Assembly (NCBI GenBank): GCA_025336685.1
Contig: GCA_025336685.1_4717.1
Direction: 5' to 3' (one strand)
Source of the DNA: Escherichia coli
GTDB lineage: Bacteria > Pseudomonadota > Gammaproteobacteria > Enterobacterales > Enterobacteriaceae
Length of the DNA: 64,000 nt
Part shown: positions 1 to 64,000 of the stretch, piece by piece
How the letters are laid out: each line of letters starts with the position of its first letter
Position numbering within the stretch: the stretch's first letter is position 1
Notes under the pieces: model-generated
What the model saw: the letters and a program-made list of their open reading frames with translations, nothing else
Told to the model about the DNA's origin: nothing
Database searches by the model: none
Translations under genes and position numbers: made by a program

Positions 1-3000
1 GTTGATGCACAAGGTAACGTCGTACTTACGCTTGCCGACATGCAGAAAGGACTCGTCGATAAATACGGTAAAGCGATTCGTCGTTTAAAAGAAAAGCTCA
101 TCAACTTCGGTGTAAAAGCTTTTACGTTACCGTTAACCTTACTACGCAAGACAAAGGACATCCTTAAAACCCTTCCAGGTAAAACCGTTAACGGCCTACG
201 ACGGATGGGATTAAATTTCCAATCACCTGACGCATTATTGGTGGGAACAACGTCGAGCATGGTAGATCGTCTCGATGCTATTTACCAGCTCCTTGACCAA
301 CGTATGCCTGGTGGTGATAGGGATTATCGCGATTGGAATGGAGATGGCGTTCGAGAAGGATCGTTGGAAGACCTGAAACGTAAGCGTGCAGCCAAGGAAA
401 ACGGTAAGGATGACACTGGCAAAGATTCTAATAAAGGAGAAGAAAAGGAGAAGAAACGAGGATTACTCGGAAGCCTTTTCGATATGCTTGGCGACACCGC
501 ATTAGGTAAACGCCTCATGGCGAGTCCGCTTGGAAAAATTCTAGGTGGTCTTGGAGCGGTGTTAAGCGGCGGTGCATCGTTAACCGGGTTGTTAGGCAAA
601 GGCCTCATTAGTGGAACCGGCGCGCTGGTCAAGGGGGGACTAAGTGCGGCAGGATGGTTAGGACGTGGTGCGTTAATGGCGGGCGGGGCTGCATTGAACG
701 CTGTTGGTGGGTTATCGGGATTAGGTGCATTCCTCATCTCACCTGTTGGGCTTGCTATTGCTGGCGGTGCATTGGCTGCTTATGCAGGATGGAAGATCTA
801 TCAGCATTTCGCTGAGAAGCCTGACCCGATGCAGAAGCTCCGTCTTATTGCATACGGTGCAAAAGGGGACGATAAAGACTTCAATAAGAAGCTGCTTGCG
901 ACAGAAACATACCTCACCGACCATGTGGTTATGACTGGGGATACCATCGGATTCGATCCGAAAGCGGATTCTGAAAAGATTCTCGAAATCTGGGAATTGT
1001 CCCTGGAAGATTCCGACCGAATGAACGAATGGAAACGCTGGTATCTGCATCGTTTTATTCCTGTTTTCGCTCGTGCGTACAAACTCTGGAAAGAGCATAT
1101 GCCGGACGAGAAGAAATACATGGAAATGGATAAATATCCGAACGGTGAGAACAAGGTGAAATGGTCGGAAGCGTTTATCTGGCCTTCCGATAGTCCTGAC
1201 GGTCCGTATTACGTCGAAGCTAACCCGTTGGGTTCTTCTGGTGCGACGCGTTATATTGCTGGTCAAGACGTCAAAACCTTGATGCTGAAACAACTCGAAG
1301 CCATCAAGAAAGAGTACCAGAATCAGATCAAACAATACTCTCATGATGAGGCTATTGCTGATTGGTCACGGATGTCTGACACACAACGTAAATCCGTTGC
1401 GCCTAACGCATTACGTGGTCAGAAAGCGTCGTTACGTTTTAACGATAAGCGTTACAACAGTGCTGGCGCTAAAGGACGACAGAAGCTTGACGCAACCGCT
1501 GTTATTGAAAGCGTAGACCGTCGTGGTAGGAAATGGGTTGCTGGCGGATACATCGACGAACTCACCAGTCTCCGTGTTCGCGCGTACGGTATTAAGGTTC
1601 CGTTGTTAAGTCAGATAAAAGTGCTGATGGAACTCGAAGACGCTGTAGAACCTGGCGTAGTCGCTGAAGGTAAAGGGGTTAAATACGGTGGCGATCTTGT
1701 CGCGCTCTACAAGAAATTCGCGACGAAGTTCGGAAGAGACGTTAACAGCAAGCAGGATCAGGATATCTGGTTTGCTTGGATGAACAACCGTTTCCTACCC
1801 GTCTTTTTAACCTATTACCAACACGTTAGCGACATGGGTGGTCAAGGACTTCTGTCCGACATGGTACAGAACCTGAAAGACAGCCAACGTTGGGAAATCG
1901 GTGAAGCACTTGTCGCAACGCAATACCGTGATGAGAAAGGTGCACTCCAGCCTGTATGGTCCTGGAATAGTTGTGGTTTCTCCGGTACTGAAGCTAACAC
2001 CACCAGCAGTTCAACAAAGAGCCAACTCGATCTGTTAAAAGAATATGCGGATAAAGAGAAGGTTCGTGAGAAGAACGCGGAAGCATCGCAAGAGGACACC
2101 GATAAATTATCGAAGATCCAAGAGCTGATGATGAAGCAGGCTGGGTACGAGAAGAAAGACGGTGTCTGGCAGAAGAAATCACGCATTACCGGTGGGATGA
2201 GTAACGCCGAAGCGAATTACAACCCCAATGGGAATAGGGTAGGTGCAAGCAGCTTTACTGCTTCGGCTACTTCCAGTGCTGGGTTGGGGTCAACCGGCGA
2301 TCTTACCGGATTGCCTAACATGGGCTTACAGAAACCTGCAACGGGACCAGGTCCTGAAGCTGGACGTCGTGCGCTTGTTAAATCCGCTGTGAAACGCGGT
2401 ATTACCGATCCAATGGAAATGGCGATGTTCCTTGCAAACATCGAACATGAATCGGGGAACTACAGTCACGTACGTGAGGGGAACTATAAGACACCAGAGC
2501 GTCTTAAACAGGTCTTCCCTTACAAATTCCGTGATGTGCAGGATGCCGCACAGACGATCAGCATGGGACCAGAAGCGGTATTCGAACGCGTGTATGGTAA
2601 TCGTAAAGACTTAGGGAACACGCAGAAAGGAGACGGGGCGAAGTATTTAGGACGCGGCTTCATTCAGGTTACCGGTAAAGCTAACTACGCTCGTCTGTCC
2701 AAGACCTTGAATAAGGATCTTGTCAGCGATCCGACATACCTGGAAACGCCGGAAGGTGCGGCGGAAGGTAGTGTCGCGTGGTGGCTCAACCGAGGTAACG
2801 TATTACGCGATCCCGCAAAACGGGGTGACGTACGCCAAGTTCGTTATCTGGTTAACGGTGGTTATAACGGATTACGTGACGTTGAACAGCGCTCTGCTTA
2901 TTGGATTCAGGCGGCTAAGAACGGCACCCTGAAGAAAATGATGGACGAGTTATCGGGGTCAACATCAGACGATCAAGCTGAAGGACCGACCACCGCCGAA

Positions 3001-3534
3001 CAGGTGAAGAATGAAGCGGCCCAAGAGGCGAACGGAACACCGACGGTAAGCAACGATCCGCAAGCCCCGGCATCTTCTACCACCCCTGAAGCTAAACCGT
3101 CTGCGGCTGCCGGTACGGCTCCAGCACCCGGAGAAGCATCACCAACGCCTGTAAGTTTCGAGACAGCAAAAGCTACGGCAGGACAACCGACATCAACTCC
3201 GGCACTTAGCGATTTGCCGTCAAACCCTGGTGCAAATCGAGGGATATCGGTTCCGAATACGCCTGCACAGGTCGCGCAGTCTGCGACACAAACATCGGCT
3301 GCGAGTGAGAACTTCTACGGTAGCGCAGGTGAAATTCTCCGACAGCAGCTGACCACGCAGCAGAACATCGAGAAGAACACCGGTAGAACGAATGAACTTA
3401 TTTCGGAATTAATCCAAGCCGTTAAGGGTTCTTCTATCGGTAAGGGTTCTGCAAGTCCTTCTCAACAACAGGCGATGTCGCTACCTAATCGTCCGCAAGG
3501 AATCTCTCCAACACGGACAAGGTACGCGCAGTAG
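1..3534 (+). CDS. Giant virion-associated protein with internal GH19 lysozyme/chitinase-like domain (5'-partial; frame is open to the window edge)
   Basis: ORF open from nt 1 in the same frame as the track ORF 40..3534. FLAN-x2-HESG and YLGRGFIQVTG motifs at about nt 2380-2930 match glycoside hydrolase family 19. Gly/Ala-rich hydrophobic segment at about 480-800; Pro/Thr/Ala-rich linker at about 2960-3300. Confidence 0.7.
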   Translation, partial: VDAQGNVVLTLADMQKGLVDKYGKAIRRLKEKLINFGVKAFTLPLTLLRKTKDILKTLPGKTVNGLRRMGLNFQSPDALLVGTTSSMVDRLDAIYQLLDQRMPGGDRDYRDWNGDGVREGSLEDLKRKRAAKENGKDDTGKDSNKGEEKEKKRGLLGSLFDMLGDTALGKRLMASPLGKILGGLGAVLSGGASLTGLLGKGLISGTGALVKGGLSAAGWLGRGALMAGGAALNAVGGLSGLGAFLISPVGLAIAGGALAAYAGWKIYQHFAEKPDPMQKLRLIAYGAKGDDKDFNKKLLATETYLTDHVVMTGDTIGFDPKADSEKILEIWELSLEDSDRMNEWKRWYLHRFIPVFARAYKLWKEHMPDEKKYMEMDKYPNGENKVKWSEAFIWPSDSPDGPYYVEANPLGSSGATRYIAGQDVKTLMLKQLEAIKKEYQNQIKQYSHDEAIADWSRMSDTQRKSVAPNALRGQKASLRFNDKRYNSAGAKGRQKLDATAVIESVDRRGRKWVAGGYIDELTSLRVRAYGIKVPLLSQIKVLMELEDAVEPGVVAEGKGVKYGGDLVALYKKFATKFGRDVNSKQDQDIWFAWMNNRFLPVFLTYYQHVSDMGGQGLLSDMVQNLKDSQRWEIGEALVATQYRDEKGALQPVWSWNSCGFSGTEANTTSSSTKSQLDLLKEYADKEKVREKNAEASQEDTDKLSKIQELMMKQAGYEKKDGVWQKKSRITGGMSNAEANYNPNGNRVGASSFTASATSSAGLGSTGDLTGLPNMGLQKPATGPGPEAGRRALVKSAVKRGITDPMEMAMFLANIEHESGNYSHVREGNYKTPERLKQVFPYKFRDVQDAAQTISMGPEAVFERVYGNRKDLGNTQKGDGAKYLGRGFIQVTGKANYARLSKTLNKDLVSDPTYLETPEGAAEGSVAWWLNRGNVLRDPAKRGDVRQVRYLVNGGYNGLRDVEQRSAYWIQAAKNGTLKKMMDELSGSTSDDQAEGPTTAEQVKNEAAQEANGTPTVSNDPQAPASSTTPEAKPSAAAGTAPAPGEASPTPVSFETAKATAGQPTSTPALSDLPSNPGANRGISVPNTPAQVAQSATQTSAASENFYGSAGEILRQQLTTQQNIEKNTGRTNELISELIQAVKGSSIGKGSASPSQQQAMSLPNRPQGISPTRTRYAQ

Positions 3535-3544
3535 TCATTAGTTA

Positions 3545-3572
3545 AGGGCGGGAGATTCCCGCCCTCTTCTTG
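3545..3572 (+). terminator. Terminator-like hairpin AGGGCGGGA-GAT-TCCCGCCCT followed by CTTCTTG
   Basis: 9-bp GC-rich stem directly after the stop of the giant gene; the T-tract is weak. Confidence 0.45.
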
Positions 3573-3583
3573 AGGAATGTTAC

Positions 3584-4141
3584 ATGGGTATTCTTGTTCA
3601 AAACGCCCTAATCACCAAACAGGCGTTTTTATTACCTGGCGATAGCAGCACGCTGAGTGCCGACATGATTAAAGCGAGACATACACCGTATTCCTACGAT
3701 AACGTCGATGATACCACCTTAGGCGGGAACTGGGTGCTTAACCCACCACCGCAATATACGAAATTTGCCGACATCAAAGAACGGCGACGTGCGGTTATGC
3801 CGGGATCAACGGGCATGGGCCGAGGCTATAGTGAAAGCATTAACAGCTTTAAAGAAGTCGTTACGTTACGATTCGGTAAACCTCGCTTTACAGGCGCAAG
3901 TATCTTCTTTACCGATTTCTACGATGCGGATGTTGCCGTAACGGTTAAAACCGGTCGCGATCCCGGTATTCTTTATTACGCAGCCAAAGCGTATACCACC
4001 GTTCTTTCTTACCTCACGCCTCTACCTTACCTGTATATGGTTGACGTATCGGTCGATATTTCCCGGGTAAGCCTACCAGTCAATATTACTATCAAGTACC
4101 AACCATGCACGTGTATTGGGCGTCTTTCCAGACGCTGGTAA
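3584..4141 (+). CDS. Hypothetical protein (185 aa)
   Basis: ATG preceded by GAGGA 7 nt upstream; follows the terminator-like hairpin after the giant gene. Confidence 0.5.
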   Translation: MGILVQNALITKQAFLLPGDSSTLSADMIKARHTPYSYDNVDDTTLGGNWVLNPPPQYTKFADIKERRRAVMPGSTGMGRGYSESINSFKEVVTLRFGKPRFTGASIFFTDFYDADVAVTVKTGRDPGILYYAAKAYTTVLSYLTPLPYLYMVDVSVDISRVSLPVNITIKYQPCTCIGRLSRRW

Positions 4142-5724
4142 ACCAAACAGCGATAAACATGGGTCTTATCGCCGGTGCTGGTAAAGATAAAGGCTATGTG
4201 GAAGAAGGGGGTACCGTACTCCACCAATATTCAATCGGTGGCCAGAACGTTGAAGAATTCATCAACTACGCCTCTAAGACGCTACCGGGGATTTATAAGA
4301 AAGGTGGTGGGATCGATATCTACCAGATTGCAACACGTCGTCAGCGTATACAAAACGCATGGGTACGTCGTATTCAATCCATGATGGAAAACGATTACTC
4401 GTCTTACGAGGAGTTCTGGAACGATCTTGATAAACGACTTGATAGCGGAGCATTTCCATCGGATGTAACCGGTCGTACGTTAACGCAGTATCTCGCCGAC
4501 ACACAGAAGTCTGCTGTTTACAGTGCGACAGCTGGTGATAATAAACAAACGATGGACGACCTTTTATTCGGAAGGGCCTCATACACCAACAAGGATGCTG
4601 ATGCCAACTTCAAAGTCTCGGCGGCTACCTCCGACGGTGGTACGTCAACACAGAGTCAGGGTACAACAGCCAATGTCGGTAATTCGACATCAGGGACAAC
4701 GCAGGCTGCAACAGCAGCATCGACGGCTGGAGGTGCGAACGTACAGAGCAAAGGGATCGGTCAAACAAATGCGGCCGAGGAAGCTACGTTTCTTGATCTG
4801 ATGGATGCTGAACTGGCTGACGGTGCTCAGTTTATCAGTTTTCGAGTCGATTCTGTCACCAGCGTAACCGAAACGTTTTCAAACAGCGCTTCAGAAAGTT
4901 CAATCGCACAGACGATGAATAGCCGCGCGCAAGCGAACATCGAACGTCGTTTCACCCTCTCCGGTGGTAATACAGGTTGGGCTGTACTAGACGAAGCCAT
5001 CAAAGCCGGTTCCGATCTCGTCAATGGTGCTATTTCCGGGATGGGTCTGGATGGTATTTTTGGTGCCTTCATGGGTTCCGGATTCGCTGACATTCCGAAA
5101 TTCTATTCTGGGTCGTCAGTAAGTCTACCGCGTGCCGATCTGATGATGGAATTGCGTTCCTGGAGTGGGGACCGCTGGTCGATCTTTACGAACCTCATGG
5201 TACCTCTTTTAGCTATCCTCGCAGGTGGCTTACCTCAGGCTACCGGTAAATCGTCCTACGGGATGCCGTTCATGTGTGAGTGTTATATTCCAGGTAAAGT
5301 CCAGATTAAAATGGGTCTTATCGATAACATCACTGTGACGCGTCATGTTGGAAACGTACCATCGACACGCGAACGATTACCGTTGGGCATCGATGTCAGC
5401 TTCAGCGTTTATGACCTATCGTCCATCGTCGCAATGCCGATCACAACGACAGCTGCATCGATCGCAAAATTAGATCCTCGCGGCTTCTTAAGTGATCTTC
5501 TTGCTGATGATACTCCGCTCAACAACTATCTTGCTGTATTATCGGCATTGACACTTACGGAACAAGTTTACATGATTCCTGATTTAAGTCGTCGCATGCA
5601 TAAAACCATGGCCGATATCGATAGTTTCTGGAGCAAAGGTAATTTTGCTAGCTGGTTGTCTGACACCATGCCAGGCAGGATAGCATCAGGGCTGTTATGG
5701 AAACGTACAGAACGACCGTTCTGA
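4105..5724 (+). CDS. Hypothetical protein, possibly structural (start uncertain; alternative ATG at 4159)
   Basis: Long ORF with Ser/Thr/Gly-rich low-complexity stretch; no motif recognised. Confidence 0.5.
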   Translation: MHVYWASFQTLVNQTAINMGLIAGAGKDKGYVEEGGTVLHQYSIGGQNVEEFINYASKTLPGIYKKGGGIDIYQIATRRQRIQNAWVRRIQSMMENDYSSYEEFWNDLDKRLDSGAFPSDVTGRTLTQYLADTQKSAVYSATAGDNKQTMDDLLFGRASYTNKDADANFKVSAATSDGGTSTQSQGTTANVGNSTSGTTQAATAASTAGGANVQSKGIGQTNAAEEATFLDLMDAELADGAQFISFRVDSVTSVTETFSNSASESSIAQTMNSRAQANIERRFTLSGGNTGWAVLDEAIKAGSDLVNGAISGMGLDGIFGAFMGSGFADIPKFYSGSSVSLPRADLMMELRSWSGDRWSIFTNLMVPLLAILAGGLPQATGKSSYGMPFMCECYIPGKVQIKMGLIDNITVTRHVGNVPSTRERLPLGIDVSFSVYDLSSIVAMPITTTAASIAKLDPRGFLSDLLADDTPLNNYLAVLSALTLTEQVYMIPDLSRRMHKTMADIDSFWSKGNFASWLSDTMPGRIASGLLWKRTERPF

Positions 5725-5740
5725 TATTCACTGCATAAAC

Positions 5741-5772
5741 CCCTCTCCCTTCCCTGATGGGTTGGGAGAGGG
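5741..5772. terminator. Family hairpin CCCTCTCCCTTCCC-TGAT-GGGTTGGGAGAGGG at a convergent junction
   Basis: 14-nt arms with a TT/TT mismatch; between 4105..5724 (+) and 5779..6846 (-). Confidence 0.55.
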
Positions 5773-5778
5773 AATATG

Positions 5779-6846
5779 TTAACCTAATGTCACCGTAGGT
5801 AAATCAGGATAAAGTTTCTTCAAGCCTGCCATCGTGGTGGTAGTTGTATAATTCTTACCCATCACAGCAAGAGATGCATATTTCTTACTGCGGGAGAAAA
5901 GGGAATAAAACCCACTGGATGTTTCCATCCACATCGTGAGGAGTTCTGCGTCGTTACCGTGATAGTTCGTTTTACCCCATCCAGGTTTAAACGCATCGGC
6001 AAAATCAATTAAACGCGATGCTTCGGCGTCGTATTCTTTAAGGGTAATGTACGATGGGATACGGTAGTTACGAAACAACAACGTAATGAGTTCAGGGACA
6101 ACGCTACGAGCGCGTTCAGCCGTAATGAGTTCGGTGATAACGGCAGCCGTACGGAAATCGCCGTTGAGGCCAACGCTGCTTAACGATTCCGCTAAAGTGG
6201 TTGCCATCGCCACTTTATCCTCCGCTGACCCAGAGTCATACAGACTACGTACATCGATATAGTTGCCTGCTAATGCGGCTTGACGAATCAACGACGTGAC
6301 AACCGTCCGGTTCGTCTTATAGTCGTTGTAGCTGAATTCGGTTCGCGTTTTCCCTTGATCGTCGAGATACCGATCGACAATCGTTGATAGTTTATAATAC
6401 TCATCGCCCGACATCAGACTATCGAGGAGCTTAACGTTTCCATCTTTATCGATAAGCTTCCCTAACGCACCATTGGATTGTTGGTTAATGGTGCTGTAAA
6501 TCTGATCTTTTACTTGCGATAGGATGTTATCAGTCGACGATATATTCAGACCAGTAACATCTTTGATCTTATTCATCAACGCGTTTTCATTCAGGGAGAT
6601 TTTGCCTCCGCTGATATCGATGAAAGAATTAAGATCGCTTATGGAAATCAGGTTTCCTGTTAACGCCGATAATGTACTATTGATACTGTTCGTAATACTG
6701 CTACGAAAACTGGTTAACGCATCCGCGGCCGAAACAGCGGTACCGCTAACCGCTTTAAGGAGCGTGTCGCGCCCTGTCGAAAAATCGCTGGTGATGGTTT
6801 TGATCTTGGACGTATCTATACTCGGCAGTTTGTCGTAAAGACTCAT
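5779..6846 (-). CDS. Hypothetical protein (start moved to ATG at 6846)
   Basis: AGGAGG 5 nt upstream of ATG (MSLYDKL) on the minus strand; the track start at 6897 gives an unlikely hydrophobic leader. Confidence 0.55.
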   Translation of the reverse strand: MSLYDKLPSIDTSKIKTITSDFSTGRDTLLKAVSGTAVSAADALTSFRSSITNSINSTLSALTGNLISISDLNSFIDISGGKISLNENALMNKIKDVTGLNISSTDNILSQVKDQIYSTINQQSNGALGKLIDKDGNVKLLDSLMSGDEYYKLSTIVDRYLDDQGKTRTEFSYNDYKTNRTVVTSLIRQAALAGNYIDVRSLYDSGSAEDKVAMATTLAESLSSVGLNGDFRTAAVITELITAERARSVVPELITLLFRNYRIPSYITLKEYDAEASRLIDFADAFKPGWGKTNYHGNDAELLTMWMETSSGFYSLFSRSKKYASLAVMGKNYTTTTTMAGLKKLYPDLPTVTLG

Positions 6847-6928
6847 CACGTCCTCCTGAAAAAGAAAAAAGAAATACGGCATAAAGCCTACCCACACAAT
6901 GGTGGGTAGGCTAAGATCAACATCGATG

Positions 6929-7441
6929 TTAAACTTCTTCGTTTTCTGAACCTAATGATTCAGCATCTGGATCGTCAACAGGAATTGTTGCGTCAAAATA
7001 CCGTTTCGTATGCGTGGTCGTATATCCTACACTATCTGTGATGGAAATCGTAAACGTGACTTCTCTCGCACGGATTAAGCGTAGTTTATTCATGAAGTTA
7101 CGGAACGGCATCGATCCCCGATTCAACTCCTTAATGACGTTTCCTCGAATACTGGAAATGTCTTTATTCGTTTTATCAGGATGTCGTTTCTTCACATCAC
7201 GCATATGTCGGGTAATATACGAATTGAGCTGATTTGCGCCGATCCCTCTCTCCGTATAAATCTGCAACAGGAACTCCGTAAGGAAATCCTGTCTACCCGT
7301 AGGCGTCCAGAAATTGTTACCGTGATTGTAGTTAGTCGCTCGTCCTCGATTACTTTGAGGATTTTCATCATCGTTTTCGTCACAACGCTTAAGCGGATTA
7401 ATGCGTGCTCGGAAAGAGACTTCATTATATTTATTTGTCAT
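6929..7441 (-). CDS. Hypothetical protein (start moved to ATG at 7441)
   Basis: ATGA stop/start overlap with the upstream gene 7438..7953 suggests translational coupling. Confidence 0.5.
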   Translation of the reverse strand: MTNKYNEVSFRARINPLKRCDENDDENPQSNRGRATNYNHGNNFWTPTGRQDFLTEFLLQIYTERGIGANQLNSYITRHMRDVKKRHPDKTNKDISSIRGNVIKELNRGSMPFRNFMNKLRLIRAREVTFTISITDSVGYTTTHTKRYFDATIPVDDPDAESLGSENEEV

Positions 7442-7953
7442 AATACACCAGTGTACTGACTGAGTGCGAAGGTTAGGAGTTCGCAACAGTCTCTCGCTAG
7501 TTTCCTTGTTTTGCGTAATCCATAAGCCGCATCCAAATCGTCACGTTCTGCCAGCGCGTCTAACCACGTCGCAAGTATGCGTCCATACTCGATAACGTCA
7601 CGCATGAGAACGTCGAACTGGATAACACGACCATCGGCATCAGCAAGCCAACGATTGAATGTGATTTGTGGTGCTAGTATTGCATATGTTCTCTCCTCTA
7701 ATGCTATTATGTTTATGTTGCCTTCGTTATCGAACGCTTGATGCCAACGGCGAAGGTCAAGCATCAACGACTCAGCGTCCATATACCACAACGGTAAATA
7801 CGTTTTACGTGCAACGCGTATATCGTAGATGTTGTGAACCCAGGACGTTGTTTTATAAAGCAACAAGAGTTCGTTTAACCGTTGCCTATCATCTTGAAAC
7901 GTCTTCCTTTTATAACGTTGGAATGCACGCCTCAAGAAAAAGCGATGTAACAT
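7438..7953 (-). CDS. Hypothetical protein (171 aa)
   Basis: ORF in a co-directional minus-strand block; divergent from 8087..8716. Confidence 0.5.
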   Translation of the reverse strand: MLHRFFLRRAFQRYKRKTFQDDRQRLNELLLLYKTTSWVHNIYDIRVARKTYLPLWYMDAESLMLDLRRWHQAFDNEGNINIIALEERTYAILAPQITFNRWLADADGRVIQFDVLMRDVIEYGRILATWLDALAERDDLDAAYGLRKTRKLARDCCELLTFALSQYTGVL

Positions 7954-8033
7954 GGCATCACCTATGTATCATTCTTGCAGGCATCAATGAAACCATCACA
8001 AGAAGGTAACGTTATACGTCGCCTCCATGACAG

Positions 8034-8054
8034 TCATCATGAAGGTAATATAGT
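8034..8054 (+). promoter_or_regulatory. Conserved 21-mer CATCATGAAGGTAATATAGTC (candidate promoter), about 32 nt upstream of the 8087 start
   Basis: Identical 21-mer recurs at 35790..35810; contains a TATAGT (-10-like) hexamer with ATGACA 16 nt upstream at this site. Confidence 0.45.
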
Positions 8055-8086
8055 CCTGTTATTTTTTTCAATACGGAGAATGTAAA

Positions 8087-8716
8087 ATGAGCGAATACGG
8101 TGTTGTCCCCGTAGATGATGAACCGCAAGAGGCACCCGATAAATTCGAGGTCCGTCTTGACGAAACCCGTAATATCCGTCAACGATTTATTCAACGTCTT
8201 GAAATGCTGTTAGATAGCGAATTCAAAGATTTTGAGCGTAACCCCGGTGTAGATAATAAAGCCATTGTTGACGTCGAAAACGTCGACCGAATAGGTAAGC
8301 TGTTGTTGAAATCGTTGGGTGATAACGATAAAGTCGACTTAACGTTGAAACGTATCAGCGCCGACCAGGCTATGAACGACAGCGCATTGAAAACAGCACA
8401 GGCCCTAACCGAAACCATGCTGCGCCGCTTAGGTCAGATAGATGAACATCCTCTCGCAGCAGGGGCTGTTTACGATGGCGAAGTCGTGAAGTCAGTTACG
8501 CCTGAAGAACGCGATCGTCGACTTGGTTTTGCATCGTTGGAAGAGTTTAATAGCAAGGAGTTTTCACCAGGCGTTCTCATCCAGGGACGTGTCGAAGAAA
8601 CCAGTGATGCTTTCTACGCTAGAATGGCTCAACTGACGGAGTCGGTTCGTGAGGAGGTGTCTCAGAAGATGGCTGCAGATCATCAGTCTTCGGAGGCGTC
8701 ACACGAGGAGGAATAA
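8087..8716 (+). CDS. Acidic hypothetical protein (209 aa)
   Basis: ORF downstream of the conserved motif; Glu/Asp-rich, acidic C-terminus. 3' end overlaps the convergent ORF 8619..9407 by about 98 nt. Confidence 0.5.
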   Translation: MSEYGVVPVDDEPQEAPDKFEVRLDETRNIRQRFIQRLEMLLDSEFKDFERNPGVDNKAIVDVENVDRIGKLLLKSLGDNDKVDLTLKRISADQAMNDSALKTAQALTETMLRRLGQIDEHPLAAGAVYDGEVVKSVTPEERDRRLGFASLEEFNSKEFSPGVLIQGRVEETSDAFYARMAQLTESVREEVSQKMAADHQSSEASHEEE

Positions 8717-9407
8717 AATAACTGAACCATTTTATCCCAAAGAACCGCATGAACATCACGGGTGCGTTAGAAAGTTCGATTGCTTCGTAAAGTTTGTCAT
8801 AAGCCAGATCGGAATCAGGGATGGTTTCGCTGATTCGTCTGGCGACAACCAACACGTTACAAATCGGATTATCTTCTAACAACATCTGATTGGGGAGGTG
8901 CCAGCGTTTGAAATCGTAAAAGAACATCGCGTTATACGTCTTACGGATTTCTGATGGATGCAGTGTGGCCGGATGACGGTAAATAATCTCGACGCTATCT
9001 TGCGCACCGAGGTATTGCTGAATACCTTCTTTTAACGCGGTCGCTGCATCTCCCACAAATTCAAACGGGTACGTATTCACGTGAACCGAAAAATCCGGCG
9101 TAGCAATCCCCGTTAAGCGGTCTTTCATGTAATCCGCGACCACATAACACAGCCGCCACATCAACTCCGTCGGGATGCATTTATCGAGAATGGTTTCGTC
9201 GATATTTGCCATCGCGTCCTTAAACTCTTCGTAAGTATAAGTAACGCCCGCCTGCTTCTCCGGCTCCAGGTTATAGGGTCGGTAATGCCATTTCTTCCCC
9301 CACTTTCTGATAGCCTCCGGATCCAACGTTGTTGCTACCGCCATTTCGATATCAAGCAGTGCTTCGAGTTCTACGTACACCGTCACCAATGCTACACTTC
9401 CAGTCAT
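8619..9407 (-). CDS. Hypothetical protein (262 aa)
   Basis: Long ORF abutting 9410..10111; Pro/Thr-rich C-terminus; overlaps the 3' end of 8087..8716. Confidence 0.5.
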   Translation of the reverse strand: MTGSVALVTVYVELEALLDIEMAVATTLDPEAIRKWGKKWHYRPYNLEPEKQAGVTYTYEEFKDAMANIDETILDKCIPTELMWRLCYVVADYMKDRLTGIATPDFSVHVNTYPFEFVGDAATALKEGIQQYLGAQDSVEIIYRHPATLHPSEIRKTYNAMFFYDFKRWHLPNQMLLEDNPICNVLVVARRISETIPDSDLAYDKLYEAIELSNAPVMFMRFFGIKWFSYFIPPRVTPPKTDDLQPSSETPPHEPTPSVEPF

Positions 9408-9409
9408 TG

Positions 9410-10111
9410 TTACTCTCCAGCTTCACCGGTTAACATCTGCATATCGGGAGACGTTTTAATTTTCTTCTCGTACTCTTTTGTTTGTTTGAATACCAATTCA
9501 CCGATTTCTTCCAATTCTTCAACGGTGACGGTATGCAAATAAAGCAGCGGAATAATCCAGGTATTCGCACGAAGCATGTCCTGAATATCGTCAACGGTGG
9601 GTAACTCCGTAAAGAACTGTTCGTCTACCGCAAATAAATCCCGTGCGATACCATCCACCAGTTTATGATCGCTTTCATGGATCCATGCAAAACTTTCAGC
9701 AAGATGGTCAACAAGCATACTGATGTCATCGTCCGTTGAGAACACCGTACGACGAACGTGTGTTGTGAGGTCCATCGTAAAACCCATTAACGAAGGGGTT
9801 TCTTCAGAACGGAGTTCACGCCAAAGACGAAGCATGTTTTCGGGGATAAACAAATCATGGATGAACGTTACGCTGAATTTCGTAATCCAATCACGAATTG
9901 TCGCACCTCTGGAATACTGTTGCGGTGGAGAATACAAATACACCCAACGTTTCGTAAACGCGATAACTTCCTTTCGCATCGCCGCATCTAAAACAAGCAC
10001 GTAACGATCGGAAGCAAGCTCTTCTAACAAAAGCTCGAACGATGTATCGCTCTCTGGGGAGAACGATCGTTTTATTTCTGCGATACGTCGTGATAGCCGA
10101 CTACGTAACAT
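9410..10111 (-). CDS. Hypothetical protein (233 aa)
   Basis: Tightly packed minus-strand ORF. Confidence 0.5.
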   Translation of the reverse strand: MLRSRLSRRIAEIKRSFSPESDTSFELLLEELASDRYVLVLDAAMRKEVIAFTKRWVYLYSPPQQYSRGATIRDWITKFSVTFIHDLFIPENMLRLWRELRSEETPSLMGFTMDLTTHVRRTVFSTDDDISMLVDHLAESFAWIHESDHKLVDGIARDLFAVDEQFFTELPTVDDIQDMLRANTWIIPLLYLHTVTVEELEEIGELVFKQTKEYEKKIKTSPDMQMLTGEAGE

Positions 10112-10113
10112 AA

Positions 10114-10788
10114 TTAGCCCTCATCAAGGTTATTCTGGAGATGCATTGCGGTGAGAATAACACCAACTGCCGAAACCGATTTTGCCTTGCTGTCTTCGGG
10201 TAGCTGTTCCAAGCTTACGGTACCTGTTTCTAACAGCATGCGGTTCATCGCGTTGAACTTCTTATCGTCGCCACCACGAGCCTGCATTAACTCTCGGTTC
10301 ACGTTCGGCATCGATCGTCCTAACGTCGCTTGCATTTCCGGCTGACTCCAAGTGGAACCTTTACTATCACCCGTCGGCTGATTGGTGAGCTGGTCCTTGG
10401 TGTTGTTGTTTTTCGGAATCGATATTTTAGCACTCAACGTTTCGGCTTGTCGGCGGTTTGGAATCAGGTACAATCTGGTTGGACGATCACGAAGCACCAA
10501 TTGTCCTGTTTTCTGATCGGTGAGATAAACGCGTTGGAAGAAAGGGAAACCGTATTTCTTGCCGACTTCCAGTGCGCGTTTTATCGTCACCTCGTTTTTG
10601 TTCATATTGGGTACCCAGATGGGTAGAATCTCTTTCTTATCCCGACATAAACGCATATACGCATCAAACGTCTCATCATCGATTTCAGCAAAACGTTTTT
10701 TGTAAATAGCGTAGGTCGGACTCGATCCCCCCACCAGGTCTTTGATATACCCAAGAATGAATTTTTCTGCTGCAGCGCGGTTGGACAT
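10114..10788 (-). CDS. Hypothetical protein (224 aa)
   Basis: Tightly packed minus-strand ORF; no motif recognised. Confidence 0.5.
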   Translation of the reverse strand: MSNRAAAEKFILGYIKDLVGGSSPTYAIYKKRFAEIDDETFDAYMRLCRDKKEILPIWVPNMNKNEVTIKRALEVGKKYGFPFFQRVYLTDQKTGQLVLRDRPTRLYLIPNRRQAETLSAKISIPKNNNTKDQLTNQPTGDSKGSTWSQPEMQATLGRSMPNVNRELMQARGGDDKKFNAMNRMLLETGTVSLEQLPEDSKAKSVSAVGVILTAMHLQNNLDEG

Positions 10789-10797
10789 AAACGTCTC

Positions 10798-11139
10798 CTA
10801 TTGTCGTGTCTGTTGCGGAAATACCCGAAACACCTGGACGATGATGTTCTTGTCCTCGCGATTGGCGATGTCGATCATGTGTTTTGTTCCAGGACTTTTG
10901 AAATCCCAGAACGCAACTAGATGCGTAATGACATCGCCCATCCACTCGTTGCGTCTGAATCCAGCACCTTTACGATAAGGGCCATCCCAATCGGCAGGAA
11001 ACGTAGTGTATTTAAACCCGTAATCCTTCGCATAGCGGCGCACATGCAAATCAGCACCTGAACGCGCACCGCCAGCAATGAGATGAACTTTGTCGTGAGG
11101 GAGGTTATGTAACATCTGGTTCATACGCTTTTCGAACAA
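10798..11139 (-). CDS. Small Rossmann-like protein, possibly SLOG/DUF2493-like
   Basis: HLIAGGARSGAD ... AFWD-x4-GT pattern resembles small SLOG-family (LOG/DprA-like) proteins; weak, motif-level only. Confidence 0.4.
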   Translation of the reverse strand: MFEKRMNQMLHNLPHDKVHLIAGGARSGADLHVRRYAKDYGFKYTTFPADWDGPYRKGAGFRRNEWMGDVITHLVAFWDFKSPGTKHMIDIANREDKNIIVQVFRVFPQQTRQ

Positions 11140-11192
11140 GGGATAATCATCCCAGTAGCGTGATCCTGATACCCCTACACGATAGGGTTCGC

Positions 11193-11513
11193 TTATCTTC
11201 CACCGCGCAATGACTTTACGTTGCGTGCAATAAAGGGTGCAACGTAATCACGGAAATTATGGATCCATCCTTTAATGGGTTGATTGTCTAGTAAGCACTC
11301 TCGCACCGAGAACGTACTTACTTCTAGTACACCGAACTGCAATCGCCAATAACGATTGATTTCGGCTTGGGCGTGTTCTAAAGTCATGTACTCAGGAACA
11401 CGAGCCAGCAGATCGTGTTTAAATTGCTCGGCAATCGCTGGCTGATGCGATGCAATTGTCTGTGCGATAACATCAACCAGTTCGTGCGCGTGCTTGATAG
11501 CAGGTGCGGTCAT
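11193..11513 (-). CDS. Hypothetical protein (106 aa)
   Basis: ORF between the SLOG-like gene and the RecA-fold ATPase gene. Confidence 0.45.
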   Translation of the reverse strand: MTAPAIKHAHELVDVIAQTIASHQPAIAEQFKHDLLARVPEYMTLEHAQAEINRYWRLQFGVLEVSTFSVRECLLDNQPIKGWIHNFRDYVAPFIARNVKSLRGGR

Positions 11514-11525
11514 TTATTCAGCCTT

Positions 11526-13016
11526 TTATTTTTTGCTTGGACGATTTAATGCAGGTACCGGGTTCTTTGGTTGCTTTGTCTTTTCATCCATCCAGTACGG
11601 GAAGTACTCACCGGTACGCATACGCAATAAGTCCATTGTGGACAAGAACGGTAGCGGGTTAGGATCATCCAGATATGTCCAGTAACCGCGTGTGTTTAAC
11701 AACACATCCCAATCGAATCCTTTTGCTTTAAGATCGTCGTACAGTTCCTGCGGGGTGCAATACAATTGCGGATTTTCGTAAACCTCTTGACGCCAGAGAT
11801 TATGCATCTGACATAGCTCCGACGTAATTTCCAGAGCACGCTGTAAATACTCATCTTCTTCGCAGAGGGAACGAATGGTTGTGCGCTGTAACGCAACATC
11901 CGGATAAATATCCAAATACACCGTTGAAGCACCATCAGCTGACTTACCACCTGATGCATGCATACCCCAACCACGCATCCAATCTTTATCACGTAGGTAG
12001 TGGTATTCTGTTAATGATGGTTTAACCCCCTCGCTCTGACTAACCACAATCGGGAACGGTAAGCCGGTGGGTCCGTTTTTAGCACGCATGTTGAAGACTT
12101 GGATCATCTGTAGATCGGTATCACCGATAAGGTTATCACCAGGTCCACGCGGATAAAGAACGCGTTTATCGGTGTTCTGAAGAATCGTCAGTTTATCGAT
12201 TTTCCAGAGGTTATTCGTATAAAACGTGAAGCGTTCCGGGACGTTCTTAAACTTCTCATCGCCCTTAAACCCTTTCAGTTTTCGTACCGGCTGCTGTCCT
12301 GGCATACCACCAACGTTTACACCGTCACCGAGGTGGGCGGTCATGGTAATGTAGATACCAGCTGACGCTGTGAGTACCGGCATCTGTGATAGAATCTGGC
12401 TTTTCGCTGCTGCCGAACGCATCGCTTCAGCATTCAGTTTTGCACCACCTGCGGTTTCTTTATCAAACAGTGCGTCAACGGCATCGATTGGTAATCCAGA
12501 GAAACTGTCGATGAGTACGACGGTCGGTAACCACCAGGTATAGTTCTCACCATGTTTATTAATGAACGGAACAGCTTTGCGTTGGGATTTATCTTTGACC
12601 TTGTCGTCACGGAATTTCTTAATCGCATCAAACCAAATGTTACCACTCATCTGAACAGCATCGGTGATAAACACACGTTCTTCTTCGAAAAGATCGACAC
12701 CCGCGATATTAGACATGTTCATCGCAAGCGTTAAGATACGTGTTGTCGTTAACGACATTTCTGTATCGTAAACGCTACTATTGCTGTTCGCGTAACGATC
12801 AATAACACGTAACAAGCGAAACATTATGAACGTGGTTTTGTTCATGTTGCCGCGAGCGCCTGCGCCCTCAACAAGCATCATACCGCCGTTACAAATGCTT
12901 TCACCGTGTTTACCGACATAGTACCGACCACCAGATGTGGGAATATCCATTAAGCAACCAATGTTGAGATTAAAACGCATCTCTTCACCGGGAGAAAGGT
13001 ACTTATTAAGATTCAT
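11526..13016 (-). CDS. RecA-fold ATPase (UvsX/RecA-like recombinase or DnaB-like helicase core) with about 200 aa C-terminal extension
   Basis: Walker-A-like GARGNMNKTT near the N-terminus; VVLIDSFSGL Walker-B-like strand followed by KLNAEAMRSAAAKSQ, resembling the RecA/UvsX VVFIDSLGNL...TRAKTMKSL region. Confidence 0.5.
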   Translation of the reverse strand: MNLNKYLSPGEEMRFNLNIGCLMDIPTSGGRYYVGKHGESICNGGMMLVEGAGARGNMNKTTFIMFRLLRVIDRYANSNSSVYDTEMSLTTTRILTLAMNMSNIAGVDLFEEERVFITDAVQMSGNIWFDAIKKFRDDKVKDKSQRKAVPFINKHGENYTWWLPTVVLIDSFSGLPIDAVDALFDKETAGGAKLNAEAMRSAAAKSQILSQMPVLTASAGIYITMTAHLGDGVNVGGMPGQQPVRKLKGFKGDEKFKNVPERFTFYTNNLWKIDKLTILQNTDKRVLYPRGPGDNLIGDTDLQMIQVFNMRAKNGPTGLPFPIVVSQSEGVKPSLTEYHYLRDKDWMRGWGMHASGGKSADGASTVYLDIYPDVALQRTTIRSLCEEDEYLQRALEITSELCQMHNLWRQEVYENPQLYCTPQELYDDLKAKGFDWDVLLNTRGYWTYLDDPNPLPFLSTMDLLRMRTGEYFPYWMDEKTKQPKNPVPALNRPSKK

Positions 13017-13114
13017 TGGGTAAAAACTCCTTCGATTCTTCGACTAATTCTTAGTGTTCAGAGAATAACTATTTTTAGTTAAGACTGACAACCACTATTT
13101 CCACGAGGACCATC

Positions 13115-13957
13115 ATGCATAAATTTACCATTCCTGAAGACCCGATTACACTGCAGACCCTTTGGGATTCTCATCGTGCTCTATCAATGGAAGGCTTTGC
13201 GCAAGACTTCGCTTCACTTACCGCAGTAACGAATCTTCGTAGTATGTTTACTAACGGTAAGAAGTTCGTTACCGATTGGCTTAAAAAACGTGATGTGACG
13301 GTTTATCCTAAAGTCTTCGATGACCTCGATACCATCTTTAGCAACAACGCATACAGCGATCTCATTGGGTATCGTGCTTTTATTCCGAATGGTTTAAATG
13401 CACCGATGTCAGATTATGTTGTTGCTCTAACCCAGAGCCTGGATAGCGTAATTGGCACCATCCTACCCGATTTAGATAAATTGACCGTAACGTGCGCTAA
13501 AGCCGTCAATGACGTCAACTTCCGTCGTAGTAGTGGTATGGCTCAAACGCTACCTAAAAACGACCCAGAGAACGTTTTAGAGACGTTACGTGCGATGTTC
13601 AAACGTGGGACGGTAACACAGACCACTGTAGGTCGTGCATATAAGAACGAAGACGATATCCGTCAGATCGGAAAAGATCTGGATGCTTCCCGCATCCGTG
13701 CGCTCGACGTTAATCCTAAAGACGTGAAGAAAGCAATCGAACGTTTCATGGAAGTGGCTGACCGCTTAACCGAAATCCTGGTTCAAGACTACAATGAGGG
13801 TGCGGTGAGCAACGCGATGATTCGCGATATTAGTGACGCTATCTACCAAACAGCCAAGCAGGCTGAACTGTATGCGTTTCTCGTGAACGCTTTGGCTGAG
13901 GCGATCATTGCATATAACGACACTTGGGACGCTGTTAAAAAGAACGCGAAAAAATAA
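13115..13957 (+). CDS. Hypothetical protein (280 aa)
   Basis: ORF with GAGGA upstream of ATG; followed by a bulged hairpin. Confidence 0.5.
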   Translation: MHKFTIPEDPITLQTLWDSHRALSMEGFAQDFASLTAVTNLRSMFTNGKKFVTDWLKKRDVTVYPKVFDDLDTIFSNNAYSDLIGYRAFIPNGLNAPMSDYVVALTQSLDSVIGTILPDLDKLTVTCAKAVNDVNFRRSSGMAQTLPKNDPENVLETLRAMFKRGTVTQTTVGRAYKNEDDIRQIGKDLDASRIRALDVNPKDVKKAIERFMEVADRLTEILVQDYNEGAVSNAMIRDISDAIYQTAKQAELYAFLVNALAEAIIAYNDTWDAVKKNAKK

Positions 13958-13965
13958 CATAATAA

Positions 13966-14001
13966 CCCACCCTACTACCCCGTTAAGGGCGGTAGGGTGG
14001 G
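13966..14001. terminator. Hairpin at convergent junction (CCCACCCTAC...GTAGGGTGGG), likely bidirectional terminator
   Basis: About 10-bp GC-rich outer stem plus inner CCC/GGG stem; sits between convergent genes 13115..13957 (+) and 14009..14440 (-). Confidence 0.5.
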
Positions 14002-14008
14002 ATAAGGT

Positions 14009-14440
14009 TTATTTGCCGTATAGTTGTACCACTCGTTGTGTCGTAGGAACGCAGACTCTTACCAGAAGCTTTTTAATCTCCTGACGAATCGTTGTTTTAT
14101 CATCATAATAAAGCCATGGTGGAACGCGCTGCATTATGCACTGCACCGCTTCATCGTAGTTTGTCGTCCCATTAAGTAACGTCTCACTATCCAGATCTTT
14201 CCATGCAGTAATACCAAGCCGCGCAGCAAACATCAACGCCGAAACCGACTCAGCTATCTCCAATCGCTCATTCATATCCGCAAGACCTTTTAGCATGACG
14301 TAATTATCGTCATGTTGGTGCAAGGTACCAAACAAACTTCCGAAGAGAAGTATACGTTTAGCTTTTGCGGTTAAGAAGAACGATAGGAGAGCGTGTTTCA
14401 ACGGTTGTTTCTCACGTTCTACCTGTTCGACCATCACCAT
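14009..14440 (-). CDS. Hypothetical protein (143 aa); weak nucleotidyltransferase-like GS-x2-G-x5-DD motif
   Basis: FGSLFGTLHQHDD loosely resembles the Pol-beta-type NTase GS...D.D motif, but the second acidic residue is misplaced. Confidence 0.4.
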   Translation of the reverse strand: MVMVEQVEREKQPLKHALLSFFLTAKAKRILLFGSLFGTLHQHDDNYVMLKGLADMNERLEIAESVSALMFAARLGITAWKDLDSETLLNGTTNYDEAVQCIMQRVPPWLYYDDKTTIRQEIKKLLVRVCVPTTQRVVQLYGK

Positions 14441-14537
14441 TGATTACTCCAACACATAACGTGGGTTACTGTATATGTTAGCCCATATACCAACGTCGTC
14501 TCCCGACTCAATAATCACAGCGAAACGAAACGCAACA

Positions 14538-15980
14538 TCAGACTCGCGATATGTTACCGCGTACGCTTTCGTTTCCGGCGATGCTAAATAGCTCAAGTTC
14601 AGACGTTGAGGCAGGTCTAACCCTACGACATGGTACAAGACGTAACACCCTGCTTATCGGGGTCAGTCTGTAATTCACGTCCACCTTCAAGCTTTTCGTA
14701 ACCTGCGTAATCGCACTATGCACTTTGGTAACCGTTTTACCTTTCTTATCCTTTTCTGTTTCGAAAAGAACGTCGGTAATTTCGGTTACGACCAGACGCG
14801 GTGTGGATTCGCGGTTAGCGTCAAGCCATTCATCCAGTAACGTCTTTAAGAAGTTCAAGGAATCAATCGCACGCCAAGCAAGGTTAGGCGGATTGCATGC
14901 TTCCATTAAAATGGCTGTGTTCGATCCACCTAGCGGAAGATGCACGCTCTTACCGAGGCCTGTCGGACGCATCGTAAGATCGCACTCACCCTCAAGAATA
15001 TCGCGATGATGTTGACGATGATGAAGGTTATCCGTGTATGCGATATACACTGACTCCGTTGTCCCATGCTCTAATACCCGAGATGCATGCGTACGCATAA
15101 TCTCAATAGCATCATCCGGCTTGCTTAAATAGATAACACTGTACGCGCTATCGCTAATCCTTTTCCCTAACTCAAGACGTCCCTTGTTGTCTTTATCGGT
15201 GTTACCACCGAAATAGATGTAGCGACCATCTTTCGCACGCTCTTGCTGCTGATTGGTGGTAAAGTAGCAGCGCGAGAACGTAAAGAACGGACTTATTTCC
15301 GGTTCGGGACTCCAATACCCCTTAGCCGGAAGTTCGCGACGTATTTGGGTTCTTACAGCCCAGTCCTGGTTTTGTGATAGATATGTTCCACGCGTTGCCA
15401 ACATATCCGCACGTTCGTTACCAACATTGCCCTCATGTCCAGGAACGTAACGCAGCGAAATATCGATAGCGTCGCGCTTCGCATCCCTTATCGCACTATC
15501 GAGTTTCCGCCACCGTTCCGCATTCATTAACGGTTTATTGTCGGATTTAACCCAGTTGTTCTCTCGCCAGTTAGCAAGATGGTTGGTGGCACCTACAACA
15601 ACATATTGGCTGTCCGACAACAGCTGGATCCGTTTTGCCCCCTTTGCTTTTCCAAGTTCAATCGCACGTATTGCAGCATCCAACTCAGCCTGATTGTTCG
15701 TTACGTTGAAACCCAAAGCCTCTAACTCATCCACGTATTCCTTGGGTTCGACCAGCACAGCGTCTTTAGGAAAGTTGAGTTTAGGGTCAACATAACCGTA
15801 TTGTGTTGGTTTGGGCTTTCCACTTTTTGAAGGTTCCAAGGTGCCTTTTATTTCTTTCACCATATCGTAGGTGTAGCCATGCACGCCATAGCCACCATAC
15901 CCACTCGATGTTGGACGGGATCCTCCATCACAGTAGAAAACGGCACCAAGCTCAGTATTTCCTGCCATTGTAAACCTCAT
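14538..15980 (-). CDS. RNase H (RNase HI-like) domain protein with about 250 aa C-terminal domain of unknown function
   Basis: Catalytic-site pattern: FYCDGGS (Asp), NNQAELDA (Glu), LLSDSQYVV (Asp), VPGHEGNVGNERADMLA (His/Asp). Confidence 0.65.
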   Translation of the reverse strand: MRFTMAGNTELGAVFYCDGGSRPTSSGYGGYGVHGYTYDMVKEIKGTLEPSKSGKPKPTQYGYVDPKLNFPKDAVLVEPKEYVDELEALGFNVTNNQAELDAAIRAIELGKAKGAKRIQLLSDSQYVVVGATNHLANWRENNWVKSDNKPLMNAERWRKLDSAIRDAKRDAIDISLRYVPGHEGNVGNERADMLATRGTYLSQNQDWAVRTQIRRELPAKGYWSPEPEISPFFTFSRCYFTTNQQQERAKDGRYIYFGGNTDKDNKGRLELGKRISDSAYSVIYLSKPDDAIEIMRTHASRVLEHGTTESVYIAYTDNLHHRQHHRDILEGECDLTMRPTGLGKSVHLPLGGSNTAILMEACNPPNLAWRAIDSLNFLKTLLDEWLDANRESTPRLVVTEITDVLFETEKDKKGKTVTKVHSAITQVTKSLKVDVNYRLTPISRVLRLVPCRRVRPASTSELELFSIAGNESVRGNISRV

Positions 15981-16018
15981 TAATCATTGTCCGTATGATA
16001 GCCCAAAGTTGTACGGTA

Positions 16019-16570
16019 TTACCGATTACCGTCAGTTGACGTTGGTTGATTGCGATCGATTTTCATTGACCGTAATTTTCCACCATTAGTTACACACTGA
16101 TTGCGCTGTTCGACGGAGGCCAGACTGTTACAGACATAATAAGTATCGATAAAACGCTCAACGCGTTCTTGAAACTTCCTCCTGGCAACTTGCTCTTTTT
16201 CAAAAGTTTGTAACGCGCGATCGACCTCACCTTGGAGAATCCGGTTCTGTTCAACCATACTGTCGATTAAACGGCCTCGCACTTCGTTCGATGTGTAGAG
16301 TTGATGAATCAGTTCTCGGTTGGTGTCTCGCGCATAGCGCAATGTTGTATTTTCCTGACGTAAACTATTCGCCTCAGCCATCAAGGTAAAGATTTTTTCG
16401 CCAGCAAATAACGTCACGATACCCAGCACGATGAAAAAACCCGTAATCAAGAATATCGAGGACTGTCGAGCTCCATCTCGACGATAGCGTGTGGGTGGTC
16501 GCTTACTTCGCCGAAACAACTCGCGAAGAAAAGGGAAAAGCCAGGGCAACGCCTTGAGTGTAGTAAACAT
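16019..16570 (-). CDS. Predicted membrane protein with coiled-coil (start moved to ATG at 16570)
   Basis: Hydrophobic segment IFLITGFFIVLGIVTLFAG; the track start at 16861 would overlap the divergent gene 16589..17965 by about 270 nt. Confidence 0.45.
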   Translation of the reverse strand: MFTTLKALPWLFPFLRELFRRSKRPPTRYRRDGARQSSIFLITGFFIVLGIVTLFAGEKIFTLMAEANSLRQENTTLRYARDTNRELIHQLYTSNEVRGRLIDSMVEQNRILQGEVDRALQTFEKEQVARRKFQERVERFIDTYYVCNSLASVEQRNQCVTNGGKLRSMKIDRNQPTSTDGNR

Positions 16571-16588
16571 GCGTGTGTCCTTGATAGT

Positions 16589-17965
16589 ATGAAATTTCCA
16601 ATACAACTTAACCGAGGACGTCGAATGATTAGTATTTTTGGTTTTTATACGTACAAAGGGTACGCTAATAACCACCCAAAAACCACGGCGAAATTCGGTG
16701 AGTTCAGCCAGCATAGTGCTACGTTCAGTCGCGAGATCGGCATCTATACCAACACGGCGTACGCACGTACGACCCTGCTGGTATTGAATGCAGAAAACGA
16801 AGCTGGTGAAGCACAAACGCTGGATGACAACACCGCAAATCAGATTCTTCAGGTTGGTCAATGGTTGCTGGAAAAAGCCTCATCGGGCGAAATCCAGGAT
16901 GACAGAGACCAGGTTATCAGCTACCTAAAAGACGACTTCACAACGTATTTGGATTCTATCGACATCCCGACACCCACCACCGATGGGAAAGTCTATCTAC
17001 CGGCGTGGATCAGTTTCAAGATAACCGCCACGGGTGATGTTGTCAAGATATGGCTGTCTGATAGCGTATTCCAAAGTCAATATCCAAAATACGAATATGA
17101 AGTCGTTCCTCCTGTTCCTAAGGATCAGTTAGACACCTTCTTCGAAGATCTGGCAACGTTGAAGAAACTGGTTGACAGTCGAAGCAGCGAGAAACTGACC
17201 GAAGAAATCAACGAGGTGCGCGACCAATTCCCAGACACACAATTGTGGACGAAAACCTATAAAGCGTACGATTACACCGACGATTCGAAGTACATTGATA
17301 CCGATTGGACGGTGATTATCTACGGTGCAGCAGGTAACAATATTGATAATATCAAGGAGTTCCTGCAAAACTGGATTCTTAGCAATAGTACGCATGGACG
17401 CCCAGACTGGGAAATCGTTCTGCCTGATCTTTTTATTCCGACAGAACACATCTTCATCCCAATCTGGAACCGCCACAGCGCTCCGGAGATGACCAATCAG
17501 GCACGTATTTATAGCCCCATCTTCGATGATTCGTTGATGGATACCTACCTGAAAAACTTTGCTGATGGTTACGGTGAAACCGCCGAAGTCCGTAAATCGC
17601 TTCAAGCGGTGCCGACGCTGTGGCGTTCGATCGGTTTCTTAAGTGTTGGTAACTCACGTAACCGTGATGGTAAACTTAAGTTCTACGATCGTTGGCCGCA
17701 ATACGCACTCATCAGCACAACCAGCATCGATATTAACCGTATCGACGACGCGACACGTGAATTCATCACGTTCACTTACGAGATGCTGAAACTGGCGGAA
17801 TCGCTCACTGAAGACGACCCGGTACCGTTGGGTTATAGTCGTGTTACGCGTGGTAGCAATAACTTCTTAGCGAAAAGCCACAACGATGTTCAGTATCTCT
17901 TCTTAACAAAAGAAGCGTTCCTGAAGAAAATGCCGGATGAAGCCGACACACCTGTTGGAGGTTGA
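16589..17965 (+). CDS. Hypothetical protein (458 aa), possibly structural
   Basis: Long ORF; stop is followed 2 nt later by the next ATG (coupled). Confidence 0.55.
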   Translation: MKFPIQLNRGRRMISIFGFYTYKGYANNHPKTTAKFGEFSQHSATFSREIGIYTNTAYARTTLLVLNAENEAGEAQTLDDNTANQILQVGQWLLEKASSGEIQDDRDQVISYLKDDFTTYLDSIDIPTPTTDGKVYLPAWISFKITATGDVVKIWLSDSVFQSQYPKYEYEVVPPVPKDQLDTFFEDLATLKKLVDSRSSEKLTEEINEVRDQFPDTQLWTKTYKAYDYTDDSKYIDTDWTVIIYGAAGNNIDNIKEFLQNWILSNSTHGRPDWEIVLPDLFIPTEHIFIPIWNRHSAPEMTNQARIYSPIFDDSLMDTYLKNFADGYGETAEVRKSLQAVPTLWRSIGFLSVGNSRNRDGKLKFYDRWPQYALISTTSIDINRIDDATREFITFTYEMLKLAESLTEDDPVPLGYSRVTRGSNNFLAKSHNDVQYLFLTKEAFLKKMPDEADTPVGG

Positions 17966-17967
17966 TT

Positions 17968-18594
17968 ATGGCTGTAACACGCATGACGCCAAGTCCCGGT
18001 GCGGTCGGGGTATTCACAGTATCCGCGCCGTTCACCGTTGGTGCGTCAACGCTTTATACCGTCACAGCGTTGCGTAGATTCAGTGAAGTTATTGGTAGCG
18101 GAATCGATCTATTTAAGGAACTGTACGAACCGTTATCGATAGACAAATCCACATTCGATGCGCATCTCGAAGCGAATGCTTATCTCGTTACGCTGCAACC
18201 GGATTACGGTGCGCCCGTACTGGTACCTGATACGTATATCACGTCGTACCCAAAGAACGATTCGTTGCGGTATCGTCGCATTATTCTGGGTATCGATTTC
18301 GGGCCTCTTCCTCCAGGTCTTGACCTTTCGTATTTAACAACGATATTGAAAGGTAAGGCCAGTGATATTCTTGGTGTCGAACCTGAAGTTAAAATAATGG
18401 AAATCACTCTCGATGATACCGTTACTCAGGAACAACATCAGATAAACGAAGCCCGTCGTCAGGCTGCGATAAAAGAGCGAGATACCATTTACGCGCGCTG
18501 TGAAACGCAAGAGAAGCAGATAACAGCTTTACTTGCAACCCAAAAGCAACTTATCAAATTGCTTCAGGACGCCGGAATCAATCCAACACCTTAA
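17968..18594 (+). CDS. Hypothetical protein (start at ATG 17968; the track start at 17962 is a TTG)
   Basis: Coupled to the upstream gene; followed by a strong hairpin at 18601..18633. Confidence 0.5.
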   Translation: MAVTRMTPSPGAVGVFTVSAPFTVGASTLYTVTALRRFSEVIGSGIDLFKELYEPLSIDKSTFDAHLEANAYLVTLQPDYGAPVLVPDTYITSYPKNDSLRYRRIILGIDFGPLPPGLDLSYLTTILKGKASDILGVEPEVKIMEITLDDTVTQEQHQINEARRQAAIKERDTIYARCETQEKQITALLATQKQLIKLLQDAGINPTP

Positions 18595-18600
18595 CATATT

Positions 18601-18633
18601 CCCTCCTCCTTCCCATGTTGGGTTGGAGGAGGG
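18601..18633 (+). terminator. Hairpin CCCTCCTCCTTCCC-loop-GGGTTGGAGGAGGG, member of a recurring hairpin family
   Basis: 14-nt arms with a central TT/TT mismatch, immediately after the stop of 17968..18594. Confidence 0.55.
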
Positions 18634-18647
18634 TTATGCCGTCAAGC

Positions 18648-18694
18648 AAAAAAAAAAAAAATGATAGCCACGGACCCTCCAATGAAGGAGGGTC
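18648..18694 (-). terminator. Minus-strand terminator candidate: hairpin GACCCTCC/GGAGGGTC followed on the minus strand by a U14 tract
   Basis: 8-bp stem at 18673..18694; A14 homopolymer at 18648..18661 on the plus strand; located just after the stop of 18707..19411. Confidence 0.45.
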
Positions 18695-18706
18695 GTGACC
18701 GTCAGT

Positions 18707-19411
18707 TTAGGATGTAGATAATCTCGCGTACTTCTGGCGAACATGGTTCTTACGGCGAACTTCGTCATCCTCGTCACGCCATTCGAGGTAAGCAACGAAT
18801 CGACGTAACTGTGCTGCTGTCATCGTTGACGATCGGTCTTCTACATCTAGAACGACGTAACGAACGCCACCAACATCATCGCAATCAACGTAATTGAATA
18901 CCATAAGGCCATCACCGTATTCAACGACGGTAACTTCGAACCGTTTCTCGAACAAATAAAACAGTTCCGATTCGATGATCATCGGAATGACGCATATTTC
19001 AGCACGATCGAGGATTTCCATCATCACCCGTAACGCGCGAGGAGTATGGCGAGCGAACTGGCCGTTAAAACGTTGTCTCATTGCTTGTTCCACGCCATCT
19101 GTTTTTGTTCCAAACCAAGGACGTATTACAGATTTCGGTGGTGTAAGACGAAAGCGATATGCTTGTATAAACAACAGAATATCAGCGACGTTAGGAAATT
19201 CTTCCTGGTCTTCGTATATCTTGCGGATAATATCCGGAATCGTAACCATCAAGTATTTCTTATCGCCTCCCACTTTCTCGAGATTAGCAATATGTCCTTC
19301 TACTACCGGCTGGTAAACGAAATTATACCAATGACGGTATCTTGCAGCACGCTGGTAATTCGGGATAAAATTAAGAACAACATTCACTGCACGTTTTAAC
19401 GGGTTCATCAA
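18707..19411 (-). CDS. Hypothetical protein (234 aa)
   Basis: Long minus-strand ORF. Confidence 0.5.
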   Translation of the reverse strand: MMNPLKRAVNVVLNFIPNYQRAARYRHWYNFVYQPVVEGHIANLEKVGGDKKYLMVTIPDIIRKIYEDQEEFPNVADILLFIQAYRFRLTPPKSVIRPWFGTKTDGVEQAMRQRFNGQFARHTPRALRVMMEILDRAEICVIPMIIESELFYLFEKRFEVTVVEYGDGLMVFNYVDCDDVGGVRYVVLDVEDRSSTMTAAQLRRFVAYLEWRDEDDEVRRKNHVRQKYARLSTS

Positions 19412-19422
19412 AAGGTTCCTTC

Positions 19423-19857
19423 TTATGTTCTAATATGCACATCGTCAATCCCCTCGGTAATCCAGCCGATGGGAAGGACAATCGTTGTTATCGTGTTATG
19501 GGTGTAGGGATTAAGAAAATGGAAATAGTAATTTTTGTTAGACTGTTCAATGCGTAGCTCGAGCTGCGCATCTTCAGGTAACCGTAACCAAGCACCGTAC
19601 AGCTCATTAAACTTACGCTGAATTTTACCCGGGTTCATTGGAACCCTACGACCACGGTGGCGTAGCTGACGTAATGATTCAATCAAACACTCAGAGATAC
19701 CCATTACCGTTCCGTTATCGCTTGCATCAATAACGATGAACTCATGTGACCCGCGACCATGATAGAATCCAGCAACAAGCGCAACGGCGACAACGACAAC
19801 CGTACCGATACCTACGTACCAATAGTAAACGTCCATAACAGCCTCACTTATGCCCAA
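19423..19857 (-). CDS. Predicted membrane protein (N-terminal transmembrane segment)
   Basis: Hydrophobic stretch YYWYVGIGTVVVVAVALVAGFY. Confidence 0.45.
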   Translation of the reverse strand: MGISEAVMDVYYWYVGIGTVVVVAVALVAGFYHGRGSHEFIVIDASDNGTVMGISECLIESLRQLRHRGRRVPMNPGKIQRKFNELYGAWLRLPEDAQLELRIEQSNKNYYFHFLNPYTHNTITTIVLPIGWITEGIDDVHIRT

Positions 19858-20423
19858 TAGTCGGCGAGCGGTTTCACCTTATTAATGGGTAACTGTACTT
19901 TACCGATGTTCTCTACATCCGCATCAGCGTAGAGAACGATTTTATCGTCGTCTCTTTCCCAACGTATAATAAATCGACCAGGAAGAAGATTACCCTGTTC
20001 AAGAGATGCTGTAACCTGTTGTGTTAAAACAGACAACCAAGCAGGCATCAGTGTTGCAATATCTAAGTCATTTGACCACTCAGCACGTTGCTCCACTGGA
20101 CGCAACATACGTTGGACGGTGCGTTGAACTGTTGCGGTGATATAGCCTTTATCTTCGTCACTGATTGGATCCGGACGAGACACGAAACGTTCAGCAGGCT
20201 TACGGGAAATATGTTCATGTAGTTTGATGAGTGGTGTTGTCATAGTACTCGCTCCATCAGAATGTAATTGGGTAACCCGCAGGGTTGTCTGCATGTTATT
20301 CAGAAGCGCAAAAGCGCCATAAACAACAACGATACCAAGTACAGCCAAAACAGAAATCATTAACGTGTATTGCATTGTCATCTTCCCCTCATACGCATCT
20401 TGAAGATTAGTTAAAAACAACAA
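19848..20423 (-). CDS. Predicted membrane protein (N-terminal transmembrane segment)
   Basis: Hydrophobic stretch LMISVLAVLGIVVVYGAFALL; short overlap with the downstream gene. Confidence 0.45.
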   Translation of the reverse strand: MLFLTNLQDAYEGKMTMQYTLMISVLAVLGIVVVYGAFALLNNMQTTLRVTQLHSDGASTMTTPLIKLHEHISRKPAERFVSRPDPISDEDKGYITATVQRTVQRMLRPVEQRAEWSNDLDIATLMPAWLSVLTQQVTASLEQGNLLPGRFIIRWERDDDKIVLYADADVENIGKVQLPINKVKPLADYWA

Positions 20424-20470
20424 AAGAAAAAACGATATAAAGCAAGGTCCTCTGATATCAGAGGACCTTG
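20411..20470 (-). terminator. Rho-independent terminator (minus strand): perfect 28-nt palindrome followed by a T-rich tract
   Basis: CAAGGTCCTCTGATATCAGAGGACCTTG at 20443..20470; minus-strand T-rich run corresponds to plus-strand 20411..20440. Confidence 0.6.
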
Positions 20471-20476
20471 GATCAA

Positions 20477-21160
20477 TTAGCTTGCAGCATCTTCATTTGT
20501 ATCAGGTTTGCTTCCCCCTAACAAACCGTCAAACAGACCTGTATGTTTCAGGTAGAAGATAGCGATAGCGCCCATCGCTGCTGCGCTCGTCGCCGTTAAC
20601 GCAACCCCAGCACGATACTGCCATTTACGGTCAGGCTTTTGATCAAGCGCCATACGACGCATGTATTCAGCCTCTGCTTCATTCCGATGAATTTCGGATT
20701 CGGCCAGACGGGCTAAGGTATCGCGGTCAAGGTTATCATAACGTACGTTCATGGAAGTTTCCTCTTGTTTGGAAGTTGATTGCTTAGTGGATTCTTGGTC
20801 AACAGTCGTTTCAGTTGGTTCAAACGGCTGGTTGTTCATTTTCTGATCTTTATTGGTCATGATAGACTCCTTCGATTTTTGAGACGAAATTGATTTAAAC
20901 CATCGTGGATGGCGGTATTCGGTTTTACATGTACAGTTAAGTTTCTCGTGCATGAAAGCGTAAAAACGTTTTGCACCTACACGTAAGGCTTTCAGCATTA
21001 TCCATCCACGAGCACTCAAACGGTGTAGCTGTTGCGGTATGTCGAGTTTCCTAGCCAAGCGAAAGTATCTCTCAATCACTTCGATAGGAAACCATTGTTG
21101 TTCCGCATCGGTGAGACTGAAAGTCTTATCCATGATTGAAATCTCGCTGGCTTGCTTCAC
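20477..21160 (-). CDS. Hypothetical protein with C-terminal transmembrane segment
   Basis: C-terminal hydrophobic stretch VALTATSAAAMGAIAIFYL; acidic/Ser-Thr-rich middle. Confidence 0.5.
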   Translation of the reverse strand: MKQASEISIMDKTFSLTDAEQQWFPIEVIERYFRLARKLDIPQQLHRLSARGWIMLKALRVGAKRFYAFMHEKLNCTCKTEYRHPRWFKSISSQKSKESIMTNKDQKMNNQPFEPTETTVDQESTKQSTSKQEETSMNVRYDNLDRDTLARLAESEIHRNEAEAEYMRRMALDQKPDRKWQYRAGVALTATSAAAMGAIAIFYLKHTGLFDGLLGGSKPDTNEDAAS

Positions 21161-21178
21161 CTAGGTAATATAGCCGTG
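21161..21178 (+). promoter_or_regulatory. Promoter-like motif CTAGGTAATATAGCCGTG in a divergent intergenic region
   Basis: Shares the AGGTAATATAG core with the 21-mers at 8034 and 35790; lies upstream of the plus-strand gene 21283..22104. Confidence 0.35.
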
Positions 21179-21282
21179 AAAAAAGTTGGATTAAGTTAAA
21201 TACCGCAACCTAACTAATTTTATAGGCCTACAGCCTAAACCAATCATCTTCGAAATCATCATCTACGAAACAGGAACCTATC

Positions 21283-22104
21283 ATGGAAAAAGTATTTGTT
21301 TGTAAGCTGTTTACTAACGGCAATAGCCAACCAATGTATCTGACCGATCCGGTTCTGGGTAATCGGAACAGTACTGTATTCAAAGAAGCTATCGAATACG
21401 CTAAAAATAAAGCCGTGAGAACACTGACGTCCGATGACTGTATCAATGGTATCACGTGGGCAGAGTTATTAGGTGATGCTGTTAGACACTTCGTTCGGGA
21501 TGCAAGAAAACAGGAAATCAGCCTCACGACCATTGTCGTGCGCGAAAACGCAGAAATTTTATCAAACGTTTTAGTTGATTTTAATGACGTTTACGTGTTT
21601 AATCCAGAGAACACTTTTGAACAATACCTTGCCGCCCTGAACAAACAGCTCGGTAAAGATGTTCATCCCGAATTCGCCAAGTTAACGTATCAAGTACTTT
21701 TTGACGACGTCGATCCGAATACGAAGATCAGCACCCGCTTAAACTGCCAGATAAAGAAATACGGATCGGTTCTTGCTACAGCGACACCTACCATCGATGG
21801 CGGTTATGATATCGAATTGGATTCTCCATTAAAAGAACAAGAACCTACTGGGGTTCGGGCAATACATCATACCCTCGTCGTTAAATCCGATGGTTGTGAT
21901 GAACATTACGCTATGACAAACGATGAAAATAATCACCGTTTAAGTCAAGCGATCGGTGTTCTACGTTATACCGAACCAACCACTGTAGACGATTATACTT
22001 CGACAACAACGCACACCACGTGTTTCATTTTCATTTATCCAAATGAAAGTGTGTACATTACTGACTGCTACGGCAACACGGTAGATAGCTTACGTCGTTA
22101 TTAA
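21283..22104 (+). CDS. Hypothetical protein (273 aa)
   Basis: ORF followed by a canonical terminator. Confidence 0.5.
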   Translation: MEKVFVCKLFTNGNSQPMYLTDPVLGNRNSTVFKEAIEYAKNKAVRTLTSDDCINGITWAELLGDAVRHFVRDARKQEISLTTIVVRENAEILSNVLVDFNDVYVFNPENTFEQYLAALNKQLGKDVHPEFAKLTYQVLFDDVDPNTKISTRLNCQIKKYGSVLATATPTIDGGYDIELDSPLKEQEPTGVRAIHHTLVVKSDGCDEHYAMTNDENNHRLSQAIGVLRYTEPTTVDDYTSTTTHTTCFIFIYPNESVYITDCYGNTVDSLRRY

Positions 22105-22110
22105 TCATGG

Positions 22111-22138
22111 AGCCTGTCCTTCGGGGCAGGCTTTTATG
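22111..22138 (+). terminator. Rho-independent terminator (GCCTGTCC-TTCG-GGGCAGGC + TTTTAT)
   Basis: 8-bp GC-rich stem, TTCG tetraloop, T-tract; immediately after the stop of 21283..22104. Confidence 0.65.
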
Positions 22139-22205
22139 CTGTTAAATATCAGGAATAAGAATTAACAAAATAGGAAAATGGTGTGAATATAACACAAAGG
22201 AGGGA

Positions 22206-22328
22206 GATGATTATGTTACTCATTCTAATGGAGAGAGCATTGCTGGCGGGTATATGCGCATTCTCTGTTAAACACGCTGTTGCTATCATGACTGAAGAAA
22301 GGCGTAATACGCATAATGTATTACGCTG
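22206..22328 (+). CDS. Small hydrophobic protein (40 aa), below the ORF-track size cut-off
   Basis: ATG with strong Shine-Dalgarno AAGGAGGGAG upstream; fills the gap before 22335; encodes MIMLLILMERALLAGICAFSV... Confidence 0.35.
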
Positions 22329-22334
22329 AAAACA

Positions 22335-22748
22335 ATGTCTGCATTAGTGTATGACGAGAAATCGTCGAGGCCCCCGTCTTCACGAGGGCCAACACCTATG
22401 CGCGACTATTTACCATCTACGAAACAAAGGGTTATAAACATGAGCAATTTGAATGTTGAATTTACTTCAACAACGCCCGTCATGAATGGCGTTGGTACTG
22501 AAACTAAGATCGTATTAGAACCCATCCCGGGGTTACGTGATCTCGGTGATTTTTACCAACTGATGCCACGTATACGTAACGCCTTAAACAGTATCGATCT
22601 TGATTCTGATAAAGATTTCCAACACGATACAGAAAATACCGATCATGTGTTGCTACCATCAGGGATCGGAAAATTCACCTACACGCAAACATTGAAAGCC
22701 TCCGATGGTGAAATCCGTCGTTTTATTGTTGAAGTAGAAAGCGCATAA
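22335..22748 (+). CDS. Hypothetical protein (137 aa)
   Basis: ORF followed by a family hairpin at 22753..22784. Confidence 0.5.
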   Translation: MSALVYDEKSSRPPSSRGPTPMRDYLPSTKQRVINMSNLNVEFTSTTPVMNGVGTETKIVLEPIPGLRDLGDFYQLMPRIRNALNSIDLDSDKDFQHDTENTDHVLLPSGIGKFTYTQTLKASDGEIRRFIVEVESA

Positions 22749-22752
22749 AAAC

Positions 22753-22784
22753 CATCCTCCCAACCCGTAAGGGAAGGGAGGATG
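22753..22784. terminator. Family hairpin CATCCTCCCAACCC-GTAA-GGGAAGGGAGGATG at a convergent junction
   Basis: 14-nt arms with a single AA/AA mismatch; between convergent genes 22335..22748 (+) and 22802..23443 (-). Confidence 0.55.
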
Positions 22785-22801
22785 AAATATGCCGTTATAT
22801 G

Positions 22802-23443
22802 TTATTCAACAAATCCCGCGTTCAACAAATTGTCGTAAACACGATTAGCGACATCAACAGGAGAATGTGTGTTACTGGTGTCTATACACAACGTTTTCGC
22901 GTCGCCGAGATAGTCCATAAAATCCATGTAACGATAACGTCGTTTATTGAATGTCGCTTCATCGATGTTATCAAACATCTGATGTTTAGCGTGTCGAACA
23001 CGGAATCGCCTTAAATACGTAGGATAGTCAATATCCAGATAAACGTAGTAAGACGGCATGATAATCGACGGTAGGTTCGGCAACAACGCATCAAACAGCT
23101 TAACGTTGGCATCATTAACCTGATAAACGTACGTCGAAGCAATCGAACGATCGCTAAGCACAGTCTTCCCTTCGTTAAGGGCTGGATGAATCACCTTATT
23201 GAAGAGATGATTACGTTGCGACATCATCGCCAACAGTTCAGTTTCTGGATCGAATCTGTTCGTTGGCGTCTGATCTTCCAGGATAAGTTTACGAATCGCT
23301 TCTCCGTAGAGTGTACCACCGGGTTCACGTACGACGCAGACGTTGTTTAAACGACTGTGTAAAGACGAGATAACCGAACTCTTTCCTGAATAATCCAGAC
23401 CTTCAATAACGATATATTTATTACGAGACATTCCCCGCTCCAA
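22802..23443 (-). CDS. tmk: Thymidylate (dTMP) kinase
   Basis: N-terminal KYIVIEGLDYSGKSS P-loop, REPGGT and DRSI(A)S motifs match the bacterial Tmk pattern (KYIVIEGLEGAGKTT ... REPGGT ... DR). Confidence 0.75.
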   Translation of the reverse strand: MERGMSRNKYIVIEGLDYSGKSSVISSLHSRLNNVCVVREPGGTLYGEAIRKLILEDQTPTNRFDPETELLAMMSQRNHLFNKVIHPALNEGKTVLSDRSIASTYVYQVNDANVKLFDALLPNLPSIIMPSYYVYLDIDYPTYLRRFRVRHAKHQMFDNIDEATFNKRRYRYMDFMDYLGDAKTLCIDTSNTHSPVDVANRVYDNLLNAGFVE

Positions 23444-23447
23444 TTAA

Positions 23448-24629
23448 CTATTTCGTTTTCGCCGTCAACGGTTGCGATACCGTAATCTCGACACGATTCT
23501 CATCGGTACGTTTAACGATGATAAGGCTGCGTTCATCACCGAATGGTGCTGCTACCTCGGAAGCCTCTTTAAGATTTTCAAGAATCTCACCGAAAGCTTC
23601 AAATACCGCAAAACCAGAGCTAACATCAATTCTTACTAAATGTACACACACATCGTTTACGGTAACGGTGTCATCCGTCTTGAACCCGCAACAGGAGGGT
23701 AGACAGAACTGACCGTCAGCGCAATTAGCTAGGCATGCCTCGCCACCGAACATTTCTATTAACGTCACCGGTTTAAATGTTTTCTCTGGGAAAGCGCTAT
23801 TAAGGGTATCGTTTCCATTCACGAACCAGATCGTTACTTTATCTTCAGAATACACCAGCCGGTACGGTTGGGTTGCGGACGCTTGCGCTTTATGCTGGTT
23901 AAATAACTTTGATTTTGTCGCAATCACAGCACGACCTTCGGCGTCGAAGTACAGAACTTCATACCCAACACATCCGATAAACACACGACGGTTATTAAGT
24001 TCCGGAATTCTGACTAATAATGCTTCACCGTTGTATCCGGTAGGAACAATACCACGTAGGATGATAGATTCATTGTTCAATACCGAGTTGTCTGCAGTGA
24101 TACTTCGCATTACCGCTGGCGTCACTATTTTATCTGCGGTAGGTTCAGGTTGCTCAGCAATGCGGTCAAAAGGTTCGATGGATACCATGGGAACGAAGTA
24201 TTCAACTATATACTTGTTTTCAGCACCAACGTCCATGACGGTGATCTGCAAACGCGTAGCATCCGAATTCAATGCTTGTCTCACACGTTCCGCATTAGGA
24301 GTATCGCGGTCAATATGAATCAAGGCTTTTACCACACCGTCGTCTTCCAACCATCCTGTTAAAACGCGACCGACGATATCATTCACGTCACGAATCGGGA
24401 AGCACACTTCAGCGCCATCGAGCACCGCTACGATTTTACTGCTAATGACGGGCACCTTACCGTCGTTAAGATGTGCCAACAGACCGGTTAATGCATCTTC
24501 ACTAACCGGATATTTTGTCGTCGTACTGACCACCGGTATGATAAAACGATCTTCGCCGTATTTCTCTGCACCACAGATAACCGGGACTTGAGGACATTGA
24601 TCAACTAGGCCCCATTCAACAGTAATCAT
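23448..24629 (-). CDS. Hypothetical protein (393 aa) with C-terminal Cys-rich cluster
   Basis: Six cysteines within about 25 residues (CLANCADGQFCLPSCCGF...C) suggest a metal-binding site. Confidence 0.5.
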   Translation of the reverse strand: MITVEWGLVDQCPQVPVICGAEKYGEDRFIIPVVSTTTKYPVSEDALTGLLAHLNDGKVPVISSKIVAVLDGAEVCFPIRDVNDIVGRVLTGWLEDDGVVKALIHIDRDTPNAERVRQALNSDATRLQITVMDVGAENKYIVEYFVPMVSIEPFDRIAEQPEPTADKIVTPAVMRSITADNSVLNNESIILRGIVPTGYNGEALLVRIPELNNRRVFIGCVGYEVLYFDAEGRAVIATKSKLFNQHKAQASATQPYRLVYSEDKVTIWFVNGNDTLNSAFPEKTFKPVTLIEMFGGEACLANCADGQFCLPSCCGFKTDDTVTVNDVCVHLVRIDVSSGFAVFEAFGEILENLKEASEVAAPFGDERSLIIVKRTDENRVEITVSQPLTAKTK

Positions 24630-24661
24630 AACGTTTTCCTTCTTGGGTTTTGTACATGTTG

Positions 24662-25276
24662 CTAACGGCGTTTTGTACCGACCTTCCCATTTCGATGGTC
24701 ATCAAGAATACGCCATTCTTCGAACAGGAGTTCAGCTGCGAAATAACCTACGGCGATGCTGTCTATCGCATGCTCATCAAGATTCGCTAACACAACACCG
24801 TTTCTGGGTGTGATGTTCATGAGGTTCAACACTTTCTGGCGAACATCGTCCTTACCGACACGTGACGTCATGATCCCAACGGCGCGTTTTGCGCTTCGGT
24901 TATCAACCCCTAAGAAAGACACCGTAGGGTCAAAATCGATAACCGTTGTCTGAATCGCTGAAAACAGCTCGCTGAGCGCCATACCGCTTTGCTTGAAACG
25001 ACCGATAAACGGTGTTTCACAAGCGACCGCCTGCGGTTGGTACTCTTGCAATAACGACGTCAGCGAACGACGGTGTTCTTGGATACGTGCGGCACGGTTA
25101 CCGTATCCAAGAGCAATATCACCATCAGGATCATATCGGCGTGAGGCGTGCCATGTCCCCGCATAAAGCAGTTCAATATCTTCGACACGCACGTCCAAAC
25201 GCAGTAACGACGCACCGAGTGTATCGGTGCCGGGGTCGATTGCCAGAATATCGTAAGCGTATTCTGGTGGGATCAT
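24662..25276 (-). CDS. RuvC-like Holliday junction resolvase (start moved to ATG 25276, ATGA-coupled to the upstream gene)
   Basis: ILAIDPGTDTLG (first catalytic Asp), ACETPF (Glu), DEHAIDSIAVGYF (His/Asp) follow the RuvC-family arrangement. Confidence 0.6.
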   Translation of the reverse strand: MIPPEYAYDILAIDPGTDTLGASLLRLDVRVEDIELLYAGTWHASRRYDPDGDIALGYGNRAARIQEHRRSLTSLLQEYQPQAVACETPFIGRFKQSGMALSELFSAIQTTVIDFDPTVSFLGVDNRSAKRAVGIMTSRVGKDDVRQKVLNLMNITPRNGVVLANLDEHAIDSIAVGYFAAELLFEEWRILDDHRNGKVGTKRR

Positions 25277-26088
25277 GGTGTTACAACAGCCTCTACCGAC
25301 CACGGGAAGGTTTTCGCAATAACGCCTTCCAGGAAGCGTTCAACTTCGGCTTGCTCATACACCGAAAGCTTTTCAAACGGCGTTTGGTCCTCGGTTAAAC
25401 CCACCGCATGAATGGGACCCAGATCTTTAACCAGGGTAACTTCACCTTTAACGCCTTCACGTTTAACGATAACCGCGTGGTCATTAACCTTAGGATCATA
25501 CAACACACGCATCATGGTTACCGCGTCATCCGGCTCATAACCGAAATCGATCGCAACGCGAGCACTCGTCCCTTCTTCATCCAAGAGCTTGCTCAACGCT
25601 TTACAGCGGTCTTCAATCCAATCCAACGCAACCACGGTTTCTTGGCGTAGCTGAACCTCAACCTCTTTTCCTTGTTCATCGATACGTTTCACGGTAACAA
25701 AATCACGCAATAAGCGGTCAGGAAGAAGGGAAGCGATAAGTTCAACGTTGGGTTCGGGTTTATCGTTTTCCAGGATGATGGTCGCTTGTGCGTCCAGATG
25801 TTCTTTAAAACGGATGTAACGTGTTAATCGCAGAACTTCATCCTGGGATTTTGCGTCTTCGGGAATAATCTCCGTCATGACGTTATAAATCTTTTCAGCG
25901 AACGTTGGAATTACGGTGATTGTAATTCGTGCTGGTGTACCACGCTCCTGGTACTCATCGGCTAACTTCTTTGCCATCCCGTTAAAGTAGGTCTGGAGAA
26001 ACGGTTGTTGGGTTAAAAACATTTTTTCCAGATCGGAATAGCGATGCTTGCGCGCGTGGCCTAGCTTCTTCATGGGCTTTTTCATCAA
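25273..26088 (-). CDS. Hypothetical protein (271 aa) co-transcribed between the Rad50-like ATPase and the RuvC-like resolvase
   Basis: No Mre11/SbcD phosphoesterase motifs (DxH, GDxxD, GNHE) detectable. Confidence 0.5.
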   Translation of the reverse strand: MMKKPMKKLGHARKHRYSDLEKMFLTQQPFLQTYFNGMAKKLADEYQERGTPARITITVIPTFAEKIYNVMTEIIPEDAKSQDEVLRLTRYIRFKEHLDAQATIILENDKPEPNVELIASLLPDRLLRDFVTVKRIDEQGKEVEVQLRQETVVALDWIEDRCKALSKLLDEEGTSARVAIDFGYEPDDAVTMMRVLYDPKVNDHAVIVKREGVKGEVTLVKDLGPIHAVGLTEDQTPFEKLSVYEQAEVERFLEGVIAKTFPWSVEAVVTP

Positions 26089-26106
26089 CAGAAATCCTTA
26101 TTTATC

Positions 26107-28626
26107 TTAAATAATCGTGACATGTTCGTTATACGTTTCAGGGAGAATGATGTTCGTTTTGTCGAGAACCATACACTCGGCTTTACGGAATGATGCGTGA
26201 TTGATAACATAGTGGCTGATGAACCACACTTGGCTTACACGGTGACCATCGACCAAACGACGAACAAAATCCATGGCATTAGATTGGTGCTGCGGATCAA
26301 ATGTTGATGCGAATTCATCCAGCATCAAGGGATAATCCGTAAACCCTTTGTAATGCATCATCGCGATGATAAACGCGATATTGATAATTTCCTTTTGCCC
26401 CTTACTCCCATAAACAATATCTTTTCGCGGTGTCGGATACTTCTCGGTTAGCAGCGGGAAACGATAATTCAATCCTTGCGCATCGATAGCACAAGGGAGT
26501 ATCTGAAGTTGGTATTCCCAAATACTCGCAATGATACCGTTCATGTATTCGACGAACGCGTTGATTGGACCAGCAATTGTTTCAGCAATCAGGCCGTTAG
26601 ATGGACTTAACTCATCCAGAACAAGTTGTGTGTAACTGAGTTGTTCTTCCACCTCTTTTTGCGTTGTTTCCAGCTGAGCCAAAAGCTGTTGGTCGGTTTT
26701 AGCTTCCTGTAACTGCTGTTCGACATGACTTATTCGTCGAACCGTATCAGACATCGCAGCGCGTAATGATTTCGTGTAGAGGTGTTGCAGATACTCCAAC
26801 CACAGTTGTGTTAACGCTTTATCGCTACTATCAGAACGCACCTGGTCTTCCATAATCGCCGTAATGGTTTCCAATCTACCTTCCGTTGCTGTGATGGCTT
26901 GGGTCAATCGTTCAACGGTCGTTAGCAACTCCGTCCTGTTCTTATAAAGCAGTTCTCGGCGTTGCTGTAATGGTTCAACATCAACAGCTTGTACACGTTC
27001 GAGCATGCCTTGAAGATGCTTCCGTTCTTGTTCGGCTTGGGTGTAACGCGCAAGCTTCTCAAATGCGAGCAGCCAATCATTAATGATTCCAATACTGCGA
27101 AACCCTAATCCGTTTTTACGTCCTTCTTCCAGCAGATTGTCCCACATGGGTTTAATGGCGTAATAATCTTTCGTCCAACGTGTTAACTGACGATGCTGCT
27201 CCATCCAAAGCGTATAACGCTGAACCTTCTCACTCAGCTCAGCTAACGATTTCTCTTGTTCTTCAACCCAAGCACGGCCCTTCTGAATACGTTGTTCGAT
27301 GCTTGCTTTGCTGGTCTTTTCTGTCTCACCAACATGAAAGCGATAATTGCATTTTGGGCAGCTGGTCTGGGGTTGATGGTTAAGGTGGTCAAGATGCGCT
27401 TCCAAGTCAGCTAACGCATGTTTCGCGTTACGCAAACGCATTCGTGCCGCCTCTTCCTCCTTGATGTAAGCTTCAGCATCGTAAACATGATAGGTGTTGT
27501 CGGTATCAATCCATTCTTGCAATAGTTCCGTTAACGGAGCCTGAACTTGCGTGAGCTGTTGTAAACAAACCGCGGCGTCCAGATTCATCGTTAAAAGCTC
27601 ACCTGGATGATCATGCTGGAGTTGTTCGTCCAAACGGGCAAGGCGGGCTTTAATCTGATCGATATCGCCTTCTCCAGACTGTTTCAACTGGTCAAGGATA
27701 TTATCGATACCCAACAGCTCGTCAACCTGACTTTCGAGTTTCGCATTCGCATTCGCGAGTTGCTCTCTTAGTTCAGCCAGATTCCGCTGTTCTTGTTGCG
27801 ATGTTCCTCCTTGGTAACGAACAACTGCACGAAGAAGCTCGCGATTAAAATGATGGGCACGTTGTGTGGATTCCAGAAGCTGTCGTTGATCGACATCGCT
27901 ATCGAATAACGGCAATCCCATCATCGCTTCGAGCGCTGAGCGTTGCTGCTTTAACTCTGCTTCCAATCCCTGGTGGTCGGTTCCAGTGTATTTCGCTTCA
28001 ATTCGCTGTGACGTTTCAACCAACTTATTCAATGTATGCTCATTCACCGCTTTCAGTGAACGTACTTGTTGCTTAACCACCTGAAACAACTCAAGCGCAT
28101 AATCGACGTTAACCGGACATATCTGTGTTAATCGTTCGCGTCGTTTCATCGGTCCCATTTCGGTGAACTGGTAAGCTGTTTCGTAACCTAACAACAAACG
28201 AATGGTGTCGTCATTAAGTTCGAAATGTTCTTCGATCAGTTTCCACTGGGCTGGTTGTGTACCACCACCGTTCAGGTTCTCGCTGTCGTTAACGTAGAAC
28301 TCGTGCTTAAACCCTTTTTCTAAACGACTGATAAGACGGTATTGCTTATTACGGTGTTCGCAGCGGTACTCGTAATACCCATCTTTATCAAAATCGGCGC
28401 GCTCGGGAACGGTTGGATACAGCAAAGGCAGTAGACTACTCTTACCCGAACCGTTACTACCTAAAATGAGTTGTACGGGATTATCTGGCCGGATGACCAG
28501 CTCCCGAATCATCCCGGTATCAAAACGATTGAATCCACGTAAGTGGAGATAGGTGCATCGCATGCTATGATAATCCTTCTTCGATACCTTCTGAACCCGT
28601 GGTTCAGAATGCGAAGCTGAAGCCAT
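26107..28626 (-). CDS. Rad50/SbcC-like SMC-type ATPase with coiled-coil and CxxC zinc hook
   Basis: Walker A GSNGSGKSS; long heptad-rich middle; CPKC hook-like motif; C-terminal signature-like SKGQKE, Walker B YPLMLDEFAS, H-loop ISHY. Confidence 0.7.
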   Translation of the reverse strand: MASASHSEPRVQKVSKKDYHSMRCTYLHLRGFNRFDTGMIRELVIRPDNPVQLILGSNGSGKSSLLPLLYPTVPERADFDKDGYYEYRCEHRNKQYRLISRLEKGFKHEFYVNDSENLNGGGTQPAQWKLIEEHFELNDDTIRLLLGYETAYQFTEMGPMKRRERLTQICPVNVDYALELFQVVKQQVRSLKAVNEHTLNKLVETSQRIEAKYTGTDHQGLEAELKQQRSALEAMMGLPLFDSDVDQRQLLESTQRAHHFNRELLRAVVRYQGGTSQQEQRNLAELREQLANANAKLESQVDELLGIDNILDQLKQSGEGDIDQIKARLARLDEQLQHDHPGELLTMNLDAAVCLQQLTQVQAPLTELLQEWIDTDNTYHVYDAEAYIKEEEAARMRLRNAKHALADLEAHLDHLNHQPQTSCPKCNYRFHVGETEKTSKASIEQRIQKGRAWVEEQEKSLAELSEKVQRYTLWMEQHRQLTRWTKDYYAIKPMWDNLLEEGRKNGLGFRSIGIINDWLLAFEKLARYTQAEQERKHLQGMLERVQAVDVEPLQQRRELLYKNRTELLTTVERLTQAITATEGRLETITAIMEDQVRSDSSDKALTQLWLEYLQHLYTKSLRAAMSDTVRRISHVEQQLQEAKTDQQLLAQLETTQKEVEEQLSYTQLVLDELSPSNGLIAETIAGPINAFVEYMNGIIASIWEYQLQILPCAIDAQGLNYRFPLLTEKYPTPRKDIVYGSKGQKEIINIAFIIAMMHYKGFTDYPLMLDEFASTFDPQHQSNAMDFVRRLVDGHRVSQVWFISHYVINHASFRKAECMVLDKTNIILPETYNEHVTII

Positions 28627-28677
28627 ACTTCAGCGTTATTTTCTATATCGTTATTTAAATCAGTAGGAGATTACAGC

Positions 28678-29766
28678 ATGAGCGATCTGGCAACAGACAA
28701 TCGCACAAAAGGGAGTCAGTTAGCTCCAGACAGCAACGTAAGCGTTTTCCGTATCTTTGCCTTGGGTACCGTTGCTGCCGACTTTTCCAATAAAAGTCTG
28801 GAGGAAGATCCTAACCAGGCGCTGGAGGTCTTTCTTGACGAGATGATGTCAGGTGCTGACGGGAAAGTTGAAGCGGCGGGAAGCGTGAAAGAAGTTAGTG
28901 CAACAGACGCTCAAGGGAACAGCTATACGGCAAAAGCGGCAACAACAACCAGCGTGCAGTGTTACTGGTTACCCTTTGGTAGTAATCGGATGACAGCGCC
29001 TAACTTGAGGAAAGGTCAGCGTGTGGTGGTCTGGCGTACTGCCGATGAAGAACAACTCTATTGGCAGCCCAAAGGAGGGGATAGTGAGCTGATGACCATG
29101 GAATCGGTTATCCTCACCGTCAGTGCACGTCCTAGCGCTAAGAAGGACCGTAAATCGATTTCAACGGAAGACTGCTATTACCTAATGGTTGATACCTTTC
29201 TTAAGAAAGCGGTTATCGGTACAAGCGCACAGCTTGGTGAAGTTACCCAAGTCTACATGGAACTTAATCTGGACGAGGGTTACTTACAGGTTGCGGACAG
29301 CGTCCATCAAAACCTACTATTGCTCCATTTTGTCGAGCATATGCTGCGATACCAAAACCAGGACGACAGCATTATCGACGTAACAAAAAAGAACATCACA
29401 TTCCAATGCGAGGATACGCTCAAAGCAATCGCTAAGAACGATATCCGAATGAAAGCAAAAAATATTTATACGGAATGTGAGAACTTTGAACGTACCAGCA
29501 AAACAGAAAGCGTTACGAGTCAGAATGTTTCTTTGAAATGCGATCGCTACACCGCGCAAGTATCAGGACAAACCATATTCAAATGTCCGAATACGGTATT
29601 CACCGGAGCCGTGAGTTTCACTGGTGAAGACGGAAACACGATGACATTGAACGGTAACTTCATACACGTCGCGGGATCTTGGCGTTCACCAAGCGGAACA
29701 AACGTATACACTCACGACCACGGTGGCGTTAAATCCGGTAGTAGTAGAACCGACCCGTTTCAATAA
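28678..29766 (+). CDS. Hypothetical virion protein, possibly baseplate central spike-like
   Basis: C-terminal THDHGG (HxH) resembles the iron-binding apex of gpV/gp5-type spikes; weak. Confidence 0.45.
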   Translation: MSDLATDNRTKGSQLAPDSNVSVFRIFALGTVAADFSNKSLEEDPNQALEVFLDEMMSGADGKVEAAGSVKEVSATDAQGNSYTAKAATTTSVQCYWLPFGSNRMTAPNLRKGQRVVVWRTADEEQLYWQPKGGDSELMTMESVILTVSARPSAKKDRKSISTEDCYYLMVDTFLKKAVIGTSAQLGEVTQVYMELNLDEGYLQVADSVHQNLLLLHFVEHMLRYQNQDDSIIDVTKKNITFQCEDTLKAIAKNDIRMKAKNIYTECENFERTSKTESVTSQNVSLKCDRYTAQVSGQTIFKCPNTVFTGAVSFTGEDGNTMTLNGNFIHVAGSWRSPSGTNVYTHDHGGVKSGSSRTDPFQ

Positions 29767-29789
29767 AACAAAAAAGAAATACAACATAG

Positions 29790-29824
29790 CCTCCTTCCCC
29801 GGCCTTGGTGGCTAGGGAAGGAGG
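29790..29824. terminator. Family hairpin CCTCCTTCCC-loop-GGGAAGGAGG at a convergent junction
   Basis: 10-bp perfect stem with a 15-nt loop, between 28678..29766 (+) and 29840..30277 (-). Confidence 0.5.
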
Positions 29825-29839
29825 ATTATAGTTTATTTA

Positions 29840-30277
29840 TTAACGCACTGCGTTCTGGATGATTTCTTTTCCGATCTTAACCAAAGCAGGTATCTGCACA
29901 GCGGTTGCGCCTCGATGACGAAACGCGGTCGTTAACGCGGTATCGATACTCACAGCACGTCCGTGGAGACGATCGAAGTAGACTTGCGTGATTGCAGCGG
30001 CGTAATCCTTTCGCTGTTTCTTGGTTTGGTTTAACAGCGCCGCACTATGACTAACGATGAAGTAAGCGATTAAGAAGAACGCCGCCGACCGCGAACCGGG
30101 TAGAAAACCTTGTCGCTTAGGAAGCATCTCACAATCGCGAACAGTATTATCATTCGCGAGCTCATCCATGTCAACACAGCATAATTTTGCATAGGTGTGG
30201 AGATAGTGGGTAAAAGCTGAATTTAACATGTTTCTTTCCTCGATTACAATGAGTTCAATGTATAGCTTAAACGTCAC
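29840..30277 (-). CDS. Small hypothetical protein with one hydrophobic segment (start uncertain; internal ATG at about 30229)
   Basis: ORF with hydrophobic stretch AAFFLIAYFIVSHSAALL. Confidence 0.4.
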   Translation of the reverse strand: MTFKLYIELIVIEERNMLNSAFTHYLHTYAKLCCVDMDELANDNTVRDCEMLPKRQGFLPGSRSAAFFLIAYFIVSHSAALLNQTKKQRKDYAAAITQVYFDRLHGRAVSIDTALTTAFRHRGATAVQIPALVKIGKEIIQNAVR

Positions 30278-30335
30278 AGAACGACGTGTAGCGGTTTGTT
30301 TTAATTTCTAAGGGGTTTCCTTATCTAAGATTGAA

Positions 30336-30698
30336 TTAAAGCGTTCTGAAGAGTTCTGTAGCGTTCTCGTCACGTAGACAGGCTTCGTTCAACAATTCAG
30401 CTAACAGCTTCGACCGAACTTCAACAAATGTCCTGAGGCGATGCTCCCATTCTAAACGGATGGTGTAAGTATTATCCAGGTTTTTGTAATCAACGACAGA
30501 TACCGAGCAGCGGGGTTCACGTTTGTTCACAGCACCCCAAACATCTTGAATGATCGCCTTACCTTTCTCAGTACATGTAAACGTTATAACGTAATGATTG
30601 TTCGATGCTTCAACACGAACATCAATAAATTCGTTTTGTAATGTCGAGACCTTGGTTAGACGCTCAATCGCGAGCGATAACCCAACACGTTGTTGCAT
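30336..30698 (-). CDS. Small protein, paralogue family A (1 of 3)
   Basis: Shares the hxFxC(T/S)xxGKxhh(E/Q)xx(W/Y/F) ... WE motif with 30700..31125 and 31127..31543. Confidence 0.5.
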   Translation of the reverse strand: MQQRVGLSLAIERLTKVSTLQNEFIDVRVEASNNHYVITFTCTEKGKAIIQDVWGAVNKREPRCSVSVVDYKNLDNTYTIRLEWEHRLRTFVEVRSKLLAELLNEACLRDENATELFRTL

Positions 30699-30699
30699 A

Positions 30700-31125
30700 T
30701 CAAATCCCCTCTTTCAGAATCTCATTAAGGCTGTCAGTAATCCAGTCGAACTTCGTCTTAATCATGGCTGGGTTCAATCCGTATACTTCCCACACAAGCT
30801 GCGGTTTATGTGTTCCATCGTCCAAACAAAGCACATCGATTGAGAGCATCATACCGCCCGTCAATTTCATGTTCTCACAACTACGAAGATATGCGGATTC
30901 TAGCATTACTTTCCCTAACGCGGTGCAAGCAAACGTTAACCGGGAAGAATACAGGTACGATGAAGTTTTACAGTAGGTTGCTGATATCGGTTGAATATGT
31001 TTGCGGAGTTTGGCGTCTTCACGTAAGAGCAGTAACGTGCGATGTAAACGCGTATGCTCGGTAACCGATGGGCTATATTCACCGATACGCTCTTCGGCGA
31101 CTGATTCAGGCCATTTAATTTCCAT
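30700..31125 (-). CDS. Small protein, paralogue family A (2 of 3)
   Basis: LTFACTALGKVMLESAYL ... VWEVY; abuts its neighbours with 1-2 nt gaps. Confidence 0.5.
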   Translation of the reverse strand: MEIKWPESVAEERIGEYSPSVTEHTRLHRTLLLLREDAKLRKHIQPISATYCKTSSYLYSSRLTFACTALGKVMLESAYLRSCENMKLTGGMMLSIDVLCLDDGTHKPQLVWEVYGLNPAMIKTKFDWITDSLNEILKEGI

Positions 31126-31126
31126 G

Positions 31127-31543
31127 TTATCTTCCTCGATTTTCTAGTTGAGACACAATACCATCAGCAACGTAATGCAACTGGACATTAAAATCCAACG
31201 ACGATACTGCGGAAATTGACCAGCAGGCATTTGAAGCCCAATACAACCCACCTACACCCAAAGAGACTTCCCACGTTAACTTCGTTATGACGTCTCTAGC
31301 TCGCTGTTCACTATATCGAAACGCGTTTTCCAACAATGTTTTTCCCGTTTGTGAACATAAAAAGCAAAGTTTCACATCTGTGCCGGTCTTTTCAAAATCA
31401 AACAATCGAAAATGGTCAACCAAAGAGGGGGTGGAGGCTAGGCATTGCAATGCGTCTTCCAATGCAAGATGGTCTAGCGTTTCTAAGTTTTTGCATGGCT
31501 GCTTTGGTGCGAGTGCGATTGATTTGTGGAATACAACATTCAT
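31127..31543 (-). CDS. Small protein, paralogue family A (3 of 3)
   Basis: LCFLCSQTGKTLLENAFRY ... TWEVS. Confidence 0.5.
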   Translation of the reverse strand: MNVVFHKSIALAPKQPCKNLETLDHLALEDALQCLASTPSLVDHFRLFDFEKTGTDVKLCFLCSQTGKTLLENAFRYSEQRARDVITKLTWEVSLGVGGLYWASNACWSISAVSSLDFNVQLHYVADGIVSQLENRGR

Positions 31544-31591
31544 GATTAGTTCCTCGTAGTGTTAAGTGGGGACAGATGTGTCCCCGGATAG

Positions 31592-32062
31592 TTAGATTAC
31601 ATCCCAAGCCGTGTTAGGTATGGGTTGATTACGATCGATGTAATACATCACGCTTTCTTTAAGCTTGGTTAACGCGTCAGCAACGATGTTCTCCACGGTT
31701 ATCACCTTTTCCATGTTGCCCATTGTATCCTGCCATGTAAACCAATCATTGATGTTATCGATGTATAGGGACTCATCGTCATCCGTCATGACCTGTATAT
31801 TTTCACGGCGATCGCGGGTTGTATACAACGGTGTTTGTACATTCGTTCTAACACGCGTCCAAAGCTTCTCTAGAAAGTTCGACGGTTGATTATTCGTAGC
31901 GATAATAAGCTCACTACGTACTGAATGTTCTCCTCGCTTTTCAATAGCAAATAAACCATCGTAAGTGATGTTCATCAATTTACGGAGGTCATCGTTGCTG
32001 TTCCAGTCTTTTACAACAGCAGGAAGTCGGCTATTGTAACCTTCAGGCAATCTCTCAATCAT
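31592..32062 (-). CDS. Hypothetical protein (156 aa)
   Basis: ORF in the same co-directional block. Confidence 0.45.
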   Translation of the reverse strand: MIERLPEGYNSRLPAVVKDWNSNDDLRKLMNITYDGLFAIEKRGEHSVRSELIIATNNQPSNFLEKLWTRVRTNVQTPLYTTRDRRENIQVMTDDDESLYIDNINDWFTWQDTMGNMEKVITVENIVADALTKLKESVMYYIDRNQPIPNTAWDVI

Positions 32063-32492
32063 CGGTTTCTGCTCCTATATCACGTTTGAGGTCGGCCATC
32101 AGTTTTTCATAATGGTCTTTTATCACGTTCGCAATAACGAATTGCACTTTTCTCACTAGCTGCTCATCGGCATCACTGAATGTAAAAAGCTCACACACAT
32201 CAATCGGTTGTGATGCACCACCAATACGGTAGGTTTTAGTCGATGCGCGCTCAGCAATGACGGGGAGCGGTTCCACAGCGTTCAGTGCGGTACAGATTTC
32301 CGTAACGAGTTCTTGAATGCTGCTTCTGCCTTCGATAATAACAGAACAGCGATAGACATCCACCTCGTTAAGCCGTTCAACGACATCCGCCCTGATTTTG
32401 AAATTTCCAATAAGCGAGCTCACCAAAGTGCTATGCCAGTTGTTCACCACCCCGACCAACAGCGGATGATTCTCAAGATCTCTTCTATTCAT
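32055..32492 (-). CDS. Hypothetical protein (145 aa)
   Basis: ORF overlapping the downstream start by 8 nt (coupled). Confidence 0.45.
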   Translation of the reverse strand: MNRRDLENHPLLVGVVNNWHSTLVSSLIGNFKIRADVVERLNEVDVYRCSVIIEGRSSIQELVTEICTALNAVEPLPVIAERASTKTYRIGGASQPIDVCELFTFSDADEQLVRKVQFVIANVIKDHYEKLMADLKRDIGAETDD

Positions 32493-32571
32493 CAGTTAGC
32501 TCCTAAATAGCGCTACAACTAATTTTTAATGGAAGGGAATATGTTTCCCTTCCTTGGGTTAGTTTAATGCG

Positions 32572-32847
32572 TCATGCAGCTTTACAGCTCGCGTAACATA
32601 CCAGTGTTCCGTTGTTGATTGCCTCAACAACATCCTGGGTCAGTTTGGTCGCAAGTTTATTATCCGCACTCGGTACGTAATAACCTTCTCCTGTTTCAGT
32701 GACTAGGCGATAACGTACTAATCCTACCGCACGCTCGACGCGTAGCACCTTTTCAAGTTTGTGTTTGATGATCTTCGTCAGGCTGACGGCGTCTGATGCG
32801 TAGATTGCTTTATAAACCTTGTTCTTTGCTGTCGGTTTCATCAACAT
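32572..32847 (-). CDS. Small hypothetical protein (start moved to the internal ATG to avoid overlap with 32870..33703)
   Basis: The track ORF 32572..32910 would overlap the upstream gene by 40 nt; the internal start gives MLMKPTAKNK... Confidence 0.4.
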   Translation of the reverse strand: MLMKPTAKNKVYKAIYASDAVSLTKIIKHKLEKVLRVERAVGLVRYRLVTETGEGYYVPSADNKLATKLTQDVVEAINNGTLVCYASCKAA

Positions 32848-32869
32848 GGTTTCTGTTTTCCTTGGTTTA

Positions 32870-33703
32870 TCACGATGCCAGGTCAGCGATATCCCAATGG
32901 GTATAACCAACCTCGCGGATGAGCTCTGCTGTCTCTTCGAACAGTGGGGTAGGGCTAATAACCGGTAACCATTTCCCCTCTCGGGTTATCTTGACTTCGA
33001 CGGTCTGTAAGTTCGTGTTCCAACGAACATCATAAACCAGCGCATAGCCAAGAGGATGAACAAGTCCATCTTGGTTATATGTCTCCAAAAGACCTCGTAC
33101 GTCTTCTTCGTAGGATGTTTTCGACAAGACAGCACGTACTCGTCGCAGCCTCTTCGTGATAACCTTTCCCAGCTCGATGCTCTCCCAGCCTGTCATGACG
33201 CAAGGATTACCATCGCGACGAAGAGACCGAGAAATATAAATAGAATCGTTCGTGGTAAGGTGTACCCACCCAAGATCGCAGTATGCGACAGGTCGTGGTG
33301 ATTCTCCTTCGATAACCGTCGTTTCATCCAACATCGCCACAACACCGCAGTCTGCGAACTCCGGCGATACTTCATCCAGCATCTTAATACGGCTTTCTTG
33401 GCCGGTATGGTCAGGATCGACATGCGCGTAGTAGTAATTAGGCTCTATCGCACGGTATTGCGCAATGCTTCTACGGAAGTCGGTATCCTGCATTCCCAGC
33501 GGGTGGTGATACGCAAGCTGTTGCTTTATACCATCCTTGATTACCAACAGAAGATCTTCGCGATCTGATGCGGGATCCTCCACCACGATGTATTTAACAA
33601 TCGCTTTCAGGTTCTTAACGATGCTATCTGGAAGTTTCTCAATATCCCGCGCATCATAGACACGGTTAACTACAGTGTTTACAAGGTGTTTTGATAAGCT
33701 CAT
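32870..33703 (-). CDS. Paralogue family B protein (1 of 3), function unknown
   Basis: Shares an HPLG(F/Y)-containing C-terminal domain and a (Y/W)(H/Y)PLGMQD N-terminal motif with 33781..34638. Confidence 0.55.
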   Translation of the reverse strand: MSLSKHLVNTVVNRVYDARDIEKLPDSIVKNLKAIVKYIVVEDPASDREDLLLVIKDGIKQQLAYHHPLGMQDTDFRRSIAQYRAIEPNYYYAHVDPDHTGQESRIKMLDEVSPEFADCGVVAMLDETTVIEGESPRPVAYCDLGWVHLTTNDSIYISRSLRRDGNPCVMTGWESIELGKVITKRLRRVRAVLSKTSYEEDVRGLLETYNQDGLVHPLGYALVYDVRWNTNLQTVEVKITREGKWLPVISPTPLFEETAELIREVGYTHWDIADLAS

Positions 33704-33780
33704 CGATGATCTCTCTTTGTTATTTCTACCGATAACGCGGCATAAGGGGACAATGATGTCCCCGTGTTAGAATCAACTAC

Positions 33781-34638
33781 TTACGGCTTCAAATCCGAAA
33801 TATCCCATCGTACGTAACCTGTACGCTCAATTTCATGAACCAGTTCCTCGGTTTGTTTCTCAACACCGACAACGGGAACCCAATTCAACTGTTGGGTGCG
33901 TTTACCGATGTTAACCTCGACACGCTGCAGATCATCATTCCAACAAACCCCAGCCGGTTTCACAAAACCCAGCGGGTGGATAAAACTAAGATCGTCGCTG
34001 AAATCACGAAGAACGCGCAACGTATCGATGGTTGAAGGGTTATCACAGCGAACAAGGCGTACGCTTTGCAATTTATCGTATACCGCTCGAGCTACACGTT
34101 CATCGCGCCAGTTCGTCATGAATACCGGTTTTATACCACGTTTTAGAAGATGATCGATCTGGATTGCGATGTTATCGTGAACATACATGCAACCCTGTTC
34201 GGTTTCGGTGTTGCAGCCACCGTCCTCTAACCGGTTCGGATACGTCTGATGGTCTACCGTCACAGCAACTCCTTCAGCGAGCGTGGTCAACGGAAGAAGA
34301 CGTTGTAGACTCGTTATTGGATAATCAGGCGACATCCCAGGACGGATATGCGCCATCGTACCCCAACTGTCAGGGAATCCGTGTCGGTATGTGTATTGCC
34401 TGAATACCTCATCCTGCATCCCTAACGGATACCATCGTGCAAGCCGCTGTTGCTCGCCATCCTGAATAACAAAAAGCATTTCTTTGCGATTCGGCCATCG
34501 ATGATGTTCCACGGTCAAGCCATCAACAACCGGTCTTAAGTTGACTTTGATATGCTCGGGAAGTTTATCCACCTCTTCGCGACGGTAAAATCGATCGACG
34601 ACGATGATATCAACCTTCCCGTGATTGAACCAATTCAT
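33781..34638 (-). CDS. Paralogue family B protein (2 of 3), function unknown (start moved to ATG 34638, MNWFNHG)
   Basis: WYPLGMQDEVF and IHPLGFVKPAGVCWNDDLQRVEVNI align with the other two family members. Confidence 0.55.
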   Translation of the reverse strand: MNWFNHGKVDIIVVDRFYRREEVDKLPEHIKVNLRPVVDGLTVEHHRWPNRKEMLFVIQDGEQQRLARWYPLGMQDEVFRQYTYRHGFPDSWGTMAHIRPGMSPDYPITSLQRLLPLTTLAEGVAVTVDHQTYPNRLEDGGCNTETEQGCMYVHDNIAIQIDHLLKRGIKPVFMTNWRDERVARAVYDKLQSVRLVRCDNPSTIDTLRVLRDFSDDLSFIHPLGFVKPAGVCWNDDLQRVEVNIGKRTQQLNWVPVVGVEKQTEELVHEIERTGYVRWDISDLKP

Positions 34639-34926
34639 GTTAACTCCCTCTGTGGTGCGAAAACAAAACATCTAATTGCTCCCGTTGTTCTTTTAAGTAT
34701 GCGGGAAGCTGGTCTTCCCGTACCGTTCCGATTTCCAACGTGATATACCAGCGTTGTTCGGAAGCCTGCCATTGAAAACTGCTCTGTAACCGCAGGATGC
34801 TAGGATCGTGTACCTTGCTTGCACTGTAACGGTTGAACCAATTCAGGTATCCTGCTTTCCCTTCCTCATCAGCAACGTAACGCTGCACGCTGTTCTTCCC
34901 TTTGTTTTCGTATCCTGTTGCGTGTA

Positions 34927-35709
34927 TCATGCGAACGTTTCTCCTGTAACGTGTTGTGGGCGTTGTAGCATGGTAGCATCCCATTGTACGATCCGGCTCC
35001 GGCTTACCCGCATCATGACGGATTCATCGTCAAGCCCCGGTTGCGCAACCGGCAACCAACGTTCGTTAAGCACCTTCGCTTCAACCCGTTTCTTGCGTGG
35101 GTTGTAACGCACCTCGCTAACCCAAGCGAATCCAAGCGGATGCACAACCCGTGGATAATACGTGCGAAGCAATTGATGCATCCGATCCAGTACCTCCAAG
35201 CTCGCATCGGCCATGTATGGTTTCACCATGGTAAGCTTTTTGGTGTAATACGTCCCAACGGTATGGTTCGCCCACCCGGGAAGCACGTGATGGAATCCTA
35301 CCTGTAATTGTGTATTGCCGTTCACCTTCAGCCAACCGTATTGTCCAGCCGCACGTCCCTCGTCAGTATCGATCCATGTAAGTATATCGATGAACGCACG
35401 ATCGGTGATCTCGATGCGTTCCACCCGTTCATCCAACGCACCACGTACCACGAATCCGCTCGCGCTCACCCGCGCAGGATGCTGGCTGCGATGCGCGTAC
35501 CAATTCTTGTTGCCGGTAAGCAGGTAAGGGTACGTGTGAGCACCCCGCCAAACAACCGTTCCGTTCGTCCCATCAACACAGTGTACATACATCCCATCTT
35601 GACCGTTGTTGTAGCATGCTACCTTCACGCATTCGTTTTGAACATCGCTCGGTAACGCCAGGTATTCACCTTCGGTAAACATGGTATCAAAAATGATTTC
35701 TTCGTTCAT
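34927..35709 (-). CDS. Paralogue family B protein (3 of 3), divergent N-terminus
   Basis: C-terminal VHPLGFAWVSEVRYNPRKKRVEAKV aligns with VHPLGYALVYDVRWNTNLQTVEVKI of 32870..33703. Confidence 0.55.
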   Translation of the reverse strand: MNEEIIFDTMFTEGEYLALPSDVQNECVKVACYNNGQDGMYVHCVDGTNGTVVWRGAHTYPYLLTGNKNWYAHRSQHPARVSASGFVVRGALDERVERIEITDRAFIDILTWIDTDEGRAAGQYGWLKVNGNTQLQVGFHHVLPGWANHTVGTYYTKKLTMVKPYMADASLEVLDRMHQLLRTYYPRVVHPLGFAWVSEVRYNPRKKRVEAKVLNERWLPVAQPGLDDESVMMRVSRSRIVQWDATMLQRPQHVTGETFA

Positions 35710-35789
35710 CTAAAAAGATCCTCTGTTTTTCACGTTAATTAAACAACGTATTGATTTCTATTTAACGCAATACGAACATCGTACGTATG

Positions 35790-35810
35790 CATCATGAAGG
35801 TAATATAGTC
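35790..35810 (+). promoter_or_regulatory. Conserved 21-mer CATCATGAAGGTAATATAGTC (second copy)
   Basis: Exact 21/21 identity with 8034..8054; sits at the left edge of the AT-rich region, pointing into it. Confidence 0.4.
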
Positions 35811-36415
35811 GTGAAAGGATTTGCATTAAAGCAAGGGTAATTGTTTTGTTTTAAGAAGGGATGGATGATAGCGGTATCTGAAAGGAGAAGGATTTTAAGG
35901 AAGGTCTTGATTGAAGTAAGTGAAGAGGATGATTATTTCGGTTTAAGTAAGTAGGTAAGTTATCGTGTTATTGTTTTTTGTCTTAATGGTTTTATCGTTT
36001 TATCTGTTGTTTATATAAATCAAATTAAATTATAAAGTCAGTTAAGATGTTGGTTAACAACGTTCAACTCAAAAAACCATTTGTGATACTCTTCTTCACG
36101 TTGTTCATCAGAGTATCTCGTCTATACTCATTGCATTCGTATACGACATAACCGTTATACGCTAACGCTACGCTTATAGCTTGATAACTCTAAGGATAAA
36201 AACATAAACTCGCTTCGCTCGTTTAGTTTTTCTTTTTCTTAGAGTTATCCTGTTGCTCGTCTCTAAAGGACTTCGCTCCTCCCCCGTCCCCCGAAGGGGC
36301 CGAGGTCGTGGAAATTTTACTTTCCAAATACATTTACAACATCTGTAAACTTTTACTCCAGGTACTTAATCTTATCATTAGAAATTATAAAGAGAAGAAT
36401 AAACACAAACATAAA

Positions 36416-36447
36416 CCTTCCTCCAACCCAACAGGGAAGGAGGAAGG
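36416..36447 (-). terminator. Family hairpin CCTTCCTCCAACCC-AACA-GGGAAGGAGGAAGG after the stop of 36461..37354
   Basis: 14-nt arms with one mismatch; on the minus strand it is followed by a T-rich run. Confidence 0.55.
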
Positions 36448-36460
36448 GATACAATGGTTA

Positions 36461-37354
36461 TTATTCGGAAACGTTGTAACCGAACACCGCTTTACCGTAG
36501 GTGTGAGTACCGTCAGCTAATGACAGCACCAGCACGTGGTTGTACGTAGCGTTAACACCCTTGTCGGTAGACTCGGTGGTAGCACCGTTGTAGACGAAAG
36601 TAGCCGTTTGCAGATTGGCTTTCAGCTCGGTGATGATCTCATCACCCACACCCGTCTGCTCTTTGATCAGCGTGGTCAGGTTACCCGCCAGGCTTTCATC
36701 GATCTTGGTTTCATCACTGGTAATAGCTTGTAAACCTGCGGTGTAGGTGCTGAAGTCTAACGGATAGGTTAACAGACGCGCTGAGGTCTTGGTACCATCG
36801 CCTTCATCAACGTAGGTTAACTTACCCAGGTTGGTAACCTTGATGATGTTAGCCAGATCCAGCGTGGTGTTATAAACTTTAACTTCAACGGAACCGTACC
36901 AAGCCAGCGAATCTTCTTTGGCCTGCAGGGTGATCGTCTGGATACCATGATCGTCGAAGGTAACCGGCGTAGCTAACGTATCGGCTTTGATGTCTTTCGT
37001 TTTATCTAAGAACTTCTCACCGGAAGGCGTGATCATACCGTAGCGTTGAGCTACAAGGTCAACCACGTCACCAATAGTGGTGTTAGCATTAACGTTAACG
37101 CGTACGGCGATCTTCTGGAACCACTTAGCCAGATCCAGACGATGATAGGTAACATCGCGGTCATTGAAGTAAGGTGTACCTTCACCAGGGCTAAGCGTTA
37201 AAGTTGCATCTGGAGCAGAATCGCTTTTGGATTTAAGAACGTATTTAAGGTCGGTGGGTTTGAAGTTGGCACCAGTGTCGGCGTTGAGTGTGTTAATCTC
37301 ATCAACGATAAGTTGCCAAGGTGTTTTTAAAGTAAGTGATACTTGAGCTGTCAT
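36461..37354 (-). CDS. Putative virion structural protein, paralogue family C (YxDR ... AW(T/Y)GSV motifs)
   Basis: Shares motifs with 37498..38040, 48415..49320, 50237..51088 and 51099..52046; codon usage biased towards preferred codons. Confidence 0.55.
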   Translation of the reverse strand: MTAQVSLTLKTPWQLIVDEINTLNADTGANFKPTDLKYVLKSKSDSAPDATLTLSPGEGTPYFNDRDVTYHRLDLAKWFQKIAVRVNVNANTTIGDVVDLVAQRYGMITPSGEKFLDKTKDIKADTLATPVTFDDHGIQTITLQAKEDSLAWYGSVEVKVYNTTLDLANIIKVTNLGKLTYVDEGDGTKTSARLLTYPLDFSTYTAGLQAITSDETKIDESLAGNLTTLIKEQTGVGDEIITELKANLQTATFVYNGATTESTDKGVNATYNHVLVLSLADGTHTYGKAVFGYNVSE

Positions 37355-37497
37355 TTTCTACCTCTATGGTTGTTACATCACTCTCAAAAGATGTAAGTGT
37401 TTACAGAAATCAATATATTTTATATTAAATGTGAATATTATGGAGAACGACTCCGACTCTCCTTTTCGACCATCAAAAAATCAGAGGATACATAATC

Positions 37498-38040
37498 ATG
37501 GCCTTAGACTTTAACAAAGCAGCGAAATCCCTTCTGCTTGATCTGATCAACACCAAAGCAACCCGCGCACTGTCCGAAGAAGAACTGCAGTTCGGTACTC
37601 CGGCGGCATCTTCCGAAAATGCTAAGAACACCGTTATCCAGCTGAATGCTGCGGCTGAAGCAGAAAACCTGCAGGGTACTCAGCAGTTCTACTACGATCG
37701 TCTGGCTCTGTCTGACGTTTTCGCTGATGTAACCAGCGATGTTACTTTCGAACTGCCGCACGGTACTGACAGCATTAAGGCTTCTGAGCTGGTAAGCAAG
37801 CTGGTCACCAAGTTCGGTCTGGCTTCCCTGACCGGTGAAATCAATGAAGAAACCTTCCAGCTGTCCGCAGGTACTGTTGGTCAGGTAACCCTGACTGCGA
37901 TCGAGGGTGGTATGGTATATACCGGTACTCTGCAGGTTGCCCTGACCTACGCAGCAGCACCGAAAGACAATCTGGCAACCGTTCTGGCGGATAACGTAGC
38001 TGATGGCTTCGTGAAACCTGAAGTTGCTGTCGTTGGCTAA
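37498..38040 (+). CDS. Small putative major virion/decoration protein, paralogue family C, with strongly biased codon usage
   Basis: FYYDRLALSDVF and GMVYTGTLQVAL motifs; heavy use of CTG, GGT, ACC, GCT, GAA codons; SD AGAGGA upstream; apparently monocistronic. Confidence 0.6.
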   Translation: MALDFNKAAKSLLLDLINTKATRALSEEELQFGTPAASSENAKNTVIQLNAAAEAENLQGTQQFYYDRLALSDVFADVTSDVTFELPHGTDSIKASELVSKLVTKFGLASLTGEINEETFQLSAGTVGQVTLTAIEGGMVYTGTLQVALTYAAAPKDNLATVLADNVADGFVKPEVAVVG

Positions 38041-38239
38041 TAAACACATAGAGCAATAGTATGGGTTTTGTACAGCTCGGCTATTGCTCTTCTACAATTT
38101 GGTTGTAACAATCTGCGTGGTTGCACGCTTATCTTTCTCATTGAACGCTTCGTATGAAGCGTGGTGTTGAAAGGGTTGTGGATCTCCTCAAGCGGCCAGG
38201 GACCCAGACCAACCTGAATAAACACAAACACATGTTAAG

Positions 38240-38272
38240 CCCCTCCTCAGCCCTTATCGGGTTGGGGAGGGG
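38240..38272. terminator. Family hairpin CCCCTCCTCAGCCC-loop-GGGTTGGGGAGGGG (imperfect) at a convergent junction
   Basis: Between 37498..38040 (+) and 38336..38971 (-); two mismatches in the 14-nt arms. Confidence 0.45.
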
Positions 38273-38335
38273 TCTTATACGTCTTTATACGTTTCGTTCG
38301 TTCTGGTGTGTTTTAGAACGGTTTACAGCAGGGTT

Positions 38336-38971
38336 TTATTCAACACTGAAACCGTTCAAACAGATGGCTTCGTAACGTTTACGTTCACGGCGTTTGCGTG
38401 CCTGCCAACCGTAAATGAACTTCTCGTCTTTCTCACGACGTTCCGCTAATTCGATGTAATAGGTGCTCTGCATGTCCAGCATTGCATCGATGAGATAATC
38501 CTTACCGGTTGCGCCACGCTTAGCGATGTAGGCATCAAGAGCCGCCAGTGTTTTGGGACCCATTGCGCCATCAGCGTCGATATTTTTCCAGTAAGTTTGG
38601 CGGTTGTTCATGACGTTCAGATAACGCTGAAGGTTCTTAACCGGTACGGTTTTGCCTGCGTTGATACCCAGGTCAAAGAGACGATCAGCCAAGAACACGG
38701 AACGTTTCATGACCTCATCAAGCTTCATCTTATCCCAGAAGTGGGTCTTGTAGATGAAGAACGCCATTTCCGTGGTAAGGTTACGCATATTACCGTCCCA
38801 CCCGAATTTCGTTTTCAGCGTGGTTTTGTACTGATCCGCAAGCGCTTTCGTAATGCCGTGGTTCGTGATCCCACCAGAGTCATCGGGATCGTCGACGTAA
38901 CCTGCTTCGATGCTAGTTTTATCACGAATGATAAATTCGCAAGTAAAATCTTTTTCAGTAATCTTGGCCAT
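38336..38971 (-). CDS. Endolysin: GH108-family lysozyme with C-terminal peptidoglycan-binding (PG_binding_3-like) domain
   Basis: N-terminal IEAGYVDDPDDSGGITNHGIT matches the GH108 E...GGY.DDP.D.GG.T..GIT signature; C-terminal half resembles PG_binding_3. Confidence 0.7.
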   Translation of the reverse strand: MAKITEKDFTCEFIIRDKTSIEAGYVDDPDDSGGITNHGITKALADQYKTTLKTKFGWDGNMRNLTTEMAFFIYKTHFWDKMKLDEVMKRSVFLADRLFDLGINAGKTVPVKNLQRYLNVMNNRQTYWKNIDADGAMGPKTLAALDAYIAKRGATGKDYLIDAMLDMQSTYYIELAERREKDEKFIYGWQARKRRERKRYEAICLNGFSVE

Positions 38972-39097
38972 TAGAACTCCTCGTTGGAATAACGTTTTAG
39001 AGGAATAGGGAAGCCCTAGAACGCGATAAACGATTTAATCCAGGCAAACACCAGACTAAACTTTTCTAAGCGTTAGAACGCGTTCTAGAGCGCAATA

Positions 39098-41146
39098 TCA
39101 AATACCTTTGGTTCCCTTCACGTGATGTGCAATTTCTTCAACCATTGCACGCAACGCACGAAGCTGCTGGTCGTGTTCGTACCAACCGCCCAACAGAACC
39201 CCGCTATACACCATGGTGTCAAGACTTAACAGTCCTTTATCTGATACGTTGATCATTTCCGGGAACTGTTCTTGAACACGCTGTGCGATGACACCGATCT
39301 TCTCTACATCAGGATCGTAGTTGTGACGGAAACGGGCAAGCCCGCTGCGCGCCATTTCACGTAAACGTTCGCTAAGAGATTCTGGATGGTCTTTCAGGTA
39401 ACGGATGTCATGTTTACTACGCTCATCTGAACGGATGTAAGCGTTAGGAACATCGATGTTACTGTTGAAGTACAGTGCGCTACCACCACCTGCAGAGTTA
39501 CCCCAATAGAAGCGTGTGATCTCCCCACCGCCATTTTCCGTGATGATAACATGTTTACCTAAACGCGTGCCACCATTGCCGTCAACGAAGACCAGTTTGT
39601 TTCCGCTGTAAGAACCCCAGAACAAACGTGTGTCGATGATGTGCGTTGCAGCGAGACGAGCGTTACGCGGTGTAGAATACACGGTGTTAACATCTTGCTG
39701 CGCTTGCGCATCGGAAGCGATACCGTAGTTCTGTACGTTCCCTAAACCTACCTGCGCTTTCGTAACAGCATGTGGGTTATCTCGACGGTTAGCGTGAGCG
39801 TTAACCAGATCGCCCGCCAGTTTTTGAATAGCCCAGTTGGTAGACTGTGGTGTCATGTAACGGTTCGTTGCAGAACCACCTTGCGCCTCAGCTTGGTTAG
39901 CGGTTGGGTAGTTCTCAACGCTTCCTAACCCCACTTGTGCTTTAGACACTTGGTGTGGGTTGTTCTTGTCAGCGATGTGTGCATTAAGCGGAACTAACGC
40001 AAAGGTCTCAATGGACGCTTTGGTTGTGTTCGGTGCCATTAATCGGTTAGCTGCAACACCGGCACGCGCTTCATCCTCAGACGCCATTGGGTAGTCTTGT
40101 ACATTCCCTAACCCAACCTGCGCTTTGGTTACCCTGTGTGGGTTGTTGTAATCGGCTTTATGTGCGTTAAGCGGAATCAATGCGAACTGTTCAATCGCTG
40201 CAACGGTACGCAACGGCGTCATGAAACGGTTGTTCGCGGTTCCGCCCTTCGCCTCGCTATCCGAAGCGGTAGGGAAGTTATCAACGTTCCCAAGGTTAAC
40301 CTGCGCTTTGGTGACGCTATGCGGGTTATCTTTACGGTTAGCGTGAGCATCGACTAGGTCACCAGCCAGTTTAGCGATTGCCCATCCAACCGTTTGTGCG
40401 GTCATGTACCGATCAGGTGCGGTACCGGCTTCTGACTCCGCCTTGTTTGCGGTAGGGTAGTTCTGTACGTTACCTAGTCCAACTTGGGCTTTGGTGGTTT
40501 CGTGTGGGTTATCGGTACGGTTAGCATGCGCGTAATGCAGATCGGTAAGATTTTTATCCGCTGCTTGCATGTCTTTGCGTAACTGATCGATTGCTGCCCA
40601 GAGACGGTTATCGGACGCAGCGTCGCCGATAAGTATCGCGGCTTTCAGTGAATAGATCGCTAAGCAAAGATGTTCGGTACCGTAGATAGCACTAACGTGG
40701 TGGATGTGTGGTTCAGGCGGATAAAGTTCCGGTTTGTTCTTGATGTCGTCCCAGTTGATCGGACGATCGTCAAGTTTGAGTTCTTCGATAGCCTGATATA
40801 ACGCGTCAATAAGACTTACGTAAACACCACCGATGATACGATAGTCGTTAACTAACGTACCCTCGATGTCATCGTTGATGATGGCGATAGCCGCACAGAT
40901 TTCTTTACCGGCGTAAAGCGTAGCGTCCTGATACAAGAAGATGGGTTTGTAGTCCACGCCTCGCACCAGTGTCTTACCGGTAAGCTTTTCAGTGATGACC
41001 AGACTTTCGGTGAAGAACGGTCCGCCGTCGAGGGCGTAACATTTATTCTCGGTTCGTGGAACGGTGTGCTCTTCACCAACGATGTGGTTGCTATCGAGCG
41101 TGCCGGTCCAGTCCTCGGGGTACTTCAGGGTAATTGGTGTTGACAT
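39098..41146 (-). CDS. Tail fibre protein with 5 NPHxVTKAQVGLGNVxN repeats and a C-terminal S74-type intramolecular chaperone domain
   Basis: Five roughly 57-aa repeats (H-A-N-R-x-D-N-P-H-x-V-T-K-A-Q-V-G-L-G-N-V); C-terminal SDERSK at about nt 39411-39428 matches the SDxRxK autoproteolysis motif. Confidence 0.8.
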   Translation of the reverse strand: MSTPITLKYPEDWTGTLDSNHIVGEEHTVPRTENKCYALDGGPFFTESLVITEKLTGKTLVRGVDYKPIFLYQDATLYAGKEICAAIAIINDDIEGTLVNDYRIIGGVYVSLIDALYQAIEELKLDDRPINWDDIKNKPELYPPEPHIHHVSAIYGTEHLCLAIYSLKAAILIGDAASDNRLWAAIDQLRKDMQAADKNLTDLHYAHANRTDNPHETTKAQVGLGNVQNYPTANKAESEAGTAPDRYMTAQTVGWAIAKLAGDLVDAHANRKDNPHSVTKAQVNLGNVDNFPTASDSEAKGGTANNRFMTPLRTVAAIEQFALIPLNAHKADYNNPHRVTKAQVGLGNVQDYPMASEDEARAGVAANRLMAPNTTKASIETFALVPLNAHIADKNNPHQVSKAQVGLGSVENYPTANQAEAQGGSATNRYMTPQSTNWAIQKLAGDLVNAHANRRDNPHAVTKAQVGLGNVQNYGIASDAQAQQDVNTVYSTPRNARLAATHIIDTRLFWGSYSGNKLVFVDGNGGTRLGKHVIITENGGGEITRFYWGNSAGGGSALYFNSNIDVPNAYIRSDERSKHDIRYLKDHPESLSERLREMARSGLARFRHNYDPDVEKIGVIAQRVQEQFPEMINVSDKGLLSLDTMVYSGVLLGGWYEHDQQLRALRAMVEEIAHHVKGTKGI
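39646..40534 (-). repeat. Tandem in-frame coding repeats (5 units of about 170 bp) within the tail fibre gene
   Basis: Repeated protein motif NPHxVTKAQVGLGNVQNY(P/G)xA and recurring DNA words such as CAGGTTGGGTTAGGGAACGT variants. Confidence 0.6.
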
Positions 41147-41159
41147 AACCTGGAGGTCC

Positions 41160-43754
41160 TTATAACGTGACTGTACCTAATTTGGTTGTCTTATTGAGAT
41201 TGATGACAGAGATCTGGGTATCGCTGGTCGTAATCGTTCCGATGTTAACGCGCTGCCCTTTATCATCTTCTTGCTTGTGGATGGTTAACTCCAATTCTAA
41301 CTGGTTACCGTTAGGAACAACGGAAACGTACCACGTTTTATTACCTGGCGAACTATTATAGTCTTTTAGGTTATAATGGCCTTTAGGTAAAGTCATGGCC
41401 TTACCAGCAAACAAGCAAGCGATGTCTTCGTTGATGTAGATATCGTAACCGGAAGCAGCAACGACCGTAGAAACCATGTAGACATGTTTGACGGTACCTG
41501 CGAGGTATTCGGCTACGCTTGGCCCATATGCTCTGAATACCTGTCCGCCATTGGATAAACGGTACGCTTCCCCAAGGTCGACGTACCCCAGACCCCATAC
41601 CGGATGGACGTTGTAACGACGTCCGCTGCTGGCCAAATACTCATAAAGGTCATCTACCGATAACCCAACCCACGCACCACTGGCGTTCTTAGCACCACGG
41701 AATTGAAAATCGTTTGCGTTTCCTGGAGTAGCAACGCGCACGGACATCGCCCCGGCGATTAACCAACCATCAGCGCATTTACGATACCCTAATGGTCCCC
41801 ACGCCCCCAGAGTGTTGTCAATGTTATTGATTTGGTCCCGAAGCGTGTAAGTTACCGTTGTGATGACCCCCGTTACGGTAATGTTCCCTTCCCGAGCGCT
41901 GGTCGTCACTTCAGACGTCATGATAGCCGCCTTCCTGGAGACAGGATCGTACACCGATATGAACATCAAGCAGGGGGCCCCTGTGGACGCTGGAGGAACC
42001 ACGATAGAGCCGCGTATAACGGAGTATCTCTCAAGCTTCGGCGACGTGTAGGTATCCCAACAAAGTTTGGCCGCTCTGTCGAGTTCTGCCTGCGTGATGC
42101 TTATCGATGCCCCCTTTAAGGCTAACGTATCAGGGTCGACCTCAACCCTGCTGCTTAATCTCCCTTCCTGTAGCCAGCTGCCAGTCACTATCGTCTGGTC
42201 GTCGCTCATGTGAATTGTCGCGAAACGTTCGCTCACTGAACCGCCTACGTGGACGCGACTGGTTGGCGGGAATCCCATCACATCGACCACGCTGTTCTTA
42301 TAGCGATAACTCAAATCCCAATCAGCGGTTATTAACCGCTTTTCGAAATTGCTCTGACCCCCTGGGATGCGGGATAAGACATAGACCTTGTTCTTCGCCG
42401 TGAAGCCAACGAAGCCGTGTGGACCACAGGACCCAACAACGCGGTCCTTGATGTTAATCCAGTTCCCCGCCTCGTACGCGGATATTGGGGTGAGTTTTGC
42501 AAGTTCGTCGAAGACATTACCAGCGTAGTCACCAATGCGATACGATCGAACCATCGGCGAGGCCAGGTTATCATTCACACAGCTGGTAACCAGACCGTCC
42601 TCGCGAATGACCATGTTCCCGGTAAGGTTGGCCCCACCCCATACCCAGAATCCGTCTTTATAATCACGGTCACGAGTTGACATCGTACAAGGGCCACGAA
42701 AGGACACCGAACCATCGGAGTTCACTTGTAATGACGGTGTTCCAGCATTGGGACTTAATGTCCATTGCTTCGTATCCAGGTTCAAATCGACGTACCAGAT
42801 CGTTGTCCCCTGATCGGCGATATTCACGGTACTGTTAGTGTACCATGCCGTCGTGCAGTAGATTCGCGCAATGTTACCTTTTACAACAGCGTAATTTCTA
42901 ACACCCGCACGAATAGGGACAAGCGTCGTTAATTGACTAGGGTACGCTGTATGGTTTAACACTTCCCAGAAAAGAATATGGTCGAGGTTGGTTTTCGTCG
43001 TTCCCTCAAAAATCTTTCCACTAAACCCGGTTTCTTTGGTGAACTGTACGGCCGCACCATTTTTAATGTCCGATAACATACAGGTATGTACATCGAGCCC
43101 GTTTTTCCCTTCATACGCCCACCAGACTAACAGGTACACTTTGTTTTTGTAGACGAACGTACTACAGCGCGCCATGCTGTCGGTAATACCCTCTACCGAC
43201 CCGGTACACATGGCGGCGACATGCTTCTCTACGTTGAATGTGCCGTTAGTCAGAACGATGTAGGGCTGTGTGTTCTCGTCGTTTGCGTCCATCGCGACAC
43301 CCATCATCACGCCGTGGTTATGACACCAGACTGATTGTGGGATTTTAGGTAGTGCTGTAGGGTTGTACTGGCGACTGGTACCTATGGCGGTATCGAGCAG
43401 CCCTTCACCATTGTTTTTACAGATAGCGTAATACACCCCGTTTTTCATGCTGTTGGATGCAGAGCGAAGGATGGAAACACTCCCGTCTGCTTCCTGACAG
43501 ATTCCGTAGGTACGACGTTCGGTCATGGCTATCGCGCCATCAGCTGACCCTTCGATGGCGAGAGGGAAGTAACTTTGATCGCCAATTTGTTCGATATCGG
43601 TTACGTCAATATCAATGTACTTTTCCATCTCGGTGTTGAACTCTGCGGTGCTGTACGCGCCGAGATCGCCAGCCTTTAACCCTGTTGGATTGCTTCGACT
43701 AGCGATACGTTCGGTAACGCTGGTCACCAGTTCGCTAAATTTTTTCATTGCCAT
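41160..43754 (-). CDS. Large tail-associated protein (864 aa), possible tail spike or baseplate component
   Basis: Location between the tail fibre genes; no catalytic motif recognised. Confidence 0.5.
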   Translation of the reverse strand: MAMKKFSELVTSVTERIASRSNPTGLKAGDLGAYSTAEFNTEMEKYIDIDVTDIEQIGDQSYFPLAIEGSADGAIAMTERRTYGICQEADGSVSILRSASNSMKNGVYYAICKNNGEGLLDTAIGTSRQYNPTALPKIPQSVWCHNHGVMMGVAMDANDENTQPYIVLTNGTFNVEKHVAAMCTGSVEGITDSMARCSTFVYKNKVYLLVWWAYEGKNGLDVHTCMLSDIKNGAAVQFTKETGFSGKIFEGTTKTNLDHILFWEVLNHTAYPSQLTTLVPIRAGVRNYAVVKGNIARIYCTTAWYTNSTVNIADQGTTIWYVDLNLDTKQWTLSPNAGTPSLQVNSDGSVSFRGPCTMSTRDRDYKDGFWVWGGANLTGNMVIREDGLVTSCVNDNLASPMVRSYRIGDYAGNVFDELAKLTPISAYEAGNWINIKDRVVGSCGPHGFVGFTAKNKVYVLSRIPGGQSNFEKRLITADWDLSYRYKNSVVDVMGFPPTSRVHVGGSVSERFATIHMSDDQTIVTGSWLQEGRLSSRVEVDPDTLALKGASISITQAELDRAAKLCWDTYTSPKLERYSVIRGSIVVPPASTGAPCLMFISVYDPVSRKAAIMTSEVTTSAREGNITVTGVITTVTYTLRDQINNIDNTLGAWGPLGYRKCADGWLIAGAMSVRVATPGNANDFQFRGAKNASGAWVGLSVDDLYEYLASSGRRYNVHPVWGLGYVDLGEAYRLSNGGQVFRAYGPSVAEYLAGTVKHVYMVSTVVAASGYDIYINEDIACLFAGKAMTLPKGHYNLKDYNSSPGNKTWYVSVVPNGNQLELELTIHKQEDDKGQRVNIGTITTSDTQISVINLNKTTKLGTVTL

Positions 43755-43766
43755 TATTCACCTCAG

Positions 43767-44252
43767 TTAAATCGGCGAATCAGGTAATTGGCCATCGACA
43801 ATCTCGATAGTGGCCACTTTACATGTCGCAGCGAGATGTGCTGTGCCCTGAACTTTGTTCCAGGTACCGATACGCATCACGTTTTTATAGCTGCTGTTAC
43901 TGTCGCTCAATGTGTAAACAAAACCGTTATCCGTGACAGCAAGATAGATCCAACCGGTTGATGCGCTAACACCAGAAACATCCAACGTGGTCGCGGGAAC
44001 CGTTCCTGTTATCGTGTTGTATTCCGCTTCACCTTGGCCGATGCTGATCCTCCCGTTGTTGTAGCTGGCTGCTGGAATTATTTTATTTCGGCTGAAGAAA
44101 AGGAACGGAAGATAACGTTGTGTAACAAGAGGCGTAAGTTTAGGAGCCACTTCTGTCTTAGCGTACACGTTTGTCTGCGTCGTTGTTACTGAATGAGGAT
44201 TCTTCTTGGCCAGGTAGGCTCCCCATTCAGAAAGCAATGTCGATAACTTCAT
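43767..44252 (-). CDS. Short fibre-like protein with one degenerate fibre repeat (KKNPHSVTTTQ)
   Basis: N-terminal degenerate copy of the NPHxVT repeat; lies within the tail fibre cluster. Confidence 0.5.
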   Translation of the reverse strand: MKLSTLLSEWGAYLAKKNPHSVTTTQTNVYAKTEVAPKLTPLVTQRYLPFLFFSRNKIIPAASYNNGRISIGQGEAEYNTITGTVPATTLDVSGVSASTGWIYLAVTDNGFVYTLSDSNSSYKNVMRIGTWNKVQGTAHLAATCKVATIEIVDGQLPDSPI

Positions 44253-44256
44253 ACGG

Positions 44257-44772
44257 CTACCCCATGTAACGTTTTTGGCCGAGGATAAAGACCTTGTTAA
44301 GGACCACCGAGGTAATGCCTGACGCGTCGCAACTCACCTGCCCAACACGAATCGCTGTTGATGAATCAGCCCCAGCACTACTGTTCCAACTCCACCCGAC
44401 CGACCCACCTTTCTGATGAATAAACAGATAGCCGGTTTTGTTCGCCCAGTCGGAAGTAAGACTTTTGATGTCTAACGTTCCTTTCGCCAGAATATAGTCG
44501 GTACCGGCGATCATGACGGGTATTTCAGGATACGAGATTACCGTACCGCTAGCGGTAACGTTGCTGATGCGATCATTACGGATATCAGTGCAATCACCGA
44601 AATACGCTACGGGGAGTATCCCCTTAGGTAGCTTTTTGTCGATTTTCGTATCGACCGTGCTTTTATCGGGCGCGTCGATTTGCGCTGCAGTGACTTGGTT
44701 AGGGTTATCCTTCCTTGCGTACCATGTCGTCATGCGAGCACCCAATTCACTCATTTTTGTGCCCATTTTCAC
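44257..44772 (-). CDS. Short fibre-like protein with one degenerate fibre repeat (RKDNPNQVTAAQ)
   Basis: N-terminal degenerate repeat; lies immediately downstream of the long fibre gene. Confidence 0.5.
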   Translation of the reverse strand: MKMGTKMSELGARMTTWYARKDNPNQVTAAQIDAPDKSTVDTKIDKKLPKGILPVAYFGDCTDIRNDRISNVTASGTVISYPEIPVMIAGTDYILAKGTLDIKSLTSDWANKTGYLFIHQKGGSVGWSWNSSAGADSSTAIRVGQVSCDASGITSVVLNKVFILGQKRYMG

Positions 44773-44779
44773 GTCCTAT

Positions 44780-44819
44780 CGAAAAAATAAAAAGATGGAA
44801 AGGTGGGCAGAACCCACCC
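44780..44819 (-). terminator. Rho-independent terminator candidate (minus strand) after the tail fibre gene
   Basis: GGTGGG-CAGAA-CCCACC stem-loop followed on the minus strand by TTTTTATTTTTT. Confidence 0.5.
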
Positions 44820-44824
44820 ATCCG

Positions 44825-46978
44825 TTATAACGTTTCGAAGTCTTTTGCCTTGATGACTGCGTTGAAGTTGGCAAGGAATTCCTTAAGTAATGCTTGGAAA
44901 ACATCGCGGAACGCCGCGTTCGTCTTCAAGCTGGTTAAATAATCGTTCTTAAGGTAATCGCTAAGCTTACCGATCTTCTGCATCGTCACGCCTTCATCGT
45001 TCTCTCCGGGTTCTTGGCTATTGATATTAGCCCACTTGATCCCTTCGAGATCACCATCAGCAAGGAAGTTAGCTGGCGTCTCATCATCGTTCAGGATTTT
45101 GATCGTATCGCTGGATTCAATACCGCCGTAAGCTTCCAGAAGCTGGTTGACGGTCAACTTATTGACGTTGATTGAACCATTAGCACCATCGATACCGAGT
45201 CCGGTACCCGTGATAGACGTTACTGAAAGATCGATTGGTCCGGTTAACTTACCCCCATTGATAGGGAGCGCGCCAACCTGTTCGGCTGTGTGTGTATGAT
45301 CGGCTAACGCGGCGAACGCTGCAATCGACTTGTAAGTCGAGTACGGTGTCATGTACGCTGTCTGGTTAGTCCTGTCGGCAGCTTGCACGTCGGTGGCGAC
45401 AGCAAAGTCCTGTACGTTCCCTAACCCCACTTGTACCTTGGTTACTTCATGCGGGTTACTCTTATCGACAACGTGTGCCGCAAAACCATCACCTGCTAAA
45501 GCGATGATCGCTGCTTTTGTCGCAGCCGGTGTCATATAGCGGTTGGTCGCTACACCGGTTTGTGCTTCCACATCAGAAGCAACAGGGTAGTTCTCAACAC
45601 TCCCCAACCCAACCTGGGTTTTCGTTACCCTGTGTGGGTTCTCGGTATTTGCGATGTGACTACTGAACCCTTGACCAGCCATTTGCTCGATCGCGTAACG
45701 AACAAGTATTGGTGTCATGTACTTGTTGTTAACCTGACCATCGATCGCTTCTTGGGTAGTAGCAACCCCGAAGTTCTGCACGCTTCCCAGCCCAACCTGG
45801 GCTTTGGTAACACCATGTGGGTTATTGGTGTTACCGATATGTTCGGTTACGGTTGGGGTGATTAGCGCTGCGATAGCGGCGGCTGTGGTCGCAGGCGTCA
45901 TGTATTTGTTGTTAGCAACACCCGCACCAGCTTCCCCATTAGACGCTACACCGTAGTTCTGTACGTCCCCCAGCCCTACCTGGGCTTTCGTAACAGCGTG
46001 AGGGTTGTTATTATCCTCGGTATGGGTTGTTAACGTAGCGTTGACATGATCGATGCGTGTACTTAAGCCGTCCGTGATTGCCTTGATTGCTGCTCGTACA
46101 CCCGCTGGAGTCGTGTACAGATTAGTGGCTGTACCGGTAACGGTTGTATTATCATCGGCTACACCATAGTTCTCAACGTCCCCGAGTCCCACCTGGGCTT
46201 TGGTCACCTTGTGTGGGTTGTTGCGGTTACTGATGTGTGCGGCAGCACTATCACCACTAAGGTTAGCGATCATCTTACGTGTCATCGCCAACGTCATGTA
46301 CAGATTTTCACCGACAGTTTCCAGATCGCTCTCGGTCGCTGTTGTGAAGTTCTGTACATTCCCCAACCCAACTTGGGCTTTCGTGACGCCATGGGGATTA
46401 TCACGTCGATTCTCGTGCTGCACTAACGCAGTCATTGCTTTATTGAACCCTTCTTCAAGCGGTCCTTTCAATGACTCGATTGCAGCCACCACATCGTCCC
46501 ACGTCATCGTGTCGGTTTCGACATTATGTTGGTGGTTGATTGGTGGGAATACGGAAGGAACGTCAGCAACCTTTTCCCAGAACGTAACGCGAGGGTCATA
46601 AAGGTTGTTGGCTAAAACGTTAAGAATTTGTTGTTGATCAAGTGTAAACTCACCCCCCAGTGAATAGTAGTTCAGTTGCAACTGTCCACTGAATGCGGTG
46701 TCCAACAGCATGATGGAACCGTATAATTCCAGGCCGGTCAGCGCAGCCATGGCACGGAAGGGGTGAGTGCATAAAAAGTCAACGCCTTCTTCCAGATACG
46801 CGTTTGTTTCAGGGTTGTAGATCTTTAACCCATTACGAAAATAGGGTGCGTATTTAGGAACGAGAAAGTTAAATCCGGTCCCCGTGGAAGGACGGACAGT
46901 GACGAGTTCTTCTGGAACCCATGCGCCATCCAAATTCCCCTGCGGGTTATACGGAAGGCGTTTAATTTCATCTGTCAT
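44825..46978 (-). CDS. Tail fibre protein with 6 NPHxVTKAQVGLG(N/D/S)V repeats (no S74 domain)
   Basis: Six roughly 55-aa repeats; architecture parallels 39098..41146 but the C-terminus differs. Confidence 0.75.
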   Translation of the reverse strand: MTDEIKRLPYNPQGNLDGAWVPEELVTVRPSTGTGFNFLVPKYAPYFRNGLKIYNPETNAYLEEGVDFLCTHPFRAMAALTGLELYGSIMLLDTAFSGQLQLNYYSLGGEFTLDQQQILNVLANNLYDPRVTFWEKVADVPSVFPPINHQHNVETDTMTWDDVVAAIESLKGPLEEGFNKAMTALVQHENRRDNPHGVTKAQVGLGNVQNFTTATESDLETVGENLYMTLAMTRKMIANLSGDSAAAHISNRNNPHKVTKAQVGLGDVENYGVADDNTTVTGTATNLYTTPAGVRAAIKAITDGLSTRIDHVNATLTTHTEDNNNPHAVTKAQVGLGDVQNYGVASNGEAGAGVANNKYMTPATTAAAIAALITPTVTEHIGNTNNPHGVTKAQVGLGSVQNFGVATTQEAIDGQVNNKYMTPILVRYAIEQMAGQGFSSHIANTENPHRVTKTQVGLGSVENYPVASDVEAQTGVATNRYMTPAATKAAIIALAGDGFAAHVVDKSNPHEVTKVQVGLGNVQDFAVATDVQAADRTNQTAYMTPYSTYKSIAAFAALADHTHTAEQVGALPINGGKLTGPIDLSVTSITGTGLGIDGANGSINVNKLTVNQLLEAYGGIESSDTIKILNDDETPANFLADGDLEGIKWANINSQEPGENDEGVTMQKIGKLSDYLKNDYLTSLKTNAAFRDVFQALLKEFLANFNAVIKAKDFETL
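45390..46426 (-). repeat. Tandem in-frame coding repeats (6 units) within the second tail fibre gene
   Basis: Recurring DNA words (CCCAACCTGGGCTTTGGT / CCCACCTGGGCTTTCGT variants) encoding KAQVGLG. Confidence 0.6.
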
Positions 46979-47082
46979 GATGCGCCCTTTACAAGTTGTT
47001 AGTAAGTGTGGGATACCCTGGGGTATCCTGTGTTAACAGCGGTAAAATATTACTGTAACTATAAAATAAGGGGGCCTCTCCC

Positions 47083-48363
47083 ATGTATACATTGGTAAAA
47101 ACTTACGGATTACCCGTAGGTTCTGGCACGGCCTGGACAGCACTTGAGGCGGGTGAAAGTGTCCTGAGTACGTTGTTCTCAGCGTATCAAAAACTCAAGA
47201 TCCAGGTTCATGAAAGCTATGCTGACCAGCAACAAGTTATTGATCTGTACACATTTCAATCCGAGCTTCAAAACAGCAATGACACGCTCAATGCGTGGTT
47301 GAAAGCGAAATCGGATGCACATACCAACCTTCGAGGACAGCCTGGTGAGCTGTCGATTAAAACCCACAAGCTTTATTGCCATGACGTTATTACCGTAGGC
47401 TTTCTCCCTAAAGTCGGTAATAGTGGTTATCATCCGAGCAATGCGATCCCTGAGTCGGAACGTACCGATATCCTGTTGACGAAAGCGAATACGAATTACG
47501 AAAATATCGGCAAACATTGCTTGTTCACCGTAGGCGGTTATATTCATCCTCATGTTTACGGTAAAGACGTTGGCGTCTATATCCAGGGTGGGTTCGAGAC
47601 AGCACAGCGTAGCCAAGAAAACGATATCGGCATGATTGATTTTAGCCGTATCGGGAGTTTGGAAATCCACGCCATCACAGAAGAGATGATTGCTGATTCC
47701 ACGAAGCTCTTGCCGTATAAGGACGAGATGTACTTACGGCTACCACGTAAGGTCGCCGAAGATGAAACCGTTGCGCTGGTGTTCGGGGGATATCTACACC
47801 TTCTTGACGATTGTTACACGATCGTTAGTGACACGACGGCAAAAATAAACTGCAGAAACATGTTTCTGTATGAAAGATACTTCCGCTCCCGCAAATACCT
47901 TGATTTAACGTCTCTTGGTATTCTGTTGAACGAAGAAGACCCGCAGTCCGATATTGTTGCCAATCGTTTACTGTCTGATAAGACTTTAAAAGCATGGGTG
48001 ACGCATCCCTGCAGTTTCTGGGTGTATATCAAAGCAACATCGATTCAGGTTACACAAGAACCTTTACCACGAAGTGGCGTACCAGGACAATATTTCTTAG
48101 GTAAGAAACCGGAAGGACTGATTCGAGCCGATCTCGGTGAGTTACCGGCCTACGTGCAGACCTATGAAAAACCGTTATGGGTACTTCACTCACGCTGGGG
48201 GCTTCGTAAGAACATGTTGTTTGAAAACACATTGTACAAACATACACGCGTTAAGCGGCTTAACGATACGCCTTATCTTCACCAGGTCTGGTTGAAAACG
48301 CATGCGACGTTGCAGACAGTACATAAGCTCGAATTGATCGATTCCAGTCAGAAAAACAAATAA
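47083..48363 (+). CDS. Hypothetical protein (426 aa), likely tail-associated
   Basis: Divergent from the fibre gene; followed by a family hairpin. Confidence 0.5.
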   Translation: MYTLVKTYGLPVGSGTAWTALEAGESVLSTLFSAYQKLKIQVHESYADQQQVIDLYTFQSELQNSNDTLNAWLKAKSDAHTNLRGQPGELSIKTHKLYCHDVITVGFLPKVGNSGYHPSNAIPESERTDILLTKANTNYENIGKHCLFTVGGYIHPHVYGKDVGVYIQGGFETAQRSQENDIGMIDFSRIGSLEIHAITEEMIADSTKLLPYKDEMYLRLPRKVAEDETVALVFGGYLHLLDDCYTIVSDTTAKINCRNMFLYERYFRSRKYLDLTSLGILLNEEDPQSDIVANRLLSDKTLKAWVTHPCSFWVYIKATSIQVTQEPLPRSGVPGQYFLGKKPEGLIRADLGELPAYVQTYEKPLWVLHSRWGLRKNMLFENTLYKHTRVKRLNDTPYLHQVWLKTHATLQTVHKLELIDSSQKNK

Positions 48364-48373
48364 ACAAACATAA

Positions 48374-48405
48374 CCCTCCTCCTTCCCTTACGGGTTGGAG
48401 GAGGG
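48374..48405. terminator. Family hairpin CCCTCCTCCTTCCC-TTAC-GGGTTGGAGGAGGG at a convergent junction
   Basis: Arms identical to the 18601 copy; between 47083..48363 (+) and 48415..49320 (-). Confidence 0.55.
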
Positions 48406-48414
48406 AATATGCTG

Positions 48415-49320
48415 TTATGCCACGTATAACGTTAGATAACCGTCGATGAGCGTATTCATAACACTGAGTTGAAGTACAACAGCTTTACGAGCGTCTGTAC
48501 GTACACCAAATGGTAGTGTTTTGAAATGCTCTGGATCGGCTATTACTCTCGCATTCTGCAAGTTGAGCGGTCCAGGCGTTGCCGACAATACCCAGCGATC
48601 GTTGGCCGTAAGACCATCGATCTCTTCAGAGAGACCCAATTGCAGCATGTTCATTTCTGCAATTAGCGCCTCTGATTGCATATCACCTGAGGTTAACGTA
48701 TACCCATCAGTAAGTGACGCTAGAACATCATCAGACATGAACCAGTTGTACGAAACAATAGCGCCCGGGAGTTTATCACTATCTCGATCGATGAGATAAT
48801 TCAACCCAGCCAACATATTGTTGCGAATGAGGTTGTTGAGGTCGTTATGTCCTGAAGTTAACTCAACAAGTAATTGACCAACCCATACTTGGTTACCAGG
48901 TTTAGGTGTTATCGCAACATGTATCGGTGATTTGGATTTATCCAGATCCGCGTCGACAATCTCGGTTTTATTGAGAAGGATACCGTACGTTGATGCTAAG
49001 ACAGGTAATATCTCAGAGACCTTGGTTAGTGTATCTAAGGTTTCGATCTCGATGGGCCAGCGGTGCTGTCCGCCAGGCCAAATACCCAGTTTACCAAGAT
49101 CGACGCGGTTATAATAGATGTCGACAGAGTTCACCAGCCCTGAACCCGGTTGGGGATGCACGGTTAACTTGCTGTTACGCTTGTACCCTGTGCTTTCAGA
49201 AGCCTCACCGATAACCAGTTTATCCAGCGTTACGCCTCGAGCGTCGAAATCGCTATGCTTTCGAATCAGCCGAAAGAGGATTTCTTTCGATTCTAACCCT
49301 AGGATTTCACTGTACTCCAT
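48415..49320 (-). CDS. Putative structural protein, paralogue family C
   Basis: IYYNRVDLGKLGIW and QVWVGQLLVEL motifs align with the other family members. Confidence 0.5.
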   Translation of the reverse strand: MEYSEILGLESKEILFRLIRKHSDFDARGVTLDKLVIGEASESTGYKRNSKLTVHPQPGSGLVNSVDIYYNRVDLGKLGIWPGGQHRWPIEIETLDTLTKVSEILPVLASTYGILLNKTEIVDADLDKSKSPIHVAITPKPGNQVWVGQLLVELTSGHNDLNNLIRNNMLAGLNYLIDRDSDKLPGAIVSYNWFMSDDVLASLTDGYTLTSGDMQSEALIAEMNMLQLGLSEEIDGLTANDRWVLSATPGPLNLQNARVIADPEHFKTLPFGVRTDARKAVVLQLSVMNTLIDGYLTLYVA

Positions 49321-49335
49321 TTAACACCCCTTAGG

Positions 49336-49545
49336 TTACGGTAGGATTTCTGCGCCCGTCGGGCCTGCCTTACGAGCTTCCAACGCACCAAGGTCGTATT
49401 TCAACGTCAGCGTATCGTTGGTGGTAAATAGGTTGTGGTAAGTCGAAATCAGATCGGTAACCTGTGCGCCTACGATCTCGTTCATGTCGAAGGCAGAACC
49501 TTGACCATCATCAGCACGAACGATTTTGTCGCCAGCAGAGACCAT
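49336..49545 (-). CDS. Small hypothetical protein (69 aa)
   Basis: Fills an otherwise empty gap between two minus-strand genes. Confidence 0.35.
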   Translation of the reverse strand: MVSAGDKIVRADDGQGSAFDMNEIVGAQVTDLISTYHNLFTTNDTLTLKYDLGALEARKAGPTGAEILP

Positions 49546-49614
49546 CCCAATTTCAGAAATAACCGCGCAGTACTCTTCAATTACCCGGAGAGTTTAGCCA
49601 CATTGAGATATTCG

Positions 49615-50220
49615 TTAATATCCTGATGGTGTCCAGACCAAAGAGACTCCAGCTATAATCGTAGTACTTCCGGTCGCTACCAGAATTCCTGTTGTTGGAA
49701 TATCCGGTCGGGGCGGGTTGAGGTTCTTGTCGGTCGGATGCCATTCGATAGTCTGAGCAACACCATCGATGTACTTGGTATATCGCATGGAGCGGACAAC
49801 GTTATCGAAATCGATGCGACGACCGTAATAACAGATGTACTTTTTACCGTTTTCCAGCGTCTCAATACGACGTAACCCAAATCTAGCACGTTCGTCCGTG
49901 GTCAAATCGTTACCAACTTCACGCATCACGAAAGGTTTGATTTTCCATGGTGAAAGATCGCTTGCTTCGTGAGCGATCGGCATCGAGGAAGGGATGCCGT
50001 TAGCGTTGCGGATGAATTCGTGACCTTGGTTGCCGATACAGAAGTAACGTACAGCAGGATTACCCTCGGGGTAAATCTTTGATTGAATCTGAAGCTTTTC
50101 GTTCAAGGTGCTGTGTTCTTCCCACGCATGAGGAAGACCGAGCGTAAGGTTCGTTTGTACTTGACCGCCGATAATCGTACGGACGATACGATCGGTAGCA
50201 CGGATTTGTGTAGAAGCCAT
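49615..50220 (-). CDS. Hypothetical protein (201 aa)
   Basis: ORF in the co-directional structural block. Confidence 0.5.
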   Translation of the reverse strand: MASTQIRATDRIVRTIIGGQVQTNLTLGLPHAWEEHSTLNEKLQIQSKIYPEGNPAVRYFCIGNQGHEFIRNANGIPSSMPIAHEASDLSPWKIKPFVMREVGNDLTTDERARFGLRRIETLENGKKYICYYGRRIDFDNVVRSMRYTKYIDGVAQTIEWHPTDKNLNPPRPDIPTTGILVATGSTTIIAGVSLVWTPSGY

Positions 50221-50236
50221 GTCTTTTCCTATTTAA

Positions 50237-51088
50237 TCAGTTATATTGCATCAACAGGATACCGCCGTAGTTCGTGCAGTAATCTTGGCTAAGCGTAACG
50301 ATAACAGCGTTAGCGAACGCAGGGTTAACAGGATAACCCTGTGCGATAAGTTCTGTTGTTTTACCGGTTGCGAGTACGGTAGCCCCGTAAAGGTTGTTTT
50401 CGTCTTCACGACCGTTATAAACCCATGGGGTTGGCGCAACGTTGTTGAATAAGCTAACCATTGCGCTTAGGTTACCACCAACCTTTAACCCGGCAAGATC
50501 GGAACGGATTGCTGTGCAGTCTATAGCGTAACTGTAGACCAACGCTTGGATACGATTTGCGGTGTAGTACGGGAAATTGAGACCGGCCATCACCGTGGTC
50601 TTCATCATCCCCGCAATATCGCGCGCGCTATCGAGGAGGTAGAATGTAACACTTCCCGTCCAAGCCAATCCGGTTGTTTTCAATTCTACGACATGAGGGA
50701 ATGGGTATTCATTCCCTCGAACAATCGGAGAATCGACGCAGCTATCCCGATCGATAACGATTCCGTACGTCGATTGGATCAGAGGGATAAGATCGTGCGT
50801 TGTTTTAACCCCGGCGTCGATAGCAAGCTTCGGTTCCATTCCCAAGAAGAAGTCTTGGATAGGGATACGATCGTACCACACGTAGCTGCTTTCACGGTAT
50901 TGTGCTGGCGTTACTGTTGCCGAAGGCGATACCTTAGCGCGGGTGTTCCGTTTATACGCATGGTTTCCGTTTTCAGCAGCATCCGTGATCTCAAGCGCAT
51001 CGAAGTTAAAGTCGAAGTCAGGATTGGCAGCCTGAATAAGTTCGGCGACCAGTACTTTAGGACTTTTGTTTAACAATTTCTGACTCAT
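50237..51088 (-). CDS. Putative structural protein, paralogue family C
   Basis: VWYDRIPIQDFF, LAWTGSV and DYCTNYGG motifs; closest to 51099..52046. Confidence 0.55.
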   Translation of the reverse strand: MSQKLLNKSPKVLVAELIQAANPDFDFNFDALEITDAAENGNHAYKRNTRAKVSPSATVTPAQYRESSYVWYDRIPIQDFFLGMEPKLAIDAGVKTTHDLIPLIQSTYGIVIDRDSCVDSPIVRGNEYPFPHVVELKTTGLAWTGSVTFYLLDSARDIAGMMKTTVMAGLNFPYYTANRIQALVYSYAIDCTAIRSDLAGLKVGGNLSAMVSLFNNVAPTPWVYNGREDENNLYGATVLATGKTTELIAQGYPVNPAFANAVIVTLSQDYCTNYGGILLMQYN

Positions 51089-51098
51089 TGTTTATTCC

Positions 51099-52046
51099 TT
51101 AGCCTTGTTCTTCTGGAGAACGACCCTGGAGGCTTGCGGTATGTCCGTCGACGTTGTAATAGAAAATCAATGGACCGCCGACAGCAGTACAGTAGTTTTC
51201 ATCCAGACTGATCTCGATACCGTATTGGTAACCTGCTCGTGCTGGAATACGTCCGCCTAACTCGCCGTTGAAAGCCACTTTAGCGTTATACAGGTTATAC
51301 GGTGCGATGTTGTCGTCTAATACCCAACGATCGGCGGTCATTTCAGCCAGAAGATCGGCGACCACCACATCGCTAATGACCGTACCTGTTACCAGCGAAG
51401 CCAGCAACTCACCGTAATCGGAAGTATCACGACTGTAGCTGTAGATTTCACCGCTAGCGCGTACGCCTTGTCCGAAGAACTTAAGACCATCAAGCTCTTT
51501 GATTGCGATAATATCATCAAGATTCGGTACACGCGATTTCATCAAGATACGAACACTTCCCGTCCAAGCCAGGCAATCAGATACGACACGGAGCAATTGT
51601 CCGTTAACGGTATCCCAGTTAAGTTCGTCGTTGACAATTTCTTCTGCGGTAAGGCCGAGACCGAAACGTTCTTTGATGATAGGCCAGATATCACGCATCT
51701 TGGTGGCATCTGGTGCATCGATAAGAATAGGTGCTACGTTACGTAGATACGCACCGATGTTAATACGATCGTAATACAGCGTCGTCGAACCTTCGTAATC
51801 GTCTAACTCGGTAAGCTTAGCGGTTGCCGTTGCCGTAATCTGGGTATCGCGCTCGTAGGCGCTTTGGTTGGTGGTTGGTGTCCCTAAAACCAATAATTCA
51901 GGGGTTAGAACATGTTCTCCGTTCTGAGGTGGGTTATCGTGGTTGATAAGACCATACACGAGATCGGATGAGGGTAAAGAGACGTCGACCGGGTAAAGTT
52001 CGGTGTCGTCAATAGTTGTTACCGTATCACTCACGGTGACCTCCAC
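51099..52046 (-). CDS. Putative structural protein, paralogue family C
   Basis: LYYDRINIGAY, LAWTGSV and NYCTAVGG motifs. Confidence 0.55.
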   Translation of the reverse strand: MEVTVSDTVTTIDDTELYPVDVSLPSSDLVYGLINHDNPPQNGEHVLTPELLVLGTPTTNQSAYERDTQITATATAKLTELDDYEGSTTLYYDRINIGAYLRNVAPILIDAPDATKMRDIWPIIKERFGLGLTAEEIVNDELNWDTVNGQLLRVVSDCLAWTGSVRILMKSRVPNLDDIIAIKELDGLKFFGQGVRASGEIYSYSRDTSDYGELLASLVTGTVISDVVVADLLAEMTADRWVLDDNIAPYNLYNAKVAFNGELGGRIPARAGYQYGIEISLDENYCTAVGGPLIFYYNVDGHTASLQGRSPEEQG

Positions 52047-52093
52047 GCCAGGAATTAATTAAAAAAGACTTTACGATTTGCTGCGCTATCACG

Positions 52094-54574
52094 TTAAGCG
52101 TCCTCGATAGGCAAAGGTTTAACAATCAAACGATTGAGCGGATTCGATAGACGCATACTGACAGGCTTATACGCAACATGATTCGTCTCACTTAGAACCG
52201 CTGACCTGAAACGACCATTCACCTGTTTGTAGATTGGATCTATCCAAAGACCTTGAAGGTCGCGCTTACGGAAACGTTGTTCGAACGGTTTGATCGGGTT
52301 TATGGTCAGCCCATGCAGCGACTCCGACAGTAAACGCTCACGAAGGTCGCGTGGTGCCCGACCCGGGAACGGTGCAAGCCACAAACCATCGAGTGGGTTT
52401 TTACGGAAACGTAACGAGATGGGATCACTGATGACTTGTGCCCAATATTGCGTACTGAATCGAACCGTTTGGGTATTCTCGTAACCGCTACAGTCACACC
52501 AGGTTGGTTTCGGAGGTGCTTCCAAACTTTCAACCACCGATTCGCGCCAGTTCGTCATCGGGTTGTTATCATGTACGAATTTGATAACTTCCGTAGCCTG
52601 GTTATCCGTATCATGAACGTTTGCCTGTGCCCAGTCTTCCCACAGTTCTTCACTACCACTTACTAAACTCGAACCAAGACGAACGGCGATTTTGTTTAGT
52701 GGTTTGATTGGATCACTGTTGATTGTCTGGATAAAATGGATGGTGTAACTACTCAATGTCTTAAGCAGCTGCAGCATTCCGTATTGAATATCCTTAAGAC
52801 TGGTGACATCTTCCAAATCTTGACCGGTGGCCTTTGTGAAGATATCGAGAGCCAGAATTCCCGCCTCTTCTTGACTGATTGCGTCAAGCTCCCAATCCAT
52901 CGCTAAGAACCATTCCTTGTAAAGCTGCCCAATACCGAAGTCGACACCAACATCCATGTAAAAGTTTTCAACGATGGCTTCAGCCATACCTCGAGCTTGA
53001 TAATGCTCTTGGAGCTGGTACATGAACTGATGACGACGCCAGCCCTGGTAGATCTCGGTAACGACGTTGAGAAACTCTTCAGTACTGACGACCGGACGCA
53101 ATGTTACTTGCTTATCCAAACACCACCAGATCAGTTTATCGGGAATGATAGCGGGATCGGTAATGCTACGGAGATGGTCGAATGTCGGTAGCGTTAACAC
53201 CCTGACATGGTTAGCATGGATCTTAGGTACTTCAATCAGCGTCATGCCCATCGAATAGTTCAGCAAATACAAGAACAGCTTGTATGCATCTTTCATCGAC
53301 ATCGTCATGGTATCACCCGTCACCGGGTTGGTTGTCGTTAACCGTGACTGGTACATGCCTATAGCGCTAAGATGAATCCATTCGTTCAGTAGGAAATCAT
53401 ACTTAGGATACAATTCACTGTCTGTAAGGTCTTCCGCTTCACTTTCCAACACCTTGGTCGTTAAGGTGTTGTTGTCATGCATCGACATTTTCTCTATCGT
53501 GCGGTTAAGCTCGGTATAATACTCCGCTTCGTTATCCCGCGCTAAAGGGAACTGTTGCTGCATCACGGTGGTGACCTTACGCCTTACCGTGCCGTTGCCG
53601 ACGATCTCTTGAAGGTTAAGTGGTTTACGCTCCATGTAAACGGTAGGTTTTAACGTCTGAGGTATCTCGGAAGCGTCTTGTTTGATCGAGAACGCACCGA
53701 TTGGAATTCCACGTTCGGTTAATACCTTTTGAATGAGCTTATCGTAGTTTTCCGTTCTGCCCATGTTTCTTTCAACGTAAGCAATGTTACGATAAAACCA
53801 GAGCATTTGAGATTCGGTCATGTATCGCTCGAATCGATCAAGACCTTGATGGCTTGCCAGATAACTCCAGATATGGAAGCTATGGGCATAATGGGTATGA
53901 CAGTTTTCCCAACGAATACCTTTTATCATCTCAGGTATTTGTGTGAATAGAATGGCGTATAACGCAGGCCAATGAAGCATATCGACGCTTTCATACGCCG
54001 GGTGTTCCCAACGTCTAAAGTAATCATCGATTTCTTGCTGTAAGCGTGGAATAAGATTGGCCTCGCGCGATTCAACCTCTCGTGTATCGTACCAGAGAAT
54101 CTCATGATTGCGTGCCGCAATTGCTTTCTCGATATCGATGGGGTTAAGGATACCCAAGATCAACATACGTTGTTCTGGATACCGCGCAATTAAACGATTG
54201 AAATAATCTCCGCCGTACGCGTATTCCCTTGCTGTCATGCGATGTCGTAACATGTTTTCCTTGGTGAACTCGATCTCTTCGAGCGTATCCAGGGAATTTA
54301 CGGTCATCATTGTCTGACAAGGATGATACTCGCCAGCGAGATTCATGTAGTATAACCACGTGCGTGGGTCGTCCCCGACGGCCATCTGGTAGACTTCGGA
54401 AACCTTGAGGTTTAACCGTTCTGCCGTGATGTCGCTTTTAATAATCAGGGTGTCCGTTAGACGCTGCACGCTTTCCGAATAAAGCTGATAGTCAGTGTTG
54501 GACACGATCGGTCCTCCAAGGAGCCAGTGTAAATGAACGATATAAATAAAGGGCGCGTCGCCCTCGAACGTCAA
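52094..54574 (-). CDS. Large hypothetical protein (up to 826 aa) with C-terminal tandem peptide repeats; 5' end uncertain
   Basis: The track start at 54574 is a TTG overlapping the divergent gene; first in-frame ATG is near 54385. C-terminus has 2-3 repeats of (D/N)PI...RFRK..L.GLW. Confidence 0.5.
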   Translation of the reverse strand: MTFEGDAPFIYIVHLHWLLGGPIVSNTDYQLYSESVQRLTDTLIIKSDITAERLNLKVSEVYQMAVGDDPRTWLYYMNLAGEYHPCQTMMTVNSLDTLEEIEFTKENMLRHRMTAREYAYGGDYFNRLIARYPEQRMLILGILNPIDIEKAIAARNHEILWYDTREVESREANLIPRLQQEIDDYFRRWEHPAYESVDMLHWPALYAILFTQIPEMIKGIRWENCHTHYAHSFHIWSYLASHQGLDRFERYMTESQMLWFYRNIAYVERNMGRTENYDKLIQKVLTERGIPIGAFSIKQDASEIPQTLKPTVYMERKPLNLQEIVGNGTVRRKVTTVMQQQFPLARDNEAEYYTELNRTIEKMSMHDNNTLTTKVLESEAEDLTDSELYPKYDFLLNEWIHLSAIGMYQSRLTTTNPVTGDTMTMSMKDAYKLFLYLLNYSMGMTLIEVPKIHANHVRVLTLPTFDHLRSITDPAIIPDKLIWWCLDKQVTLRPVVSTEEFLNVVTEIYQGWRRHQFMYQLQEHYQARGMAEAIVENFYMDVGVDFGIGQLYKEWFLAMDWELDAISQEEAGILALDIFTKATGQDLEDVTSLKDIQYGMLQLLKTLSSYTIHFIQTINSDPIKPLNKIAVRLGSSLVSGSEELWEDWAQANVHDTDNQATEVIKFVHDNNPMTNWRESVVESLEAPPKPTWCDCSGYENTQTVRFSTQYWAQVISDPISLRFRKNPLDGLWLAPFPGRAPRDLRERLLSESLHGLTINPIKPFEQRFRKRDLQGLWIDPIYKQVNGRFRSAVLSETNHVAYKPVSMRLSNPLNRLIVKPLPIEDA

Positions 54575-57439
54575 ATGAGCAATAATGACGTTGCGAAGGC
54601 ACTCATGAACAAATTTGTCGCTCCTGCTCCGCAGTCACGTCTTTATAATACACGTGATGCGGAAGGAGCGAGCGGTCGTTTCGGGTTAGTTGTTCCCGAC
54701 CAAATGACGATGAACACGGTTACGCGTGCGACCGCGACAAACATCGAGGATAATAAAAACATCCTCGAGTTGTTCCCTGAACTTAAACGCGTGATGCAGA
54801 TCTACGTTGCCGCGTTGACGAACCCTAACGATCTTAAGACGGTCGAGATGTTTATCGATAGCGAAGATTTCCCGGGTAGGGTCGCAGAAATCGTTCAGCC
54901 GATGATCGATACCATCGACACGCATTTTAAGAATATCTATAAAATAAAGACGCTTATCCCTCGTATCATCGAAGACGTCTTCTTTATCAAGGGCAGTTAT
55001 AACTTCGTTGTTCTGCCAGAAAGCACGCTCGACCGCGCTATTAATGGTAACGGTCAACTGAAACTTGAAGAATACGGGTTTAGAGACAACCATTTCGCAA
55101 GTTGGGGGCTTTTAGGTAACGACAGTCGCAAACGTCACGAAAATCAATTACCTTCGACGGTCTCGATGGAAGATTATTTCTCGGGCGTTAATGAAACCAT
55201 ACCGTACGATCCCGTTGTCCGTATAGACAGCATTAAGTTTACCAATACCCTGCTTCGTGATAAGGACGGTAAATTCATTGAAGCGAAGATCGATATTCCG
55301 GATATGGTTACGGTTGTCGATAACCCAGATATTCTCCGCATGCCTATTTTGCATCAACGTCGAGCAGCGACAGCGGTGCAACGCGCGTTACGCACGAACA
55401 CGTTAGGAGGTAGTGGTTTGGTAACACTGTCAGGTGATCCAACCCTAACCGCTAACCGACGTGAGCTGTCGCAAGAACAGGTTAACGAGATTTGGAATAA
55501 ACTCAACATCCAACGTCACACCAAGGTATCTCCCGTTTACGCGCTGGCAACCCCAGATACGCTTGATCGTCAAAGCGTTGGCCATCCTGGTGTGATGCAC
55601 GTACCACCTGAGGCATTAGAACCCGTACATGCACCAGGTGATCCGGAGAACCATATCGGGTATTTAGTTCAGTTGGATGAGTTTGGTTATCCGGTGCGTT
55701 TGGTTGAGGATGCTGCGTATTACAAGCAGTTGGAAGGTCGGTTGTCGAAGATCACCGCGGATATCGCGGGTACGTCAAGCAACGGCATGGCGAGCGAGAT
55801 GATCGGTGCGGCCAAGAACATGATCCAAGGTACGTCGTGTAATCAAGTAGACATGTCGGCCTTCGTGTCATCGTACGAATCATTGATGCAACGCTACATC
55901 GTTGAACGAATCGTCAACGGTTATCTTGGTAGTGCGGTGGAGATCGGTGCGACATCATCGTTTTACCTATCGATGCTTGCTCGCAGTCTCGCCCACAAGC
56001 AGACCCGTGTTTTGTTTATTCCTCGAGAGATGGTGACATACATCGCTTATGAATACAACAAATACGGTATTGGTCGTTCACTGCTTGAAAGTACGAAGAT
56101 GATCTCGTCGCAACGAGCCATGCTCATGGTTCAAGAACTGATGGCGAAAATCAAAAGTTCGTTGAACTATACGACGCTAAGTGTAATGCTTGAAGATACC
56201 GACAGAAACCCGGTCGATACCGTCGAACAGGCACTACATAGTTTCGCTCGCGTCTACCAGTCTGGTTTCCCGTTGGGTGAAACTAACCCAATGGACATCA
56301 TCAACGCATACGAACGAAGCTCGATTCGATTGAAGGTTGAGGGGAATAACCCACGCTTCCCGAAATTGAATACGGACGTCAGCGTTGAGCAGCGTAACTA
56401 TCAGTCTCCTGATAATGAATTGATGGATCGTTACCGTCGTGACCACTTCATGGGTTTGGGAGTTTCTCCAGAGATTATCGATACTTCCTACCAATCTGAA
56501 TTCGCGGCTTCTGTGATTACCGCTAACGCGATGCAAGAGAAGCAGTTCACGGTTTGTCGTGAGGTTATCACGAACGGATTAACTGATCACATCAAGAAGT
56601 ACACGGCTTACAGTCCTGTATTGTTGACGTCGCTACGAAACACGGTTCGTGCGAACATGTCTAAGCTCTCCCAAGCACAATTGAAACAGCTTTTTGGTAG
56701 CGATTTCGAAAACGGCGTTATTCGTAACGTTAATGCTTATCAGGAGATCGACGACCAGTCAGCAACAATGGACCTGGATTATTCTAAACCGGAAGTTCAG
56801 GAAGTTATTGCCGATGCTTATGTATCCATGTTCTTAAACAGTCTGCAGGTGCGTTTACCGAACAGCAATGCTCGCCGCCTTGAAGATCAGGTACGTGAAT
56901 ATAATCAGTACAAGGAAGCGATTACAGCGCAACTTGATGATTATTTAACGCCTGATTACGTCATGGGTCTGGGTGGGGTTGATGAAACAACACTGCAGAT
57001 GATCCGTGCATGCATTATTGGTACCGCGATGCGTACATGGGCAAAAGAGAACAACTTCAATCAGGAGCTGGCTGATCTCTTCAGTCTCGACGATAAGAAG
57101 AATGCCGTGCAAGATTGGAAACGTGCATCCATGGAACATATTGAAATCATGGGTAAATGCATGGGTGATTTTGCATTGTATATTCAGAATCTGACGAAGA
57201 AGATTGAAGAGAAGATGGGAGATCAAGCACAGGACGGCAGCGTTTCATCTGATGGTTCTTGGTCGTCTGATTCAAGTAGTGATACCGGTTCTTCTGATGA
57301 CTTTGGCGGTGATGATTTCGGGGATACCGATTTCGATACCGAAACGATGGAGGAAACCTCAACAGAGGAGACAACCACGTCTGAGGATACGACTACCGAT
57401 ACAACGTCAGAAGACGAGACTTCAGGTGATATTGTCTAA
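54533..57439 (+). CDS. Large hypothetical protein (968 aa) with highly acidic Asp/Glu/Thr/Ser-rich C-terminal tail
   Basis: Strong SD AAGGAG 9 nt upstream of ATG 54533; C-terminal about 70 aa is acidic low-complexity. Confidence 0.55.
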   Translation: MNDINKGRVALERQMSNNDVAKALMNKFVAPAPQSRLYNTRDAEGASGRFGLVVPDQMTMNTVTRATATNIEDNKNILELFPELKRVMQIYVAALTNPNDLKTVEMFIDSEDFPGRVAEIVQPMIDTIDTHFKNIYKIKTLIPRIIEDVFFIKGSYNFVVLPESTLDRAINGNGQLKLEEYGFRDNHFASWGLLGNDSRKRHENQLPSTVSMEDYFSGVNETIPYDPVVRIDSIKFTNTLLRDKDGKFIEAKIDIPDMVTVVDNPDILRMPILHQRRAATAVQRALRTNTLGGSGLVTLSGDPTLTANRRELSQEQVNEIWNKLNIQRHTKVSPVYALATPDTLDRQSVGHPGVMHVPPEALEPVHAPGDPENHIGYLVQLDEFGYPVRLVEDAAYYKQLEGRLSKITADIAGTSSNGMASEMIGAAKNMIQGTSCNQVDMSAFVSSYESLMQRYIVERIVNGYLGSAVEIGATSSFYLSMLARSLAHKQTRVLFIPREMVTYIAYEYNKYGIGRSLLESTKMISSQRAMLMVQELMAKIKSSLNYTTLSVMLEDTDRNPVDTVEQALHSFARVYQSGFPLGETNPMDIINAYERSSIRLKVEGNNPRFPKLNTDVSVEQRNYQSPDNELMDRYRRDHFMGLGVSPEIIDTSYQSEFAASVITANAMQEKQFTVCREVITNGLTDHIKKYTAYSPVLLTSLRNTVRANMSKLSQAQLKQLFGSDFENGVIRNVNAYQEIDDQSATMDLDYSKPEVQEVIADAYVSMFLNSLQVRLPNSNARRLEDQVREYNQYKEAITAQLDDYLTPDYVMGLGGVDETTLQMIRACIIGTAMRTWAKENNFNQELADLFSLDDKKNAVQDWKRASMEHIEIMGKCMGDFALYIQNLTKKIEEKMGDQAQDGSVSSDGSWSSDSSSDTGSSDDFGGDDFGDTDFDTETMEETSTEETTTSEDTTTDTTSEDETSGDIV

Positions 57440-57468
57440 ACGGACGTAAAAAAATAACACATAGTTAA

Positions 57469-57503
57469 CCTTCTCCCCAACCCGATGAGGGAAGGGGAGA
57501 AGG
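57469..57503. terminator. Family hairpin CCTTCTCCCCAACCC-GATGA-GGGAAGGGGAGAAGG at a convergent junction
   Basis: 15-nt arms with an AA/AA mismatch; between 54533..57439 (+) and 57516..57797 (-). Confidence 0.55.
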
Positions 57504-57515
57504 GCTATGCGCTAT

Positions 57516-57797
57516 TTAATTATTTCGAGAGGTTAACCACGATTCAATTGCGGTGAGGTTGCATTTCAGTTCACGCCAACTAGGGTGTGGTGGGATCACA
57601 GCACCTTTGTCAATTACGGTTAGCTGAACCTGGTATTTCTGTTGCATACGTGCTACCGTATCGCTTACCGAGAGGAAAAGCTGGTAACGTTCGTACGCTG
57701 TCAGTTCGCGGTCCTGATAAACCGCGTAGGTGGCTAACGTAACTTCGCGTAAGTCCTTTGCGTCCACAGAGACGGTGATGAGTTTATATTGACTCAT
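57516..57797 (-). CDS. Small hypothetical protein (93 aa)
   Basis: ORF bounded by the hairpin and the upstream gene. Confidence 0.45.
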   Translation of the reverse strand: MSQYKLITVSVDAKDLREVTLATYAVYQDRELTAYERYQLFLSVSDTVARMQQKYQVQLTVIDKGAVIPPHPSWRELKCNLTAIESWLTSRNN

Positions 57798-57859
57798 ACG
57801 GTTTCCTTATCGACTAGGGTATTGCAAACTACAATACCCGTCATCGGATGATAACTTAA

Positions 57860-60418
57860 TTACTGCTCTTCACGTTCCAACAGATACTCGGAAGCGGTAA
57901 TACCGTTTACCGTACGTACCGCTTTCAGACGAGTATCGTCACTCAGAATCACGGTAACAGACTGCAGACCTTTTACTTTGGTCTCGAAGGTCTTGAATAC
58001 CTGATCCAGCATACGAGCAATGCTTGGGTTGGTTGCAGCCGATGCGTGAGTGTAACCGTTCTGGTTCAGCTTCAGAATCTTGGCGTTGGTTGGTACACGA
58101 AGAACAACATGCGGACGCATTGCGAACACACTGTGGTTAAACCAGTAAGCATCGTTACTATCTTCGTCAGTGACGATGTCTGGATTAACACGCATGTCTT
58201 CGGTAGCCGCACCCGCCAAACGACGTTCGATTTCGTCAGCATCCAGAGAGCCGTCCTTCTCCAGTTCTGCACGATACTCACTCATGGCAACCAGATGACG
58301 TTCACGATTCGCTGCAGATTTTTCGTGAGCGGCTTTCAGGTAGTCATGCATGTTGTACAGTTCTGCCATGGAAAGACGAATGTTCCACTGACCTTCGCCG
58401 TCACGATTGCAGTAGAGACACTTCAGCATGTTGACCCAGGTGTAGTAGCAATTGGAGAACTCATCTTCAATGAACTTCTGATCCATTTTAAGATCGTGAA
58501 TCAGCCAACCGGACAGTTCTCCGATATCATCAACGAAGCTAGAAATGGTGGTTTCAGAGAAGTTCTTCGGTACGATACGTTTGATCAGCTTGTTAACGTC
58601 TTTGGTCATGCTATCATTCAGGAAATGCCAGATACGCAGAGGAATGACATCACGATACTGTTGCATGATCTGACGATAAGCTTTGATATCGTCGCTACGA
58701 CCTTTATCAATAGACAACGCGTCCAGGAATTCATGGATAGCATCCAGCTCTTTGTCGGTATAGGTTCCCAGATAGGAATTGACCGTGGCAAGGAATGCTA
58801 ATGCGTCGTTTTGGTTGACGTCGGTGTTGGTCTGCTGAATGATCGCTACTGCAGCTTTGGTTTCAGCATCCTCAACGCTTGACGCTGCGATTGCGTCGGT
58901 AACAGTAAACAGTTTCATTTCGCGCTGTTCGCCGACAACGATCGGTTCGCGTTGAACCGGTTTGTTAAGACTAACGCGAACAACTTCTGCTTGCGCGATA
59001 CGATCCAGTTTTACCATTTCCTGCTCCGCCATACGACGAGCGGTCGGATCTGATTCAAGTTCGATGTATTCCACTTCTTCCTCCGTGAGGGATGTAATGT
59101 CAACAATGGTTTCATGAAGAATTCCGTTTTCGTCGATACGTGCTCGACGAGCGAAGTGTCTGAAGTCATACAACGTTGGCCAGCGACAATTAGGCGCATA
59201 GTCTTTGGCCTTCAGACGCATCTGCATAAATTCTTCATGTTGAACAACACGACCGTAACGCTTAGCATCTTCGGTCGCATCAATTGGATTAACGGTCTTT
59301 GTTACCGTAGCAGAACGAGCCGTACGAATGGGTTCCGGTTTAGTCTGCACTGGTTCAGGTTGAACGGATTTCTGTTGTCCAGCCTTAACATGCCATTCGG
59401 GTTCTTCGTACCGTTCAGCAAATTGCTCGGCTGCTGCAAAGATATCATTGATACCACCAATATCTCCTTCTGGATTCGTCGAATATATCCGTGGTTGCGG
59501 TGCCTCGTAACGCGGCGCTGAGGTAGCAGATGCGTCGTTAACGACAGGATCGTCATCGCCAACATCATACAAACGGTTGAACGCACAATCCTTCGAATCG
59601 ATGTACGATGGAGTTTGTGGTTGGATAACCGTCGGTCGAGGCTGTGCGCCGTATCCCGGCATTGTTGGAGCCATACCACGCATAACTGCTGGGTTAGGTT
59701 GGTATTGTGGTTGTGGGTAGGTTCCGCCATACGTGGGATATGCAGGCTGTTGCGGTTGACCGTACCCACCACCAACCATCGCATTTGCTTGCGGTCCACG
59801 GTAAGTCATCCCCAGTTGCATCACCTGTTGCTTCAGACCGCGGGACTTCTGCGCTATTTGTGCTAGACTCCCACTTTTATTTAGCTGCGTGTACTTATTC
59901 GCGGCTTCCGGGTTAATGCGCGATAATTCAATCGCACGATAATACTCCGGGTATTGATTGGCTTCAAAGAGCCACGTTACAAGGTGATACAGCGCAACTG
60001 TGCTCACAGCAGCAGAGACGATCTGGTCGTTGGACGCATTCTGCGGCATCGGGTTGATGTAAGAGAATACGTTCCAGCAACAGTCTTCAACAAGCGATTC
60101 CATCATCATGTCGTTATTGGTGTAACGTGAGACGAACTCGGTTTGTATTTTATCCTGTTGGGCGAAGTCTTTCAGGACATTGAAGACAGCTTGACGGATT
60201 TTGACGATCGTCGCTTCTTGGGTGATGAAGTTATAGTTCTGCTGATATGATGGTTGCTGGTACTGTGGTGGTTGATAGGTGTTATTCGGGTATGCGCTGT
60301 ACTGCGGTTGCTGGTACTGTTGTTGGCGAACCTGTTCAGCCGCATAATTAATCGTACTCGCATAAGGGTTTTCGTTGTAGCCCATTTGCTGATACATGTT
60401 GTTACTGCCATTATACAT
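57860..60418 (-). CDS. Large hypothetical protein (852 aa) with Gln/Tyr/Pro-rich low-complexity N-terminal regions
   Basis: N-terminal 65 aa (YQQPQYSAYPNNTYQPPQYQQPSYQQNY) and a second QPxY-rich segment around aa 215-270. Confidence 0.55.
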   Translation of the reverse strand: MYNGSNNMYQQMGYNENPYASTINYAAEQVRQQQYQQPQYSAYPNNTYQPPQYQQPSYQQNYNFITQEATIVKIRQAVFNVLKDFAQQDKIQTEFVSRYTNNDMMMESLVEDCCWNVFSYINPMPQNASNDQIVSAAVSTVALYHLVTWLFEANQYPEYYRAIELSRINPEAANKYTQLNKSGSLAQIAQKSRGLKQQVMQLGMTYRGPQANAMVGGGYGQPQQPAYPTYGGTYPQPQYQPNPAVMRGMAPTMPGYGAQPRPTVIQPQTPSYIDSKDCAFNRLYDVGDDDPVVNDASATSAPRYEAPQPRIYSTNPEGDIGGINDIFAAAEQFAERYEEPEWHVKAGQQKSVQPEPVQTKPEPIRTARSATVTKTVNPIDATEDAKRYGRVVQHEEFMQMRLKAKDYAPNCRWPTLYDFRHFARRARIDENGILHETIVDITSLTEEEVEYIELESDPTARRMAEQEMVKLDRIAQAEVVRVSLNKPVQREPIVVGEQREMKLFTVTDAIAASSVEDAETKAAVAIIQQTNTDVNQNDALAFLATVNSYLGTYTDKELDAIHEFLDALSIDKGRSDDIKAYRQIMQQYRDVIPLRIWHFLNDSMTKDVNKLIKRIVPKNFSETTISSFVDDIGELSGWLIHDLKMDQKFIEDEFSNCYYTWVNMLKCLYCNRDGEGQWNIRLSMAELYNMHDYLKAAHEKSAANRERHLVAMSEYRAELEKDGSLDADEIERRLAGAATEDMRVNPDIVTDEDSNDAYWFNHSVFAMRPHVVLRVPTNAKILKLNQNGYTHASAATNPSIARMLDQVFKTFETKVKGLQSVTVILSDDTRLKAVRTVNGITASEYLLEREEQ

Positions 60419-60453
60419 TTCTTACGATCCTTTTTATTTTATTCGGTTATGTG

Positions 60454-62250
60454 TCAATCGATTATGTCACGATCGTTAATTTCTACAATTTCTTCATCGA
60501 ATCGACCGACGTCTTTCTTCAAGCCTGCATTTGTTGCTGCAACGTCATTTGCGATTTGTGGGGTAACGATTAACCGACCACGCTCATCGATAGGTGCGTA
60601 CATACTGAACTTCTGACGTCCGGTTGGTTCGGAGTGTGGAAGATTCAGATAGCTTGCACAGAACGGGATGGAACCACTAACCAAACGACTCTCGTCAGCC
60701 AATGCAGCACCGCCTGCGTTTTGGCTCTGGAGAACAACATGCGTGCTCACTTTGAACAGCATGCAATCACCAGGTGACTGAATCGATGTTGCCACTTTCT
60801 CACGTTTATCACGATTGCTCTGGATATTGAGAATCGCTTCCGTTGCAACTTGATTTCGCAACGCCTTCTGTACATCGCGATTGGTCATCTCTTTACGGTT
60901 GTTCTGTCGTTTACCACGTTCCGTGGTTTTAAGATGGAACCCCAGTTTAAAGATGCTTTTACGCACATCCTCCATGACATATTCCAACACCATCAATTCC
61001 TTACCGAACATCGTCGTGGTATCAACACGACTCATTTCGATAGTAACATTGTCAATCAGATACGCCATAAATTCGTAGAAGTCGTCGCAAGGAATATTTT
61101 CCTGTTTGAACTTCTTCTGTTGAATTTCGTCAACGTAAAGATCGAGACTGTCGATGTGGTGGTTTACATCACGCAACAAACGCGCATCCGCATTGTTGTT
61201 ATTAAAGATAATCAAACCGAGTAATGTACGCCAATGGTCTGGCGCATTCGCGAACTCTTCAACCGGATAGTCTTCCGGGAAACGATCGTAATAACGGTCG
61301 ATGAGATATAAGAACGCACCGACAAGGCCAAGAACAATACGTTCCGTACCTCCACGTCTTACAGCGATTTGAATATCAGGATGTTTATAACGTACAGCGT
61401 TAGCGCTACGGCTTTTACCGCTTTTGCTGATACTAAAGCCTTTAGGAATAACCCCCATGGTGCGATAGATTACCCATTGGTCGCGCGGAAAATCACGTTC
61501 AGCAAGGTTCCGTCCGGTTACGGCTTCGACACCTGCAAAACGTCGGAAACATTCACCCACCCCATACTTCGCAAAGAGATAATGACCCAGTGTGGTTACG
61601 CTGGTGTGGTTGATGTTGTCACCGTTCACTTTACTTTGTTTGGTAAGATGATAGATTTGCGACCAGGGTAACGACAGATAATGACGATAATCGATACCCG
61701 TTGGTGTATCATTGCTCAGGAACTGATACGGTGTACGTTTAACCGTGATTTTGTCACGCGGAAGCATGATGAACGCCATGTCTTTCGTGTAACTGATTAC
61801 AGGGTCAGCGAGCACCGCACTGAGAATGAAGTTCGCACCACGTAGACGCATTTTACCACCCTGACCTACTGCGGGCAATAGGAGAGGATGTCGGATAATG
61901 CAGTAGTCCTTTCCCGGCTCACGGCGGTCACCTGATTCCATCGCACCGTACCAGCGGAATTCTAGCATCACCATAAACACGTCGGAAGGTGCAAGGTCGA
62001 AGGTCAGCTTACCGCTATCCTTCCCTTTGGTTTTCTTTCCTCCGCTTAAGTAGTGGAACTGTTCGCGGGCCATACAACGACGTAGGCCATGATACACCAG
62101 ATCCTTAGGTAAACTATCTTTGCTGTTCCGCCAAAGACGATCAACATAGGACTCAACATCTTGCATCTTATCGACGACGATGTTGCGTGCTATCTTCTCG
62201 TTCATCTTCGGTGCAAGCTCAGCGACAGCTTTGCAGAATCTAGGATCCAT
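60454..62250 (-). CDS. Hypothetical protein (598 aa)
   Basis: Long ORF; no motif confidently recognised. Confidence 0.5.
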   Translation of the reverse strand: MDPRFCKAVAELAPKMNEKIARNIVVDKMQDVESYVDRLWRNSKDSLPKDLVYHGLRRCMAREQFHYLSGGKKTKGKDSGKLTFDLAPSDVFMVMLEFRWYGAMESGDRREPGKDYCIIRHPLLLPAVGQGGKMRLRGANFILSAVLADPVISYTKDMAFIMLPRDKITVKRTPYQFLSNDTPTGIDYRHYLSLPWSQIYHLTKQSKVNGDNINHTSVTTLGHYLFAKYGVGECFRRFAGVEAVTGRNLAERDFPRDQWVIYRTMGVIPKGFSISKSGKSRSANAVRYKHPDIQIAVRRGGTERIVLGLVGAFLYLIDRYYDRFPEDYPVEEFANAPDHWRTLLGLIIFNNNNADARLLRDVNHHIDSLDLYVDEIQQKKFKQENIPCDDFYEFMAYLIDNVTIEMSRVDTTTMFGKELMVLEYVMEDVRKSIFKLGFHLKTTERGKRQNNRKEMTNRDVQKALRNQVATEAILNIQSNRDKREKVATSIQSPGDCMLFKVSTHVVLQSQNAGGAALADESRLVSGSIPFCASYLNLPHSEPTGRQKFSMYAPIDERGRLIVTPQIANDVAATNAGLKKDVGRFDEEIVEINDRDIID

Positions 62251-62289
62251 TACTCACTCCTTTCAGAAAGTTGCTTAAGCAGATTAAAG

Positions 62290-63723
62290 TTACTTTTTCG
62301 ATGACGCCTTCTCAAGAATCTTGAAAAAGGTCATACCTATACCGACAACAGCCGCGGTTATACTCGCAGCGGCTTTCCAAACATCGACGTTACGTTGACG
62401 TCGTGCTTCTTCCGCTTCACGTTGTCTTTTTGCCTCTTCATCACGTCGACGTATCTCAGCAGCAAACTCGTCATGCTTACGTTTGGCTTCTTCGTCTCGA
62501 CGACGAAGTTCAGCGACGAATTCTTCATGTTTGCGTTTAGCCTCATCATCACGACGTTTTAAATCAGCTTGATAATCTTCGTGTATTTGTCTACGTAGAT
62601 CATCTTGACGTTTCATTTCGGCTTGGTGTTGTTCCATCCTACGTTTTTGTTCGTCTTTAAGCTGATCGAGTTCGGCTTTATGTTGTTCGTCGCGCAGCTT
62701 TGCGTCGGCGCGATGCGCTTCATGCATCTGTGCGATAACTGCCTTGTGTTCATCCGCCATACGTCGCATTTCAGCCATCACCCCTTTAAGGGTTTCTTCT
62801 GACGACTTACGTTCGTAGCTGCGTTGGTCGAAATCATTTTTGTAGGCTTCTTTTTGGATGGGATCGCGCCAATGCAATGCCGATTCACGCGTCGGAAAAA
62901 CATTGTACTTCCACATCTCTTTTTCCAAATCTTCGACCGGTACGAAGATGGAGTCATTATTCCCGAAGGTAACCAACATACCTGGCGCGCCTGCTCCATT
63001 CGTTGGTTTTATTTCGAACGCTTTCCCCAGCACGTTAACCCATAGGCTATACGGATTATGAAAGTCGGGTGGCGTCCAGTGGATAGTGAGTTGCGTTCCG
63101 AGAATCCGGAAACCCTCTGTCTTTCCTGTTAAACTACGCGCACATGTTGCGATGTAGGGGTGATCAATCCCTTTCGTAACATGGTCTGCGCTTTTGTATT
63201 CTCCTTTAACTTTTACGATTGCCACGTTGATTTGCGCGACATAAATAGGTTGATTAAAGTTCAACGTGTTGAGGTCAATTTGACATATCTCGTCCAGCGT
63301 ATCGTACCAGTCTTGCTGGTCTAATAGACGCGGTATTTTCTCTGTGTTAACGATGCGACGGATATGCGGTTTCCTTATCGCGTAACCTGTACCATTTTTA
63401 ACACGGAGTATATCCCGACGTCTACCCGCGTAGACGAAGTTTCTGAATGCACCATTCGCATTAGATACGTCATGGCTGTCAACTATTACAGGACTACGAA
63501 ATTTTGAACGTCGTACGATCCTGAATGTATTACTGTCCTCAACTCTACCAGGAATGTACTGGAACATATTGTCGGAGGTGATAACCAACACGGTATGGCC
63601 GGATTCATTAATACATGCCCACCCTAATTCCAGGTCATACAACGGTTCAGCATAACCGTCAATGCGATATGCGTACCATCCCCACGGTTCGAACGCGGTA
63701 TCACATATTGGCATGGAGGGCAT
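62290..63723 (-). CDS. Hypothetical protein with charged tandem repeats and C-terminal transmembrane anchor
   Basis: Three 19-aa RRRDEEAKRKH(D/E)EF(A/V)AE(I/L) repeats, then hydrophobic AAASITAAVVGIGMTFFKIL at the C-terminus. Confidence 0.5.
   Translation of the reverse strand: MPSMPICDTAFEPWGWYAYRIDGYAEPLYDLELGWACINESGHTVLVITSDNMFQYIPGRVEDSNTFRIVRRSKFRSPVIVDSHDVSNANGAFRNFVYAGRRRDILRVKNGTGYAIRKPHIRRIVNTEKIPRLLDQQDWYDTLDEICQIDLNTLNFNQPIYVAQINVAIVKVKGEYKSADHVTKGIDHPYIATCARSLTGKTEGFRILGTQLTIHWTPPDFHNPYSLWVNVLGKAFEIKPTNGAGAPGMLVTFGNNDSIFVPVEDLEKEMWKYNVFPTRESALHWRDPIQKEAYKNDFDQRSYERKSSEETLKGVMAEMRRMADEHKAVIAQMHEAHRADAKLRDEQHKAELDQLKDEQKRRMEQHQAEMKRQDDLRRQIHEDYQADLKRRDDEAKRKHEEFVAELRRRDEEAKRKHDEFAAEIRRRDEEAKRQREAEEARRQRNVDVWKAAASITAAVVGIGMTFFKILEKASSKK
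62385..62555 (-). repeat. Three imperfect 57-bp tandem repeats encoding the charged 19-aa repeat
   Basis: Units around 62387-62439, 62440-62495 and 62496-62549 share TCATCACGTCGACG...TTCTTCATG...GCGTTT words. Confidence 0.5.
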
Positions 63724-63876
63724 CGCTCACCTCCATCAGATTGAAAATTATCATGCATAACGCATTTCCCTTTTCTTGTTCTTATCAAACTGACAGCCGA
63801 CGGTTTCCAGTATCGCCCCCAGCGCGAGAACGACCTTACGTGTTGTCTATGCCTTATTAATCGCAGGCTTCTGTCA

Positions 63877-63895
63877 CCTAGGTAATGTAAGCGTC
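63877..63895 (+). promoter_or_regulatory. Promoter-like motif CCTAGGTAATGTAAGCGTC, related to the 21161 site
   Basis: Shares TCACCTAGGTAAT with 21156..21170; lies in the region upstream of the 62290..63723 start. Confidence 0.3.
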
Positions 63896-64000
63896 AAATT
63901 TTTTCTATTCGCAACGATAAACGGCATAAATCTCCCCCAACCCTTACGGGCTGAGGGAGGCTGACTTATGTATCACGGTGCCGGATGAATGTCCGCAATG

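Follow-up and report, generated by a model that had tools for sequence, protein, structure and literature searches.

Gene order around the small ORF

The window (the whole stretch of 64,000 nucleotides that was analysed) is ~93.5% identical to Escherichia phage Goslar (vB_EcoM_Goslar), a nucleus-forming jumbo phage, and between 22090 and 22470 the identity amounts to 97%, with the same gene order. The locus comprises the gp005 ortholog (21283-22104), an intrinsic terminator, a non-coding leader, a small ORF preceded by a Shine-Dalgarno (SD) sequence, a conserved folded element that overlaps the end of the ORF, and the gp007 ortholog (Table 1). The neighbours of the small ORF include genes for a virion protein, a thymidylate kinase and RuvC, and its position (after the gp005 terminator and before gp007 and the thymidylate kinase gene) is identical in Goslar and in metagenomic relatives. 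The comparative set consisted of 22 related genomes, in which the deepest comparison lies at ~83-89% nucleotide identity (L006 and L022).

The initial annotation had described the small ORF as unannotated, which is wrong, as its Goslar ortholog is the CDS gp006 (HOV27_gp006, YP_009820691.1 / QBO63799.1), a 'hypothetical protein' of 38 aa. The window peptide is identical to Goslar gp006 at 37 of the 38 residues (T27 in place of A27) and falls in the same 90% cluster as YP_009820691.1; public contigs that carry exactly the window peptide number 80, and those with the Goslar allele 433. We observed no difference of substance between the two copies, which share the slot between the gp005 terminator and gp007, the SD sequence and the downstream RNA fold, so that the window simply carries another allele. 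The small ORF is already known, as an allele of a RefSeq hypothetical protein that is confined to one phage group; a study of the function of gp006 was not found in the searchable literature.

The terminator closes the gp005 ortholog and parts it from the small ORF, and only 1 of its 27 columns is variable among the 22 genomes. In one relative (L007) gp005 is mostly deleted and the terminator, the leader, the small ORF and gp007 are all intact, indicating that the small ORF and gp007 form a unit separate from gp005. If the gp005 terminator is efficient, the stretch 22137-22196 must contain a promoter. We found no sigma-70-like site in this stretch, nor does the chimallivirus early motif CTATATTACC occur ahead of the small ORF. 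A conserved TATG, the core of the PhiKZ late promoter (PMC7618050), is present at 22135-22138, but the locus holds several copies of this tetranucleotide (for instance also at 22397-22400) and it is too short to be diagnostic. A 13-nt match, CATCTACGAAACA, occurs upstream of both gp005 and gp007 in this genome and was dropped as a promoter candidate because it is absent from Goslar. The lack of an early-promoter motif, together with a downstream partner that is an abundant virion protein, argues weakly for expression of the small gene at middle or late times rather than for a role in early host takeover.

Table 1. Features between gp005 and gp007, and gp007 itself, in the window
Feature	Coordinates	Strand	Remarks
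Intrinsic terminator	22110..22136	+	GAGCCTGTCC-TTCG-GGGCAGGCT followed by a T-run; read from the sequence; annotated as terminator in Goslar
Upstream non-coding stretch	22137..22196	+	20/60 columns variable (22 genomes); intact in L007
Shine-Dalgarno sequence AAGGAGG	22197..22203	+	GGAG/GAGG core kept in 22/22 relatives
First ATG plus one codon	22207..22212	+	probably an untranslated spacer, not the start
Small gene (Goslar gp006 ortholog)	22213..22329	+	38 codons plus TGA; product MLLILMERALLAGICAFSVKHAVAIMTEERRNTHNVLR
Hairpin 1	22301..22327	+	11-bp stem, 5-nt loop; spans the final nine codons of the small gene
ATG taken earlier as start of the next gene	22335..22337	+	kept in 6/22 genomes; CTG, TTG or GGG in 16/22
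Three-way folded element	22340..22402	+	ends in CCTATGC; most conserved piece of the locus
gp007 ortholog (102 aa)	22440..22748	+	conserved ATG at 22440, the Goslar-annotated gp007 start

Start codon and coding evidence of the small ORF

An ORF of 40 codons had been placed at 22206-22328. The ORF exists, but these coordinates are one base off: the first ATG (ATG1) lies at 22207-22209, a second in-frame ATG (ATG2) at 22213-22215 and the TGA stop codon at 22327-22329, giving 40 codons from ATG1 and 38 from ATG2. The strong SD sequence reported ahead of the ATG is real as well, and most genes of this phage have a weaker one, but it is separated from ATG1 by only 3 nt, against 9 nt for ATG2 and a typical distance of 6-9 nt in the genes of this phage. 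The codon between the two ATGs (22210-22212) reads ATT, ATC, ACT or AAC among the relatives, and ATG2 is an ATG in all of them except L002 (GTG). Since the 9-nt spacing fits the other genes of the phage, the spacing to ATG1 is too short and the intervening codon is free to vary, the small gene probably starts at ATG2, as judged from the sequence. A homology search returned 9 clusters, all called at 38 aa and with 87-97% identity to the window peptide; a few 40-aa calls from ATG1 are also present in the protein collection.

By itself the pattern of an SD sequence followed by an ORF does not go beyond chance. AGGAGG with an ATG within 3-10 nt and at least 38 open codons occurred at least once in 31% of simulated 64-kb windows (first-order Markov), and of the 23 copies of AGGAGG in the window most lie away from gene starts. 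It is therefore the comparative data alone that lift the ORF above chance. The frame contains no stop and no indel over 117 nt in any of the 22 genomes, and the flanking non-coding stretches carry several indels. An open frame among such close relatives is nevertheless expected by chance (P(no stop) = 0.85), and in view of this and of the simulations the length and openness of the ORF were rejected as evidence for coding.

The substitutions were more informative. Of those common to at least two genomes 9/15 are synonymous (P = 0.011 by randomisation), and where they do alter the amino acid the change is milder than random (P = 0.012). Codons 1-23 contain 8 of these shared substitutions, every one of them synonymous (P = 1.3e-4). 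These significant tests rest on splits that were made post hoc (shared versus singleton, and codons 1-23). When all substitution events are pooled, 14/32 are synonymous and the excess is not significant (P = 0.095); the singletons look random (5/17 synonymous), and radical amino-acid changes occur, though rarely (L3P, C15R, R30G, R31C and F17V). Relative to L006, the most divergent relative, the small ORF shows 8 synonymous and 4 non-synonymous differences (dN/dS 0.15). When the substitutions among the relatives are read in the other two plus-strand frames, the synonymous to non-synonymous ratios are 9:22, with three new stops, and 6:25. The codon-usage log-odds of the frame (-0.3 bits) is the best of all six, the other five ranging from -9 to -42, and corresponds to the 3.7th percentile of real in-frame windows. 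Alleles present on 26 to 433 contigs differ at residues 24, 26, 27 and 30 only (A/T, M/I, A/T and R/K, respectively); the sole exception, found on 26 contigs, carries GTG in place of the second ATG. Variable sites are distributed flatly over the codon positions (11/6/10, in a first set of 14 sequences). Synonymous divergence is 0.04-0.11 in the small ORF versus about 0.22 in the flanking genes, which implies that some constraint acts on the nucleotides themselves, and the nucleotide diversity of the ORF is 0.044 versus 0.043-0.053 in adjacent intergenic DNA. Taken as a whole, the sequence comparisons make it very probable that the small ORF is a translated gene.

A conserved predicted fold ahead of gp007

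The best-conserved element at the locus is not the ORF itself but a folded RNA of ~100 nt (22301-22402) that overlaps its end and consists of hairpin 1 and the three-way element. The U of the stop codon takes part in the last pair of hairpin 1. None of the 11 pairs is lost in the 12 distinct sequences, in which two changes in the stem preserve the pairing (G-U to A-U and C-G to U-G) and a third is located in the loop. Hairpin 1 is followed by GAAAACAAUG, which is not a U-run, and the terminator scan lists no plus-strand terminator at this position. The three-way element has a closing stem (UGCAU/AUGCG plus GUGU/ACAC) and two hairpins (GACGA-GAAA-UCGUC and GGCCC.CGU-CUUC-ACG.GGGCC). Folding of 22296-22405 gave a minimum free energy of -40.5 kcal/mol (z = -4.6). 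Among the 22 genomes, 3/63 columns are variable in 22340-22402, compared to 31% in the ORF and 73% in 22403-22439, and within the fold the variable columns are 3/66 of the paired versus 13/49 of the unpaired ones (Fisher P = 0.001). Since the fold of the minus strand is just as stable (z = -4.87), thermodynamics could not be used to assign the strand; the pattern of G-U wobbles weakly favours the plus strand. As there are, in addition, no compensatory double changes in the fold, the RNA reading is not proven. A scan of 21900-22900 against Rfam yielded no real match (two chance-level hits, with E-values of 6.8 and 8.2, remained far below the gathering scores) and ARAGORN detected no tRNA or tmRNA. 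Repeat copies of the intergenic elements were found neither in the window nor elsewhere in phage records; the folded element is present in single copy, and in Goslar-like genomes only.

We also re-examined the statement that the small ORF ends 6 nt before the ATG of the next gene, and it did not hold. The ATG in question starts 5 nt after the stop codon and is poorly conserved, and 1-nt indels between 22335 and 22440 break the frame among the relatives, so that the 137-aa reading from 22335 is an artefact of this genome; the conserved next start is that of gp007. The variable sites of gp007 are distributed over the codon positions as 3/4/32, and its dN/dS is 0.05-0.10. The small gene and gp007 probably share a transcript, and the SD sequence of gp007 is weak. 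According to mass spectrometry of the Goslar virion (bioRxiv 10.64898/2026.04.21.720040), gp007 is present in about 250 copies per virion; an N-terminal gp007 peptide does not appear in the accessible part of the table. Distant gp007 homologs, sought in order to reach diverged syntenic loci, were not found; all matches were at least 80% identical.

The peptide and its possible roles

The first ~23-26 residues of the peptide are hydrophobic (MLLILM-ER-ALLAGICAFSV-KH-AVAIM), and a polar tail with a net positive charge occupies the last 12. On the Kyte-Doolittle scale the best window of 19 residues reaches 1.97 (usual threshold 1.6), but the Hessa free energies add up to +2.26 kcal/mol and E7/R8 and K20/H21 break up the hydrophobic stretch, so that membrane insertion is not assured. 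For comparison, scores of 0.4, -1.9 and 1.0 were obtained for the neighbouring proteins gp002-gp004, with their clear membrane-span-like segments, and of at least 9.7 for the soluble neighbours; the peptide thus lies between the two classes, nearer to the former. AlphaFold predicts a single helix (residues 2-37, mean pLDDT 81). The 'one hydrophobic helix' of the initial annotation is accordingly retained as far as the predicted helix is concerned, but as a membrane span this helix is borderline. No homologs of the peptide outside the Goslar-like phages were found by tblastn (50,697 phage records), by a word-indexed search (5.8 billion proteins) or with a profile HMM (1.84 billion representatives), and no family in PHROGs or Pfam matched; a 492-aa match at E = 5e-4 was made up of four short matched stretches and was discarded as spurious. 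The peptide is absent from the accessible part of the Goslar virion mass-spectrometry table (bioRxiv 10.64898/2026.04.21.720040), which argues only against a role as virion component. A search for ribosome profiling of this phage returned nothing.

With moderate confidence we take the best explanation to be that the small ORF is a real gene, orthologous to Goslar gp006, and encodes a 38-residue helical peptide that is started at 22213. The data demonstrate the ORF, its SD sequence, its conservation and selection on its amino-acid sequence, from which translation, membrane association, timing and role are inferred. Ribosomes would bind AAGGAGG and initiate at the second ATG, and the product would form one continuous alpha-helix. 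Most likely it is a small membrane-associated protein, with the N-terminal helix in the inner membrane and the basic tail in the cytoplasm; alternatively, it may be an adaptor whose hydrophobic helix is packed onto a partner protein. Expression would be from a gp006-gp007 unit downstream of the gp005 terminator, probably transcribed by the non-virion RNA polymerase of the phage at middle or late times, and the 3' end of the ORF would double as one arm of the conserved folded RNA that precedes gp007.

That last property also suggests a different reading, in which the ORF is a regulatory upstream ORF whose translation matters and whose peptide is a by-product. Ribosomes at the stop codon would melt hairpin 1 and sit at the foot of the three-way element, and translation would thereby set the fold, the stability or the translatability of the gp007 message. 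The location of hairpin 1 over the last nine codons and the stop codon, the conservation of the folded element far beyond that of the coding part, the unusual stability of the fold and the strength of the SD sequence are all in line with this, as are the tolerance of radical amino-acid changes, the change R31C (C-to-U, in two genomes), which keeps its hairpin pair as a G-U wobble, and the weak SD sequence of a gene that nonetheless encodes an abundant virion protein. Leader ORFs that act by translation-dependent refolding likewise combine a short ORF, a strong SD sequence and an ORF end inside a stable, conserved RNA before a gene. On the other hand, amino-acid selection on residues 1-23, visible in the uniformly synonymous shared substitutions, would be needless for an ORF that only has to be translated, and it sets the gp006 peptide apart from such leaders. 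Between the stop codon and the start of gp007 there are 110 nt, and the predicted fold does not include the SD sequence of gp007, so that no mechanism of occlusion is visible, and the RNA nature of the fold is itself unproven, given the equally stable minus strand and the lack of compensatory double changes. Unlike attenuation leaders, the locus has no terminator/antiterminator pair, no U-run after hairpin 1 and no regulatory codon runs. Classical transcription-translation attenuation would moreover be implausible in a nucleus-forming phage, in which, according to a review (PMC12908238), transcription and translation are physically separated. We regard the regulatory upstream ORF as unlikely. 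Somewhat less likely still is that there is no gene at all, but a chance open frame in a conserved non-coding leader or small RNA, constrained at the RNA or DNA level and annotated by gene callers merely for its SD-like purine run. The frequency of the pattern in simulated windows, the open frame expected by chance, the non-significant pooled excess, a nucleotide diversity equal to that of adjacent intergenic DNA, the slowly evolving synonymous sites and the confinement to the Goslar-like group would all fit such a frame. However, the shared substitutions are strongly synonymous or conservative specifically in this frame and the other five frames score far worse; the common alleles differ conservatively only, the one change at the start yields another start codon, the 117 nt lack indels, of which the neighbouring non-coding stretches have several, and no Rfam family matches.

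The small size and the hydrophobic helix of the peptide invite comparison with membrane-active peptides. The initial annotation had proposed a holin or antiholin, and the peptide indeed resembles phage holins and antiholins (for instance lambda S105/S107 and the pinholin S21) in its hydrophobic helix, its charged C-terminal tail and its two in-frame start codons two codons apart, which might make it a lysis timer with a lambda-like dual start; in addition, the nearby gp002-gp004 also have membrane-span-like segments. Its other proposal was a host-interference peptide, a role on which the data bear only through the weak argument on timing given above. The holin or antiholin role finds no support in the further data, and we consider it very improbable: known holins are far longer than 38 aa and have one to four clear spans, against a single stretch here that is borderline as a span and broken by charges, no endolysin, spanin or other lysis family (Pfam) was found among the eight neighbours, and the partner in the transcription unit is a virion protein. 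The residue between the two methionine codons is variable (I, T or N) and never charged, and since ATG1 is also only 3 nt from the SD sequence, the dual start is unlikely to be functional. A reading as type I toxin (a toxic small membrane peptide like Ldr, Fst or TisB), restrained by a structured mRNA or an antisense RNA, seems the most improbable of all. Peptides with an Ldr/Fst-like architecture have a hydrophobic N-terminal helix and a charged tail in fewer than 50 aa, and the gp006 peptide is similar in size, in its single helix, in its hydrophobic N-terminal two-thirds and in its charged tail; at 38 aa it is well below the 60 aa applied to hydrophobic peptides of this kind, the surrounding mRNA is highly structured, and the minus strand offers a terminator-like hairpin (22326-22302). 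It differs, however, in the interruptions of the hydrophobic stretch and shows no sequence similarity to any family, and an antisense promoter-like site was not found on the minus strand of the ORF region. Transcription of chimallivirus DNA does not involve the host polymerase, as established for PhiKZ.

More speculatively, and with a low probability, gp006 and the folded RNA could constitute one Goslar-like module that couples translation, in the cytoplasm, of a hydrophobic micro-protein to the fate of the gp007 message, in which case the coupled step could be the stability, the localisation at the nuclear shell or the translation of the gp007 mRNA; or gp006 could be a membrane factor that, with the gp002-gp004 proteins, acts at those stages of chimallivirus infection that involve vesicles or membranes. 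As it stands, the significance of the finding is small, as it concerns a known hypothetical protein of one phage group. Nevertheless, returning to gp006 as a genuine small gene, it would be a reasonably well-supported micro-protein of fewer than 40 aa in a nucleus-forming jumbo phage, and to our knowledge the small proteins of these phages are essentially unstudied. The analysis also corrects the local gene model, with the small gene starting at 22213 and the next gene at 22440 instead of 22335, and draws attention to an unusually conserved and stable RNA fold ahead of the gene for an abundant virion protein. Goslar is genetically tractable, with dCas13d knockdown and published RNA-seq data (bioRxiv 10.1101/2023.09.20.558163). 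Predicted tryptic peptides of the small gene product include ALLAGICAFSVK and HAVAIMTEER or HAVAIMAEER.

The small gene gp006 and its start codon

Over 2.3 kb around the small ORF, the window shares 93.5% identity with a nucleus-forming jumbo phage of the Chimalliviridae, Escherichia phage vB_EcoM_Goslar; no other phage record matches this stretch. The ORF had initially been taken as unannotated, but this closest relative has a CDS at the same position, gp006 (HOV27_gp006, YP_009820691.1; 38 aa), which starts at the second of the two in-frame ATGs (ATG1 and ATG2; see the table). The small gene is therefore already in RefSeq as the hypothetical protein Goslar gp006, of which the window has a common allele: public contigs with exactly the window peptide number 80, and those with the Goslar allele 433. 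A search with the peptide gave nine clusters (90% identity), each at least 87% identical to it and with a called length of 38 aa. Its own cluster was the sole result when a profile was run against 1.84 billion representative proteins, and PHROGs and Pfam gave no match.

Features of the gp006-gp007 locus and copies of the early-promoter-like motif in the window
Feature	Position	Strand	Remark
Terminator	22110-22136	+	boundary between gp005 and the small gene
Shine-Dalgarno AAGGAGG	22197-22203	+	3 nt from ATG1, 9 nt from ATG2
First ATG of small ORF (ATG1)	22207	+
Second in-frame ATG (ATG2)	22213	+
TGA stop of small ORF	22327-22329	+
11-bp hairpin	22301-22327	+	covers last nine codons; last pair includes U of stop codon
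Three-way element	22340-22402	+	second part of fold
Mechanical 137-aa ORF	22335-22748	+	over-extension of gp007
CTATATTACC	8044-8053	minus	upstream of minus-strand gene at 7953
CTATATTACC	21164-21173	minus	upstream of gp004 ortholog at 21133
CTATATTACC	35799-35808	minus	upstream of minus-strand gene at 35709

Between 22190 and 22340 the window reads ...ACACAAAGGAGGGAG ATG ATT ATG TTA CTC ... TTA CGC TGA AAACA ATG..., which gives 40 codons from ATG1 and 38 from ATG2; a mechanical ORF list takes the frame back to a GTG at 22183. The ORF of the initial annotation is thus present, with its coordinates shifted by one base (22206 for the first ATG), and the strong Shine-Dalgarno sequence claimed for it indeed precedes it. 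Most genes of this phage have GAGG or AGGAG cores 6-9 nt before the ATG, a spacing that suits ATG2 and not ATG1. We gathered 21 related loci from IMG/VR, ENA, NCBI, Logan and JGI and aligned the region 22100-22450 (22 genomes with the window). In these relatives ATG1 and ATG2 are separated by ATT, ATC, ACT or AAC (I, I, T or N if translated), the eight codons that come next are nearly invariant, ATG2 is kept as ATG in all but one locus (L002, a GTG allele present on 26 contigs), and the core GGAG/GAGG is present in every genome aligned. Together with the spacing, this comparison puts the predicted start of the small gene at 22213.

By itself, the combination of a Shine-Dalgarno sequence and an ORF is no more than chance. 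The window has 23 AGGAGG sites, few of them ahead of real genes, and in first-order Markov simulations 31% of the 64-kb sequences had at least one AGGAGG with an ATG 3-10 nt further on that opened at least 38 codons. Several of the SD-like motifs away from gene starts are GGAGG sequences inside hairpins like the long, near-perfect one at 22753-22784 (CATCCTCCC-AA-CCC-GTAA-GGG-AA-GGGAGGATG), which sits where gp007 and the thymidylate kinase gene converge and has a T-run on its minus-strand side only.

Selection on the peptide and its properties

The evidence for coding is mixed and, on balance, favourable. At this shallow divergence the frame would stay open by chance with P = 0.85, and the variable sites by codon position (11/6/10 in the first set of 14 sequences) show little periodicity. 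Conservation, the check proposed initially, was favoured by the comparison with L006, the most divergent relative (gp005 83% identical), which gave 8 synonymous and 4 non-synonymous differences (dN/dS 0.15), and by indels, of which there are none in the small ORF and several in the non-coding flanks; it was less clear over all substitution events (14/32 synonymous vs 10.1 expected, P = 0.095). Substitutions seen in a single genome look random (5/17 synonymous, and including L3P, C15R, R30G and F17V), those common to at least two genomes were synonymous in 9 of 15 cases (P = 0.011) with amino-acid changes milder than random (P = 0.012), and in the hydrophobic part (codons 1-23) all eight shared substitutions were synonymous (P = 1.3e-4), both splits having been picked post hoc so that these nominal P values are to be discounted. 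Among the alleles found on many contigs, differences are confined to residues 24 (A/T), 26 (M/I), 27 (A/T) and 30 (R/K). The other two plus-strand frames have synonymous to non-synonymous ratios of 9:22, with three new stops, and 6:25. Codon usage scored -0.3 bits of log-odds in the small-ORF frame vs -9 to -42 in the other five; compared with genuine in-frame windows, however, the score of this frame falls at the 3.7th percentile. Synonymous divergence was 0.04-0.11 in the small ORF vs about 0.22 in the flanking genes, indicating constraint at the nucleotide level. Taken together, these patterns make it likely that the small ORF is a translated gene with a peptide under selection.

The peptide (MLLILMERALLAGICAFSVKHAVAIMTEERRNTHNVLR) was modelled by AlphaFold, with a shallow family alignment, as one helix of residues 2-37 (mean pLDDT 81) that is not amphipathic (hydrophobic moment 0.05-0.18). 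The hydrophobic helix proposed initially is supported by this model and by the best 19-residue Kyte-Doolittle window (residues 1-19, mean 1.97); a membrane span is less clear, the summed Hessa scale being +2.26 kcal/mol because of E7 and R8. As the same sum is 0.4, -1.9 and 1.0 for the gp002, gp003 and gp004 orthologs, which have clear membrane-span-like segments, and at least 9.7 for soluble neighbour proteins, the peptide lies near, though not clearly inside, the membrane-span range. By the positive-inside rule its positively charged C-terminal tail would be in the cytoplasm.

The gp002, gp003 and gp004 orthologs are three consecutive minus-strand genes (19423-21133) beside the small gene and downstream of an early-promoter-like motif. 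Each has one clear membrane-span-like segment (N-terminal in gp002 and gp003, C-terminal in gp004) and none has a Pfam match. Possibly these genes form a group that encodes membrane proteins made early; infection by this phage starts within a lipid vesicle.

A conserved predicted RNA fold and the start of gp007

The region 22296-22405 is predicted to fold with an MFE of -40.5 kcal/mol (z = -4.6), and no other part of the locus is as well conserved as the element at 22301-22402 (roughly 100 nt). Each of 12 distinct sequences retains all 33 pairs; the three changes among them that fall on paired positions leave the pairing intact (G-U to A-U, C-G to U-G, U-G to U-A), and double compensatory changes were not found. 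Variable columns number 3/66 paired vs 13/49 unpaired (Fisher P = 0.001), and 3/63 in the three-way part vs 31% in ORF codons 1-29. A fold of like stability is predicted for the minus strand (z = -4.87), which leaves the strand of the element undecided, with a weak preference for plus from the wobble pattern. The element is single-copy, occurs in Goslar-like genomes only and has no match in Rfam. Given the conservation of the hairpin, the invariance of the C-terminal NTHNVLR may owe as much to the RNA as to the peptide; R31C, found in two genomes, arises by C-to-U and leaves the pair in the hairpin in place.

The initial annotation had the small ORF abutting the next gene, which does not hold. 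The ATG at 22335, 5 nt past the stop, opens a 137-codon frame and is retained in only 6 of the 22 genomes; Goslar has CTG there and loses the frame through a 1-nt deletion upstream of 22440. In many relatives the ATGs at 22335 and 22398 are unusable (CTG/TTG/GGG substitutions, 1-nt indels), and 22403-22439 is the most variable stretch of the locus (27/37 columns, with single-base indels). From 22440, which corresponds to the start ATG of Goslar gp007 (102 aa), variable sites are in the ratio 3/4/32 over the three codon positions and dN/dS is 0.05-0.10. This conserved start gives 102 aa and leaves the two genes 110 nt apart. Some metagenome gene calls have a 116-aa form. Goslar gp007 is listed as an abundant virion protein, with about 250 copies per virion and 64% sequence coverage (bioRxiv 10.64898/2026.04.21.720040), and the folded element might serve this gene as a regulatory RNA, in a 5'-UTR or intercistronic position.

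On the best reading, the small gene has a genuine product: a hydrophobic, helical micro-protein of 38 residues that is probably associated with the membrane and probably encoded in a single unit with gp007. Under the main rival reading, the chief role of the ORF would lie in being translated, with the conserved RNA upstream of gp007 remodelled as a result; the apparent selection on the first 23 residues argues against this as the whole story. A chance ORF, to which the simulated frequency of the pattern and the open frame lend some weight, is improbable. The initial suggestion of a holin or antiholin is not supported: the peptide is too small, its single weak span is broken by charges, Pfam gave no lysis family among eight neighbouring proteins, and the seeming dual start has neither the charged residue that defines one nor a suitable distance from the SD. 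A specialist would find no surprise in these results; their modest interest lies in the comparative support for a phage micro-protein of fewer than 40 aa, the revised gene starts and the fold conserved in the RNA.

Transcription unit and timing

In one relative (L007; ENA ERZ28649724 scaffold_1, locus 2634-3000) most of gp005 is deleted, with remnants of about 125 nt, and the terminator (also annotated 3' of gp005 in Goslar), leader, small gene and gp007 are all intact. This supports gp006-gp007 as a putative independent unit, and gp005 appears dispensable.

The chimallivirus early-promoter core described for PhiKZ, TATATTAC (PMC7058600 Table 2), is contained in CTATATTACC, whose three exact copies in the window are all on the minus strand and are likely early (virion RNA polymerase) promoters of this phage. 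The window scan found no such motif ahead of the small gene, and gp006 is not among the accessible rows of the Goslar virion protein table (bioRxiv 10.64898/2026.04.21.720040). Together with the virion location of gp007, this suggests that the non-virion polymerase may express the small gene at middle or late times. An RNA-seq study of Goslar has been published (bioRxiv 10.1101/2023.09.20.558163).

An identical 13-nt sequence, CATCTACGAAACA, is found at 21260-21272 and 22414-22426 (plus strand), 10-13 nt before the gp005 and gp007 start codons. It is absent upstream of gp007 in Goslar, and the pair may be a chance match or a trace of local recombination. We also found a 751-nt region (35710-36460) that holds one early-promoter-like motif and lacks a convincing ORF (37 aa at most, bar a 70-aa GTG frame entering the next gene), and other gaps of about 290-400 nt at 38050-38335, 49321-49614 and 51699-52093; all four may hold non-coding RNAs or more small genes.

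Follow-up and report, generated by a model that had tools for sequence, protein, structure and literature searches.

The Mre11-Rad50 complexes of T4 (gp46/gp47) and of E. coli (SbcCD) pair a Rad50/SbcC ATPase, which carries a CxxC hook, with an Mre11/SbcD phosphoesterase that includes a capping domain, and the two subunits are encoded by genes that are adjacent or nearly so. In the nucleus-forming jumbo phages (Chimalliviridae), the ATPase is already known as an annotated SbcC-like core gene, represented by gp012 of phage Goslar and gp165 of phiKZ. Transposon insertions in phiKZ orf165 were not tolerated, and a knock-down phenotype was seen. SbcC and SbcD were reported to be near-universal in jumbo phages (Iyer et al. 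2021, PMC7824862), with which the results described below agree. In the literature searched, no paper was found on Goslar gp010-012 or gp178, and no experiments on the ATPase or SbcD families were found beyond fitness screens.

The window analysed here is a stretch of 64,000 nucleotides from an Escherichia coli assembly. It is collinear with positions 218642-237305 and 1-43374 of Goslar, with 94.5% identity over the locus, and by sequence comparison it belongs to a close relative of Goslar, a nucleus-forming E. coli jumbo phage (chimallivirus). An IMG/VR contig of 237.5 kb is nearer to the window than Goslar is, with 98% identity in the 270-aa protein discussed below. The first-pass annotation, made from the window alone, had placed an 839-aa ORF (26107-28626), a 271-aa ORF (25273-26088), and a RuvC-like ORF (24662-25303) on the minus strand, and all three were recovered, with corrected starts (Table 1). 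The ATPase most likely begins at M22 (28563, 818 aa), a start common to all homologues and to the gene calls of public contigs; the upstream ATG at 28626 gives the 839-aa version of the open frame. The 270-aa gene begins with the ATG at 26085, and RuvC with that at 25276 (204 aa). The junctions between the three genes measure 21 nt and -4 nt, the latter formed by an ATGA in which the RuvC start codon overlaps the stop codon of the 270-aa gene, and inspection of the sequence revealed no convincing terminator inside the run, so that co-transcription of the three genes is plausible. Upstream, the divergent baseplate assembly gene is the only ATPase neighbour kept across chimalliviruses, and the divergent layout was also found in RAY, Noxifer, L010, and L014. 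Downstream, the ORFan in the slot between RuvC and the thymidylate kinase gene (Tmk) had no family match in four libraries; in L014 a 163-aa gene occupies this slot, and in L010 it is empty. The thymidylate kinase is 100% identical in amino acid sequence to Goslar gp008.

Table 1. Genes, motifs, and other features around the SbcC-like gene of the window.
Feature	Position	Strand	Remarks
Rad50/SbcC-type zinc-hook ABC ATPase, 818 aa	26107..28563	-	Orthologue of Goslar gp012 and phiKZ gp165
Walker A / P-loop, GSNGSGKS	28438..28461	-	From translation; G-N-G-G-K-S invariant in alignment
CPKC motif, predicted zinc hook	27349..27360	-	From translation; midway along the segment that separates the two ATPase lobes
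Walker B (LMLDE), D-loop (STFD), H-loop (ISH); DEFASTFD...FISH	26212..26319	-	From translation; C-terminal lobe
270-aa ORFan "X" (Goslar gp011)	25273..26085	-	Between SbcC-like gene and RuvC
RuvC-family Holliday-junction resolvase, 204 aa	24662..25276	-	Pfam RuvC, phrog_159
393-aa ORFan (Goslar gp009)	23448..24629	-	In the variable slot that separates RuvC from thymidylate kinase
Thymidylate kinase	22802..23431	-	Closes the same-strand block; Pfam Thymidylate_kin, E 9.6e-28
Baseplate assembly protein gene	28678..29766	+	Divergent from ATPase; phrog_3216, E 2.7e-61
Hairpin over upstream ATG 28626	28616..28634	.	Terminator in Goslar annotation

The ATPase was found to carry Walker A, the CPxC hook, Walker B, the D-loop, and the H-loop on one chain, in agreement with the first-pass annotation. 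It matched the PHROG_77 "SbcC-like" profile with an E-value of 7.8e-75, and is 99.2% identical to the Goslar "putative SbcC-like protein" (gp012) and ~24% identical to phiKZ gp165 over 92% of its length. The motifs, the hook, and the divergent baseplate neighbour are the same as in these two phages, and nothing of substance differs. Alignment of five chimallivirus homologues with T4 gp46, to which identity is very low (17%), showed that C-P-x-C, D770, E771, F776, D777, I803, S804, and H805 are invariant; a signature-like GSKGQKE, likewise conserved in all six sequences, lies directly upstream of Walker B. The CPKC (residues 423-426 of the 839-aa ORF) is a predicted Rad50-type zinc hook, flanked on either side by ~230-250 residues with no domain match. 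The hook region of NCBIfam Rad50_Sulf (441-552) aligns to residues 390-504 of the ATPase, and all NCBIfam matches fall far under their cut-offs. As a single-sequence query the protein found no PDB chain, whereas its family profile matched Rad50 chains in the PDB at E 1e-8, and the best PDB sequence matches were Rad50. Pfam SMC_N scored 39.3 bits, just below its cut-off of 40. The LmuB-like SMC ATPases of the Lamassu defence systems matched weakly, through the common ABC/SMC head (LmuB, E 7.3e-13); the phage SbcC match is far stronger, and the context is the core genome of a lytic phage rather than a defence island. Members of the ATPase family were present in 287 phage records, all of them jumbo phages of the phiKZ, RAY, and SPN3US types.

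As had been noted in the first pass, no phosphoesterase is encoded beside the ATPase, and no metallophosphatase was found anywhere in the window, since none of its ORFs contains a GNH[DE] motif and tblastn with the Goslar SbcD gave no match. The first-pass annotation had proposed a search elsewhere in the genome; in the related genome of Goslar an SbcD homologue was identified, gp178 (162609-163751), labelled "hypothetical" and located ~81 kb from the ATPase gene. In phmmer searches, neither T4 gp47 nor E. coli SbcD found a significant match among all stop-to-stop ORFs of the window and of Goslar (best E 0.5), but this best match and a motif scan (DxH...GD, GHxH) jointly drew attention to gp178. 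It matched the SbcD-like PHROG_100 with an E-value of 1.8e-40, and a profile built from 46 gp178 homologues gave 15 PDB matches, all of which are Mre11/SbcD. The AF2 model of gp178 (pLDDT 91.5) revealed the Mre11 fold, with nuclease domain, capping domain, and C-terminal helices, and its top 30 Foldseek PDB matches were again all Mre11/SbcD (E down to 1.6e-14, TM 0.52-0.73). Ahead of the two C-terminal helices lies a disordered linker (328-344), an arrangement like that in the Rad50-binding region of Mre11, and the model suggests that these helices may be Rad50-binding. The protein is clearly an Mre11/SbcD homologue and a predicted nuclease. Its sequence is far diverged, with about 19-20% identity to T4 gp47 and E. 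coli SbcD and a Pfam Metallophos score of 14.8 bits, below the cut-off of 21.5. Phosphoesterase motifs I (DxH), II (GD), IV (H), and V (GHxH) are invariant in the 46 homologues. Motif III, unlike the GNHD/E of the T4 and E. coli type, reads G-T-P-S-H-D (G-T-N-L-H-D in Goslar), in which the His-Asp is kept and the canonical Asn is lost; because this Asn usually binds metal, nuclease activity of the family is not certain. Goslar gp157, a 185-aa Metallophos_2 protein and the sole metallophosphatase named in the RefSeq record, was rejected as the partner because of its patchy spread (Yoloswag-like Erwinia, Enterococcus, Streptomyces, and Bacillus phages) and its absence from most chimalliviruses.

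The SbcD family was detected in 315 phage records, compared with 287 for the ATPase, and genus counts of the two families are near-identical. In every phage in which both positions were compared, the two genes lie at least 79 kb apart; the IMG/VR contig carries both, at ~79 kb. The SbcD gene was read only in relatives 94-98% identical to the window; complete RefSeq E. coli genomes and PLSDB plasmids contained no match to the window. Two alternatives had been offered in the first pass, either a partner nuclease beyond the window or a non-canonical module of Rad50, novel partner, and resolvase. The former was supported, since the SbcD family occurs in the same genera as the ATPase at such distances, and the nuclease had seemed to be missing because the view was restricted to one window. 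The latter was not supported: the ATPase is chimallivirus-wide, whereas the 270-aa gene is confined to the Goslar-like clade. The premise of a missing phosphoesterase partner fails with the SbcD homologue encoded in the relatives' genomes, although by neither of the routes that had been foreseen: the SbcD gene does not form an operon with that of the ATPase, nor is the 270-aa protein a phosphoesterase.

The separation of the two genes in every chimallivirus compared for both positions would also fit an ATPase that works alone, as an SMC-like DNA tether or genome organiser in the phage nucleus, with the distant SbcD homologue performing a separate job. The phiKZ orthologue, which appears essential, was described as having "SMC homology", and the Pfam match of the ATPase is to the generic SMC_N. 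Such a role is nevertheless highly improbable, given that the phyletic distributions of the two families nearly coincide, that the hook is a Rad50-type CxxC and not an SMC hinge, that Rad50 provides the best PDB sequence matches, and that the SbcD model retains the linker and C-terminal helices expected of a Rad50-binding region. Most probably, the 818-aa protein serves as the Rad50/SbcC component of an ordinary end-processing complex of the Mre11-Rad50 (SbcCD) type, with a nuclease of the gp178 type encoded ~80 kb away. Gene order offers no argument for the complex, because the ATPase and SbcD genes are never linked.

By analogy with T4 gp46/gp47 and E. coli SbcCD, the ATPase and SbcD would form a physical complex with a role in replication, in which two ATPase chains are linked by the CPxC zinc hook. 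The ATPase heads would grip DNA ends in an ATP-dependent manner, and would license an SbcD dimer to cut and resect them. The resulting 3' tails could then serve a phage RecA/UvsX-like recombinase and recombination-dependent replication, and the resulting junctions or branches might be resolved ahead of packaging by RuvC, whose gene lies two genes downstream of the ATPase. In this scheme, the clade-specific and strongly constrained 270-aa protein is no replacement for Mre11.

The RuvC-like resolvase of the first-pass annotation was confirmed by matches to Pfam PF02075 (26.0 bits, above the cut-off of 22.2) and phrog_159 (E 2e-21), and by a D-E-H-D set, D14, E87, H169, and D172, that is invariant in four phage homologues. 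These residues presumably correspond to D7, E66, H138, and D141 of E. coli RuvC. By this Pfam match and the conserved D-E-H-D catalytic positions, the phage protein resembles bacterial RuvC and the poxvirus A22-type resolvases. Unlike in bacteria, no RuvA or RuvB is encoded near the phage gene, and the missing RuvA/RuvB partner has already been pointed out for jumbo phages (PMC7824862).

The 270-aa gene has a dN/dS of 0.039 relative to Goslar, which points to a real protein under strong purifying selection. Its N-terminal 30 residues are basic (pI 10.4) and the body is acidic. In three Goslar-like lineages, with 43-45% protein identity, the gene always lies between the SbcC-like gene and RuvC, and no homologues were found outside this clade. 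Searches by tblastn against 50,697 phage records retrieved Goslar alone, a word-indexed search of 5.8 billion proteins gave three matches, and the only additions from a full HMMER profile run against 1.84 billion representatives were P0004 and a fragment of it; P0006, a repeat protein matched by chance, was discarded. No match was obtained in Pfam, PHROG, NCBIfam, or PADLOC, nor did the profile match the PDB at E <= 10. A hit to Pfam Ad_Cy_reg (E 5.9e-4, 20.1 bits, below the cut-off of 28.6) was taken as chance. The phosphoesterase pattern DxH/GD/GNH is absent. Structure prediction, also suggested in the first pass, yielded a low-confidence AF2 model (pLDDT 57.9) whose fold search gave no meaningful match. 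The secondary structure of the model raised the idea of three beta-beta-alpha repeats, of a PUR/Whirly-like kind, which was dropped because hhalign detected no similarity among the three segments. Comparisons by hhalign with RAY gp24 (downstream of the ATPase) and RAY gp11 (upstream of RuvC) gave probabilities of ~0.2%.

The fixed position of the 270-aa gene raises the question of whether its product is a new partner, besides SbcD, that physically associates with the ATPase, with RuvC, or with both in Goslar-like phages, either as an adaptor between end-processing and resolution or as a regulator of RuvC. Its constancy of place, the strong purifying selection, the ATGA overlap, which suggests translational coupling to RuvC, and the basic N-terminus, which could bind nucleic acid, are all consistent with this role. 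It is nonetheless unlikely: other chimalliviruses have the ATPase and RuvC without the 270-aa gene, different genes lie downstream of the ATPase in phiKZ, RAY, and Noxifer, and the protein has no nuclease motif, DNA-binding motif, or fold match. Adjacency alone is weak evidence, because unrelated small ORFs also lie between T4 genes 46 and 47. The more specific proposal, of an accessory subunit unique to Goslar-like phages that would bridge the ATPase and RuvC or gate RuvC, and so couple resection to resolution in the phage nucleus, is quite improbable. It is possible, if doubtful, that the gene is unconnected with DNA metabolism and is an accessory gene, for example in host takeover or anti-defence, that lies in the transcription unit by chance. 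Its restriction to one clade, the clearly variable, ORFan-filled slot nearby, and the mixed functions common in jumbo-phage operons (thymidylate kinase lies here on the same strand) would agree with this reading, but the 270-aa gene, unlike the variable slot, has retained both its position and the RuvC overlap over about 45% sequence divergence, and gave no PADLOC match.

The finding of the ATPase itself carries little weight, as the gene is already annotated in the core set of nucleus-forming phages. For Goslar gp178 and its RefSeq relatives, the label "hypothetical" can be replaced by SbcD/Mre11. In contrast to T4, T5, and bacteria, all chimalliviruses compared encode the two Mre11-Rad50 subunits far apart, which poses the small question of how the subunits are coordinated in stoichiometry and in nuclear import. 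The ORFan between the ATPase and RuvC is constrained and would be a cheap knock-down target in Goslar, in which dCas13d knock-downs already work (PMC11087766). If it does couple resection to resolution, the 270-aa protein would be a phage counterpart of Mre11-Rad50 cofactors such as Nbs1 and Sae2, in role rather than in ancestry.

The Rad50/SbcC-like zinc-hook ATPase lies in a five-gene, same-strand (-) block, as called from ORFs in the window, at a locus whose DNA is 94.5% identical to that of Escherichia phage vB_EcoM_Goslar, which is a nucleus-forming jumbo phage of 237 kb. The ATPase is already known and annotated: the Goslar counterparts of the block are gp012 ("putative SbcC-like protein"), gp011 (hypothetical; the 270-aa protein, X), gp010 (RuvC), gp009 (hypothetical; the 393-aa ORF) and gp008 (Tmk). 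The entire window is collinear with Goslar 218642-237305, then 1-43374. Window 1-18661 and 18608-31141 match Goslar 218642-237305, then 1-12537, in two alignments that overlap by 54 nt; relative to the deposited record, whose ends the window crosses, the genome is therefore circularly permuted or terminally redundant. Window 31142-36066 is hypervariable, with only patches of 80-91% identity to Goslar, and contains two paralogous ORFs (31% identical, E 7e-38). NCBI isolate assemblies labelled Salmonella enterica, E. coli and Shigella sonnei contain near-complete Goslar-like genomes (contigs of ~236-243 kb; loci L024-L031, protein cluster P0007), a presence that could reflect a carrier state or contamination; complete RefSeq genomes of E. 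coli and PLSDB plasmids yielded none.

Profile searches matched the ATPase to PHROG_77, "SbcC-like subunit of palindrome specific endonuclease" (E 7.8e-75), and to Pfam SMC_N at 39.3 bits, slightly below the cut-off of 40. Translation revealed Walker A (GSNGSGKS), the hook (CPKC), and Walker B, D-loop and H-loop (DEFASTFD...FISH). The positions of Walker A, C-P-x-C, Walker B, D-loop and H-loop are invariant in an alignment with four homologues from chimalliviruses (nucleus-forming jumbo phages) and T4 gp46. A profile of six chimallivirus homologues retrieved 14 PDB sequences, the best 11 of them Rad50, bearing out the Rad50-like description in the first-pass annotation. Its RuvC-like resolvase was likewise confirmed by Pfam (26.0 bits versus a 22.2 cut-off), by phrog_159 (E 2e-21), and by the invariance of D14, E87, H169 and D172.

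Features of the locus, and positions of the ATPase and gp178-family genes in other phages
Feature	Coordinates	Strand	Remark
Baseplate gene	28678-29766	+	divergent, upstream of block
Hairpin	28616-28634		7-bp stem, T-rich tail on + strand
839-aa ORF, ATPase	26107-28626	-	
271-aa ORF, X	25273-26088	-	
RuvC-like ORF	24662-25303	-	
393-aa ORF	23448-24629	-	
Thymidylate kinase (Tmk)	22802-23443	-	
Paralogous ORF, 277 aa	32870-33703	-	
Paralogous ORF, 296 aa	33781-34671	-	
gp157, 185 aa	Goslar NC_048170 140999-141556 (segment L004:19000-19557)	-	outside window
gp178, "hypothetical"	Goslar NC_048170 162609-163751 (L004:40610-41752)	-	outside window
The two genes, Noxifer	starts 154 kb vs 47 kb		
The two genes, Ea35-70	starts 29 kb vs 193 kb		
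The two genes, pTD1	starts 36 kb vs 132 kb		
The two genes, AerS_266	starts 24 kb vs 110 kb		
The two genes, HHBS36_1	starts 135 kb vs 258 kb		

Every homologue and every public gene call has the ATPase start at M22 (28563, 818 aa), with AAGGA 10 nt upstream of the ATG. The 839-aa frame begins at an ATG further upstream, inside a hairpin that separates the divergently transcribed baseplate and ATPase genes; this hairpin is an annotated terminator in Goslar, though no + strand gene ends just ahead of it. X most likely starts at the ATG at 26085 (270 aa), which lies 21 nt past the ATPase stop and has its own AAGGA. RuvC starts at the ATG at 25276, in an ATGA overlap with the X stop. No convincing internal terminator was found, and this, together with the tight junctions, is compatible with co-transcription. 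Promoters were scanned with a sigma-70 model, whose reach does not extend to the RNA polymerases that Goslar-type phages have of their own.

An SbcD gene is not adjacent to the ATPase in the window, Goslar, phiKZ, RAY, Noxifer or two metagenomic Goslar-like lineages. The first-pass annotation had accurately observed the lack of an adjacent nuclease, and offered either a partner outside the window or a non-canonical module of Rad50, novel partner and resolvase. The Goslar RefSeq record names a single metallophosphatase, gp157, a Metallophos_2 phosphoesterase of phrog_547. Its relatives are patchily distributed and mostly non-chimallivirus (Yoloswag-like Erwinia phages; Enterococcus, Streptomyces and Bacillus phages), and it was rejected as the conserved partner; it seems to be an accessory gene with no connection to the MR complex. 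In a scan covering all stop-to-stop ORFs of Goslar and the window, Goslar gp178 emerged as the best, though weak, match to T4 gp47, and as the sole ORF with both DxH...GD and GHxH patterns. It matches PHROG_100 "SbcD-like subunit" with an E of 1.8e-40. The "hypothetical" label in RefSeq, which many of its relatives share, may be due to its low score against Pfam Metallophos (14.8 bits only) and the absence of any NCBIfam model match. A profile of 46 gp178 homologues retrieved 15 PDB sequences, all Mre11 or SbcD and E. coli SbcD among them, with T. maritima Mre11 as the best match (E 3.6e-9). The confident AlphaFold model of gp178 (pLDDT 91.5, pTM 0.82) gave Foldseek PDB matches of which the top 30 are all Mre11/SbcD, covering both the nuclease domain and the capping domain. 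Residues 328-344 of the model form a disordered linker, after which come two C-terminal helices (352-376), a predicted layout resembling that of Mre11 where it binds Rad50. The family keeps motifs I, II, IV and V invariant; motif III reads G-T-P-S-H-D (G-T-N-L-H-D in Goslar) rather than G-N-H-D/E, so that the canonical metal-binding Asn is not conserved.

The two families are closely co-distributed. The ATPase occurs in 287 phage records, every one from a jumbo phage of phiKZ, RAY, SPN3US or Noxifer type (gp165 being its orthologue in phiKZ), and the gp178 family in 315. Genus counts (gp178 family/ATPase) are nearly equal: Pseudomonas 81/81, Erwinia 62/60, Salmonella 24/24, Vibrio 23/22, Serratia 21/21, Aeromonas 19/19, Klebsiella 16/16 and Ralstonia 13/13. 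In all phages with both positions listed, the genes are widely separated; in Goslar the distance is ~81 kb along the shorter arc of the circular map. A 237.5-kb IMG/VR contig encodes a 270-aa protein that shares 98% identity with X of the window, closer than Goslar's, and, ~79 kb away, an SbcD gene 99% identical to that of Goslar. The window has no gp178-like gene, consistent with its coordinates. The conserved family, its far-off loci and its absence from the window together indicate that the partner exists and lies outside the window, which bears out the first of the two readings. This agrees with Iyer et al. 2021 (PMC7824862), according to whom practically all jumbo phages have SbcC and SbcD.

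X is a real gene, with a dN/dS of 0.039 at a dS of 0.38 between the window and Goslar. Searches by tblastn of 50,697 phage records found it in Goslar only, a search of 5.8 billion proteins yielded three clusters, and a profile search run on 1.84 billion representatives added one homologue and a fragment of the same. The two homologues that have diverged to 45% and 43% identity share the locus position, in the order baseplate (divergent), SbcC-like, X, RuvC, variable slot, Tmk; the X-RuvC overlap is the same 4 nt in one of these metagenomic loci (L014), and longer as called in the other (L010). In other chimalliviruses different genes follow the ATPase, and RuvC is ~9-19 kb away. A direct action of X with the ATPase or RuvC is considered improbable. 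Across Goslar-like contigs the variable slot between RuvC and Tmk holds 393-408 aa; L014 has 163 aa there, and L010 nothing. The 393-aa ORFan of this slot in the window has no Pfam, PHROGs, NCBIfam or PADLOC match.

Family libraries and PDB sequence searches gave no credible match for X. X is not a phosphoesterase; as the first-pass annotation had noted, it lacks the motifs. A sub-threshold Pfam match to Ad_Cy_reg (E 5.9e-4; 20.1 bits versus a 28.6 cut-off) was taken as chance. The structure prediction suggested earlier produced a model, of poor quality (pLDDT 57.9) and with generic alpha/beta matches only; three beta-beta-alpha repeats hinted at by this model were set aside, having no sequence-level support. 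The N-terminal 30 residues are basic (pI 10.4) and the body is acidic. A role of X unrelated to DNA metabolism is a minority possibility; more than half of the probability goes to neither this nor a direct role with the ATPase or RuvC.

T4 gp46/gp47 and E. coli SbcCD provide the model for the mechanism. The analysis establishes what families the proteins belong to, that their motifs are intact, how the genes are co-distributed and in what order they lie; by analogy we infer the complex, what it does and where it acts. The ATPase would dimerize through its zinc hook and bind an SbcD dimer through the C-terminal helices of SbcD. ATP-dependent clamping of DNA ends by the ATPase would license resection, and the resected ends would pass to the phage recombinase for recombination-dependent replication, with RuvC clearing junctions ahead of packaging. 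The new points are confined to the re-annotation of gp178 in Goslar, the separate loci that the two MR genes consistently occupy in this phage family, and X as a small, constrained ORFan.

Follow-up and report, generated by a model that had tools for sequence, protein, structure and literature searches.

The open reading frame at 28678..29766 raises a simple question: what is a gene whose product ends like the tip of a tail spike doing beside recombination and replication genes? The initial annotation of the window (here, the whole 64-kb stretch of DNA that was analyzed) had proposed a possible central spike protein with a C-terminal HxH apex, and had added that the gene might be misplaced or might have another role. 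Our analysis indicates, with a probability of roughly 0.93, that the product of the gene is the central spike of the baseplate, the needle that pierces the membrane, in the contractile tail of a Goslar-like chimallivirus, and that this spike carries its own HxH tip. The identity of the gene, its homology, the fold class of its product, the alignment of its motif and its conserved synteny are established below.

The ORF listing contains a single frame at exactly these coordinates on the plus strand, with an ATG start and 362 codons plus the stop, and a Shine-Dalgarno sequence (AGGAG; 28665..28669, +) can be read from the sequence 8 nt 5' of the ATG. The protein ends in ...NVYTHDHGGVKSGSSRTDPFQ. 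Its THDHGG segment spans residues 345–350 (nt 29710–29727), and the HxH motif itself, His346-Asp347-His348 (29713..29721, +), is predicted to form a metal-binding histidine cage upon trimerization; the two histidines are encoded at 29713–29715 and 29719–29721. With 6 histidines in 362 residues, our own arithmetic puts the chance expectation for the final 35 residues at about 33 × (6/362)^2 = 0.009 HxH motifs. Pfam found no lysozyme domain in the protein, and neither Pfam nor PHROG detected a nucleic-acid enzyme domain. A Pfam PatG_D match (E 0.047) and PDB matches with E above 0.1 were set aside as noise.

The gene is 92.8% identical in nucleotides and 97.8% identical in amino acids to HOV27_gp013 of Escherichia phage vB_EcoM_Goslar (gp13), and over the surrounding 24 kb the window and Goslar are collinear, with 92.6% identity. 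Because of this gene identity and collinearity, we assign the window by sequence to a Goslar-like chimallivirus (a phiKZ-like jumbo phage) that is a close relative of Goslar. The two spike genes differ at 67 synonymous and 8 non-synonymous codons; thus, the gene is real and under purifying selection. Both proteins have the same length and an identical THDHGG apex, and both genes have an SbcC-like gene upstream and divergent and a terminator downstream. The proteins differ by 8 substitutions, three of which (K352D, S353R, S356G) lie past the HxH, among the final 11 residues. Homologues of the spike family occur in 256 phage records, nearly all from jumbo phages, and PHROG 3216 ('baseplate assembly protein') matches nearly the whole protein (aa 20–360, E 2.7e-61).

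The orthology to Goslar gp13 matters since that protein has been located experimentally. The best PDB match of the window protein is chain qs of 36za (362 aa, three chains, E 5e-240), whose sequence is exactly that of Goslar gp013 (YP_009820698.1). The PDB molecule name of this chain, 'Tail terminator gp51', was rejected as a description of the spike protein, because the chain has the gp013 sequence and three copies and because the Goslar preprint puts gp51 elsewhere, as a hexameric terminator at the neck (10.64898/2026.04.21.720040). In the same cryo-EM preprint, gp13 is modeled as the three-copy, C3-symmetric spike of the baseplate hub, the hub and spike density is wholly assigned to gp13, gp48, gp203 and gp62 with no tip protein, and the authors describe the hub and spike architecture as closely like that of T4. 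Virion proteomics, which the initial annotation had suggested as a check, already exists for this 97.8%-identical orthologue: the mass-spectrometry table of purified Goslar virions lists gp013 as 'Tail spike', baseplate, in 3 copies (10.64898/2026.04.21.720040). The trimer, the baseplate position and the presence in virions are therefore experimentally established for Goslar gp13, not for the protein of this phage. In this sense the feature is already known, as the orthologue of an experimentally located protein, and its identification as a spike is correct but ordinary.

If the gene encodes a spike, its surroundings still have to be explained. The recombination and replication neighbors reported in the initial annotation are present: an SbcC/SMC-like gene of 839 aa (26107..28626, −; Pfam SMC_N, E 6.4e-10), a RuvC-like ORF (24662–25303, −) and a thymidylate kinase gene (22802–23443, −). 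The SbcC-like gene is a separate neighbor, divergent from the spike gene and 51 bp away from it in the window, and the spike gene is the lone plus-strand gene amid minus-strand genes. Virion-associated genes are also scattered nearby, including DUF7941 paralogues, a Peptidase_S74 fiber-like protein and a GH108 muramidase. The Goslar annotation contains a similar mix of virion-associated and non-structural genes.

The pairing of the spike with an SbcC-like gene extends well beyond the window. A divergent SbcC/SMC/RecN-like gene of about 810–850 aa lies beside the spike gene in 11 sampled cultured chimalliviruses and in 2 metagenomic contigs. The cultured phages are Goslar, KTN4 (of the phiKZ species), Erwinia phages Deimos-Minion and RisingSun, Kosakonia phage Kc263, Aeromonas phage D6, Vibrio phage 2 TSL-2019, Ralstonia phage RSL2, Serratia phage Moabite, 201phi2-1 and PhiPA3; in 2 TSL-2019 and RSL2 the large neighbor is annotated as a hypothetical protein, and its SbcC-like identity rests on size and position. 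The sole exception among the sampled phages is SPN3US, where the spike is present and the annotation has no SbcC-like neighbor. Judged by gene order, the location of the spike gene beside an SbcC-like gene is a conserved ancestral arrangement and not a misplacement, so the suspicion that the gene was misplaced or had another role is not supported.

The tightness of this pairing, with its divergent orientation and 51-bp gap, could be read differently, namely that, instead of or in addition to serving as a virion spike, the protein works in connection with the SbcC-like and RuvC recombination or repair genes. We regard such a role as extremely improbable. The Goslar orthologue sits in the baseplate and was found in virions, phiKZ gp164 is in the baseplate too, no nucleic-acid enzyme domain was detected in the protein by Pfam or PHROG, and SPN3US has a spike without an annotated SbcC-like neighbor. 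Moreover, virion-associated and non-structural genes are intermixed in this region and also in the Goslar annotation.

Downstream, the spike gene is followed by a hairpin (29777..29838, with a GC-rich core at 29790–29824) that lies between it and a convergent minus-strand ORF (29840–30277). The RNA fold has a predicted energy of −32.1 kcal/mol (z −5.5), and none of 200 shuffled sequences was as stable. T-rich runs flank the hairpin on both strands, which makes it a probable bidirectional terminator; in the Goslar annotation, too, a terminator stands at this position. Simple scans for sigma-70 promoters and for terminators returned counts at the level of shuffled sequence, and the terminator scan did not flag this hairpin. 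Chimalliviruses use their own RNA polymerases.

We turned to structure prediction to ask where the protein belongs by fold. Only 4 homologues came from an initial word-index search with one sequence; an alignment query and an exhaustive search of representatives followed, the latter giving 1148 matches at E ≤ 0.001. From two homologue searches we built a 75-sequence alignment, which served as input for an AF2 model of the monomer (mean pLDDT 74.6). The model contains an N-terminal, OB-fold-like β-barrel of 8 strands, mostly at high pLDDT (about aa 20–150; 28735..29127, +), followed by a β-rich shaft (about aa 160–340; 29155..29697, +), with both sets of boundaries estimated. The first half of the shaft consists of confident β-strands (strands at aa 166–243; pLDDT 86–96 over aa 161–260), and confidence is low (pLDDT below 50) at aa 270–287 and 341–362. 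The monomer model did not reproduce the β-helix of the distal shaft or the fold of the apex. By analogy with solved spikes, the C-terminal half of the shaft presumably forms an intertwined trimeric β-helix, and the N-terminal barrel would dock the spike under the hub or spike cap.

In structure comparisons the model matched central spikes first. The best Foldseek hit in the PDB was the central part of the baseplate in phiKZ (9xph_I; E 2.6e-17, TM by target 0.60), and the 'Central spike of phiKZ phage tail' (6orj) also scored highly (E 2.2e-14, TM by target 0.67). Next came VgrG-like central spikes from two extracellular contractile injection systems (E ≤ 1.4e-5), with weaker matches to the VgrG spikes of PVC and the T6SS (E about 2e-3 to 4e-3). 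This was also true at the level of sequence, where phmmer placed phiKZ gp164 (6orj) second among PDB entries (E 5e-27 over aa 24–253). In the phiKZ baseplate, gp164 forms a trimer whose OB-fold domains touch the hub, and it also has a β-helical domain (PMC13250141). Full-length sequence homology and predicted fold thus place the protein in the chimallivirus central spike family (PHROG 3216). Of the architecture that the initial annotation had expected from structure prediction, the OB-like and β-rich fold matches the solved phiKZ spike, whereas the trimeric β-helix was not reproduced by models of monomers; the predicted fold does not speak against a spike.

The claim that the spike ends in a metal-binding tip rests on the last residues (Apex domain, about aa 341–362, GTNVYTHDHGGVKSGSSRTDPFQ; 29698..29763, +), in which H346-D-H348 sits 17 residues from the C-terminus. 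The Pfam Apex family (PF18946, 'GpV Apex motif', 23 positions) matches aa 345–359 with E 0.01 and 16.4 bits, under its cut-off of 20.8. This weak match is compensated by independent alignments. In a BLASTP comparison with gpV of phage P2 (NC_001895), the last 59 residues align with 34% identity (E 4e-4) and place HDH on H197-K-H199. A profile built from 43 homologous C-termini, a set chosen for carrying HxH and in which the motif is accordingly invariant, was compared with solved structures; besides Goslar gp13 it matched only spike apexes at E ≤ 0.1, including the OBP gp146 apex chimera (1.6e-5), P2 gpV (3e-4 to 6e-4), the 'Baseplate Central Spike' gp27 of Milano and a 'tail tip gp86'. Weaker matches were to gp45 of Mu and gp44 of E217 (E 0.12–0.25). 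Furthermore, of the 11 spike orthologues from cultured chimalliviruses that were sampled first, 9 have HxH at 15–20 residues from the C-terminus. The C-terminus is therefore well supported by homology as a gpV-type apex. Taken together with the 97.8% identity to Goslar gp13 and the homology and fold shared with phiKZ gp164, the alignment with gpV H197/H199 bears out the original idea of a central spike with a C-terminal HxH apex.

The likeness to P2 gpV (3qr7/3qr8) is concentrated in this region. About 60 C-terminal residues align; HxH falls on H197/H199, which coordinate Fe, a GN(I/F)xH lies upstream in both, and the two proteins appear to share the same overall logic of OB domain, β-helix and apex. 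In contrast, gpV is 211 aa long rather than 362 aa, and its HxH is followed by PGDSGG where the window spike has GG. No sequence homology to gpV was detected for the N-terminal domain or shaft, and Pfam found no Phage_base_V match in the protein. When the 75-member family alignment was compared with full-length gpV by hhalign, the probability was 0.4; this failure arises because most of the 75 members lack the apex and because the N-terminal domains are too diverged. The link to gpV was recovered only by pairwise BLASTP and by the profile of C-termini alone. Thus, the protein may work like gpV, yet on its sequence it should not be filed as a member of the P2 gpV or Phage_base_V family. T4 gp5/gp5.4 occupies the same functional position, but the window spike lacks a lysozyme domain, while the tip of T4 gp5, which has no HxH, has to be supplied by the PAAR protein gp5.4; the Foldseek comparison with T4 1k28 was insignificant (E 0.25). 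The tip had been called 'gpV/gp5-type', of which gpV-type is apt and gp5-type is imprecise, T4 gp5 having no HxH and a PAAR cap.

What the two histidines bind is a separate matter. In P2, H197 and H199 from three copies of gpV form an octahedral six-histidine Fe cage (P2/T4 spike literature), and by this analogy iron binding by His346 and His348 is predicted. The same literature reports that the apex and its cage are dispensable for P2 infection under laboratory conditions, where deletion of the apex or replacement of the cage by Phe leaves wild-type infectivity (P2/T4 spike literature). The functional weight of HxH is therefore uncertain, and its contribution may be conditional. The Goslar preprint makes no mention of iron, histidine or an apex (10.64898/2026.04.21.720040), so metal binding is undocumented in the Goslar clade. 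Both the P2 results and the lack of a reported metal for Goslar gp13 in the preprint would suit a spike that has the apex fold but whose histidine cage binds another metal or none, and serves mainly folding or stability rather than membrane penetration. The invariance of HxH among apex-bearing members of the spike family speaks against this, with the reservation that the 43 C-termini were selected for HxH, and we consider such a cage unlikely, if easier to credit than the other alternatives weighed here.

Other phages of the group solve the tip differently. The phiKZ spike gp164 resembles the window spike in its N-terminal OB-fold and β-rich domains (about 28% identity by tblastn over aa 22–249), in its divergence from an SbcC-like gene and in its position as a trimer at the center of the baseplate. 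However, it is shorter (293 aa), ends in ...FTAPRYDFT and has no HxH, whereas the window spike has a longer shaft and ends in an HxH apex of its own, with no PAAR gene as neighbor. Directly downstream of gp164, phiKZ encodes an 88-aa PAAR protein, gp163.1 (Pfam PAAR_motif, E 1.6e-6), which is a monomeric 'spike tip' by cryo-EM (PMC13250141). The spikes of 201phi2-1 and PhiPA3 (279 and 261 aa) likewise lack HxH and each have an adjacent PAAR gene. A C-terminal HxH is found in the window and in Goslar, Deimos-Minion, Kc263, SPN3US, RisingSun, Aeromonas phage D6, Vibrio phage 2 TSL-2019 and Moabite, and none of these nine orthologues has an annotated PAAR-like gene directly downstream.

Since phiKZ, 201phi2-1 and PhiPA3 all use a PAAR tip on homologous spikes, one could imagine that the window phage does so too, in the style of phiKZ or T4, with a separately encoded PAAR-like tip and an HxH that is incidental or keeps the chains in register; indeed, HxH cages also occur in tail fibers as register or stability motifs (P2/T4 spike literature). 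Several observations make this very improbable. The relatives that bear a PAAR protein have shorter spikes (261–293 aa) without a C-terminal HxH, whereas in the window and in Goslar there is no PAAR gene downstream and a terminator directly follows the spike gene; in the window, no ORF lies between the spike stop codon and the terminator. A tblastn search with the phiKZ PAAR protein gave a best E of 0.3 against the 64-kb window, and a single such search across phage genomes matched 78 records, of which 73 were Pseudomonas phages and none an Escherichia phage. The Goslar hub and spike density is all assigned without a tip protein, and the window C-terminus aligns specifically with solved apex domains. 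The built-in HxH apex thus remains our reading of this spike. The distribution fits a rule published from work on P2 and T4, that spikes lacking HxH at the C-terminus bear a PAAR protein, and it fits the Goslar density assignment.

The comparison also revealed a third type of ending. Sorted by C-terminus, the chimallivirus spikes fall into those with a built-in HxH (Goslar and 8 other cultured genera among those sampled), those that are blunt with an adjacent PAAR gene (phiKZ, 201phi2-1, PhiPA3), and those that end in ...TAPN. The last class, with the ending ...(I)TAPN(LQYN/V), includes RSL2 and a metagenomic protein, P0004, which have neither HxH nor an adjacent PAAR gene. Among 220 homologues retrieved from metagenomic and cultured sources, 44 (~20%) had a C-terminal HxH and 65 (~30%) an ...APN... 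end. It is conceivable, and we suggest it tentatively, that the membrane-attacking tip has been exchanged repeatedly within one homologous spike family and that the window spike represents one state of a modular tip system.

How might such a spike work? By homology with solved spikes, three copies would assemble into a C3 trimer, with the N-terminal OB-fold-like barrels docked beneath the trimeric spike cap or hub and the β-rich shafts intertwined into a triple β-helix. A conical apex would be built from the final ~20 residues; there, His346 and His348 of each chain would come together as a six-histidine metal cage, with Fe as the predicted metal by analogy with P2 gpV; this cage would stiffen and sharpen the tip. 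When the sheath contracts, the spike would be pushed across the E. coli outer membrane in front of the tail tube, a membrane-piercing role that we infer from its relationship to these spikes. After piercing it would probably dissociate, as has been proposed for the spikes of phiKZ and T4 after penetration (PMC13250141).

Assigning this gene of a Goslar-like phage as the tail central spike removes the oddity of a tail gene beside recombination genes. In phiKZ-like jumbo phages structural genes are scattered, and the assignment leaves the current understanding of these phages unchanged. Under the HxH/PAAR rule, phages of the Goslar type are predicted to require no PAAR protein. Relative to the literature, the modularity of apex, PAAR and third-class tips within one spike family is only a mildly new angle. 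If it is true, the tip system may be adapted to the host envelope, the three tip substitutions relative to Goslar could matter for host range, and the pairing of the SbcC-like and spike genes might reflect shared regulation rather than mere ancestry.

The baseplate central spike (window 28678-29766, + strand, 362 aa), the orthologue of Goslar gp013 (gp13), matches PDB 36za chain qs, a 362-aa protein present as three chains. In the PDB sequence file this chain is named 'Tail terminator gp51', and the Goslar gp013 sequence matches it exactly. According to the cryo-EM study of Goslar, gp013 is the spike and gp51 is the hexameric neck terminator (10.64898/2026.04.21.720040). The gp51 name is therefore probably a labelling error, either in the deposition or in a derived file. 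In window coordinates the spike gene begins at 28678, vs. 10070 in the Goslar record, and the match to Goslar starts at position 1 of that record. Thus, the window begins about 18.6 kb ahead of Goslar's arbitrary coordinate 1 (window 1-18600), and the start points of the two sequences differ, as in a genome that is permuted or was opened differently.

Upstream, the spike gene is divergent from an SbcC/SMC-like gene (26107-28626, − strand), at a distance of 51 bp. The functions of the two genes are unrelated, yet this divergent pair is kept on two metagenomic contigs and in at least 10 genera of chimalliviruses; in the SPN3US annotation, no SbcC/SMC-like neighbour lies beside the spike gene. 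The pairing may reflect a shared promoter architecture or mere ancestry. Downstream, between two convergent genes, is a very stable hairpin (29777-29838; −32.1 kcal/mol, z = −5.5). Both strands have T-rich runs here, and the hairpin is probably a bidirectional terminator, though a simple terminator scan did not pick it up.

Four other genes of virion-associated type lie further along the window (36461-37354, −; 37498-38040, +; 38336-38971, −; 39098-41146, −). Two are DUF7941 paralogues, from a family that has been proposed to associate with the peripheral baseplate (10.64898/2026.04.21.720040). The others encode a muramidase (GH108 + PG_binding_3) and a protein of 682 aa whose Peptidase_S74 domain, an intramolecular chaperone, is typical of tail fibres or spikes.

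In the distal shaft of the spike, four cysteines (29404-29590, aa 243-304) recur in similar contexts (FQCED, TECEN, LKCDR and FKCPN), which suggests a periodic, inward-facing β-helix position. They are kept only in part in a 55%-identical homologue (P0002) and are absent from a 48%-identical one (P0003).

Spike C-termini include a large class ending in ...(I)TAPN(LQYN/V), seen in 65 of the 220 homologues retrieved. Members such as those of Ralstonia phage RSL2 (L013 3133-4008) and a metagenomic sequence (P0004; L007 4001-4975) have neither a C-terminal HxH motif nor an adjoining gene for PAAR, the separately encoded tip protein. The ending of phiKZ gp164, ...FTAPRYDFT, is similar. These spikes may be capped by a PAAR protein encoded elsewhere, or may carry a different kind of tip. 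In the window spike, three of the eight amino acid differences from Goslar gp13 (K352D, S353R and S356G; 29731-29745, aa 352-356) fall within the last 11 residues, just past the HxH motif on the exposed tip. This clustering hints that the membrane-contacting surface of the spike is evolving faster.

Follow-up and report, generated by a model that had tools for sequence, protein, structure and literature searches.

A tandem trio of diverged paralogous genes in the most variable block of a Goslar-like jumbo phage locus

Three small genes that abut on the minus strand of the 64-kb stretch of DNA analysed here (the window) are functional, translationally coupled and tandemly duplicated, and are the orthologues of gp17, gp16 and gp15 of Escherichia phage vB_EcoM_Goslar, a chimallin-encoding, nucleus-forming jumbo phage (Goslarvirus). 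Profile comparison identifies them as genuine paralogues, of which the gp15 member is the most diverged, and comparison with related genomes indicates that the alleles of each gene were exchanged independently by recombination between otherwise near-identical phages. The trio belongs to a known phage lineage and represents a small-protein family of common fold that is functionally uncharacterised; nothing in it points to a new type of system or mechanism.

The trio and the small-gene block around it

A preliminary description of this DNA had pointed to three abutting genes of 120–141 aa, 1–2 nt apart, within a block of roughly 6 kb of small unknown genes. The open reading frames agree exactly: they are A3 (31127–31543, 138 aa), A2 (30700–31125, 141 aa) and A1 (30336–30698, 120 aa), all on the minus strand, with spacers of 1 nt each (TAA-C-ATG and TGA-T-ATG) and a GAGG/AGGA Shine-Dalgarno sequence upstream of each ATG. 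The Goslar proteins gp15, gp16 and gp17 (QBO63808–QBO63810, HOV27_gp015–017) are annotated as 'hypothetical protein', and amino acid identity to them at 95–100% coverage is 51% for A3/gp17, 94% for A2/gp16 and 81% for A1/gp15; A3 is 97–99% identical to the gp17 allele of Shigella/E. coli-associated relatives. Positions 28000–36000 of the window align with Goslar at 91% nucleotide identity over only 58% of their length. Compared with Goslar, the window combines a Goslar-type gp16 with a non-Goslar gp17 allele and carries an extra 145-aa gene and two more copies of a second gene family (family B).

The minus-strand block that holds the trio lies between the Goslar gp13-like tail-spike gene (28678–29766, plus strand), which bounds it on one side, and the DUF7941 virion-filament genes gp22/gp23. 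Its small genes, which are without assigned function, span 29840–35709 (~6 kb), where the region varies far more than anywhere else. The last gene of the block is a gp14-like gene (29840–30229, minus, 129 aa) that is 95–100% conserved among relatives. The trio is adjoined by three further small genes and the family B array, both present as described before. A 156-aa gene (31592–32062, minus) encodes an acidic (pI 4.75), distant homologue of gp18 (37%), a 145-aa gene (32055–32492, minus; pI 4.97, likewise acidic) is absent from Goslar, and a 91-aa gene (within 31592–32847, minus) corresponds to gp19. Goslar and several relatives have a single gene of 133–135 aa, whose product is 37% identical to the 156-aa protein, in place of the 156-aa and 145-aa genes, and the difference therefore amounts to a cassette replacement. 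Membership of the 156-aa and 145-aa genes in the family of the trio was rejected (hhalign probability 0.1%). Family B consists of paralogues of 277, 296 and 260 aa (32870–33703, 33781–34671 and 34927–35709, minus; pairwise E 7e-37 to 2e-5) without a match in Pfam or PHROG, with a gp20-like gene (34640–34930, minus) within the same region; it is present in one copy in Goslar, two in the Shigella/E. coli-associated genomes and three in the window and in an IMG/VR contig.

Probable transcription signals that bound the block

An early-promoter-like 16-mer, CACGACTATATTACCT (35798–35813, minus), precedes the first gene of the block by ~90 nt. The motif CACGRCTATATTACCT has three copies in the window (35798–35813, 21163–21178 and 8043–8058; two of them exact), all of which are intergenic, on the minus strand and upstream of minus-strand genes. 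In Goslar, the same motif is found upstream of gp21, of the chimallin gene (Goslar_00189), of the nvRNAP subunit gene gp175 and of gp182. Genes for nvRNAP are early genes. Since the 16-mer also precedes Goslar chimallin and nvRNAP, it probably serves Goslarvirus as its early promoter, read by the virion RNA polymerase, by analogy with phiKZ, whose chimallin homologue gp54 carries an early vRNAP promoter motif (PMC8244752).

At the opposite end, a strong hairpin with a U-rich tract (29767–29830, minus; −28.7 kcal/mol, z −4.4) follows the gp14-like gene and is probably the terminator of the block; a terminator is annotated at the equivalent position of Goslar. From the 16-mer to this putative terminator, we infer an early unit of ~6 kb running from gp21 to gp14, and the position of the trio inside this unit makes early expression probable. 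This timing is, however, read from the motif, and internal hairpins could interrupt transcription. A perfect palindromic hairpin without a U-tract, GGGGACA-N4-TGTCCCC, occurs in the 48 nt that separate A3 from the gene upstream of it (31568–31585) and again in the intergenic region upstream of the 277-aa gene (33746–33763), and nowhere else in the 64 kb (0 copies expected by chance); both copies are in the block. A third, unrelated hairpin, GGAAGGGAA...UUCCCUUCC, was seen at ~32530–32553. A scan for sigma-70 promoters gave results at chance level, and a search for Goslar transcript data in the searchable literature found none.

Paralogy of the three genes

BLASTP between A1, A2 and A3 was marginal (E 6e-4 to 6e-3) and chiefly covered a motif of 17–18 residues, whereas Goslar gp17 matched A1 at E 1.4e-5. 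A profile search collected 42 relatives, which form three subfamilies. In hhalign, the gp16 and gp17 families aligned over their full length with 95.9% probability (E 5e-9, 130 columns), gp15 and gp17 with 71% (E 3.7e-5), and gp15 and gp16 with 42% (E 2.6e-4). When the subfamily HMMs were run against a background of 1172 ORFs, the other two genes of the trio were the best non-self matches of the gp16 and gp17 models (E 4.9e-8 and 0.0032, and 8.8e-5 and 0.0072, respectively), whereas the gp15 model was weaker: it found A3 at E 0.074, and several unrelated ORFs outranked its match to A2 (E 4). Once orthologues are included, the statistical case for paralogy is sound, which bears out the proposal that the three genes are paralogues, with a weaker link for gp15. 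The subfamily HMMs detected no further paralogues of the trio in the window or in ~49 kb of Goslar.

Distribution, allele exchange and selection

Among 1.84 billion representative proteins searched by HMM, the family turned up only in Goslar-like phages; at sequence level it is absent from other chimalliviruses. Two other matches were rejected as artefacts, namely a 3205-aa protein made of tandem copies of a eukaryotic ubiquitin-protease unit (P0047, E 1e-12) and a DUF11-type repeat protein (P0048, E 6e-4), whose scores are sums of 9–10 weak repeat matches and call for caution about repeat-rich false positives. Family members came from assemblies labelled E. coli, Salmonella or Shigella, on contigs of ~236–259 kb, in keeping with reports that such phages have turned up almost exclusively as 'persistent' lytic phages within assemblies of bacterial isolates (10.1101/2024.12.31.630880; PMC12768965). 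In one such study, 59 of 60 Goslar-like genomes, all closely related, derived from bacterial isolate assemblies and were described as 'persistent' virulent phages (10.1101/2024.12.31.630880).

The preliminary description had proposed a comparison for presence/absence variation across related phages. The trio itself showed none, since all relatives examined (10 related loci) carry it in one and the same order, but gene content does vary in its flanks. Against seven relatives, the flanking tmk, RuvC, gp11, SbcC and tail-spike genes showed 97–100% amino acid identity, compared with 81–88% for A1, 57–94% for A2, 50–99% for A3 and 37–99% for the next gene. Each gene of the trio occurs as deeply diverged alleles (50–57% identity), and dS between divergent alleles is at least 1.5 or saturated, compared with 0.05–0.37 in the flanks. 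Since dS of the alleles far exceeds that of the flanks, the alleles are much older than the genome backbones and were swapped by recombination, rather than having evolved fast in place. They are combined as A3.1-A2.1-A1.1 in the window, A3.2-A2.1-A1.2 in Goslar, A3.1-A2.2-A1.1 in four Shigella/E. coli-associated genomes and A3.1-A2.3-A1.3 in an IMG/VR contig, and the combination of the window matches none of the relatives retrieved.

Nei-Gojobori dN/dS was 0.25–0.36 for A1, 0.15–0.24 for A2 and 0.14–0.23 for A3, and 0.01–0.04 for SbcC, spike and gp11. By these codon comparisons the trio is under purifying selection, with constraint about ten-fold more relaxed than in the core genes, and at gene-wide resolution (dN/dS <1) there was no signal of positive selection. 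The variation is concentrated in the predicted β-sheet, above all in the β3-β4 hairpin, while the helices and the N-terminus are conserved: in the gp16 family, conservation is highest in the N-terminal peptide, helix α1 and the loop after it, and lowest in the β3-β4 hairpin and the loop before it, and the long C-terminal helix of the gp15 family hardly varies.

One sample (GCA_047444535.1, JBLGDT010000081.1, 1405–1740) contained an in-frame fusion, P0042, of residues 1–42 of the 156-aa gene with residues 70–138 of A3, which deletes ~550 bp. This may mean that an intact A3 and 156-aa gene are dispensable, or that the genome is defective.

A fold signature and the predicted structure

The preliminary description had noted that the three genes share hxFxC(T/S)xxGK and a downstream WE(V/H) motif. 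Of these residues, all 42 members have only the Phe, the Gly and the downstream Trp in common. The Cys is ~90% conserved, and the Lys and the Glu of the WE motif vary: Cys is replaced by Phe in the Goslar-type gp17 allele, Lys by V, M or L in many gp15 alleles, and the Glu is not conserved. In the structural models described below, the motif runs from the last part of strand β2 through a turn to the N-terminus (N-cap) of helix α2; the Cys position is likely to be buried, given the interchange of Cys and Phe. FxC(T/S)xxGK is a fold signature at a predicted strand-to-helix junction and not a catalytic site or a P-loop, because only the Phe, Gly and downstream Trp are invariant. A P-loop NTPase (Walker A, GxxxxGK[ST]) was also ruled out directly, since CxxxGK lacks the upstream Gly and a Ser/Thr after the Lys, the Lys is replaced in the gp15 alleles, and the predicted sheet consists of two β-hairpins.

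AlphaFold2 was run with the family alignment for A1 and A2; the two alignments overlap, and hence the models are not fully independent. The A2 model (pLDDT 90.8, pTM 0.85) has the topology α1(19–36)-β1(44–55)-β2(58–67)-α2(69–84)-β3(91–100)-β4(106–116)-α3(119–139). The A1 model (pLDDT 92.5, pTM 0.84) has the same topology, without the N-terminal extension and with a long, nearly invariant C-terminal helix. As modelled, the family is a Goslarvirus-restricted, 14–16 kDa single-domain protein with a two-layer α-β-β-α-β-β-α sandwich.

Searches of Pfam, PHROGs, NCBIfam and PADLOC (defence-side models) with the trio and 33 family members gave no significant match, and in Pfam none of the 33 members matched at E up to 10. 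PDB sequences searched with the family HMM returned only noise at E >0.5. Five of the 33 members matched phrog_43 weakly (E 0.0036 or higher), and assignment to the GPW/gp25 baseplate wedge was rejected. Acidic DNA mimics of the Ocr/ArdA anti-restriction type were ruled out by pI values of 6.73, 6.42 and 6.05, with D+E about equal to K+R. A literature search found no paper discussing Goslar gp15–17 or phiKZ gp290.

Remote structural neighbours

Foldseek against predicted viral structures gave, as top matches, uncharacterised proteins of other chimalliviruses and large-genome phages (E 5e-5 to 1e-3, TM 0.5–0.6), from Erwinia phages Simmy50, Stratton and Kwan and from PhiPA3 (gp356), 201phi2-1, PDCC-1, RaK2 and VP4B. 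In BFVD, PhiPA3 gp356 scored E 9.6e-5 (TM 0.58) and 201phi2-1 B3FJY3 E 1.3e-4 (TM 0.61). The annotation of PhiPA3 gp356 notes its similarity to phiKZ gp290. The group of PhiPA3 gp356, phiKZ gp290 and Erwinia phage RAY gp314 (phrog_21654, phrog_7413) comprises, like the trio, small proteins of nucleus-forming jumbo phages, is the best viral structural neighbour of the trio (Foldseek E ~1e-4, TM 0.58–0.61) and has a similar strand-Cys-x3-Gly-helix junction. Unlike the trio, its members are single-copy rather than in a tandem array, have 164–165 aa and carry the motif SCE(G/S)HP, which the trio lacks. PhiPA3 gp356 matched phrog_7413 at E 1.5e-10; the best match of the trio family was A1 at E 0.0086, and only 3 of its 33 members matched at all. 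With hhalign, the trio family and gp356+gp314 gave no significant alignment (probability 5%). Word-indexed searches to widen the gp356 family returned only the queries and close Erwinia-phage relatives.

PhiPA3 gp356 (17374–17868 of its locus) and RAY gp314 (4968–5465) are themselves uncharacterised chimallivirus proteins, in which SCE(G/S)HP is preceded by D-P-x-(I/M)-L-P-(I/V)-(I/V)-x-E-(F/L)-N-x-I-E-G; RAY gp314 lies three genes downstream of thymidylate kinase. SCE(G/S)HP may resemble the active-site region of TYW3, which carries an SSCSGR-type Ser/Cys-rich active-site motif. The Pfam TYW3 model (PF02676) matched neither the trio family nor the gp356/gp314 group, and a gp356+gp314 profile searched against the PDB returned TRF2 alone, a spurious match, and not TYW3. 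Among known structures, the N-terminal domain of TYW3/Taw3 (UPF0130; PDB 2qg3, 2drv, 2dvk and 1tlj) may share the fold of the trio, at 7–16% sequence identity; the trio spans only part of the 166–191-residue TYW3 fold, and de novo designs and RNAP α score equally well. The trio has no conserved polar or catalytic motif, and no family member contains an SSCSGR-type motif. Remote kinship of the trio with PhiPA3 gp356 and TYW3-like proteins is a lead only. Small inhibitors encoded by phages that have two-layer α/β folds, such as the T7 Gp1.2 dGTPase inhibitor (PDB 7u65), share with the trio a very common fold and no sequence relationship.

Detection in virion preparations and possible roles

Label-free (LFQ) mass spectrometry of purified Goslar virions put gp17 at an estimated ~19 copies per virion (4 peptides), gp18 at ~4 and gp16 at ~0.6, so that gp16 and gp17 are translated; gp14, gp15 and gp21 were not listed. 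Low-copy detection is not proof of virion residence, because chimallin and PhuZ were present in the same preparation at ~126–170 copies. In the 28-protein cryo-EM model, gp15–17 are absent.

By compartmentalisation, nucleus-forming jumbo phages escape DNA-targeting immunity. Little is known of their activities in the cytoplasm in the first minutes, or of what decides which strains they infect or persist in. With some hesitation, we read the trio as non-enzymatic protein-binding modules that may act on variable host or host-defence targets through their exposed variable sheet. The 16-mer would drive early transcription of the gp21–gp14 unit, before or during formation of the phage nucleus, each paralogue would engage its own variable target through the β-sheet, and duplication and allele swapping would supply different specificities. 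The preliminary description had called the region an accessory or counter-defence island, which holds insofar as a variable block follows an early-promoter-like motif, but the trio is not a presence/absence element. Its counter-defence part is a reasonable guess; no link to a defence-related family emerged from Pfam, PHROGs, NCBIfam, PADLOC or the PDB. The binding-module reading is opposed by the same want of a match to any known anti-defence family in the first four of these databases, by the constant presence of the trio, which is unusual for dispensable counter-defence cargo, by the gene-wide dN/dS below 1 without a positive-selection signal, and by the ~19 copies of gp17 in virion preparations, which fit a virion role better.

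Such a role, which we consider unlikely, would make the three proteins low-copy peripheral adaptors of the baseplate or fibres, chaperones of assembly, or proteins that are packaged with the genome and injected along with it, with alleles that set host-range or adsorption specificity. It would accord with the neighbours of the block, which are the tail-spike gene gp13 on one side and the DUF7941 filament genes, a glycosidase gene and a Peptidase_S74 fibre gene on the other, with the copy numbers of gp17 and gp18, with the large parts of the peripheral baseplate that are unmodelled, with the weak matches to phrog_43, a 'baseplate wedge subunit', and with mosaic allele exchange, a common trait of receptor-binding modules. 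Against it speak the early-type motif, the lack of gp15 and the mere trace of gp16 in virions, and a level of detection that is that of contaminants. More doubtful still is a hetero-oligomer in which the three paralogues together serve a conserved housekeeping function during Goslarvirus infection, such as a part in the biology of the early vesicle or nucleus, or that of an assembly platform resembling RNAP α/Rpb11. Independent reassortment of the A1, A2 and A3 alleles is hard to square with co-evolving interfaces, the natural in-frame fusion of the gp18-like gene with A3 lacks half of A3, the family is missing at sequence level from other chimalliviruses, and the abundances of gp15, gp16 and gp17 in mass spectrometry differ more than 30-fold. 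We give only a very slim chance to descent of the trio, as degenerate pseudoenzymes, from a jumbo-phage family with a TYW3-like fold (PhiPA3 gp356/phiKZ gp290/RAY gp314, phrog_7413/21654) whose members were enzymes or cofactor binders, which would be compatible with the trio acting as binding modules.

A fuller scenario built on the binding modules, highly unlikely to hold in all its parts, is that the trio are diversified early effectors of Goslar-like 'persistent' phages, possibly delivered in part by the virion (gp17), that each paralogue neutralises or hijacks a different strain-variable host factor before the nucleus forms, that allele swaps tune which strains of Enterobacteriaceae are infected or persistently carried, and that the family may have come from a TYW3-like one without the active-site motif. 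The locus is a clade-specific, probably early block with anciently diverged, freely reassorting alleles in near-identical genomes, and gp15–17 with their neighbours make a short candidate list for the study of host interaction and counter-defence in Goslar, a genetically tractable E. coli model. Outside the block, the Goslar gp9 homologue (23448–24629, minus, 393 aa) shows 63–98% identity among relatives and lies between the fully conserved tmk and RuvC genes.
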